DNA of 35,195 nt from a bacterium (GCA_043778525.1 JAYWGA010000013.1:1-35195); one strand, 5' to 3'; shown: positions 1-35,195, numbered from the stretch's first letter. Made by a program: numbers and translations. The notes: generated by a model not told the origin, from the letters alone.

Positions 1-3000
1 AGCTGCTCTGGTACCGGTGAGTACGGGGATGGTGGGGGTTTCGGGGGTGGCAGGAGGGGTAGCTGAGGTGATAGTGACGTTGTGGCACCCAGACCAGGCG
101 CTGGAGTTGCCTTTGGTGTCTACTGCGCGAGACTTTACACAATAGCTACCTGCAGAAGGATATATGTGAGACAAATTTATACCTCCAGTGTACGGACCAA
201 ATGGACCAAAGCTTTGAGTATTCGTAGTACTGTTTGAATCCATCATCACAAAATAATTTATTTGGTCAGCTTGTGGATCTGTAGACGAAAGACCTACAAC
301 ATATGCAGTGCCCAGTATTTGAGCACCTGTGCCAGAAAGTACAGGTACTGTGGGTGTTTCATTTGTAGTAGCTGCATTTACATTTACAGTAAAGTTTCTA
401 GCTATGCTTGTGCCGTTTGTACCCGCACAATTTATAGTGTAAGTGTAAGAAGTGGTCGGTGCAAAGTTGTAGCCGCTATTTACACTTGAAAGTGCTACAT
501 TTGTAAAACCACCGCCAGAAATAGAGCAAGAGGAAACATTGGTCGTAGTCAGTGTAAAGTTTGCATTTGTGCCGCTGGTAATAGTCTGTGTCGAAGGCGT
601 CACTGAGAGAGTAGGTGCACCAGCAGTGGCTGGGGCTGAGATTGTAATGTTGTAGCAAGGGCTGGTACCTGATGTCGCACCTAGATTGTCCACCGCATAT
701 ACTTTTACACAATATGTACCCGCACTTGGATAAGAGAAAGTAGCAGTGCCTGTAGTACCCGAAGAATAATAACCTGCCTGATATGTAGTAGATCCACCAT
801 TTCCATTCCAGTTTACAAAATACATAATACTATTTCCTTCTGGATCATTAGAAACAAAATTTGCAGTCAGACTCACACCAGTCGTGCCTGTAGAAGGCAC
901 AGATACATTTGGTGTGCTTGGAGCAGTATTTGTAGGCGCGGCAGATGCGGCTTGAAAATAGTTAAAATTGGAATAGCTTCCATATTGTGATGACGAGTTT
1001 ATAGTTGCCACTCTCCATTTATAATACTGCCCAGCCACAAGAGGGACACTTTGATAAGTATAAGCCGTTGAATAATTATTGATCGCTCCAGTAGATATAT
1101 TTGTATACTCTACAAAATAGCCCGCTGCTCCAGAAATGCTATTCCAAGAAAGGTTTTGGGTTGTACCAGAAAGCACTGGACCATAAGCTGCCGTAGAGCC
1201 TGGCGTCAAAGATGAAGGTGCTGATAATTGTGATACGGTTATAGTAAAGTTGAATGCTGTAGTGTAGGCCGAAGAATTATTATTTGAGCTGTCAAACGAA
1301 TTCATATTCCACCTATAAGCTCTGCCTGCTACATACGGGTAGTTATGTGTAAATGAGTTTCCAGTTATTGGATTATTATAGGTATCCAATATGAGTGTAT
1401 TTGTAGTAAGATCTCTAATGTATACTCCATACTTGGCTGCACCAGATCCAGATCCCCAAGAAAATGTTACAGAGCTATTTGCCGATACACTCGGTCCAGG
1501 AGATGCAGTAGTTCCAGGAGCATACATTACTGGCAGACCCAGAGAATAATTTATAGCTTGCAGACTATTATTTGGTTTATAATTTTTTGGGTCTACATAT
1601 TCCCCTCCTTTTGTTTGAGGGTCAAAATATTTTCCAGTAGAATCTTTTTGTAAGGTGGTTTGTATTTCATTTTTACTAGTCTGTACTCCAGACAAGAAAT
1701 TTCCTCCTCCGAGCACTGTTCCATTTTTAGAAACATTTGCAAGATTTCCAACATTTGGCAATTTTCTTAAAGCTTTTTTTGTATCTATATTTTTTGAAAG
1801 AGCGTCCGCTAAATAGCTAGTGACAAGTGGGGTCGAAAAAGATGTTCCATTTATTTTTGTATATACTCCATTTTGGGTTAATGCTAATATATTTGTACCA
1901 GGTGCAAAAAGGTCAACTGCCTTTCCATAATTTGACCAAGCTGGCACTAATCCATTTTCATTTATGGCTGCTACGGTTATTACTGCTTTATTTTTGTAGC
2001 TAGCTGGATACACTGCCTCGACATCCAAATTCTTTCCATAGTTTCCAGCTGCAGCTACCATCACGACACCATGAGACTCTGCATACTTTATAGCATCGAG
2101 TAGACTTTGAGAAAATGTCGGTCCCGCAAATGACATATTTATTATATTTGCTCCATTGTGCACAGCAAAATATATCGCCCTGACTACATTGTCAGTTTCA
2201 AGTAGTCCACCGTTTGCTACTCTTAGTGACATTATTTTTACATTACCTCTTGAAATAGAAGCTATGCCGGTGTCATTATCATTTTGCGCGCCTATGAGTG
2301 AGGCTACAGAGTTGCCGTGTGTGGCGCCATCTGCAGGGCTTGGATCATTGTCATTATCCACAAAGTCATAACCACCCAAACAACCCTCATTTATTTTTTC
2401 AAAAAATTCATTTACGCAAGTATCACCTGACCATTTTTGTAATTCGATATCCTTATTTGAAAAATCAATACCAGCGTCTATCACAGCAACCACTGGAATA
2501 TTTTCTGATTTTTTATTTAAAAATAAACCTTTAGTATTTTCAAATATTCTAAACAAATACCATTGCTCTGTTAGCATTGGATCTGATGGCAAATAAGTTT
2601 CTTCCAATGACATAAGTACGGAAGGCTCTATTTGCTCATCGCCTACAGTTGCGAGTTTTGTTTCTGCTATAATGTCTTGATTTATTTTTTTTAAATCATC
2701 ATATTCTGAAAAGTTTAAACCTTTGTTTATTTTTTTCTTTGATTTTATTTCATCAATTTTATTTAAAAACTTAGAGCGAACATTATCTCTGACTTTTTTC
2801 TCTTTTTCTAGCTTTTCTTTTTTAACATGCTTTTTATTTACAAAAATTATATTTTCTTTAAAAACTTTGTCTTGCGAAGTTTGTACTGTACCTTGTAGGG
2901 TAGTGCTAGCAGGCACTTCAAAAGATTGAAGTCTATTTACTTGCTCTGTTATTTTAACATCCACACTCTCATTAGCGCTTTGTGCTAGTGCATTTTGAAA

Positions 3001-3051
3001 TACGAAAAAGGTTAATAATAGTATTGAGATAATTTGCTTGCTTTTGTTCAT
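1..3051 (-). CDS. Secreted subtilisin-like (S8) serine protease with C-terminal FN3-like and PKD-like repeat modules; C-terminal part of the gene (3' end) lies beyond the window edge
   Basis: Minus-strand frame opens at the ATG at 3049-3051 and has no stop down to position 1, so it is open-ended and absent from the ORF track. My translation starts MNKSKQIISILLLTFFVFQNALA (signal peptide). It contains the subtilase triad motifs VAVIDAGID (Asp), ATHGNSVASLIG (His) and NGTSFSTPLV (Ser). The C-terminal half has two S..W..GAA.Y modules and two modules ending YPSAG(T/S)YCVK..AVD..G. Confidence 0.85.
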   Translation of the reverse strand, partial: MNKSKQIISILLLTFFVFQNALAQSANESVDVKITEQVNRLQSFEVPASTTLQGTVQTSQDKVFKENIIFVNKKHVKKEKLEKEKKVRDNVRSKFLNKIDEIKSKKKINKGLNFSEYDDLKKINQDIIAETKLATVGDEQIEPSVLMSLEETYLPSDPMLTEQWYLFRIFENTKGLFLNKKSENIPVVAVIDAGIDFSNKDIELQKWSGDTCVNEFFEKINEGCLGGYDFVDNDNDPSPADGATHGNSVASLIGAQNDNDTGIASISRGNVKIMSLRVANGGLLETDNVVRAIYFAVHNGANIINMSFAGPTFSQSLLDAIKYAESHGVVMVAAAGNYGKNLDVEAVYPASYKNKAVITVAAINENGLVPAWSNYGKAVDLFAPGTNILALTQNGVYTKINGTSFSTPLVTSYLADALSKNIDTKKALRKLPNVGNLANVSKNGTVLGGGNFLSGVQTSKNEIQTTLQKDSTGKYFDPQTKGGEYVDPKNYKPNNSLQAINYSLGLPVMYAPGTTASPGPSVSANSSVTFSWGSGSGAAKYGVYIRDLTTNTLILDTYNNPITGNSFTHNYPYVAGRAYRWNMNSFDSSNNNSSAYTTAFNFTITVSQLSAPSSLTPGSTAAYGPVLSGTTQNLSWNSISGAAGYFVEYTNISTGAINNYSTAYTYQSVPLVAGQYYKWRVATINSSSQYGSYSNFNYFQAASAAPTNTAPSTPNVSVPSTGTTGVSLTANFVSNDPEGNSIMYFVNWNGNGGSTTYQAGYYSSGTTGTATFSYPSAGTYCVKVYAVDNLGATSGTSPCYNITISAPATAGAPTLSVTPSTQTITSGTNANFTLTTTNVSSCSISGGGFTNVALSSVNSGYNFAPTTSYTYTINCAGTNGTSIARNFTVNVNAATTNETPTVPVLSGTGAQILGTAYVVGLSSTDPQADQINYFVMMDSNSTTNTQSFGPFGPYTGGINLSHIYPSAGSYCVKSRAVDTKGNSSAWSGCHNVTITSATPPATPETPTIPVLTGTRAA

Positions 3052-3086
3052 ATAAATTTGGTTTGGTGTTTTGGGTGACATGAAAT

Positions 3087-3117
3087 AAAAAAAAAGCGGA
3101 CTATAAAAATAGTCCGC
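3087..3117 (-). terminator. Intrinsic terminator downstream of pheT
   Basis: Hairpin GCGGACT(3096-3102)/AGTCCGC(3111-3117). The A-run at 3087-3095 reads as a U-tract after the hairpin on the minus strand. It lies about 100 nt downstream of the pheT stop. Confidence 0.6.
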
Positions 3118-3214
3118 CTCTTTTATCAAAAATAATTTTTACACCATTTTTTGCTTTCATGTATGTTTTGCATATTAGCATATAAAAGTTTAGAATGCAA
3201 GCAAAGCCTAAATA

Positions 3215-5260
3215 CTACCTCACCTCAAAGCCTTGAGTCTTCAAATACTCATACACCCTTTGCATTTCCTTTTCCACCTCTTCGTCTGTCAGTGTTTTTT
3301 CAAAAGACTGGAAGATTATCCTAAATGCTGTGGACACTTTTCCAAAGTTTGCATCGCTTTCGCTAGGCGTATAGCTATCAAATACATAGCTCTTTAAATA
3401 ATTATTGAGCTGCATATTTTCTATATCATTTTTTATACTTTCAAAATCTATGCCGCTCGGTACCCACATAGATATGTCGCGTGAAATAAAAGGAAATAAT
3501 GAAAAAGCTTTATATTTATTATTTTTTACTTCATAGTTTATCTTTTCAAAATTTTCTAACTTTTCATTATTTTCTCCAAAATATTTTATAGCATCTAGCT
3601 TACTCACTAGATCTGTCACAGAAAACTCTACGCTCGCAGGCTTTTCTTTTATATTTATTATTTCTATTTTTATGTCAAAGTAATTTTCAATTTCTTTTAT
3701 CATATTTTCTATTTCCTCTATAAACCTACTTTTCTTTTTGCCATCATCTTTTACTATCACACACCTTCTCACTTCACCACTTTTTAAAAACACATTTCCA
3801 AATTCAAAAAAAGAAATAGTCTCGCTCTCATACAAAAAGCTGAGGTCTTTATTTTTATTAAATATTTTTTCGGCTCCACTACTTAAATCTGTGCGCAAGT
3901 ATGCTTTGTCACTTGCCAATGGCAGCATTACAGCTATATCACCATCGTCTGTAAAAGCATATCCCTGCACTTCATTAAAGTTTTTTTCTAAAAATATTTT
4001 TTTTATTAGAGTTTCTATAAAAAGTATTTTATTTACTTTACCTTTTCTTTCTACTGATACGGGTGCGCTCGATATATTATCTAGTCCATACACACGCACC
4101 ACCTCCTCGGCTATATCATCCATCATATTTAGATCCAGTCTTTCGTTTGGTACTGTCACTATTATTTTGCCACTTTCTTGTACTTCTACTTCTAGGCCAA
4201 GGCTCTCTAGTATTTTTACACTTTTCTCTTTGGGTATATCTGCACCAGATATTCTCTGTATATCTTTTATATTTATTTCTATTTTTGTAAAATCTTTCAA
4301 AGATTCTCCAGTATCCGATATTCCGCTCGCCGCAGTCTCGCTACCCCCAGCTATTTCAATTATCATTCTCGCTGTCATATATAGTCCATCAGCTACGAGG
4401 CTATCGGAGATACCATTTTCAAATCTCTTGCTCGCATCTGTACGTATATTATATTTTTGCGAAGTGCTTCTAATGAGGTCTGAGTCAAAATTGGCAGACT
4501 CTAGTATCACACTAGTGGTATTATTATTTACACCCGAGAGCTTGCCACCCTTTATACCAGCAAGACCCAGCGCCTTACTTTTTACACTGCCCTCTATACC
4601 ACTATCAGCTATCACTAGCGTACTATTATCTAGTCTTATTTCTTTATCATCTAGGGTAGTGAGACTCTCACCGTCATGGGCAAATAGTGCGCATAGCTTA
4701 CCATTTATATTTGTAGCGTCATAGGCGTGCATGGGTTTATTTAAAGAAAACTGCACAAAATTTGTAATATCTACTATATTATTTATAGATCTTTGTCCTA
4801 TGGCCTCTAGTCTGTCTTTTAGCCATAGCGGCGAGGCGGCGACCTTTATACCGTCTATACGCACAGACATCAGTCTGGTGCAAGCATTTTTATCTTCCAC
4901 AAATACTTCTACCTTTTGTACTTCTATATTTTTTTCTTTTTGCTCAGATATTTTTGTTTGTAAAAATTCATAGTTAGCATTTTTAGAAATATCATTCCAG
5001 GTGTACTTTGCACTGTCTTTTAAAGACAGATCAAACACAGCGGCCAACTCGCGCGCTACTCCCAAATGCCCAAGACAGTCATGTGCTCTATTTGGCAAAA
5101 TCTTCATCTCAAATACGCTATCGAGTGAGCCGTCATGACAAATAAACTCTGTCACTTCTTCTACTTCAAATGCCTGCTTTGACATTTTGTCTATTATCAG
5201 ATTATTCTCAGGCAATGCCTCTACAATATATTCCTGCAGCCACTTTTTAGAAAATTTCAT
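3215..5260 (-). CDS. pheT: Phenylalanine--tRNA ligase beta subunit
   Basis: 681-aa ORF with the typical PheT N-terminus MKFSKKWLQEYI and a PheT-like length. It lies downstream of pheS on the same strand. Confidence 0.93.
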   Translation of the reverse strand: MKFSKKWLQEYIVEALPENNLIIDKMSKQAFEVEEVTEFICHDGSLDSVFEMKILPNRAHDCLGHLGVARELAAVFDLSLKDSAKYTWNDISKNANYEFLQTKISEQKEKNIEVQKVEVFVEDKNACTRLMSVRIDGIKVAASPLWLKDRLEAIGQRSINNIVDITNFVQFSLNKPMHAYDATNINGKLCALFAHDGESLTTLDDKEIRLDNSTLVIADSGIEGSVKSKALGLAGIKGGKLSGVNNNTTSVILESANFDSDLIRSTSQKYNIRTDASKRFENGISDSLVADGLYMTARMIIEIAGGSETAASGISDTGESLKDFTKIEINIKDIQRISGADIPKEKSVKILESLGLEVEVQESGKIIVTVPNERLDLNMMDDIAEEVVRVYGLDNISSAPVSVERKGKVNKILFIETLIKKIFLEKNFNEVQGYAFTDDGDIAVMLPLASDKAYLRTDLSSGAEKIFNKNKDLSFLYESETISFFEFGNVFLKSGEVRRCVIVKDDGKKKSRFIEEIENMIKEIENYFDIKIEIINIKEKPASVEFSVTDLVSKLDAIKYFGENNEKLENFEKINYEVKNNKYKAFSLFPFISRDISMWVPSGIDFESIKNDIENMQLNNYLKSYVFDSYTPSESDANFGKVSTAFRIIFQSFEKTLTDEEVEKEMQRVYEYLKTQGFEVR

Positions 5261-5280
5261 ATCTTTATATTTATAATATC

Positions 5281-5330
5281 AAAAAACAAACAAAAAGAAA
5301 ACCCGTCCAATCGAATGTCGACTGGACGGG
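5281..5330 (-). terminator. Strong intrinsic terminator about 20-40 nt upstream of the pheT start codon
   Basis: Minus-strand CCCGUCCAGUCGA-CAU-UCGAUUGGACGGG (5302-5330): a 13-bp stem including one G-U pair, with a 3-nt loop. It is followed by UUUUCUUUUUGUUUGUUUUUU (5281-5301). Confidence 0.7.
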
Positions 5331-5621
5331 GAAATTAAGGATTTTGTAATATCTTTATTGGTGAGGTTTTATTAGTCTCATCCATTTTTATGACAGATGA
5401 CATAGATGTCACCAAACATCACAGATAATACTTTTAAAGGCGTTGCATCCTCAAACACCTACCTCTGATACTGTGCTAATGTTTGGGAACTACAGTATCT
5501 CAATACAGGCTTTTGGCTTAACCTGAGGAGTTATCCCTAAACAAACTCTTGAAAAAATTTGCCGTTTTCTAAGAGGTCCTCACAATTTAATAATACTAAA
5601 TTAATATGTTTCTGTAAAATT
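5331..5621 (-). promoter_or_regulatory. Candidate structured RNA leader or attenuator (or small RNA) filling the pheS-pheT spacer
   Basis: About 290 nt with no credible ORF. Several helices are readable by eye: 5524-5529/5577-5582, 5546-5550/5571-5575, 5467-5474/5492-5499, 5405-5409/5416-5420, and long-range 5360-5366 with 5449-5459. The region ends in the terminator at 5281-5330. No Rfam family is recognisable by eye. Confidence 0.3.
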
Positions 5622-6377
5622 TTAAAACTGACTCACCAGTCTCAAGTCGCCATTGTACAAATCCCTGATATCATTTATGCCATACCTCAGCATTACGATA
5701 CGATCTATACCAAAGCCAAAGGCAAAACCATTATATACACTCGAGTCTATACCACAGTTTTCGAGTACCTTTGGATGCACCATACCCGCCCCACCTAGCT
5801 CTATATACCCAGAATGCTTGCAAGTGCTACAGCCCGCGCCATCGCATTTAAAACAGCTCATATCAAACTCCACTCCAGGCTCTACAAATGGGAAAAATGA
5901 CGAGCGCATACGCACTGTTATTTTTTTATTAAAAAACTCTGACAAAAAATGCTCTGCTGTCCATTTCAGATTTGCCACCGAGACATTTTTATCTACATAC
6001 AGCGCTTCTATTTGATAAAACTGCGCTTCATGCGTAGCATCTGTCGCCTCATTTCTAAATACCTTACCAGGAGCGACCATCGCTATTGGATACTCTCTAT
6101 TATTTTTAACATGATCTATCATAGTGCGTATCTGCACACCCGAGGTCTGCGTACGCAAGAGTGTCTCTATGTCAGCCTCATTATTCTTCTTTAGCCAAAA
6201 AGTATCCTGCATCTCGCGAGCTGGGTGATTTGGGGGGAAGTTTAATGCTTCAAAATTATGAAAGTCATCTTCTATCTCGGGACCATCTAGTACATCAAAG
6301 CCTATTTTGGTAAATATTTCCGCAGCCTCATTTATAAAAATGCTGATGGGATGCATGCTAGCTTTTTGATTTTGCAT
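5622..6377 (-). CDS. pheS: Phenylalanine--tRNA ligase alpha subunit (short form lacking the long N-terminal helical arm)
   Basis: 251-aa ORF with class II aaRS PheS core motifs: HPISIFINE, FPPNHPAREMQDTFW, LLRTQTSGVQIR, FRNEATDATHEAQFYQIE and GFAFGFGIDRIVMLRYGI. Confidence 0.93.
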   Translation of the reverse strand: MQNQKASMHPISIFINEAAEIFTKIGFDVLDGPEIEDDFHNFEALNFPPNHPAREMQDTFWLKKNNEADIETLLRTQTSGVQIRTMIDHVKNNREYPIAMVAPGKVFRNEATDATHEAQFYQIEALYVDKNVSVANLKWTAEHFLSEFFNKKITVRMRSSFFPFVEPGVEFDMSCFKCDGAGCSTCKHSGYIELGGAGMVHPKVLENCGIDSSVYNGFAFGFGIDRIVMLRYGINDIRDLYNGDLRLVSQF

Positions 6378-6426
6378 AAGTTTTATATTTATATAATAAC
6401 ATAAAACTAAATAACAATAAAAGACA

Positions 6427-7392
6427 CTAAATTACACTTTTTAAAAGCTCTTTAAATCCGTGGGTATTTACAAAATAATTTTCTTTATTTTTATTTAAAA
6501 ATTCCTTTATAACTTTTTTCTGCTGAAAAGTTTTGCCAGAAACAAGAGTATCTTCAGACAACAAATTAAAATATACACCGTCCAAAAAAGATACATAAGA
6601 GACATTTTTTTCTTCAAAAGAAATAAAATTAATGATCTCAGACATTTGTTTATCCTGTCCTCCACCGGATTCTTTTACATGTTTATGCTCCAATATAAAA
6701 ATCCTATTTTTAATTTTAAATAGAAAGTCTGTCTGTTTATTTTCATGCTTTTTTGACCAATCAAAATTAATTTTGTAATATACTAAAATTTCTTTAAAAA
6801 TAACTTTATCTTGTTTGTCTGGATAAATATACGCCATATCACTATTTGAAAAGTCTTTTATGTTTTCACCTTCAAAATGTTTTAAACCAAAAGAATCTAA
6901 AACATCAGAAACTTTCTTACTACCAGTATTACCATTTTTTTTATGAGCCTTAGAATCACTCAAAACTTGCATACTTGAAGAACTATATCCATGGGTTAAA
7001 TATAGCGCATGTCTATCCTTTATAAATTCAGGAATCATTTTTTCTAAAAATTCTAATTTTAAAACTTCCGTTTTTAAAGTTTTTTGATATACACTAAAAG
7101 AGATATCTTTTGTCGCCCAAAAGCTAGTAAATTCAGTAAAATTTATACCTTTAACCTTTAAAAGATTAAGTATATTTAGCAATATACTTTTTTGCATTTT
7201 TATATTCTTAGCCAGAGTAGCTATTTTATAAGCAGATATGTTTTCTAAAATCTCACTATTTGCAAGCATGAGAGCATTTTTTATTTCTATATTTTTTTCT
7301 ATTATTAGATTAGAATCTTTTATATAATATTTATCTATATAATTTTCTTTATTCTTAAAACTTTCTTCTAGGGCTATTATATTATCAATCAT
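6427..7392 (-). CDS. Putative type II restriction endonuclease (PD-(D/E)xK-like), partner of the upstream methyltransferase
   Basis: 321-aa ORF starting 8 nt after the methyltransferase stop. Candidate catalytic signature TDFLFKIKNRIFILEHKH (D...ExK), followed by GGGQDK. Assignment rests on context plus this motif only. Confidence 0.5.
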   Translation of the reverse strand: MIDNIIALEESFKNKENYIDKYYIKDSNLIIEKNIEIKNALMLANSEILENISAYKIATLAKNIKMQKSILLNILNLLKVKGINFTEFTSFWATKDISFSVYQKTLKTEVLKLEFLEKMIPEFIKDRHALYLTHGYSSSSMQVLSDSKAHKKNGNTGSKKVSDVLDSFGLKHFEGENIKDFSNSDMAYIYPDKQDKVIFKEILVYYKINFDWSKKHENKQTDFLFKIKNRIFILEHKHVKESGGGQDKQMSEIINFISFEEKNVSYVSFLDGVYFNLLSEDTLVSGKTFQQKKVIKEFLNKNKENYFVNTHGFKELLKSVI

Positions 7393-7400
7393 ACTTTTAT

Positions 7401-8417
7401 TTAAAATAGCTTACTACCAAAACCAGACTCTTGATAAGCTTCTTCCAAGATAGCTCTAGCTGTTGTGTAGTCTAGCCTTCTTCGTCTCTCTCCATTTTTT
7501 TTGTTACCTTTAAAAGGTGAAAGTAATACATCACTTGTTTTTATTCTAAATTTAGATAATATAAAATTACTTTTATCTATAATTTCTTGCACTGATTCTT
7601 TTTCTGTTAAATTAATTTCTATAAGAGTGATCAGTCTAGAGCTGACTTTTATAGTTGTAAGATCATAGTCCATTTCATTTGGATTCATAAATTGTATTGG
7701 TCTATTTATGTTTGTGGTATCTACTGCACGCAATGCGATTTGCCCATTAAGAGAATTAAACTTTAAACCTAAGTTTTTACTAGGAATTTTTTTCATATCT
7801 TCTATTTCTTTTAAATTTCCAATATAAATGTCGTTTTTGTAAATCTCTATATTACCATAGTCTTTTACAATATTATCAAAACAAATTACACATATCGGGG
7901 TCTCTGTATCATCAAACATTAAATCTTCAATAATAGTAATACTCTTTAATCTATTTTTAGGAAAACTAGAGTTTATAAAAGTTTCTGGCACTATCATTAC
8001 ACCATATTCATTGTTTTCTAAACATTTTTCTATCGCTATCTGATAAAGATCATCGTATTTAGAATTTTCAAAGTATTGAAGCACACTATCATATACACCT
8101 TTTCTACTTGCACTATATTTTGCTAGATATGGAGGATTTGTTATTATAATAGAGTCTTTTATTTTTTGTATTTTTATTAAACTATCATTTATTTTATAAT
8201 TTAAAGTTTTATCAATATCAAAACCTAAAACTTTTTTAAACCCTATTTGTTTTGCAGCTAAAAGCAAATCTCCCTTTCCAGCGAAAGGATCAAAAGCTAT
8301 AGTTTTATTACTATTTTCAATGAAATCAAGAATGTGTTTTTTTAGCCAAAAATGATTTTTTGTAAAAAATTGACCTAGTGTAGTTTTTTTTGTGCTATTT
8401 TTTATGTTTTCACTCAT
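7401..8417 (-). CDS. N6-adenine DNA methyltransferase (gamma-class motif order)
   Basis: 338 aa. Motif X-like GQFFTK, motif I FDPFAGKGDLL and motif IV ITNPPY occur in that order. Confidence 0.85.
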   Translation of the reverse strand: MSENIKNSTKKTTLGQFFTKNHFWLKKHILDFIENSNKTIAFDPFAGKGDLLLAAKQIGFKKVLGFDIDKTLNYKINDSLIKIQKIKDSIIITNPPYLAKYSASRKGVYDSVLQYFENSKYDDLYQIAIEKCLENNEYGVMIVPETFINSSFPKNRLKSITIIEDLMFDDTETPICVICFDNIVKDYGNIEIYKNDIYIGNLKEIEDMKKIPSKNLGLKFNSLNGQIALRAVDTTNINRPIQFMNPNEMDYDLTTIKVSSRLITLIEINLTEKESVQEIIDKSNFILSKFRIKTSDVLLSPFKGNKKNGERRRRLDYTTARAILEEAYQESGFGSKLF

Positions 8418-8471
8418 TAGTTAAAGTATATTAAAAACTATTTTTTAATCAAGTTGACAAAATATAAAAGA

Positions 8472-9014
8472 TTAAAAATCAAACCAGCGGTAGAGAGCGA
8501 TACTAGCGGCTGAAAAAATGTTTAAAGACTCTTTACTGCCATACTGGGGTATTTCGGCTATCAGATCACATACATTTAAAATACTTTTGTCTATACCCTC
8601 CACCTCACGGCCCAAGACTATGAGATAATTTTTATTCTCATCTACTTCTATTTTTTTATAGTCCACAGAATTACTTTCCTGTTCTAGGGCTATGACAATA
8701 TTATCTTTATTTATATTTCTAAAATTATTTATAAAATCTATTACTGCTTTCAGATTTTCTGCATTAGTACTTCGCGCGTATATTTCACTTTGTATCTCTT
8801 GTCCTACTCTACTCCACTTTATATTATTTTCGCTATTTAAAGATATTTTCGCAAAATCCTCGCGCGTACGACTAAATCTATCTATCGGCCCAGGAGTAAT
8901 ACCAGACAAAATTATTTCGCTAGCGCCAATACAGTCAGCAAGTCTAAAAATGCTAGCTACATTTTGTACACTTCTTATATCGTGAAGCAGTATTTTAAAA
9001 TTATATTTTTGCAT
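8472..9014 (-). CDS. SpoU/TrmH-family RNA 2'-O-methyltransferase
   Basis: 180 aa. SPOUT-type motifs: HDIRSVQNVASIFRLADCIGASEIIL, LGREVEGI and SLNIFSAASIALY. Confidence 0.8.
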   Translation of the reverse strand: MQKYNFKILLHDIRSVQNVASIFRLADCIGASEIILSGITPGPIDRFSRTREDFAKISLNSENNIKWSRVGQEIQSEIYARSTNAENLKAVIDFINNFRNINKDNIVIALEQESNSVDYKKIEVDENKNYLIVLGREVEGIDKSILNVCDLIAEIPQYGSKESLNIFSAASIALYRWFDF

Positions 9015-9082
9015 TATTTTGTTTATTATAGCATTTTAAAATAAGATGATAAAAAAAACTAATTATGCTAAAATAGTTATAT

Positions 9083-11242
9083 ATGAAGAAAGAAATGAAT
9101 CTAGAGCTTTTGAACACTAGTTATGAAGCTAAAAACTTTGAAGAAAAAATCTATGAAAGATGGGAGGCTTCGGGATATTTTAATCCTGATATATGCGTAG
9201 AAAAAGGAATAACAAAGCCAGATGCTGAAGTGTTTTCTATCATAATGCCGCCGCCAAATGCAAATGGCAGACTACATGCTGGGCACGCTCTATTTGTGAC
9301 CATACAAGATATTATGACCAGATACAATAGAATGCAAGGCAAGCGCACGCTGTGGGTACCAGGCTCAGATCACGCTGGCTTTGAGACACAGACAGTATAT
9401 GAAAAAATACTCGAAAAAGAAGGTCGAAGTCGTTTTGGTATGGACAGAGACGATCTATATAAAGAGATATATGACTTTACAATAAACAGTAAAGCTGTAA
9501 TGGAAAACGACATACGCCGCCTCGGTGCTAGCTGTGACTGGTCTCGAAATAAATTTACACTAGACCCGAGTATCGTATCAGAAGTGCAAAACACTTTTAA
9601 AAAAATGTATAGTGACGGACTGATATATAGAGGCAAGAGAAATATAAACTGGTGTAGCAAACATCAGACGGGCTTATCTGATGTAGAAACAGAAAATAAA
9701 GAGGAAAACGCCAAACTATATTATTTTAAATATGGACCTTTCGAAATAGCCACTGCCCGCCCTGAGACCAAATTTGGTGATAAATATGTAGTAATGCATC
9801 CAGATGATGCGAGATACGCGCAGTACAATCATGGAGATAAACTAAAAGTAGAATGGATAGATGGTGAAATAGAAGCCACAATAATAAAAGACGATGTGAT
9901 AGACATGGACTTTGGTACTGGAGTGATGACTATCACGCCATGGCATTCGCAGATAGACTTTGAAATAGCTCAAAGGCATAACTTAGACTATGAGCAAATA
10001 ATAGATCTCAATGGAAAGCTGCTACCTATAGCCGGTGAATTTACCGGTATAAAAATAAAAGAAGCGCGCGAGAAAATAGTAGATAAACTGCGTGAGAAGG
10101 GACTAGTGACCAAAATAGAAGAAGATTATAAACATAATACTAAAGTCTGCTACAAATGTAATACAATAATAGAGCCCCAAGTAAATAATCAATGGTTTGT
10201 AAAGATGCAGCCACTGGCAGCTATGGCCCTCAAGGCAGTGCGCGATGAAAAGCTTATAAAGTTTTTCCCGGAAAATTATGAAAAAATATTTACCTATTGG
10301 ATGGAAAATACTATCGACTGGAATATATCTAGGCAAATAGTCTGGGGTATAAAAATACCTGCGCAAATATGTACGTCTTGCAATCTCGGATTTATAGATA
10401 AAAATACAAATGACAAGTGCAGTTGTGGTGGAGATTTAAAAGAAGAGACGGATACTTTTGATACTTGGTTTTCTAGTGGACAGTGGACACTACTCGCTCT
10501 CGGATATCCAAATGAAAAAGACCTAATATATCATCCGACCACAGTGATGGAGACCGGTACCGATCTTATTTTTAAATGGATACCACGTATGGTAATTTTT
10601 GGACTATACTTAAGAAAAGAAATAGCATTTAAATACGTGTACATGCATGGACTGGTAAATGACTCTAAAGGACAAAAGATGAGCAAGAGTAAAGGAAATG
10701 TAGTAGTGCCGATAGACCTAGTAGAAAAGTACAACTGTGATGCACTGCGCATGGGTCTAGTAGTCGGCTCACCCGCGGGGTCAAACAGCTCACTCTCGGA
10801 GGATAAAATAAAAGGTTATAAGCATTTTGGAAATAAAATATGGAATGTAGCTAGATTTATGGCTATGCAAAATGTTTTTGATCTTGAGGATATAGAAAAT
10901 GTAGAATACACAGCTGAAGATAAAATACTATTTGAGGAATTGCAAGCCTTGCAAAAAGATGTGACCAAAGACATAGAAGAGTTTCGTATACACCTTGCTC
11001 CAGAAAAGCTCTATGCCTACTTTTGGAAAAGATTTGCTGATGAGATAGTCGAGGAAAGTAAAAAAGTGTTGCTAGATGAAAGCTCAAGTGTGAAAATAAA
11101 AAACTCCAAAAAGAAAATACTAAAAACAGTGCTAGAGACTAATCTCAAAATGCTACACCCCTTTATGCCATTTATCACCGAGGCTATATGGACAGATGTA
11201 CTTGGTAAAGGTGAAATGCTAATCGTAGAAAAGTGGAATTAA
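9083..11242 (+). CDS. valS: Valine--tRNA ligase (compact, no long C-terminal coiled coil)
   Basis: 719 aa. Contains PPPNANGRLHAGHAL (HIGH region in ValRS-type PPPN context), the WCSKHQTGLSDVE editing/CP1 region and KMSKSKGN. Confidence 0.88.
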   Translation: MKKEMNLELLNTSYEAKNFEEKIYERWEASGYFNPDICVEKGITKPDAEVFSIIMPPPNANGRLHAGHALFVTIQDIMTRYNRMQGKRTLWVPGSDHAGFETQTVYEKILEKEGRSRFGMDRDDLYKEIYDFTINSKAVMENDIRRLGASCDWSRNKFTLDPSIVSEVQNTFKKMYSDGLIYRGKRNINWCSKHQTGLSDVETENKEENAKLYYFKYGPFEIATARPETKFGDKYVVMHPDDARYAQYNHGDKLKVEWIDGEIEATIIKDDVIDMDFGTGVMTITPWHSQIDFEIAQRHNLDYEQIIDLNGKLLPIAGEFTGIKIKEAREKIVDKLREKGLVTKIEEDYKHNTKVCYKCNTIIEPQVNNQWFVKMQPLAAMALKAVRDEKLIKFFPENYEKIFTYWMENTIDWNISRQIVWGIKIPAQICTSCNLGFIDKNTNDKCSCGGDLKEETDTFDTWFSSGQWTLLALGYPNEKDLIYHPTTVMETGTDLIFKWIPRMVIFGLYLRKEIAFKYVYMHGLVNDSKGQKMSKSKGNVVVPIDLVEKYNCDALRMGLVVGSPAGSNSSLSEDKIKGYKHFGNKIWNVARFMAMQNVFDLEDIENVEYTAEDKILFEELQALQKDVTKDIEEFRIHLAPEKLYAYFWKRFADEIVEESKKVLLDESSSVKIKNSKKKILKTVLETNLKMLHPFMPFITEAIWTDVLGKGEMLIVEKWN

Positions 11243-11353
11243 CCAATACTTAAACTACAATAAACTCTCCTAAATAATAATCCCCAAAAATGACAGTGAA
11301 ACGCTTGATTATATTTACAAAATATATGATACTTTAAGTATAAATAAAAACTT

Positions 11354-11818
11354 ATGAATATATTTTCAAGATTTGGAAACGGAGAGAGACAAGAAGACGA
11401 AGACTTTGAGCAAGACTATGCCGAAGAGACTTTGGTAAAAGTAAAAACTGGTAAAAAATATCGCGAAGAAAATGAGGAAATGGAAGTGGGTGAGCTGTCG
11501 GTAGATGTATACGAAACTGGCAAAGAAATAATAATAGAGTCCATGATAGCTGGAGTAAAACCAGAAGATCTACAAATATCGACTACCCACAGTAGTATCA
11601 CTATATCTGGCAAAAGAGAGGCAAATAACCACATCAAAGAAGATCAATATCTAGTACAAGAGCTATACTGGGGATCCTTCTCACGTACTGTGGACTTGCC
11701 TGCTGACATAGCAGTGGACGAAGCTGAAGCTGTAGAAAAACATGGACTACTCATAATACGCCTACCAAAAATAGATAAAGATAGAAATATTAAAGTGCGT
11801 GTAAAAAGTCTTCAGTAA
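11354..11818 (+). CDS. Hsp20/alpha-crystallin small heat-shock protein
   Basis: 154 aa. The alpha-crystallin domain is readable: LSVDVYETGKEIIIESMIAGVKPEDLQI...ISGKRE...GSFSRTVDLP..V..EAEAVEKHGLLIIRLPK. Confidence 0.88.
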   Translation: MNIFSRFGNGERQEDEDFEQDYAEETLVKVKTGKKYREENEEMEVGELSVDVYETGKEIIIESMIAGVKPEDLQISTTHSSITISGKREANNHIKEDQYLVQELYWGSFSRTVDLPADIAVDEAEAVEKHGLLIIRLPKIDKDRNIKVRVKSLQ

Positions 11819-11834
11819 AATAAGATTAAATATT

Positions 11835-12317
11835 TTAATTCATCCAAGAACTAGGAAATAACATTGGTAGTGTTTGTTTCAAAAAATTATAGCTAGTGCT
11901 AGCATTGTAAAAGCTATTATTGTTTGGATAGTTATTTTGATTTGGTAGATAATTTGTATTTTGGTTTATATTTCTCATATAGTTCTGATAGCTTTGTTCT
12001 GCATTAAAAGTATAAGCTGGAAGCTGAGGCATTTGAAAACCTTGGAGAGTGTTTTCACCAGACACTACAGTTAGAGGTGACACAAAATGCGGCTGAAAAA
12101 AGTCTTTCATAAAAAATACAAAATTATTTGATGCACTATTTATTGTATTTGTTGAATTTGTATTTTTAAAATTATTTACACTACCCGTACTATTTATAGT
12201 ATTTTTTACACCATCAAAACTAAAGTTATTTTTAAAGTAACTGTAGGCAAGTATAAAAAAGTACATAGCTATGATAGCCAGTATTATATTTAGAAACCAT
12301 TTTAATATAGTAAACAT
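11835..12317 (-). CDS. Hypothetical membrane-anchored Asn/Tyr/Phe-rich protein
   Basis: 160-aa ORF with an N-terminal TM helix (ILKWFLNIILAIIAMYFFILAY) followed by N-rich low-complexity sequence. No recognisable family. Confidence 0.45.
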   Translation of the reverse strand: MFTILKWFLNIILAIIAMYFFILAYSYFKNNFSFDGVKNTINSTGSVNNFKNTNSTNTINSASNNFVFFMKDFFQPHFVSPLTVVSGENTLQGFQMPQLPAYTFNAEQSYQNYMRNINQNTNYLPNQNNYPNNNSFYNASTSYNFLKQTLPMLFPSSWMN

Positions 12318-12351
12318 AAAGATTTAATTATTATATTTTAAGTATACAATA

Positions 12352-13725
12352 TTATATACTTTTGTCAATGTTATTTAAAAGTTTATCTTTTATTGCTTTC
12401 CTGACCTCTGCCCTATCATCCCATGGCACTATTTTATCCTTAAACATTATCGACTGCTCTGCCCCTTTGCTTGCAAACAGTATCACATCCCCCTGACTTG
12501 CTAGACTCACTGCTTTTGCTATCGCATCACGTCTGTCTATATATTCAAATACATTTTCGCCAAGCTTCATACCAAAGCCTATCAGCTTTGATACCACATC
12601 GTCATTTATCTTTTGTGGATCTTCGTCAAATGGATCTGAGAGTGTGACTATGGCATAGTCAGCCAGATCATACGCTGCCTTTGACATTGTAGTCCTCTTT
12701 AAAAGATCTCTGCCGCCACCATCTCCACCGTATACTGCTATCAGTTTATTTTCTACCGTCTTTTTAGCACTTTGCGCCGCTTCTAAAGCTAGTCTCATCG
12801 ACACTCCCTCATGAGCATAGTCTACGATAGCAGTAAAATCCTGCCCAACATTTATCATTTCCATACGGCCTGGTATCACGGTACAATTTTTAAGACCTTG
12901 CAAAATATTATCCTCGGACACTTTCAAGTGCTTTGCAAAAAGTACAGCTGGCAAGGCGTTATAAATATTAAACACTCCTATGATAGGTATTTCTAAGTGC
13001 ATATTTTCTAGGTCAAAAGATACGCCGCTAGCATCTTGTTTTATATTATGAGCTCTATGCTCGCCACTATTTAGCCCATAAGTTATTTTTTTATAAGCCG
13101 GAAAGCTTATAAAATACTCAGAATTATCTGTATCTGCATTTGCTATTAGCACTTTTTCTACCTCCTCGTTTTTTTGAGTTATTTTATTGTACCAAGTTTT
13201 TTTAGGCATAAGGGATAGCCTTTTAAATAATTGCCCCTTAGTTTCTTTATACTTTTCAAAACTACCTCCATGAGATTTTAAATGCTCAGGAAATATATTT
13301 GTGTATATCGCTGCATCATAAAATACCCCTATATGACGAGAGTTTTTTATACCTTCTGAGGTAGCTTCTACTAGTGCTATGTCGCAGTCACTATTTACCA
13401 TTTTGCTTAGCATTTTTTGTAGCAAAAATCTCCCAGGCATAGTCATATGATACCAGTTCATCATTTCTTCATCGCCTATTTTTATATTTGCGGTAGTAAT
13501 GAGCCCCACTTTATACCCGCCAGCCGATAGCACATGCCACAGAAAGTTTAGGGTGGAGGTTTTACCTTTTGTACCCGTCACGGTGATGACTAGCATTTTT
13601 TTAGACGGATATCTATAATAAAATGCTGCAAGGTGAGCAAGGGCAAAATGATAGAATAGAAATATTTTTTCTCCAAATATTTTCTTAATAAAATTAGTAG
13701 TATTTATTTTTAAACTTCTAAGCAT
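12352..13725 (-). CDS. murE: Mur ligase, MurE-like (UDP-N-acetylmuramoyl-L-alanyl-D-glutamate--diamino acid ligase)
   Basis: 457 aa. Contains VTGTKGKTST (P-loop), VEATSEG, TNIFPEHLKSHG, VDYAHEG, GGDGGGRDLLKRTTM, LSDPFDEDP and DRRDAI...ASKGAEQ, in the order typical of MurE. Confidence 0.75.
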   Translation of the reverse strand: MLRSLKINTTNFIKKIFGEKIFLFYHFALAHLAAFYYRYPSKKMLVITVTGTKGKTSTLNFLWHVLSAGGYKVGLITTANIKIGDEEMMNWYHMTMPGRFLLQKMLSKMVNSDCDIALVEATSEGIKNSRHIGVFYDAAIYTNIFPEHLKSHGGSFEKYKETKGQLFKRLSLMPKKTWYNKITQKNEEVEKVLIANADTDNSEYFISFPAYKKITYGLNSGEHRAHNIKQDASGVSFDLENMHLEIPIIGVFNIYNALPAVLFAKHLKVSEDNILQGLKNCTVIPGRMEMINVGQDFTAIVDYAHEGVSMRLALEAAQSAKKTVENKLIAVYGGDGGGRDLLKRTTMSKAAYDLADYAIVTLSDPFDEDPQKINDDVVSKLIGFGMKLGENVFEYIDRRDAIAKAVSLASQGDVILFASKGAEQSIMFKDKIVPWDDRAEVRKAIKDKLLNNIDKSI

Positions 13726-13734
13726 GTTATTTTT

Positions 13735-14343
13735 TTAATTATTTTTTTGTAAAATCTTAATAAAAAATGGTAGTGTAATAAAAAAAGAAAATACTATAAA
13801 AGCAAGCAAAGGGAAAGTAATATGACCATATTCAAATATAATCATTTTAGAGCATTCACCGCCCGATACAGGGCAAGGTAAATGCGAATCTTTTGAGAGG
13901 GCCGTAATCTGCAAAACATGATGATACAAAGCTATAATAGCCCCAAGTACAGCAAAGCTTTTAATATATTTTACTACGCTTTTATATTCCACTTCACTCC
14001 TAGTGTACAATGCAGTAGCTGATATGACTACGAGCCCATACATAAAAACTCTTTCAAACCAGCAAAGGGCGCAAGGTATGATACCGAGATATTCCGAATA
14101 AAACAAAGTCATGGCAGCCGAAAATAAAGAAAAAACAAAAACAAACATTAAATATAATTTATCAAAATTGTATCTATGAGCTCTTAAATCTCTCCTAAGA
14201 AATCTATCAGCTTTATTCTTAAAACTATTTGATAAAAAATAGAAAGCAAAAAAACTCAGTAATAATACTAAAATAATTTCTAATAAAAGTGCGAAAGTAG
14301 CAATAATAAAATTTAGATTTACGAGTATAGTTACTTTGTCCAT
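13735..14343 (-). CDS. DsbB/BdbC-family disulfide bond formation protein with an N-terminal extension
   Basis: 202 aa, polytopic membrane protein. CALCWFERVFMY (CxxC...R motif) sits in the first loop, and a second Cys pair (CPVSGGEC) sits in a later loop. Confidence 0.6.
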   Translation of the reverse strand: MDKVTILVNLNFIIATFALLLEIILVLLLSFFAFYFLSNSFKNKADRFLRRDLRAHRYNFDKLYLMFVFVFSLFSAAMTLFYSEYLGIIPCALCWFERVFMYGLVVISATALYTRSEVEYKSVVKYIKSFAVLGAIIALYHHVLQITALSKDSHLPCPVSGGECSKMIIFEYGHITFPLLAFIVFSFFITLPFFIKILQKNN

Positions 14344-14366
14344 ATATTATTAGTTTACCACACATT

Positions 14367-14732
14367 TTAGTCACGCCCAAAAGGGTTTATATTTTTTAAA
14401 ACACTCTTTATTTTTCTAGCAAAGTTTCTATCTTTTACCCTTTTCTTTTCGCCACCTTCTTTTATTTCTCTTTCTATTTTTAATTGTAGCTCATCTATGA
14501 GGCTATATATATTTTCACCATGCACTTCGGCATTGTATCTACGAGATCCCGCTTTTACTACTAAATGTATTTTGTATACATCACCTTTTTTATGATGATT
14601 TGTCGTGCGCTCTAGGACTACATCTAGCCCAGCATCAGCACTTATTAAGTTATATAACTTTTCTAAATTTTGTCTGATTTTAGTATTTATACTGTCAGTA
14701 ATTTCAAAGTTTTTACTTGTTATATTTATCAT
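14367..14732 (-). CDS. hpf: Ribosome hibernation promoting factor / RaiA family
   Basis: Family-typical start MINITSKNFEITDSINTKIRQNLEKL, then ...VYKIHLVVKAGSRRYNAEVHGENIYSLIDEL. I trimmed the track ORF (14367..14825) to the internal ATG because the 5' extension overlaps the upstream HD gene. Confidence 0.78.
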   Translation of the reverse strand: MINITSKNFEITDSINTKIRQNLEKLYNLISADAGLDVVLERTTNHHKKGDVYKIHLVVKAGSRRYNAEVHGENIYSLIDELQLKIEREIKEGGEKKRVKDRNFARKIKSVLKNINPFGRD

Positions 14733-14769
14733 AATTTTAGTATATTCTTCAAAATAAAATCTTGCAAGT

Positions 14770-15372
14770 TTATTTTTTAATATCTTGATTTCTGTATACC
14801 CACCAGCCATCAGTCGGATCTCCAAACCACCATCTATCTGACCTTGTAGTCATTATAACTTCAGCCAAAGATATGCCTTCTTTTGTTTTCAACCTTGCAA
14901 TAGCGCTAGGCAACCATTCTTTAGCTCTTTCATTTCCTATATCCACCTGCTCTTTTAAAGACATGATCCATTCCAAATTATCTGCATCCTTTACTAGTTT
15001 TGAATCTTCAGTTTCTCTACTTTCGTATTCATCTATTAAAGATTTTAAATCTTCTCCAAAAGGAAAACTATCAACTATGTCTGCATGAGCTTTGTCTTCT
15101 AGTCTTGTATTGTATTTTTGATGTACATAGTTTAGATCGGATATCCTAGACTCGGATATATCATGAAAAATTGCCATGGTTGCTACTTTGTATGGATTTT
15201 CTACTTTTGCCATAAGGGCAAGGGTGTATGCTATAGCTGAAGCTCTATGCAAATGCTCTGCCACACTTTGTGATCCGGAACCTAAAAATTGAAAACCACT
15301 CCTAGGTGTATGCTGCAGCATGCCAACTTCATACAAAAAGTCTGTTATTTGATTTAATTCTTTTTCATTCAT
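14770..15372 (-). CDS. HD-domain phosphohydrolase (YfbR-like 5'-deoxynucleotidase family)
   Basis: 200 aa. Contains HTPRSGF...SVAEHLHRASAIAYTLA...FHDISESRISDLNYV and ...KDADNLEW. Confidence 0.72.
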   Translation of the reverse strand: MNEKELNQITDFLYEVGMLQHTPRSGFQFLGSGSQSVAEHLHRASAIAYTLALMAKVENPYKVATMAIFHDISESRISDLNYVHQKYNTRLEDKAHADIVDSFPFGEDLKSLIDEYESRETEDSKLVKDADNLEWIMSLKEQVDIGNERAKEWLPSAIARLKTKEGISLAEVIMTTRSDRWWFGDPTDGWWVYRNQDIKK

Positions 15373-15398
15373 ATAATTAAATTATACCACAATTACAT

Positions 15399-16529
15399 TT
15401 ACAAACTTTCCCAAATTTTTGGATCTTCGTCACCAAGTACCCAAGCTGAAAAGCTTTTTATACCTACATCTTTTATTTGATTATATTTTTTGTCAAAAGA
15501 GGCTTTGTCTTCATACCAAATAGTATAATTTTTACCATTTAAATTATAAGAAAGCCAAGAAATATTTCCATACTTTTCATTTATACCACTACCAGTAGTC
15601 CAATAATTTGCATAGGCTTTTTTGTACCCATCTGCCGAAAGTTTTATAAGCTTTTGCTTTTCTTCTTGAGCTTTCCAAGTATTTACTAGTCCATAATCCA
15701 CCATTTTAAAATGCATCTTCTTGTTTTTAAGCTTTTCACTTCTATATACCCAAGAATATGTCGGTATGCCAAAAGAAACTTTTTCTTTTGATATTTGTGT
15801 GATTGTGTAGTCCATTACTTTTTTAGACCAGTCGAGTGTAGCTACCGGACCCGGACTTTGAGGCTGATCATAGGCCATTACCGATACAAAGTCGAGTATC
15901 TCACCTAGCTTTTTATAATCATACACTGCAGCCCAATTATTCCAATAACTTGCTTTATAATCTTTTGGATTATCAGATATTTTAGAAACGATAGCAGCTG
16001 AGAGCTTTAAATTTACTTTTTCAAAATCTTTTTTAAGATATTCTACAAAAGCTATAAAATTATCTTTTTGTTTTATGTTTATATTTTCGAGGTCAAGCTG
16101 GTATCCGTAATAATTATTTTTAATAGCTTTTTCTTTTAAAAATTTAGACACTTTTTGCCAGTTTTCTGTGTTTTCCAGAAAGTCATTCATTATAGGCTGG
16201 CTAAAGTATTCTCCATTTTTTGTTTTTACTATATTTGCTAGCAGCGGCATTACTTTTATATTTTGCTTTTTCGATTCGGCTAGTATGTCGGCTTTCACCT
16301 CACCTGACACAGCCCCATTAAATGACAAAAAATATACCTGAGAACCCAATATGTCTATTTTTTCAGAATGCTTAAAAAAACTTTCGCGAGATCTCGGGCT
16401 TTCGGTATAATACCAAAGAGCTTCTAATTTTGTACTGCTGGAGTCAGTATTTACATTCTGCGCAAAAGTAATATTTACAAAGCAAGATATTATATAAAAA
16501 ATAAATAATAATTTTAAAAGTTTTTTCAT
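15399..16529 (-). CDS. Secreted glycoside hydrolase family 18-like protein
   Basis: 376 aa. Signal peptide MKKLLKLLFIFYIISCFVNITFA, a catalytic-type segment YGYQLDLENI (D.E), and MAYDQ further on. Confidence 0.65.
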   Translation of the reverse strand: MKKLLKLLFIFYIISCFVNITFAQNVNTDSSSTKLEALWYYTESPRSRESFFKHSEKIDILGSQVYFLSFNGAVSGEVKADILAESKKQNIKVMPLLANIVKTKNGEYFSQPIMNDFLENTENWQKVSKFLKEKAIKNNYYGYQLDLENINIKQKDNFIAFVEYLKKDFEKVNLKLSAAIVSKISDNPKDYKASYWNNWAAVYDYKKLGEILDFVSVMAYDQPQSPGPVATLDWSKKVMDYTITQISKEKVSFGIPTYSWVYRSEKLKNKKMHFKMVDYGLVNTWKAQEEKQKLIKLSADGYKKAYANYWTTGSGINEKYGNISWLSYNLNGKNYTIWYEDKASFDKKYNQIKDVGIKSFSAWVLGDEDPKIWESL

Positions 16530-16532
16530 AAT

Positions 16533-16970
16533 TTATTTAAAAATAGTGGCTGATAAAAATGCACCAAGCCAACAAAAAGTAGAAACGCTGCCTGACAAAA
16601 TCAATTTAAATTTTTGTGATTTTGAAATATCTTTAAATGACTTCTCTGCGGCTATATTCATAAGCTTGCCTATTATTATAGCATTTATAAAAAGGCAAAA
16701 CACAAAAAACATTTTTATTTTAAAATTAAAATCATCTATTTTGTATGGCTTTTGTGCCAAGAGTAGTAAGCCAGTGGCTATCATAGCTAGCAAACCCCAA
16801 AATACAAATTTGTGATATTTATCTAAATCTGTTTGTTTTAAGGTTTCTGACTTTCCGAGTATCCATTTAAATCCCGCGTGATCTGATTTTATAATCCAAT
16901 AAAAGGTAAAAAGTAATACCGAGATATGTAGAGGGGTTAAAGGTAGGCTGTAAAATATTTCTAACATCAA
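16533..16970 (-). CDS. Hypothetical polytopic membrane protein
   Basis: 145-aa ORF with about four hydrophobic helices. It is packed 3 nt from the downstream gene. No family recognised. Confidence 0.45.
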   Translation of the reverse strand: MMLEIFYSLPLTPLHISVLLFTFYWIIKSDHAGFKWILGKSETLKQTDLDKYHKFVFWGLLAMIATGLLLLAQKPYKIDDFNFKIKMFFVFCLFINAIIIGKLMNIAAEKSFKDISKSQKFKLILSGSVSTFCWLGAFLSATIFK

Positions 16971-16990
16971 ACTATTATATAATATTTATT

Positions 16991-18301
16991 TTATTTTTGA
17001 TACTTTTCCAATATCTCTGCGAGGGTTTTTACAAAATAATCTATTTCTTTTTTAGTATTATTTTTTGAAAAGGAAACTCGTATCGTTTCTTTTGCATCAT
17101 TTTCTCTGTCCATTGACTTTAAAAAGTTTGATCCTGAGCCCTCGAGTATACTACAAGCCGAAGCAGTGGATACACAAATACCTTTTGCATCTAGTCGCAG
17201 TAAGCATTCTTCACCAAGCAGATTTGGTGTATGTATGAGCAGTATATGCGGCGCTGCGTTTTCAAAATACTTTTGTGTAATTTGTTTTTTAAATATATTA
17301 AAAAACTTTTGTATATGCGTTCTATTTTTTATTTTTACATCACCCAGTAGCTCTATTTTTATTTTGTTATTTTCCTTTATTGCTTGCTCTATTTTTTCTA
17401 TCGCATATGCCCGTAGCTCGGAGACTATATTTATATTTTCTTGCTTTATTTTTTTGTTTTGTGAGGCTTGCAGTACTTTTAAAAAACTTGAGAGACTCGC
17501 TATGTTTTCTGTGCCAGACCTGATGCCTCCCTCTTGCCCTCCGCCATGTATGAGTGTCTCTAGTTTTATATTTTTCTTTACAAATAACGCGGCTGAGCCT
17601 GCTATACCGCCTAGCTTTCTAGCTCCAAAGCACATGCCATCACAAAGCAGCGCACCCACATCTATGCTTTCGTACTCAGCGGCTTGAGAGGCATCTATGT
17701 ATAGCAAGGGTTTTTCTTGCAATTTATTTTGTGAATTTTCTTTGGCAAAATTTTCTAACACCCTCGCTATTTCTCGTACATTTTGCACTGTGCCTGTTTC
17801 GCTATTTACGCTCGAGAGTGCTACTAGCACTGTATTTTCTTTTATTTCTTTTCTTATATTTTCTACTTCTATTTTTCCTATTTTATTTGGCATTACAAAT
17901 GAGACTTCTGCACCTAAAGTCTGCAAATAGAAAATGGGCTCTAAGATAGCCGAGTGCTCGCACAGACTGGTAATAATGTGAGGTACTTTTACATTTTTTT
18001 CTTTATTTGTATTATTTAAATATTTTAAAACTACACCTTTTATAAAAATATTATTTGCCTCGGTAGAGCTAGACACAAAATGCATTTCATTTTTACGGCA
18101 CCTCACCACCCTCGCAAAATCTTTTCTTATTTGATCTAAGTGCTCCCGTGACTTTTCACCGAGCGTATGCACCGATGACGAGTTTGCAAAAATCTCTTTC
18201 GACACTTTATCAAATTCTAAAAGTGCCTCAGGTAGCACAGGAACAGCTGAAGCTGAGTCTAGATAGTTTTTTTTATTATTTAAAATTTTATTTTTTATCA
18301 C
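16991..18301 (-). CDS. Class V aminotransferase / cysteine desulfurase (NifS/IscS-like)
   Basis: 436 aa. Contains YLDSASAVPVLPEAL, SSVNSETGTVQNV, YIDASQA, a GARKLGG (PLP-Lys region) and STASACS (active-site Cys loop). Confidence 0.82.
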   Translation of the reverse strand: MIKNKILNNKKNYLDSASAVPVLPEALLEFDKVSKEIFANSSSVHTLGEKSREHLDQIRKDFARVVRCRKNEMHFVSSSTEANNIFIKGVVLKYLNNTNKEKNVKVPHIITSLCEHSAILEPIFYLQTLGAEVSFVMPNKIGKIEVENIRKEIKENTVLVALSSVNSETGTVQNVREIARVLENFAKENSQNKLQEKPLLYIDASQAAEYESIDVGALLCDGMCFGARKLGGIAGSAALFVKKNIKLETLIHGGGQEGGIRSGTENIASLSSFLKVLQASQNKKIKQENINIVSELRAYAIEKIEQAIKENNKIKIELLGDVKIKNRTHIQKFFNIFKKQITQKYFENAAPHILLIHTPNLLGEECLLRLDAKGICVSTASACSILEGSGSNFLKSMDRENDAKETIRVSFSKNNTKKEIDYFVKTLAEILEKYQK

Positions 18302-18327
18302 TTTTTTATTTTAAAAAACCTAAAAGA

Positions 18328-18630
18328 TTACTTCATCGCAGCACGCAGCTCGTTTTGATATTTCATCATCACCGACTGCCCTGCTGCCATTTGGCTTTTA
18401 CCTTTTTTCATTTCTTCTTCGGTTTCTTTGGCTATTTTTATCAAGAGCTGTGGATTATTTGCCATAAGTTTGCTAAACATTTGCTTAAACTGCGGTGGCA
18501 CTCCCATTTTTTCTATTTGCTCTTCCATAGCTTTTTTTACTTTTGGATCATTAAAGTCTATCTTTTCCATAGCTTTTTCAGCTACTTTTCTTTTTGTATT
18601 ATTGTAAGCATTTTTTATTGAATTTAACAT
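18328..18630 (-). CDS. Hypothetical small helical, Lys/Glu/Met-rich protein
   Basis: 100-aa ORF directly upstream of the desulfurase on the same strand. A TGTATAAT -10-like element lies upstream at about 18705-18712 (minus strand). Confidence 0.45.
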   Translation of the reverse strand: MLNSIKNAYNNTKRKVAEKAMEKIDFNDPKVKKAMEEQIEKMGVPPQFKQMFSKLMANNPQLLIKIAKETEEEMKKGKSQMAAGQSVMMKYQNELRAAMK

Positions 18631-18715
18631 ATATTTAAATCATATCAAAAAACTGCAAATTAATAAAGTATCGAAAAATTTTGAGTTTGTATTTAATAAC
18701 AAATTATACAGTAGA

Positions 18716-18741
18716 AAGCGCGGCCCTTTGGGGCCGCGCTT
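18716..18741. terminator. GC-clamp hairpin terminator downstream of the 18771..19262 gene
   Basis: AAGCGCGGCCC-TTTG-GGGCCGCGCTT: a perfect 11-bp stem 30 nt after the TGA stop of the minus-strand gene. The T-run (TTTTC) lies only on the plus-strand side, so directionality is ambiguous. Confidence 0.55.
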
Positions 18742-18770
18742 TTCGCACGCTGTATAGCATGCAATTTATT

Positions 18771-19262
18771 TCAATCCTCCGTGGAAAGATCTCCCACAGT
18801 CAGATACAAAGGTGTATTAAAGAGAGGATCCCCACCACATCTCTGAATAGCATCTGCCAGACGCCCATGTCCACTTTGCATTCCGCATTCGAGATATTCG
18901 TCAAGAATAATGCACATAAAGTGCCGCCTAACATTTATCCTCGGAGCATTCTTGCGAGAACACCACTGATCGAAAGCACCTTCAGAAAAATGCTTCCAAG
19001 CACTTTTGTCGTCAGTACGAATGCCTGCAAATGGCGCATTTGCCAGCGCACACACAAGCTCATAGAATTCTTCTGCTGAAGGATTCTTTGGCATCTCTGC
19101 ACGATATTTCAAAAGAGCGGCCCTTATCAGGTTTTGCCCACCTTCGAGTTCACCTGCTAGCTGCACTAGCGCATACTCGATAGTTTTTGTCGCTTCATCA
19201 TCTTGAAGGCGGCAAAATTCATAAAGCATTGCGGTGGCAGTCATGTTTTCAACTTTTTTCAT
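18771..19262 (-). CDS. Hypothetical protein, compositionally atypical (G+C-richer) orphan
   Basis: 163-aa ORF with the SD-like GAGGAG 8 nt before the ATG (minus strand, about 19271-19276) and a TGA stop. No signal peptide and no recognisable family. Confidence 0.55.
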   Translation of the reverse strand: MKKVENMTATAMLYEFCRLQDDEATKTIEYALVQLAGELEGGQNLIRAALLKYRAEMPKNPSAEEFYELVCALANAPFAGIRTDDKSAWKHFSEGAFDQWCSRKNAPRINVRRHFMCIILDEYLECGMQSGHGRLADAIQRCGGDPLFNTPLYLTVGDLSTED

Positions 19263-19472
19263 TATGTAGACTCCTCATGTTAGATTAAGATTTAAGATTT
19301 CCAAGCTCAGTCATTACCAAGCCCACTAAAAAGTACAATAACACAAAAACGCATAAAAATCAAACAGTTTTTGACCAAAAACTTTTCCCCGCGCTCCCCA
19401 AATTGTTCACACTTTCGCGATAGCATGTTTCCAGTCTTTCTGTATTATAATTTACTTATAAATAAGTAAATT

Positions 19473-20921
19473 ATGATAGATTACAAAAACAGCACAGCAG
19501 GAGGAAATATAAGCACCAATAATATGGAGCGAAATCTGGAAAAGAAAAACAGAGTGCCACCCCAAAACTTAGAGGCTGAGATAGCTATGCTCGGTTCCAT
19601 TCTTATACGCCCTGAGGTATTGCATGACATCATGCCTTTTTTTAGACCTGCATACTTTTATGCCGAAAAACATAAAATAATCTACGAGGCTATACTTGAG
19701 CTATTTGAAAAACATGATCCAGTGGATGCGCTCACGGTAGCCAATAAACTAAAAGATAGTAAGATGCTGGATGGTGTAGGAGGACCCGACTATATAGCCG
19801 ACATAGCAAGTAGCGTGAGCTCTAGTAGTAGCGCTGAGTTTTTTGCAAAAGATATATATAAAAAAGCCACGCTGCGACAAATAATAAGTGCCTCACATAA
19901 AATAGGCGAGCTAGGATTTCAAGAAGATAAAGAACTGGCTTATATACTAGAAGAAACAGAAAAAGCGGTGTATGATGTGACACAAAGAGAAACCTCCGCA
20001 CGCAAATCTTTTGTAGAAATAAAAGACACACTCGAAGAAGCCTGGAAGCGTATAGAGCGTATGCATGAAAAAAGCGGTGAACTGCGTGGTGTGACGACAG
20101 GGTTTAAAGAATTAAATAATTTACTTTCTGGCTTTCAAAAATCTGATCTCATCATACTTGCTGCTCGCCCATCAGTGGGAAAGACTTCACTAGCGCTCGA
20201 CTTTGTACGCCATGCAGCGGTCGGAGCAAAGATACCTGTGGCCTTTTTTTCACTGGAAATGAGTAAAGAGCAGCTAGTAGACAGGCTAGTCTCTGCCGAG
20301 TCGCGCGTGGACTCCTGGAAGCTACGCACTGGCTCAAAGCTGCAAGATAGCGAATGGGCACATTTGCAAGAGTCACTAAATCGTCTTTCGGCTGCACCGA
20401 TATTTATAGATGATGAGCCAGCCATCTCGACTGTCGGTATGCGCAGCAAGATACGCCGTATGATGTCAAAGGCGCCTATTGGTCTTGTGATAGTCGACTA
20501 TTTGCAGCTCATGTCCTCTGTCAAAAACTATGACTCAATGGTAAATCAAGTGACAGAAATATCTAGGTCTCTTAAAGGTATAGCAAAGGAGTTTAATGTG
20601 CCAGTGGTCGCCCTCTCACAGCTATCACGTGCCGTGGAGGCCAGAGGTGGCAAGCCAAAACTATCTGACCTACGCGACTCAGGCTCGATAGAGCAGGACG
20701 CCGATGTGGTGATGTTTATACATCGTGAAGACAGGACAAAGTCAGCCATAGACAGAGTGGACGGTCCGATAGAAGCCGAGATACTAATTGAAAAACACAG
20801 AAATGGACCGACAGGTGGAGTAAAGCTGCACTTTGATGATAGGAAAACTACTTTCGTATCGATAGATCGCCAGTTTGGCGACTTTGCCCCACCGGTGACA
20901 AAAACGATAGAAGAGTTTTAA
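19473..20921 (+). CDS. dnaB: Replicative DNA helicase DnaB
   Basis: 482 aa. Contains PPQNLEAEIAMLGSIL, Walker A ARPSVGKTSLAL, FSLEMS, IVDYLQLM, SQLSRAVE, DLRDSGSIEQDADVV and EKHRNGPTG. Confidence 0.95.
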   Translation: MIDYKNSTAGGNISTNNMERNLEKKNRVPPQNLEAEIAMLGSILIRPEVLHDIMPFFRPAYFYAEKHKIIYEAILELFEKHDPVDALTVANKLKDSKMLDGVGGPDYIADIASSVSSSSSAEFFAKDIYKKATLRQIISASHKIGELGFQEDKELAYILEETEKAVYDVTQRETSARKSFVEIKDTLEEAWKRIERMHEKSGELRGVTTGFKELNNLLSGFQKSDLIILAARPSVGKTSLALDFVRHAAVGAKIPVAFFSLEMSKEQLVDRLVSAESRVDSWKLRTGSKLQDSEWAHLQESLNRLSAAPIFIDDEPAISTVGMRSKIRRMMSKAPIGLVIVDYLQLMSSVKNYDSMVNQVTEISRSLKGIAKEFNVPVVALSQLSRAVEARGGKPKLSDLRDSGSIEQDADVVMFIHREDRTKSAIDRVDGPIEAEILIEKHRNGPTGGVKLHFDDRKTTFVSIDRQFGDFAPPVTKTIEEF

Positions 20922-21038
20922 AAGAATTTACTTTTAGCAACAAAAGATGTATTATTTACAAATACAACGAGGAGTGAAAAGACCCTTGCTCTTTTTCTGA
21001 AACCAACAGGCCATGTGCCTACAAAAAGGAGATTCACC

Positions 21039-21494
21039 ATGCTTAATCGTATTATTTTGGCTATCACCTTCTTTCTTTCTTTTTCTTTTTTTGGTGCAAT
21101 ATCTACTGAGGCAGAAGGTCTTCCAATTTGGAAAACAGCTTTATACAAGGCTTCTACAGAAGGAAAGATCCAAGCGGATATTTTTGAAGAAATTCTTGTC
21201 CAGCTAAATGATGGACAAGCCCCAACACCTAAAGATATCAGTAAACTAGTGCAGCAAGAAAAAATACTAGAGGCTGCTATCAAGGATCTTATTCAAGAAA
21301 TAAAACATGAAAAAGAGAGACTTCTTTTTATCACCACTTCTGCTTGTAAACAAGTTGAGGCTGAGATTTGCAAAAAGGAAAAAGCTTCTCTTCAGGTTTT
21401 TTATACTGAGATTGAAAAATCAAAAGATTATACCTTATCCATTATTTGGCTTTTGGAACAGACTCAAGGCTTTATAGATAGCCTGAGCATATAA
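21039..21494 (+). CDS. Hypothetical secreted coiled-coil protein
   Basis: ATG at 21039 is preceded by AAGGAG. Starts with the signal peptide MLNRIILAITFFLSFSFFGAISTEA. I trimmed the track ORF (21015..) to this start. Confidence 0.55.
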   Translation: MLNRIILAITFFLSFSFFGAISTEAEGLPIWKTALYKASTEGKIQADIFEEILVQLNDGQAPTPKDISKLVQQEKILEAAIKDLIQEIKHEKERLLFITTSACKQVEAEICKKEKASLQVFYTEIEKSKDYTLSIIWLLEQTQGFIDSLSI

Positions 21495-21500
21495 AAAATT

Positions 21501-21540
21501 GATGGGCGGAGGCTAAAGCCTCCGCCCATCTTCATTTTTA
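21501..21540. terminator. Bidirectional intrinsic terminator between convergent genes
   Basis: GATGGGCGGAGGCT-AA-AGCCTCCGCCCATC (21501-21530), flanked by AAAAAATT upstream and TTCATTTTTA downstream. It sits between the 21039 gene (+) and smpB (-). Confidence 0.7.
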
Positions 21541-21566
21541 TTTAATTTTTAGTAAACATTTAACAC

Positions 21567-21986
21567 TTAACCTTTCCTACTCAAATCTCTTTCTTTCAAA
21601 ATCTCTCTCTTGTCATGTTTTTGTAGCTTTGTACCTATGCCCACTTCTAGCTTCATTAGTCTACCCTGCATAAATATAGCTATCGGAAAAAAATGTAAAT
21701 TGGTGCCCGTACTTAGCGTGGCTAATCTTTGTATTTCTTTTTTAGTAGCTAGCACTCTACGCACGCGATAGGCATCTAGCTTTGGATTATTTTTTAGCTG
21801 ATAGACAGGTATAAAACACCCAAGTAGTAAAAGCTCACCACCCTTTGCTATCACTCTGGCGCCATCTATAGATCCGAGACTGCTACGCAGAGACTTTACC
21901 TCAGGTCCGAGTAACTCCAGCCCAAAAACTAGCCTCTCAGTGATTTTAAACTCCAGTCCTATTTTTCTGTTTTGTATTATAGACAT
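21567..21986 (-). CDS. smpB: SsrA-binding protein SmpB
   Basis: IIQNRKIGLEFKITERLVFGLELLGPEVKSLR and ...LLLGCFIPVY match SmpB. I prefer the ATG at 21986 over the GTG at 22004 used by the track. Confidence 0.82.
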   Translation of the reverse strand: MSIIQNRKIGLEFKITERLVFGLELLGPEVKSLRSSLGSIDGARVIAKGGELLLLGCFIPVYQLKNNPKLDAYRVRRVLATKKEIQRLATLSTGTNLHFFPIAIFMQGRLMKLEVGIGTKLQKHDKREILKERDLSRKG

Positions 21987-22020
21987 TTGCTTACATAATA
22001 ACACAAAAAATATAATTTTG

Positions 22021-22029
22021 TGATATAAT
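22021..22029 (+). promoter_or_regulatory. Extended -10 element (TGATATAAT) for the tRNA-Ser transcript
   Basis: TGnTATAAT match ending 10 nt before the mature tRNA 5' end. No good -35 element. Confidence 0.45.
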
Positions 22030-22039
22030 ATAAAATATT

Positions 22040-22126
22040 GGAGACGTGTCAGAGTGGTCGATTGTACCTCTTTGCTAAAGAGGCAGGCTGTAAAAGGCCT
22101 CGGGAGTTCGAATCTCCCCGTTTCCG
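22040..22126 (+). tRNA. tRNA-Ser (anticodon GCU), class II with long variable arm, no encoded CCA
   Basis: Acceptor stem GGAGACG/CGTTTCC. Anticodon stem CCTCT/AGAGG with loop TTGCTAA. Variable arm AGGC..GCCT. T arm GGGAG-TTCGAAT-CTCCC. Discriminator G, followed by CAA. Confidence 0.9.
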
Positions 22127-22133
22127 CAAATTT

Positions 22134-22544
22134 ATGCTTATTGAAAAAGATAATATTTTTAATGAAGTAAAGGCTCTAGAATTGCCACTCGGGGAATACT
22201 GCGTTGTCGGCGGTGGAGTGCTGTCTGCTCATAGTTTACGTCCTCATGGTGATATAGATTTGTTAATCACAAAAAAGCTACAAGCAGAACTAGAAAAAAG
22301 AGACTGGCAAAAAGTACAAAAAAGAATTGATTTTGAAGTTTTAGTATTTAAAAATGTAGAAGCCAGTACTGACATGGTGACACTAGAAAATTATAAGCCA
22401 AATATAAATGAGGTTATAAAAAAATCTGATATTATAAATGATATACCTTTTTCAAATCTTTTAGATGTAGTTGATTTTAAAAAAGCACTTGGTAGAGAAA
22501 AAGATTTAACTGACATAAAACTAATTAAAAGTTTTTTAAAATAA
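22134..22544 (+). CDS. Small nucleotidyltransferase-fold protein (minimal NTase)
   Basis: 136 aa from the ATG at 22134; the upstream part of the track ORF is the tRNA. Contains a GGGVLSAHSL(x4)GDIDLLI (G[GS]...DxD) NTase signature and a C-terminal ALGREKDLTDIKLI motif. Confidence 0.55.
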   Translation: MLIEKDNIFNEVKALELPLGEYCVVGGGVLSAHSLRPHGDIDLLITKKLQAELEKRDWQKVQKRIDFEVLVFKNVEASTDMVTLENYKPNINEVIKKSDIINDIPFSNLLDVVDFKKALGREKDLTDIKLIKSFLK

Positions 22545-22556
22545 TATTGTGATAAA

Positions 22557-23297
22557 TTACTTTTTATAATGCTGTCTCTCGTAAGCCTTTAAAATATTTT
22601 CAACCAAATCCCTTGGCTTAGACTCATAAGCTGCGAATGTTTTTATATTATCACGCTTTACGTGCAGCTGGCCTTCTCCTGTATTTCCCCTATGCTGGCC
22701 AGCTGAATAATACCTATTTGATTTTACTTCGTCCGAGGACAAGACCCAGTATCTTATAACGTCTCTCCATACTCCCACCCACACAAAAACATCGCAACAT
22801 TTTGGTTTTATTTGTTGAAAATTCATATCAAAAGAGCTTTTTGATTCCCATGAAAGTGCTTTTACATAGAGTGGTTCTTGGCTTTCAAAATCAACAGCCC
22901 TTGAAGCTTTTACTTCAATTTTAATATTTAAACCATCTTTAGATTTACATAAGAAATCATACTCACCGGAATATGATTCATCTATTTTTTTCGTAGGCTT
23001 GATTAGTTCTGGGGCTATTTCTTTTAAATGACCTTGAGCCCATTGCTCTCCAAATCCACGAGGTGCTGAAATTTCGAAAATATATAGATACATATTTCTA
23101 GATATATACTCATCCCTTATTTCCAAATAATCATCTAGAGTAATCTTTTTCAATCCTAATAAGCTAGAAATGATAAACTCATATTCATTAAAAGGATACA
23201 CAGACACAAGGTCATCTAATCTATTTGTTAATTTATCTTTATCTTTTTTTGATAATGAATTTACTATTCTTTCCAGATGTTCTTTAAGTATTTGCAT
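22557..23297 (-). CDS. Putative type II restriction endonuclease (PD-(D/E)xK-like)
   Basis: 246 aa, starting 1 nt after the methyltransferase stop. Candidate catalytic signature GEYDFLCKSKDGLNIKIEVKASR (D...ExK). Otherwise assigned from context. Confidence 0.5.
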   Translation of the reverse strand: MQILKEHLERIVNSLSKKDKDKLTNRLDDLVSVYPFNEYEFIISSLLGLKKITLDDYLEIRDEYISRNMYLYIFEISAPRGFGEQWAQGHLKEIAPELIKPTKKIDESYSGEYDFLCKSKDGLNIKIEVKASRAVDFESQEPLYVKALSWESKSSFDMNFQQIKPKCCDVFVWVGVWRDVIRYWVLSSDEVKSNRYYSAGQHRGNTGEGQLHVKRDNIKTFAAYESKPRDLVENILKAYERQHYKK

Positions 23298-23298
23298 A

Positions 23299-25155
23299 TT
23301 ATTTTTGGTTAAAGCTTTTTATATAATCAATTTCTTGATCAGATAATAATAAATTTTTCATAATAAAATTGTCTAATCTATCAAAACTTTCTTTTCCTAA
23401 AATAATATCATCGGTCTGATTTATAATTTCTGAAATAATTTCATCTTTCCAAATCGGTATAGGCAAGCTTTCGATTTGATTTCTTAAAACTTTAATACTT
23501 GAAAATTTTTTTTGAAAAATAAATTGATATGGTGAAGAGTTTAATATTGCAGCAATTGCTTTTATCGGATAGTTTTTTATTCTAGGAATAACTATATTAG
23601 CACTATTTAAAGTTAGTCTTTGCTGATCGTCATAAGCAAAGACTAGATACTTTGATATAAATCTATAGACGAGTTTTTCTTCTGCTCTGTATTTTTTTTC
23701 GGGTGCTACCTGCTGAAAACTTTCAGGTCTAAACTCAATATAATTTGCAGGAGAAGAAAAAACTATTTTATTTATTTCCTTACCTTTGTATATAGGCTCT
23801 TGGCCATCTGCTTTTTTAGATGTTATAAACTTCTCATTATCTCCTGTGACGATTCCAAGTGCCCAGTCAGCATTACCTTCTAATGTAATATGCTTAGTGG
23901 CGTATATTTTTTCAATTATTTTAAGATCTGAATCTTTTGAATGTATATCAAATATATAGTCTTGGTTTTTTAGCCACTCAGATTGCTTAATTTTGTGATT
24001 ATCACCATTTTGAATAAAAATATCACCCCTGTTATTGCTTTTCAACAAATCTAGCCTAACAACAGGTGTAAACACATTTTTAAAAACCCTATCTAAGTGA
24101 ACAACCTTTTTAATTTTTGTATTATTTAAAATATATTTCCTAATGTCATTGTGCACTTTAACATTTAAAATTGATTCTGGCAGAATAAATGATAAAGCGC
24201 CTCCATCTTTTAATAGATCAACACTTTTTTTAATAAAATATGAAAATGACTCTAGAGAATTTATTTCAGGAAATTTCTTTTTTAATTCTACAATTTCTTC
24301 ATTTGAGAAATGAACACCCCATGGTGGATTTGTTGCTATAACATCAAAGTCTTTTATATTTTCATCATTTAAGCTAAACAAATCAAAATTACCAATATCT
24401 AAAAGAGTATTTTTGCAAACAATATTTGGAGAGAAATTTATTTGTCTATACTGTAAAAGAATGTTGAGCCTGGCAATCCTAACTGCAATAGAATCTATGT
24501 CCGCTCCATAAATATTTCTTGGATCTGTTATTATTTTCGAAAAAGCAAGTATAAACTGCCCAGATCCACAGCAAGGGTCAAAGACTTTAGAATCTGGTTT
24601 AACAAATTCTTTTACTATATCACTTACTATGCTTTCGGGGGTATAGTAAGATCCATTTTTTGATTTTACACCTTCTAATAATAATGACTGATAAAAGGCA
24701 CCTAGAATGTCTGTTCCGTTCTTCAAAGGAATATTTTTAAAAAAGGTAAAAGCTTCTTCATCCACCAAATGACAAACATTTTTATACCAGTCTGTAATTT
24801 CAATTTTAATTTGTTTATTTTTAAAATTAACTTTTTCTATCTTACTTAATTCTAAAAAACTAATTTCTTTTAAAATATTTTCTATTGTAAGCAGTCTCAA
24901 AGCCAATAAGAAAGTGGCAGCAGAGATATCAATTTTTTTTAAGTGGCAAAAATTCAATATACTTAAAAAACTCTCATCTACTTTAATGTATTCATCTGGT
25001 ATAAAAGTTTTAACGGAATTTGTTTTATTTGCTCTATTTTTTAATTTATTTTTCTCATCAATCATCAAGCTTAAATTACCGGTCTTTTCCCAATTTTTAA
25101 AAGTCGCACTTGACATGTTTAAAGAGGGCTTTTCTTTTTGATAAAGATCTTTCAT
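23299..25155 (-). CDS. N6-adenine DNA methyltransferase (Eco57I/TaqI-like gamma class) with C-terminal target-recognition region
   Basis: 618 aa. Contains GSYYTPESIV (motif X), VFDPCCGSGQFIL (motif I) and VIATNPPWG (motif IV), followed by a long C-terminal domain. Confidence 0.85.
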   Translation of the reverse strand: MKDLYQKEKPSLNMSSATFKNWEKTGNLSLMIDEKNKLKNRANKTNSVKTFIPDEYIKVDESFLSILNFCHLKKIDISAATFLLALRLLTIENILKEISFLELSKIEKVNFKNKQIKIEITDWYKNVCHLVDEEAFTFFKNIPLKNGTDILGAFYQSLLLEGVKSKNGSYYTPESIVSDIVKEFVKPDSKVFDPCCGSGQFILAFSKIITDPRNIYGADIDSIAVRIARLNILLQYRQINFSPNIVCKNTLLDIGNFDLFSLNDENIKDFDVIATNPPWGVHFSNEEIVELKKKFPEINSLESFSYFIKKSVDLLKDGGALSFILPESILNVKVHNDIRKYILNNTKIKKVVHLDRVFKNVFTPVVRLDLLKSNNRGDIFIQNGDNHKIKQSEWLKNQDYIFDIHSKDSDLKIIEKIYATKHITLEGNADWALGIVTGDNEKFITSKKADGQEPIYKGKEINKIVFSSPANYIEFRPESFQQVAPEKKYRAEEKLVYRFISKYLVFAYDDQQRLTLNSANIVIPRIKNYPIKAIAAILNSSPYQFIFQKKFSSIKVLRNQIESLPIPIWKDEIISEIINQTDDIILGKESFDRLDNFIMKNLLLSDQEIDYIKSFNQK

Positions 25156-25194
25156 ATACTTAACATAAGTTTAACACATTTCAACTTTTTATTT

Positions 25195-25695
25195 CTAATA
25201 AAAAAAGTCTATACCTCTCTCTATCACCTTTTCAAGACTATCATCACCACAGTCCCTGTCTTGCCCCACTATAAACATGGTATTGTTTTTTTCAGTATTT
25301 ATTTGTTTTGTCACTTCAGCTGTACCACAAAAAAATCCAGTGTCGGTTATTACATCGTATTTTATTATAGAAGTTATTTGTGTTGCATTTGTTTTTAAAG
25401 GGTCAGAAACTTCTGTAATACTTAGATCATTTGCTAGTGAGCAGTCTCCTAGACCGGCTGAGTTGCCTGGTAGGAAAAAGCTTTTTGTGCCAGTAGCTAT
25501 TTTTTCTTTCTTTGCAAGGCATTCAAAAGTACTATCTGCCACATAATAAGCCTGAAAAGAGGATGTGTCTATATTTAAAATTTCTATTTGTTTGATCAAG
25601 AGAGCAAACATTCCAGTCAAAATAGAAACTATGATAGCTGAAAAGAATATTGCAAACATCGATACAAAAGCTTTTTTTTGTTTATTTTTTTTCAT
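25195..25695 (-). CDS. PilX-like minor pilin / pseudopilin-like protein
   Basis: 166 aa. Basic N-terminus MKKNKQKKAF followed by a hydrophobic helix, with no Glu at +5. Last gene of the pilin operon. Confidence 0.45.
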   Translation of the reverse strand: MKKNKQKKAFVSMFAIFFSAIIVSILTGMFALLIKQIEILNIDTSSFQAYYVADSTFECLAKKEKIATGTKSFFLPGNSAGLGDCSLANDLSITEVSDPLKTNATQITSIIKYDVITDTGFFCGTAEVTKQINTEKNNTMFIVGQDRDCGDDSLEKVIERGIDFFY

Positions 25696-25697
25696 AT

Positions 25698-26231
25698 TTA
25701 TTTATTGAAAAGTGATATATTCTTTTTTAAAGTAATCTCCACTGGAATATCTGAGCTATCCACTTCTTTATAAACCCTAGACCTTACTGTGTAGATTTCA
25801 TTTCCGTTATCTTCAATACTTATTTCTCTAAAAAAACTAGTAGGAGTATCCCCTAATCCATGCCTATAAGAGCTTTTAGGATCAGATGACAGTGTATAAA
25901 GAGCGCAAGAATTTTCTACACAGGTTTTTAAGGTAGGTGTGTCGCTAGAGCCATTCCAATCTATACTACAAACACTGGCTCCACAATCTGCGTCTGTGAC
26001 GATATCCACAAACTCAGCATCTGTAGATCCATTTCGCAGGGATGTCATGAGCTCTAAACCCTCTTGAGATAAAGCTATAGCTATTATTCTATCTTTTGTA
26101 AAACTAGCATATTTAAAAGATTTTGAAACAAAGGTAATCGGACCTACTAGCATAATAGAAATAGCTAGGATACTTATAAGGGTTTCTACTATTGTAAAAG
26201 TTTTCAGTTTTGTAGTTAATTTATTTTTCAT
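25698..26231 (-). CDS. Type IV pilin-like (minor pilin, PilV/GspI-like)
   Basis: 177 aa. N-terminus MKNKLTTKLKT|FTIVETLISILAISIML is a class III signal peptide with Glu at +5. Confidence 0.68.
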   Translation of the reverse strand: MKNKLTTKLKTFTIVETLISILAISIMLVGPITFVSKSFKYASFTKDRIIAIALSQEGLELMTSLRNGSTDAEFVDIVTDADCGASVCSIDWNGSSDTPTLKTCVENSCALYTLSSDPKSSYRHGLGDTPTSFFREISIEDNGNEIYTVRSRVYKEVDSSDIPVEITLKKNISLFNK

Positions 26232-26233
26232 AT

Positions 26234-26962
26234 TTATAATATTTGTATTAGCCTTTGTGTGACAGTAGTCTGTATTTGTAGGCTACCCCCGAGCTCACTA
26301 GACAATTTCATTTTTATTCTTACAGTTGGATTTTTTGGATTTAAAGAATTTTGACCTAGTATATCAAAGGAAATAAAATCTAATTTTACACCCTCTGGGA
26401 GCATATTTTCTCCATCTTTGCATCTTCTTTCAAAATTTAAGCCACCATTTGACTGTATCTGAAAAGAGCTTATTTTATAAAGCTTTGAATCTTCCACACA
26501 ATAAGCATTTTGATCTACATAAGAAGTTGGGTTTCCATCTTGTTTTTCAAATAATACAAAGGGAGAGTCTTTTATATTTATGGATATGTCCGAAGTGCTG
26601 GCCAGTACTACGACTCCATTTTCATTTGTACATATTTGCGCTCCCGAAAAATCTCTCACGCACTGCTTTATCACTTCGGCAGATCTTTGATCTGTATTTA
26701 AAATTAAATTATTTCCGTTTCTCTTGTAGTCCTCTTCACTACTTCCAGAATAAGAATAACCGTAGCGCAAATTTCTAGACATATTTTCTATGGTAGTTTG
26801 GGCACTTTGAGACAAAAACATTTGAGCTTGCACCCTAGTCTGAGCTCTTACTAGACTTATAGAAGTACCGATGACAATAGAGATAATAAAACTAAAAATA
26901 GCCAGAGAAACTACTACCTCTATAAGGGAAAAAGCTTTAAATTTATTTTTAATCTTGTACAT
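26234..26962 (-). CDS. Type IV pilin-like (minor pilin, PilW-like)
   Basis: 242 aa. N-terminus MYKIKNKFKA|FSLIEVVVSLAIFSFII with Glu at +5. Confidence 0.68.
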   Translation of the reverse strand: MYKIKNKFKAFSLIEVVVSLAIFSFIISIVIGTSISLVRAQTRVQAQMFLSQSAQTTIENMSRNLRYGYSYSGSSEEDYKRNGNNLILNTDQRSAEVIKQCVRDFSGAQICTNENGVVVLASTSDISINIKDSPFVLFEKQDGNPTSYVDQNAYCVEDSKLYKISSFQIQSNGGLNFERRCKDGENMLPEGVKLDFISFDILGQNSLNPKNPTVRIKMKLSSELGGSLQIQTTVTQRLIQIL

Positions 26963-27620
26963 ACATTTGTCCTGTGGATAATATTATTATTTTTTTATTA
27001 ACTTGTTTTTTATTTTTATCTTGCATAAAAACAACAAGCCTGGCGTGTCCTTTGGTTGGATTTGCAATATCATTTGGAGAATACACATTGGTCTCACCAG
27101 ATTTGCCTGATAAAGTTATTATTTTAGCTTCAGGATTTGGTCTTTTAAATAAAATCAGAGCCTTGCTCACGTCACTATCTACAGTATCCAAACTGCTTCC
27201 AGAAGCTTTGCATTTTTCATCTGCACATATGCCATAGACTTCATAATTTTTTTTGAAAGTAAAAACATCTTTTAATCCTGTTAAATCTGTTAAGGTATTT
27301 TGATTTGCAAAGTATGCAGTAGTATTGTTGCTAGGGTTTATCACTTCTACTCTAGAGACATTTTTTCCTATTTGCACAGACATACCATAGACCATTTTTT
27401 GGCCAGGGTTATTTACCGAGGAAGATCCAAAGCTCTGAGTCTCTCTCATGAAAGATAATAGTTTATAACTCTCAGACGTAGTAGCAAGCAGTGTAGAAAA
27501 ATTGGGATAGGCAGAAATAGAGATAGCTGAGACTATAGCTATGATAGCAATACACACTAAAAGCTCTACCAAAGTAAAAGCGTTTAATTTATTTTTTTTT
27601 AAATCATTATAAATTGCCAT
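26949..27620 (-). CDS. Type IV pilin-like (minor pilin, FimU/GspH-like)
   Basis: 223 aa. N-terminus ...KKNKLNA|FTLVELLVCIAIIAIV with Glu at +5. It overlaps the pilD 3' end by 22 nt. Confidence 0.68.
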   Translation of the reverse strand: MAIYNDLKKNKLNAFTLVELLVCIAIIAIVSAISISAYPNFSTLLATTSESYKLLSFMRETQSFGSSSVNNPGQKMVYGMSVQIGKNVSRVEVINPSNNTTAYFANQNTLTDLTGLKDVFTFKKNYEVYGICADEKCKASGSSLDTVDSDVSKALILFKRPNPEAKIITLSGKSGETNVYSPNDIANPTKGHARLVVFMQDKNKKQVNKKIIILSTGQMYVQD

Positions 27621-28435
27621 AATTCTAGTATATATGAAATATCTATAATGTAAAAGTTAAAAATGTTGTATAAAAGTAAAAAAGTTAAGATACCAAAAAA
27701 TAAAAATGGCAGAAAAGGCATTTCAAGTTTTTTTACATATTTTTTGTACTTTATAAACATAAAAATAATACTAAAAATAGCCCCAATCCATACACTATAA
27801 AGAAAAATATTTATGCCAAAACTGAGACCAAAAAATAAGAATAAAGAAATAATTGAAAACAAATCTGCAAAGCCAAAATATATTTCTTTTTTAGCAAATA
27901 TAAAAGCAAGCACAAAACTAAATACTAAGAATAGTAAAGTATACAAAGAAAAATTTGTAAAATAATTAAAAATAATAGTGAGTAGGATAAATAAATATAG
28001 ATAGACACTTTCTACCATTTTTTCTTTATAATCCTGATATGTCAAAGTACCAAACAAAAAACTAAAAGTAAAAGTAATCAAAATATTTATAAATAAATTT
28101 AAATTTTCATTTATTAAAATAATTAAATTATTTTGTAAAAATGCAAATAAACTGAGCGCAAAAACTCCAAGCAAAATCTCACAGATAAAATATTCTTTTT
28201 TTATTGGGATTTTGCAGTTTTTACACTTACCAAGGTAGGCTGCAAAGGAAAACACTGGCAATAGCTGATACCAAGAAAGAGTTTTTTCACAGCTATCACA
28301 AAAAGACTTTTTACTTTTTACTTTTTTGCTTTCGTTATTATTTTTTCTAAAATAACTAGCGCAGATAAAGCTAGCAAGTGAGGCACCTAAAATAAAAATA
28401 AGAAAGTAAAATAAATAAATAAATAAATTTTCCAT
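27599..28435 (-). CDS. pilD: Prepilin peptidase (A24 family)
   Basis: 278 aa, polytopic. The N-terminal region has the CDSC...LPVFSFAAYLGKCKNC four-Cys motif typical of PilD. A candidate second catalytic Asp lies in GFADL. Confidence 0.72.
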   Translation of the reverse strand: MENLFIYLFYFLIFILGASLASFICASYFRKNNNESKKVKSKKSFCDSCEKTLSWYQLLPVFSFAAYLGKCKNCKIPIKKEYFICEILLGVFALSLFAFLQNNLIILINENLNLFINILITFTFSFLFGTLTYQDYKEKMVESVYLYLFILLTIIFNYFTNFSLYTLLFLVFSFVLAFIFAKKEIYFGFADLFSIISLFLFFGLSFGINIFLYSVWIGAIFSIIFMFIKYKKYVKKLEMPFLPFLFFGILTFLLLYNIFNFYIIDISYILELWQFIMI

Positions 28436-28444
28436 ATGTTATTA

Positions 28445-30190
28445 TTATAGCTTTTCTATTTCTTTTTTCAAAGTGTCTAGCTTACTATTTATTTTTTTTA
28501 GTAATACAAAATTTTCTTCATTAAAAGTTTCTTTATTTTTTATATTTGTACTTGCGCGGATTTTTTCCAAAAATCCACGCACAGCCACAAACACGCTTTC
28601 AGAAATAAGCTCTCTCAGCTGCTCTTCATTTTTATTCACCATTTTTTCCTGCATATCTTTTTCTAGTTTTATGCGCTCTATGTTTTTTAGATCTTCATTT
28701 TCTAGCACTTCCAGTATTTCGGTATCTCCAAAATCTTTTAATATGTTTAAAAGAAAATCTCTAAACATTTCTTGCTTCGAGGTGCTTAGCTTTTCTATAA
28801 AAACAAAAGTAGAAATAAATAAAAGTGATATGTCTACTATTTTTTTTACAGTTTCTTCTTTTTTTATATATACCTTTGACTGCTCTATTTGAGTTAGGTC
28901 ATTTGCTATGTTTAAATCTTTAAGCTCAGCCAATACACTTTCTGACTTTATACCAGACACATCTTGTACATCTTTTGCATAACTTTCGCGTGACATCTGG
29001 CTACGTACACTTGCTAGTATTGGTAGTATTTCTTTTTTTATTCTCTGGCTTATCTTGAGATTGTCACCCTCCTTTTCTCCTTCTATTATCTTTTTAGTGA
29101 GTAGTTTAAATATTGATATCGGGTTTTGGGATATCTCTAGCCAGGCTTGTGGACTATCACAAATAATATCGGCAGGATCTTTTGCATCGACTATATCGAG
29201 TCCTTCTACATGCATATCATAAAATAGCGATATCTGCGCCGACTTTTTCATAGCTTCAAATCCGGCCTTGTCTGTATCTAGTGACAGCACTACCGTATCG
29301 GCAAATCTTTTTAATATATTTACATGTGCCTCAGTCAAAGCTGTGCCAGATATAGCCACAGTATTTACGACCCCTGCCTGATGCGACATTACTGTGTCCA
29401 TCTGCCCTTCTACTAGTATCACTTTTTTTTGTTTGGCTATTTCGGTTTTGGCTTTATCAAATCCAAATAGTACGGATGACTTGTGATACAGGCTCGTCTC
29501 TGGACTATTTACATATTTGGCTATACCTTCTTTTTCTTTATTTGCATCTGGTCCTATGATACGACCCGTAAAAGCGACGACTTTACCAGAAGTATTTGTA
29601 ATGGGAAACATAATACGAGATCTAAATCTATCATAAAATCCTTTTTCATGTTTTATACAAAGGCCCGACTCTAGTATCTCCTCATCGCTAAAGCCACTCT
29701 TTAAAAGAAAGCTATACAGAGTACGCCAGTCATTTATAGCAAAGCCAATACGAAAAAGATGTGTAGTCTCAGCTGTGATACCACGACCCTCGACATAGCC
29801 TCTAGCCTCAAAGCTCTCTTGCAAATTTTTTTGAAAAAAGATAGTTGCCTTTTCTAGTATTTCAAAACTACGCGAGTTTTCTTCTTTCTTAAAAGTAGAA
29901 AGCGAGACCCCAGCTTTTTCGGCCATTAGTTTGAGCGCATCTTTAAAAGGAATATTTTCTATATTCATAGTAAAGGTAAAAATATCGCCATGTGCAGCGC
30001 AGCCAAAGCAATGGTAAAAGTTTTTGGCAGGCGAAACATAAAAGCTAGGCGACTTTTCATTATGAAAAGGACAACGACCCTTGAACTGCGTCCCCGACTT
30101 TTCGAGGCGCACATAGTTTGAAATCACATCTACAATATCCACGCGCTGTTTTATTTCTTCGAGATTGGTCTTGCTGTCAGTGTTTTGCAT
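28445..30190 (-). CDS. dnaG: DNA primase DnaG
   Basis: 581 aa. Zinc-binding CPFHNEKSPSFYVSPAKNFYHCFGCAAHGD, and the TOPRIM segments ILVEGQMD and LSLDTDKAG. Confidence 0.94.
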   Translation of the reverse strand: MQNTDSKTNLEEIKQRVDIVDVISNYVRLEKSGTQFKGRCPFHNEKSPSFYVSPAKNFYHCFGCAAHGDIFTFTMNIENIPFKDALKLMAEKAGVSLSTFKKEENSRSFEILEKATIFFQKNLQESFEARGYVEGRGITAETTHLFRIGFAINDWRTLYSFLLKSGFSDEEILESGLCIKHEKGFYDRFRSRIMFPITNTSGKVVAFTGRIIGPDANKEKEGIAKYVNSPETSLYHKSSVLFGFDKAKTEIAKQKKVILVEGQMDTVMSHQAGVVNTVAISGTALTEAHVNILKRFADTVVLSLDTDKAGFEAMKKSAQISLFYDMHVEGLDIVDAKDPADIICDSPQAWLEISQNPISIFKLLTKKIIEGEKEGDNLKISQRIKKEILPILASVRSQMSRESYAKDVQDVSGIKSESVLAELKDLNIANDLTQIEQSKVYIKKEETVKKIVDISLLFISTFVFIEKLSTSKQEMFRDFLLNILKDFGDTEILEVLENEDLKNIERIKLEKDMQEKMVNKNEEQLRELISESVFVAVRGFLEKIRASTNIKNKETFNEENFVLLKKINSKLDTLKKEIEKL

Positions 30191-30229
30191 TGCTTATATT
30201 ATAGCAAATTTTACAACTTTTATCTCAGC

Positions 30230-30835
30230 TTATCTTTTGGAAAATATATAAAAAGCGAGAGGAAAAGCTATGAATAAATAACCAAAAAATAAAGAGAAAG
30301 GGAGTGAAAACAATGTAAAAATAAAAGCAAGTAAATAAGAATAAAGTCCAACATGCTTTAATTTTATTTTAAATTTCTTTTTTAGAATATCTTTTTTAGA
30401 TATTTTTTTGACTTCTTTTTCTTGTGGATCTTTTATCATAAAGCGAGCCAACTGCGAAAACATAAGTGATATAATAATCATAATAAAGCTATACAAAACT
30501 AATGCAAATTCGTTTTTTGGATTCTTGCCTAAAAAGGTGGTAGCAAAAGGTACCAGAGCTATAAACATAAGTAAAATAGAGTTTACCCAAAGTACTTTTG
30601 TACTGAGATTTTCTATTTTAGAGAGTATTTTGTGATGATTTATCCACATTAGAGCTAGTGTAATAAAGCTCAAAAAGAAAAGCATAAAATGTGGCAGTAG
30701 ATTATACACAGAGATAAAACCCTCATATTTATTAAGGCTATTGTTTAGTGGGCTAGCTATTTCAAAGGCAAGTAATGTGATAACTATAGACATCACACCG
30801 TCAGAAAAAGACTCTAATCTTGATTTTGATATCAT
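30230..30835 (-). CDS. TMEM175/DUF1211-family putative K+ channel
   Basis: MISKSRLESFSDGVMSIVITLLAFE matches the family RxExFSDGVxAIxITLL signature, followed by about six TM helices. I trimmed the track ORF (to 31120); an alternative start is at 30871. The 5' extension overlaps a consensus promoter and a plus-strand gene. Confidence 0.72.
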   Translation of the reverse strand: MISKSRLESFSDGVMSIVITLLAFEIASPLNNSLNKYEGFISVYNLLPHFMLFFLSFITLALMWINHHKILSKIENLSTKVLWVNSILLMFIALVPFATTFLGKNPKNEFALVLYSFIMIIISLMFSQLARFMIKDPQEKEVKKISKKDILKKKFKIKLKHVGLYSYLLAFIFTLFSLPFSLFFGYLFIAFPLAFYIFSKR

Positions 30836-30878
30836 ATTTTTATAAAAGTTTAGCATATCAGACCACATCATATCACTC

Positions 30879-30906
30879 TTGACAAATAAATATAAAGTAA
30901 TATAAT
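30879..30906 (+). promoter_or_regulatory. Near-consensus sigma70-type promoter of cassette 1
   Basis: TTGACA (30879-30884), 16-nt spacer, TATAAT (30901-30906). Confidence 0.55.
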
Positions 30907-30958
30907 ATGTAGTAGGAACCCAGTATGCAGGCAATAATGCTGTGCAGAAGAGGTTCAA

Positions 30959-31480
30959 ATGAGGGACGAGCAAATGTTGAAAATTTTTTTCGGAGCTGTG
31001 GTCGCAGTTATTGTTTTGGCACTTGGCTGGTACATTTTTGTCCAGCCATATACAAATCAGAGCAGCTATGACTACGGCTGCCTGGATGCTGGCGGCAACG
31101 TGGAAACATGCCGCATTCATTCCCCCGAGTATCTTTCGCTCATCGCTGCCTACAAGGTAGCTATAACCGAAGACCGGGCACTACCCATCACTCCATGTGA
31201 ATATGGCAGTGAAAAGAAAAATTGTGTAGTGGCTGAAGGGTATGGAGAGTATTACACTTTCTATACTAAGGACAGTATACTGCAAGTCCTCTGCAATGGC
31301 GGAGGAACGCTATGTGCAAACATAGCTTCCTACGGTGAAGAAGATCAGTTTTTAAATGCTAGCTACGCGCTAGTGCTAAAAGCTGAAGATGGCAATTATG
31401 CTATCGCAGCTTTCATCTTAGAGGAGACTGTGATAAATAGTCAGGAAACTGACTTTGCATCGCAAGTAGACACGGACTAA
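30959..31480 (+). CDS. Hypothetical N-terminally anchored exported protein with six Cys (G+C-richer cassette 1)
   Basis: 173 aa. SD-like GAAGAGG lies 5 nt before the ATG. TM segment IFFGAVVAVIVLALGWYIFV, then three spaced Cys pairs. Confidence 0.58.
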   Translation: MRDEQMLKIFFGAVVAVIVLALGWYIFVQPYTNQSSYDYGCLDAGGNVETCRIHSPEYLSLIAAYKVAITEDRALPITPCEYGSEKKNCVVAEGYGEYYTFYTKDSILQVLCNGGGTLCANIASYGEEDQFLNASYALVLKAEDGNYAIAAFILEETVINSQETDFASQVDTD

Positions 31481-31504
31481 ACTCTGTGCCCACCAAAACC
31501 AAAC

Positions 31505-31535
31505 AAAGGCGCGACCTCCGGTCGCGCCTTTTTTA
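31505..31535 (+). terminator. Intrinsic terminator of cassette 1
   Basis: GGCGCGACC-TCC-GGTCGCGCC (31508-31528) followed by TTTTTT. Confidence 0.72.
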
Positions 31536-31558
31536 TTTGTATTTTAACACTTTAACTA

Positions 31559-31587
31559 TTGACTTTTATTTTTATATATGATACTAT
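31559..31587 (+). promoter_or_regulatory. Promoter of cassette 2
   Basis: TTGACT (31559-31564), 17-nt spacer containing TG at 31579-31580, then TACTAT (31582-31587). Confidence 0.5.
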
Positions 31588-31652
31588 TATGTTTAGGAGA
31601 CAAAGGCAATGCCTATGTCTTAAACCTTTATATTTCCAGGAAAGGAAATGTT

Positions 31653-31865
31653 ATGAACCATAAACCAGAAAACTGGGACTACTACGACCATAAAGCCGTA
31701 GGCAAGACCAATGTTGGTTTTGCAAAAAAAATCTCTATGCAATTTGGTACTGCAACTGAAATGTCAGTAAGTGTACTGATAATTTCAGCCAACCTGCTGA
31801 AGGCAATACCTTTATGGGTATACGCCATAGCGGTGACGGCAGCTGTTTGTCGCTACTTTTTCTAA
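31653..31865 (+). CDS. Hypothetical small membrane protein (cassette 2)
   Basis: 70 aa from the ATG at 31653, preceded by AGGAAAGGAAATGTT. The C-terminal half is hydrophobic (VSVLIISANLLKAIPLWVYAIAVTAAV). I trimmed the track ORF (31578..). Confidence 0.45.
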   Translation: MNHKPENWDYYDHKAVGKTNVGFAKKISMQFGTATEMSVSVLIISANLLKAIPLWVYAIAVTAAVCRYFF

Positions 31866-31884
31866 AAGACAAGAGCTCAGCTCA

Positions 31885-31913
31885 GGGTCGCGCGTAAGTG
31901 CGGCCCTTTGTAT
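31885..31913 (+). terminator. Intrinsic terminator of cassette 2 (GTAA tetraloop)
   Basis: GGGTCGCGC-GTAA-GTGCGGCCC (31885-31906) followed by TTTGTATTT. Confidence 0.65.
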
Positions 31914-31942
31914 TTCTTTTATATTTTTTAATACTTTAACTA

Positions 31943-31970
31943 TTGACTTTATTTATTTTTATGATACTAT
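31943..31970 (+). promoter_or_regulatory. Promoter of cassette 3
   Basis: TTGACT (31943-31948), 16-nt spacer with TG at 31962-31963, then TACTAT (31965-31970). Confidence 0.5.
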
Positions 31971-32043
31971 TATAAGAAGAAGTGTGCGGCAATAATGCCA
32001 AACACTTAAACACCTTGAAACTTTTGTCTCGAAAGGACACATT

Positions 32044-32781
32044 ATGGCAGTAGATGATACACAAGCAAAAATGAACGCAGATGCCGATACAATGGCAAAA
32101 GCAGTGGAAGTGGCAAAAACTGCAGCAGCAGCACAGCCGGCCACTGCGGCTCGCCCCACAAAAAAGGTGAGGTCTCCTGCAGACAGTTCACAGATTGCAA
32201 AATTTGTGATGCCCAGGCAAGAATGGCCAGTAAAAGTAAATGGCCCAGATGACTTGGTGCTGAATATTTCTTTTTCAGCAACAGGTCAGCCCATCGCGAC
32301 ACTCGTGTCTGGGCCTGAGTCACCTCCGGCTCCGGCCGAAGCACCCAAACCTACCATCAAAGGAAAGGACGAAGCAGTCTTTGGGCAAATGCCACTGCAT
32401 CGTGACGGGAGGTTGATCACGGCAGTGCTGGTGATCATTGCGCTCCTTATTGCAATGTGGCTCCTCAACCCCCGCCTCGACGATCGCGGCTATGTCGCCC
32501 CGACGGCAGCAAAGGTGGAAACACCCGCTGTCGTGACTGCGCCAAAGGCTGAATATCAGTCGATTGAGTGTAGTGGAGAGAGACAAACTCAATGTGTAGC
32601 TCCCCTTACCAGTGGATTTGCTATGGTAGGTGAAAAAGATGTGATAACAAGATATGGCAATTGCACAAAAGGAGAAGGTGGCTTAATATGCCACCATCTC
32701 AGCATCAAGGAAGAAGGTGTTGAAAGTCGACTGTTTCTACTAGAAAAAGATACAGTTGTTGGAACTATAATGAACCCGTAA
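32044..32781 (+). CDS. Hypothetical bitopic membrane protein, Ala/Pro-rich N-terminal part, Cys-containing C-terminal ectodomain (G+C-rich cassette 3)
   Basis: 245 aa. AAAGGA lies before the ATG. TM segment LITAVLVIIALLIAMWLL near residue 135, and four Cys in the C-terminal part. The overlapping minus-strand ORFs look like high-GC shadows. Confidence 0.58.
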   Translation: MAVDDTQAKMNADADTMAKAVEVAKTAAAAQPATAARPTKKVRSPADSSQIAKFVMPRQEWPVKVNGPDDLVLNISFSATGQPIATLVSGPESPPAPAEAPKPTIKGKDEAVFGQMPLHRDGRLITAVLVIIALLIAMWLLNPRLDDRGYVAPTAAKVETPAVVTAPKAEYQSIECSGERQTQCVAPLTSGFAMVGEKDVITRYGNCTKGEGGLICHHLSIKEEGVESRLFLLEKDTVVGTIMNP

Positions 32782-32799
32782 AGGGTTTGTAATAATATA

Positions 32800-32830
32800 G
32801 GGCCGCGCGTAAGTGCGGCCCTTTCTATTT
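32800..32830 (+). terminator. Intrinsic terminator of cassette 3 (GTAA tetraloop)
   Basis: GGGCCGCGC-GTAA-GTGCGGCCC (32800-32821) followed by TTTCTATTT. It differs from the 31885 hairpin at one stem position. Confidence 0.68.
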
Positions 32831-32852
32831 CTATTTTTTAATACAATATCTA

Positions 32853-32881
32853 TTGACAGATATAAATAAATAGTATATAAT
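32853..32881 (+). promoter_or_regulatory. Consensus promoter of cassette 4 (predicts a leaderless or near-leaderless mRNA)
   Basis: TTGACA (32853-32858), 17-nt spacer, TATAAT (32876-32881). The ATG is at 32890. Confidence 0.55.
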
Positions 32882-32889
32882 ATACATAT

Positions 32890-33474
32890 ATGAAAAATAT
32901 TCGAAACAAAGCACTTTTAATAATAACACTTTCACTTTTTGCAGTATCTAGCACTTTTGCAAAGGGAGCATACTTTGCCCCATCAAAGACAAAGCCTGAT
33001 ATTTCGGGTCTTGTCGCTGATGCCGGCTGTAAATATGTAATAGACTATAATCCTTTTATGCAAGAGTACACTGTGCAGCATATTTGTAACACTATCTCCT
33101 TCCCGACTGTAAACACTCCTGTCTTTCCGGCTTATGTCAGCCCTCTTGACTCTGCACCTGTATATACAATAGATATAAATGTAGCTCAAAAGCCAAGTGT
33201 TAATGTAAATGTAAACTTCCCAGCACAAAATATAAATCTAAACACAAATAGCTTTTTTAATAATTTTTATAATTCTTTTAGACTGCCTGTTTATAAAAGC
33301 TACACCTATGACTTTAGTCAGCCATTACCTGTTTTTAGAAATTATAATTATACAAATTACACAACTTACTTTCATCCAAAACTACAAGCAAGAAATATAT
33401 CTTCTGGGAATATTTTGCCAATTAAAGTGCAAACTAATAATTCTTCTGGAAACATACTTACAACAAGAAACTAA
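32890..33474 (+). CDS. Hypothetical secreted Asn/Tyr/Phe-rich protein (cassette 4, AT-rich)
   Basis: 194 aa. Signal peptide MKNIRNKALLIITLSLFAVSSTFA, one Cys pair, and an N/Y/F-rich C-terminal half with a repeated SSGNIL. Confidence 0.55.
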   Translation: MKNIRNKALLIITLSLFAVSSTFAKGAYFAPSKTKPDISGLVADAGCKYVIDYNPFMQEYTVQHICNTISFPTVNTPVFPAYVSPLDSAPVYTIDINVAQKPSVNVNVNFPAQNINLNTNSFFNNFYNSFRLPVYKSYTYDFSQPLPVFRNYNYTNYTTYFHPKLQARNISSGNILPIKVQTNNSSGNILTTRN

Positions 33475-34070
33475 TCCCCCTTCTCAAACACCTTCTTCAA
33501 AAGCCTCACCTCTTTTTCTAGTCTATTGATAAGTACCTTCTTAACCCTCGGAGCTTTCTTATAATTCTTCTCAAACTTCTTTGCGACAGCAAGTACTCCT
33601 AGGTGAAAATCTATCCTAGTCTCAGTCACTTGCCTCAGGGTAAAAAGACTCATACCTATATCTCGCGTGTCTTTGTTTTTCCACATGTCTATTAGAGAGT
33701 AGCTATTATGTATTTTGTCAGCCAGAGACACCAGTAGCGACTCTACGCTCGAGTGTTTTAGGTTTTCTAGATAGCTTTCTTTTTTGTCTTTGTATGACAA
33801 ATCATTGTCTTCCGTCACACCTTGCACTATATTCATCACCCTTTTGCCAAAGTCATTTTCTAGATTTGTAAAAGTATAATTTGGTATGTCCTCGATAGAG
33901 TCATGCATGAGAGCGGCTACTATGATATCATCATCTTTTATGCCCTCCTCTAGTAGCAAAAACGCTACTGAGCAAAGATGAGAAAATACATGCAAGACCT
34001 CACCACCTTTACGGTACTGATCTTTATGCATTATGCTTGCTTTATTTATGGCTTCAAAAATTTTACTCAT
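33471..34070 (-). CDS. HD-domain (p)ppGpp pyrophosphohydrolase-like protein (small alarmone hydrolase type)
   Basis: 199 aa. HKDQYRKGGEVLHVFSHLCSVAFLL...IIVAALMHDSIEDIP matches the RelA/SpoT hydrolase HD signature. No synthetase domain. Confidence 0.72.
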   Translation of the reverse strand: MSKIFEAINKASIMHKDQYRKGGEVLHVFSHLCSVAFLLLEEGIKDDDIIVAALMHDSIEDIPNYTFTNLENDFGKRVMNIVQGVTEDNDLSYKDKKESYLENLKHSSVESLLVSLADKIHNSYSLIDMWKNKDTRDIGMSLFTLRQVTETRIDFHLGVLAVAKKFEKNYKKAPRVKKVLINRLEKEVRLLKKVFEKGD

Positions 34071-34076
34071 ATTATT

Positions 34077-35195
34077 TTATCTATTTTTCCACTGACTCTC
34101 TCCTCGGCATATTTCTTTTTTATCATCTGCATTTGCTAGCATTTCCCTTACTACCTTTTCTACCCTTGCCGACTGCGAGCCTTTGGCTAGTATTATATCA
34201 TTTTCTCTTATGGCATTTTTCATTACCTCCACCGCCTCAGTACTTTCATTAAAAAGAAAAAGATTATCTAAATTAAACCTAGTCTTGCGCACGCCTTCCA
34301 GATAATATTCATTGTACCTACCTATAAATATTATCATCTCGCACACCTCACCAGCTAGCATGCCTATTTTTATATGCTCACTCTCAGTCGCCTCAGCAGA
34401 TAGCTCAGCCATATGTCCGAGTACTGCTATCTTTTTACCTTTGGTGATCAGCGACTGCAGTACAGAGAGGGCTAGCTCGCTTGCCTTTGGGCTAGAGTTG
34501 TAGCTGTCGTCTATCACAGTAGAGCCGTTTATTCCTTCAAATATTCTGAGTCTGCTTTTCGGGAAAACTATTTTTTCTATGTTTTTAATGCTATCAAAAA
34601 GGTCAAGTCCCCGCGAGTGTGCTACAGTCAGTGCAGCGAGCGCTCCGTAGGCATGCGAAGCCCCCACTACTCCCAGCAGATCTATATTGCCCTGCAAAGA
34701 TATACCTAGTTCATTTTTGTATTCAAAGATTATTTTAGAGCCTTTTGCCTTTCCTTTTTCGTCGTAGATAAATGTAGTGGTGATAAGTTTAAATAGCTTT
34801 GCATTTTTACCAAAGGCTATCTTTTCGGCAGCATTAGCGACCATTGCCATCTCAGTCATGTCTTTGTCATCGGCATTATAGACTACCGTACCTGTGCTTT
34901 TTATAGAGTCCACTAGATATTTTTTTTCACGCAGGTGAGCTGCTCTATTTGGAAAAAACTCAGCGTGTACTGGATTTTCTGCAAAGGCTGTGAGTATAAC
35001 TATGTCAGACTTTATATAGCTACTAGCAAATAAAATATCCCCAGGCTTATCCGCACCGACCTCTAGTACCAGTACTTCAGGGAAATTTACTCTAATGAAA
35101 TATAATTTATAAAAGTTTTTAATTATCAAAAATATCCAGGCAAACACATTGCTCCATTTATTTTGCTCACCCAGTATGGTGAGTGGTATACCAAA
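34077..35195 (-). CDS. murF: UDP-N-acetylmuramoyl-tripeptide--D-alanyl-D-alanine ligase; N-terminal part (5' end) lies outside the window
   Basis: The frame stays open upstream of the track start to the window edge (FGIPLTILGEQNKWSN...). Contains EVGADKPGD, DDSYNSSPKASELAL, LGHMAELS and ILAKGSQSARVEKVV. Confidence 0.83.
   Translation of the reverse strand, partial: FGIPLTILGEQNKWSNVFAWIFLIIKNFYKLYFIRVNFPEVLVLEVGADKPGDILFASSYIKSDIVILTAFAENPVHAEFFPNRAAHLREKKYLVDSIKSTGTVVYNADDKDMTEMAMVANAAEKIAFGKNAKLFKLITTTFIYDEKGKAKGSKIIFEYKNELGISLQGNIDLLGVVGASHAYGALAALTVAHSRGLDLFDSIKNIEKIVFPKSRLRIFEGINGSTVIDDSYNSSPKASELALSVLQSLITKGKKIAVLGHMAELSAEATESEHIKIGMLAGEVCEMIIFIGRYNEYYLEGVRKTRFNLDNLFLFNESTEAVEVMKNAIRENDIILAKGSQSARVEKVVREMLANADDKKEICRGESQWKNR

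Follow-up and report, generated by a model that had tools for sequence, protein, structure and literature searches.

Chromosomal integron cassette arrays, such as those of Vibrio with their VCR repeats, consist mostly of small orphan ORFs in one orientation with hairpin-forming repeats between them. Near-identical promoter and 5′-UTR regions stand ahead of divergent exported-protein genes in the vlp and vsp families of Mycoplasma and at the 'upstream homology box' of the Borrelia erp genes; in these families the relatedness extends into the signal peptides or coding regions, and there are phase-variable tracts. The ompA leader carries a 5′-terminal stem-loop that stabilises the mRNA. CPR bacteria are believed to lead a life attached to host cells, by means of surface molecules of which few have been identified. 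Phage morons are autonomous promoter-gene-terminator units located in prophages (PMC3594210).

The window analyzed here, a 35,195-nt stretch of bacterial DNA, carries four ORFs on its plus strand within 30879-33474, located at 30959-31480 (g1), 31653-31865 (g2), 32044-32781 (g3) and 32890-33474 (g4). A first-pass annotation had reported these four plus-strand genes and placed them between minus-strand housekeeping genes; both statements agree with the sequence, in which TMEM175 and DnaG genes on one flank and HD_4 hydrolase and MurF genes on the other all lie on the minus strand. The closest comparable genome has a DnaG of 43% identity and the gene order rpoB-rpoC-dnaG-rpoD, a neighbourhood not shared with the g1-g4 locus. 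Across the locus, 11 contigs from seven samples are 100% identical and show no rearrangement, and a search of 51 kb found no paralogues of g1-g4. We favor one joint reading, to which we give slightly better than an even chance, in which the source is an ultra-small, poorly sampled and deeply divergent bacterium of the CPR/Patescibacteria type, Paceibacterota-like, and g1-g4 form a lineage-specific accessory chromosomal cluster of four single-gene transcription units.

The annotated frame ranks first of the six for each of the four genes, by a margin of at least 0.27 bit per codon, and Shine-Dalgarno motifs are found at the right distance from the starts. GC1 exceeds GC2 in g1-g3 and is essentially equal to it in g4 (0.374 vs 0.369). 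We find it scarcely credible that the ORFs, or a part of them, are artefacts, with the GC-rich stretch non-coding or coding on the opposite strand. GC-rich DNA does give long ORFs by chance, antisense ORFs of 90-100 aa exist, the genes have no homologues and the absolute codon scores of g1-g3 are low (0.00-0.06 bit per codon), but the frame ranking, the well-placed Shine-Dalgarno motifs and the GC1 excess are joined by a plus-strand promoter and terminator bracketing each of g1-g3 and by coherent TM or signal segments, with cysteines even in number and on one side only.

Promoters and terminators were called as consensus matches only. A sigma-70-type match lies upstream of each of g1-g4, as expected from the near-consensus promoter that had been claimed for every gene. 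Perfect 12/12 matches to TTGACA-N16/17-TATAAT occur just twice in the whole 35-kb window, both on the plus strand: P1 (TTGACA-N16-TATAAT, 30879-30906) precedes g1 and is divergent to the TMEM175 gene, and P4 (TTGACA-N17-TATAAT, 32853-32881) precedes g4. Their cores are identical at 29 of 35 positions (z 6.5). The putative promoters of g2 and g3 both combine a −35 TTGACT with a TG-extended −10 TACTAT, separated by 17 nt in P2 (−35 at 31559, −10 to 31587) and 16 nt in P3 (−35 at 31943, −10 to 31970).

The terminators claimed for the first three genes are likewise present, as plus-strand GC stems of 10-12 bp: T1 (31505-31531; 12-bp GC stem and U-run, −21.4 kcal/mol, z −5.9), which is flanked by an A-tract and is of the bidirectional type; T2 (31884-31907; 10-bp stem with a GUAA tetraloop, −20.9 kcal/mol, z −5.1); and T3 (32799-32822; −21.8 kcal/mol, z −4.9), a paralogue of T2 that differs from it at a single position. 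Terminator-like sites number 13 in 29500-35195 compared with 4.4 ± 2.2 in shuffles, and the scan listed only three as strong as T1-T3 for the remaining ~33 kb. Folding gave no terminator 3′ of g4, the stop codon of which overlaps the stop of the convergent HD gene (33471-34070). With four predicted promoters and three predicted hairpin terminators (−21 to −22 kcal/mol) separating the genes, the locus does not look like a polycistronic operon, and the one-gene-per-transcription-unit layout proposed in the first-pass annotation is borne out by these predicted signals. Each gene would be driven by a strong promoter behind an AT-rich tract, and the transcripts of g1-g3 would stop at efficient intrinsic terminators. 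The g4 mRNA appears to be leaderless, because its ATG lies only 8 nt past the −10, and would probably read into the convergent HD gene.

A feature not noted in the first-pass annotation is that the terminator-promoter junctions are paralogous (~84% identity, z ~22) between unrelated coding sequences. Three copies of the junction lie on the plus strand. In copy 1 (31529-31590) and copy 2 (31908-31973) a T-rich, UP-like tract is followed by P2 and P3, respectively, and copy 3 (32823-32881) carries P4. Copies 1 and 2, the upstream regions of g2 and g3, are identical at 53 of 63 positions (z 22), and T2 with P3 matches T3 with P4 at 54 of 64 (z 22), while control intergenic regions (n = 8) gave background scores in the same comparison. 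Copy 3 is homologous to copy 2 upstream of the −35, and its spacer and −10 resemble those of P1. An nhmmer search of 51 kb found these three copies only. The junction promoter and terminator patterns gave 0 matches in JGI metagenome contigs, and the terminator pattern gave 0 in IMG/VR, where 32 chance 17-mer matches failed to extend. No significant similarity among the four genes was found in any pair tested (all pairs but g2-g4). As the junctions are this similar and the coding sequences are unrelated, the array appears to have been built by junction re-use, not by gene duplication; the regulatory DNA of one junction may have been copied by duplication, by recombination or by gene conversion.

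Unrelated orphan ORFs in one orientation, with conserved hairpin-containing repeats between them, could instead make up a cassette array of integron type, or one driven by some other recombinase, the hairpin junctions being recombination sites that capture unrelated ORFs. This is very improbable. The region 30801-33600 holds zero attC R''(RYYYAAC)...R'(GTTRRRY) core pairs on either strand, the hairpins have the build of terminators, with a short, nearly perfect GC stem ahead of a T-run, and each cassette has its own promoter-like site in place of the common Pc promoter layout. Neither a tyrosine recombinase nor IntI is among the Pfam families of the genes called in ~51 kb, and the junction exists in three copies only in a locus that is unrearranged among the contigs. 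A separate proposal, which we regard as a long shot, is that a platform for gene capture and expression other than an integron operates in CPR bacteria through this junction, with unrelated ORFs recombined between its copies. If it were true, each newly inserted ORF would at once be its own transcription unit under common leader-hairpin control, forming a promoter-bearing counterpart of the integron cassette array that diversifies the cell surface, and the captured ORFs would possibly be foreign.

Within the favored arrangement of four single-gene units, the mRNAs of g1-g3 would begin with leaders of ~46-70 nt, each opening with a stem-loop built on a common GGCA/UGCC core. The predicted plus-strand hairpins are UGCAGGCA-AUAA-UGCU(G)UGCA in g1, which includes the GGCAAUAAUGC core (30926-30946; leader MFE −14.7 kcal/mol, z −2.8), GAGACA.AGGC-AAU-GCCU.UGUCUU in g2 (31597-31621; −19.3 kcal/mol, z −3.8) and AAGUGU..GGCA-AUAA-UGCC..ACACUU in g3 (31980-32007; leader MFE −15.8 kcal/mol, z −3.0; the hairpin alone in the centroid, −12.3 kcal/mol). 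In the outer stem, three of the six pairs differ in both bases between the g3 and g2 hairpins, as read from the dot-bracket output, and in the g2 leader the Shine-Dalgarno sequence is enclosed in a further hairpin. An Rfam scan found no family at gathering thresholds; the matches below threshold were only sRNA look-alikes driven by the terminators. The stem-loop may act as an mRNA stabiliser or as the site of a common regulator. With transcription starts that are themselves predicted, the GGCA-N3/4-UGCC palindrome might just as well serve as an operator in the DNA.

Hydropathy predicts one hydrophobic segment in each of the four products, consistent with the earlier suggestion that all are envelope-directed. 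The g1 product (173 aa, or 168 aa from the alternative Met-6 start at 30974, which the gene callers also use) has a predicted N-terminal membrane anchor (residues 9-27) and an ectodomain of ~135 aa with cysteines at 41, 51, 80, 89, 112 and 119. The g2 product is a small membrane protein of 70 aa with a C-terminal hydrophobic segment (48-66) and forms a singleton cluster; the start used by the callers, ATG 31578 (95 aa), lies inside the predicted promoter P2. The 245-aa g3 product is a predicted bitopic protein (TM segment 124-142) in which an Ala/Pro-rich N-terminal part (1-120), modelled with low confidence, would form a disordered cytoplasmic tail, and the ectodomain holds cysteines 176, 184, 207 and 216. 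The g4 product (194 aa) would be secreted by way of a signal-peptide-like N-terminus (segment 8-26), is rich in Asn, Tyr and Phe, and contains one cysteine pair (47, 66); its codons are AT-rich and native-like. Paired cysteines had been noted in three products, and we count six in g1, four in g3 and two in g4, all on the predicted outer side. The window also encodes DsbB (13735-14343), the pathway of which may oxidise these pairs. Even cysteine counts are also seen in other exported proteins of this genome.

The cysteine spacings of the g1 and g3 ectodomains (9/23/7 and 8/23/9) raised the possibility that the two are paralogous; BLASTP and shuffled Smith-Waterman comparisons were not significant, the predicted secondary structures also differ, and the spacing is no more than suggestive. 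AlphaFold2 run without an alignment gave unreliable models for g1 and g3 (pLDDT 54 and 49), with only the TM helix of g1 confident, and Foldseek found no match to either model in the PDB (E > 0.6, TM < 0.2).

The four products had been described as belonging to no known family, and they are without a match in Pfam, NCBIfam, PHROG and PADLOC, the best curated-family matches all being under the cut-off. A PDB sequence search with g1 and g3 gave no significant match, and none of the four matched phage or plasmid collections. No relative of g1, g3 or g4 was found among 5.8 billion proteins, a set searched exhaustively for g1 (phmmer) and with a word-indexed tool only for g3 and g4; very remote homologues could have escaped. 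The sole phmmer match of g1, at the level of a motif, is to a repeat of an adhesin of 2300 aa from the type IX secretion system (T9SS). The corresponding assignment of an Ig-like/HYR-type repeat was rejected: the E-value of 1.4e-5 is inflated by six copies of a weak 45-residue match (26-33 bits each), the second cysteine of the repeat is not conserved in g1, and there is no Pfam HYR match.

Foreign G+C-rich composition had been proposed for the first three genes. The G+C counts given in its support are exact (40/60 in 32281-32340, 12/60 in 27961-28020), and GC is 0.452 in g1, 0.413 in g2, about 0.50 (0.499-0.501) in g3 and 0.328 in g4, compared with 0.346 for the window. Among 164 sliding windows of 1.8 kb in 51 kb, the one that covers g1-g3 ranks first in GC, yet only at z = 2.4, and its di- and tetranucleotide signatures are average. 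For g3, the GC expected from its amino acids is 0.455 against about 0.50 observed, so that Ala/Pro richness explains about half of the excess. GC3 lies at 0.42-0.45, compared with 0.39-0.41 in the native HD, PheS, DnaB and MurF genes. An early reading that GC3 falls within the housekeeping range, and that the genes are hence native, is qualified by class-aware codon tests: among 52 genes, g1 and g3 fit either native class worst and g2 fourth worst, although this "neither native class" position may reflect an unsampled high-expression class because the compositional background is 51 kb without ribosomal-protein genes. Codons 122-166 of g3 (32407-32541, plus strand) reach a GC3 of 0.71, the maximum of 12,286 45-codon windows in 51 kb, and the C-terminal Cys domain has a native-like GC3 of 0.20-0.33.

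What survives of the foreign-composition proposal is the local GC maximum, the codon outliers and the g3 patch, against which stand the modest z, the ordinary signatures and the near-native GC3. The comment that the Ala/Pro-rich part of g3 resembles a protein of a high-GC organism is not established; a gene from such a donor would be expected to show a GC3 far above 0.42. No donor or homologue of g1-g4 was found in any database searched. The codon usage of g1-g3 suggests a later arrival or another selection regime than that of g4 and leaves a foreign origin unproven.

A reading to which we assign a substantial but minor probability is that g1-g3 are native and very highly expressed, ordinary abundant envelope proteins in which C-ending codons reflect translational selection. 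Their codon excess is in C-ending NNY codons (0.43 vs 0.23 and 0.20), whereas the share of G-ending NNR codons (0.34) is that of the core class (0.31). Promoters of consensus or extended −10 type, strong terminators, the native-like signatures, the GC3 adjoining that of housekeeping genes and the lack of a donor agree with this. However, g4 has an equally perfect promoter and ordinary AT-rich codons, and the hallmarks of core genes are missing from g1-g3: Ile is encoded by ATA in ~70-83% of cases in most core genes and in 23-60% in g1-g3, and GTT is commoner in g1-g3 than in core genes. Fourfold-degenerate boxes have also moved, toward CTC, CTG, CCC, GGC and CGC, and the GC3-rich patch is limited to part of g3.

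The layout and deviating GC also fit the definition of morons (PMC3594210), and the units might be morons, or what remains of a prophage or other mobile element, brought in by a phage and left between the TMEM175 and HD genes. We consider this improbable. PHROG returned only two weak matches for the four products (g2, E 0.007; g4, E 0.07), both to families without an assigned function, and none for ten unannotated ORFs of the wider 51 kb; the genes called in the 51 kb include neither an integrase nor a phage gene, and tblastn against 50,697 phage records and IMG/VR gave no match. The flanking genes encode DnaG, TMEM175, the HD hydrolase and MurF, and a search for direct repeats flanking the cluster found none. 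The comparison with phage morons made in the first-pass annotation therefore stands as an analogy of layout and fails for phage context.

Under the reading of a lineage-specific accessory cluster, the products of g1-g4 are likely abundant cell-surface or envelope proteins and possibly take part in host-cell interaction. As they are apparently strongly expressed, disulfide-bonded and lineage-restricted envelope proteins by prediction, they are reasonable host-interface candidates. The re-used junction and the common leader hairpin offer concrete candidate expression signals for CPR bacteria. The locus is a single example from one unsampled lineage and is more a lead than a discovery in itself, one suited to holders of the full genome and transcriptomes.

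Compared with phage morons, g1-g3 have the expected promoter and terminator of their own and g4 a promoter without a terminator; the GC of g1-g3 (0.41-0.50) departs modestly from that of the neighbours and that of g4 does not, and both encode small proteins of the envelope without an assigned function. In contrast to morons, g1-g4 lie outside any prophage, as four tandem units with paralogous junctions. As in integron arrays, unrelated orphans in one orientation are separated by conserved repeats, but g1-g4 comprise only four genes, lack attC and IntI, and have their own promoters and canonical terminators. The locus differs from the vlp, vsp and erp families in its unrelated coding regions, in having no long homopolymer tract and in showing no variation among contigs, and it resembles them in the conserved upstream non-coding regions that precede g2-g4. 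Finally, although the starts of g1-g3 are only predicted, the palindrome may be a DNA operator and Rfam gave no match, these envelope-protein mRNAs share with the ompA leader a hairpin a few nt from the predicted 5′ end.

The island's four plus-strand ORFs, g1 (30959-31480), g2 (31653-31865), g3 (32044-32781) and g4 (32890-33474), were recovered exactly where the first-pass annotation had placed them, and for each the annotated frame was the best of six. They lie between a minus-strand TMEM175 gene (30230-30871), which adjoins DnaG, and a minus-strand HD_4 hydrolase gene (33471-34070), which adjoins MurF. Every gene is preceded by a near-consensus predicted promoter (P1-P4), as had been proposed. 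A whole-window scan revealed perfect 12/12 matches only at 30879-30906, 5′ of g1, and at 32853-32881, 5′ of g4, and the promoters of g2 and g3 read TTGACT-N17/16-TACTAT with a TG extension. The GC-clamp terminators anticipated after the first three genes were also found as hairpins (T1-T3; stems of 10-12 bp; −21.4, −20.9 and −21.8 kcal/mol; z = −5.9 to −4.9), and the scan listed only three comparably strong terminators in the remaining ~33 kb. Folding identified no terminator after g4, which shares stop-codon bases with the convergent HD gene. Because the g4 ATG is located only 8 nt downstream of the −10 hexamer, its mRNA is probably leaderless. The 95-aa version of g2 produced by gene callers begins within P2; the 70-aa ORF has the Shine-Dalgarno motif GGAAAGGAAA and is the sensible reading of the g2 start.

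New in this analysis is that the non-coding junctions between the four genes are copies of one another. The g1/g2 and g2/g3 intergenic segments are identical at 53 of 63 positions (z = 21.9), in a match that spans the terminator T-tract, an AT-rich tract and the −35 element and extends to the extended −10. The g2/g3 and g3/g4 segments are identical at 54 of 64 positions (z = 22.2), over a stretch starting at base 1 of the terminator hairpin and reaching the −35, and the core promoters of g1 and g4 match at 29/35 (z = 6.5). Eight control intergenic regions of the window gave background scores in the same comparison. T2 and T3, which both carry a GUAA loop, differ by a single change of a G-U pair to a G-C pair. 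Overall the pattern is mosaic: the terminators fall into two types (T1 versus T2/T3), P2, P3 and P4 have one upstream tract and −35 in common, and the spacer and −10 come in two forms (P2/P3 versus P1/P4). When 51 kb were searched with an HMM built on this terminator-promoter module, only three copies turned up, all in the island; JGI metagenome contigs contained no match, and IMG/VR yielded chance matches only. Among the genes themselves, no relatedness was detectable in any pair tested, and no similarity of g1-g4 to other sequence in the 51 kb was detected. Because the junctions are ~84% identical and the coding sequences share nothing, these alignments indicate that the array was not produced by gene duplication and that one regulatory junction was re-used.

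In each of the predicted g1, g2 and g3 leaders (z = −2.8, −3.8 and −3.0, respectively), folding yields a stem-loop that starts a few nucleotides in from the putative 5′ end, with an inner stem of GGCA/UGCC (UGCU in g1) and a loop of AUAA or AAU. As read from the dot-bracket strings, three of the six outer-stem pairs are changed on both sides between g2 and g3 (A-U to U-A, C-G to G-C and A-U to U-A). Both exact copies of the 11-mer GGCAATAATGC that the window contains lie in these leaders, and no Rfam family matches the leaders. With n = 3 sequences, these features do no more than suggest a shared leader hairpin. It might stabilise the mRNA at its 5′ end or be recognised by a common regulator; alternatively, the palindrome may serve as a DNA operator. 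A separate candidate for an unannotated structured RNA or leader/attenuator is the 361-nt pheS-pheT gap (5261-5621, minus strand; MFE −90.6 kcal/mol, z = −5.3 versus shuffles), which closes just 5′ of pheT with a U-run-bearing GC hairpin of 13 bp (5330-5302) and also matches no Rfam family.

Hydropathy assigns one hydrophobic segment to each product: an N-terminal anchor in g1 (residues 9-27), a C-terminal segment in g2 (48-66), a central TM segment in g3 (124-142) and a signal-peptide-like N-terminus in g4. The earlier prediction of four envelope proteins is thus borne out, as is that of paired cysteines in three of them: the counts in g1, g2, g3 and g4 are 6, 1, 4 and 2, and the cysteines of g1, g3 and g4 all fall on the predicted outer side. 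Since other exported proteins of the genome also have even cysteine numbers and the window encodes a DsbB homologue (13735-14343), disulfide formation in these proteins would be a reasonable expectation. Cysteine spacing is similar in g1 (9/23/7) and g3 (8/23/9), a possible lead between two sequences that are not detectably related. A 159-aa product with a signal-like N-terminus and a single Cys pair is encoded by one further ORF of the window (21015-21530), which starts at GTG and is followed by the window's strongest bidirectional terminator (21501-21530; 13 bp, of which 10 are GC pairs); this unit, too, resembles a self-contained gene for an exported protein. The window also begins inside a gene for a 1762-aa S8-peptidase/PKD surface protein (1-3081, minus strand). 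Beyond that gene, in the 12180-20056 region of the joined sequence L017, lie genes for small exported proteins of 194 and 124 aa, which have both a signal peptide (MLKQKLK...LVSALFTLPTFAQS) and a Cys-pair motif in common. Over 127 nt, the gene for the 194-aa protein is 97% identical to window positions 1-126 within the large gene.

No product had been recognised as a known family, and none of g1-g4 matched a curated one: searches of Pfam, NCBIfam, PHROGs, PADLOC and phage records gave no significant match for any of the four. PDB sequences and IMG/VR gave no match for g1 or g3, nor plasmid records for g3. Each protein forms a singleton cluster, and g1, g3 and g4 match only themselves in a collection of 5.8 billion proteins. 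An exhaustive phmmer search with g1 (1.84 billion representatives) returned g1 itself and a 2300-aa T9SS adhesin, in which six copies of an Ig-like repeat aligned to a 45-residue stretch (YDYGCLDAGGN...) at 26-33 bits each. We rejected homology here, as the similarity is at motif level and the second Cys of the repeat is not conserved in g1. AlphaFold2 without an alignment gave unreliable models (pLDDT 54 and 49), confident for TM helices only, and Foldseek found no match with them. The topology and cysteine pattern of g1-g4, their restriction to this lineage and the strong expression predicted for them lead us to infer that they may be surface or host-interaction proteins.

The window sequence was recovered identically from ENA ERZ27314327, ERZ27314329, ERZ27314332 and ERZ28573732 and from Logan assemblies of SRR14689461, SRR14689462 and SRR14689466; the longest metagenomic contig carrying it is 72.5 kb. 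Wherever the retrieved copies overlap the window, all match it at 100% identity, and only one genotype is known. By DnaG, the nearest species-level genome, a Candidatus Paceibacterota MAG, is no more than 43% identical, and its dnaG context (rpoB-rpoC-dnaG-rpoD) is unlike the island locus. Because of this distance and dissimilar context, the organism is placed in a deeply divergent, unsampled CPR/Patescibacteria lineage. The window contains a type IV pilus cluster (PilD and pseudopilins). About 7-10 kb past its right end (L021 1-3210) are a gene whose 916-aa DUF8128 product has faint TraG/TrwB-like matches and then a pair of small ORFs (68 and 82 aa) resembling a toxin-antitoxin pair; no link between these genes and the island was found.

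To assess the proposal that g1-g3 have a foreign, G+C-rich composition, we used as background the 50.9 kb of L017, window and L021 joined, a sequence that carries no ribosomal-protein genes. The base counts first offered for it (40/60 and 12/60) were exact on recount, and among 164 sliding windows the 1.8-kb one at 31015-32814 ranks first in GC (0.447), at z = 2.4 only. Tetranucleotide correlation (0.70 versus 0.72 ± 0.09) and dinucleotide delta* of the g1-g3 region (67-75 versus a mean of 75 ± 29) are ordinary and do not mark it as foreign. GC3 of g1, g2 and g3 (0.45, 0.42 and 0.42) is the top three among 52 genes, and g3 codons 122-166 reach 0.71, the maximum among 12,286 45-codon windows. 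The C-terminal domain of g3 is native-like (GC3 0.20-0.33), roughly half of the g3 GC excess comes from amino acids (expected GC 0.455), and the native HD, PheS, DnaB and MurF genes have GC3 of 0.39-0.41 with equally large synonymous z-scores.

The 51 kb contains two sharply different codon-usage classes, core/housekeeping and AT3-rich accessory. In the core class (PheS/T, IleRS, DnaB, DnaJ, MurF, TrpRS) GTT makes up 0-7% of Val and ATA mostly 70-83% of Ile codons, versus 20-67% and 25-56% in R-M, pilus and many hypothetical genes. When the 52 genes are ranked by their fit to both classes, g1 comes last (z = −6.4), g3 second to last (z = −5.2) and g2 fourth from the bottom (z = −3.5), with the same outcome under a strand-matched core model; g4 fits the accessory class. 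Third worst (z = −4.0), and counted against an island-specific foreign composition, is an orphan ORF elsewhere in the window that is also rich in GC (0.455) and whose 163-aa product lacks a TM segment (18771-19262, within 18688-19262, minus strand). After it comes a GC-clamp hairpin of 12 bp, AAAGCGCGGCCC-CAAA-GGGCCGCGCTTT (~18741-18714), that resembles the island terminators. The clearest low-GC outliers of the window are Eco57I/N6_Mtase-type R-M genes (6427-8417 and 23299-25155, minus strand; GC 0.24-0.28). C-ending NNY codons are raised in g1-g3 (0.43 versus 0.23 and 0.20) and G-ending NNR codons are not (0.34 versus 0.31 in core genes), an asymmetry also expected if translational selection acted on strongly expressed genes. 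For a gene recently acquired from an organism of high GC, a far higher GC3 would be anticipated, and no collection searched contained a donor. Thus g1-g3 are compositionally atypical, and their foreign origin is possible but unproven.

Phage morons are described as having their own promoter and terminator and a deviating GC content (PMC3594210). The island resembles them, as first suggested, in its layout of units with promoters and, for g1-g3, terminators of their own and in its deviating GC, but lacks the phage context that defines them. It differs from integron cassette arrays in having no attC cores, no integrase within 51 kb around it, and a promoter of its own in every unit. The Mycoplasma vlp/vsp and Borrelia erp genes are surface-protein families with conserved 5′ regions and related coding regions. 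These families offer the nearest functional analogy to the re-used upstream module, although the coding regions of the island are unrelated. From these three comparisons we file the island as a chromosomal accessory cluster of autonomous, moron-like transcription units with paralogous junctions.
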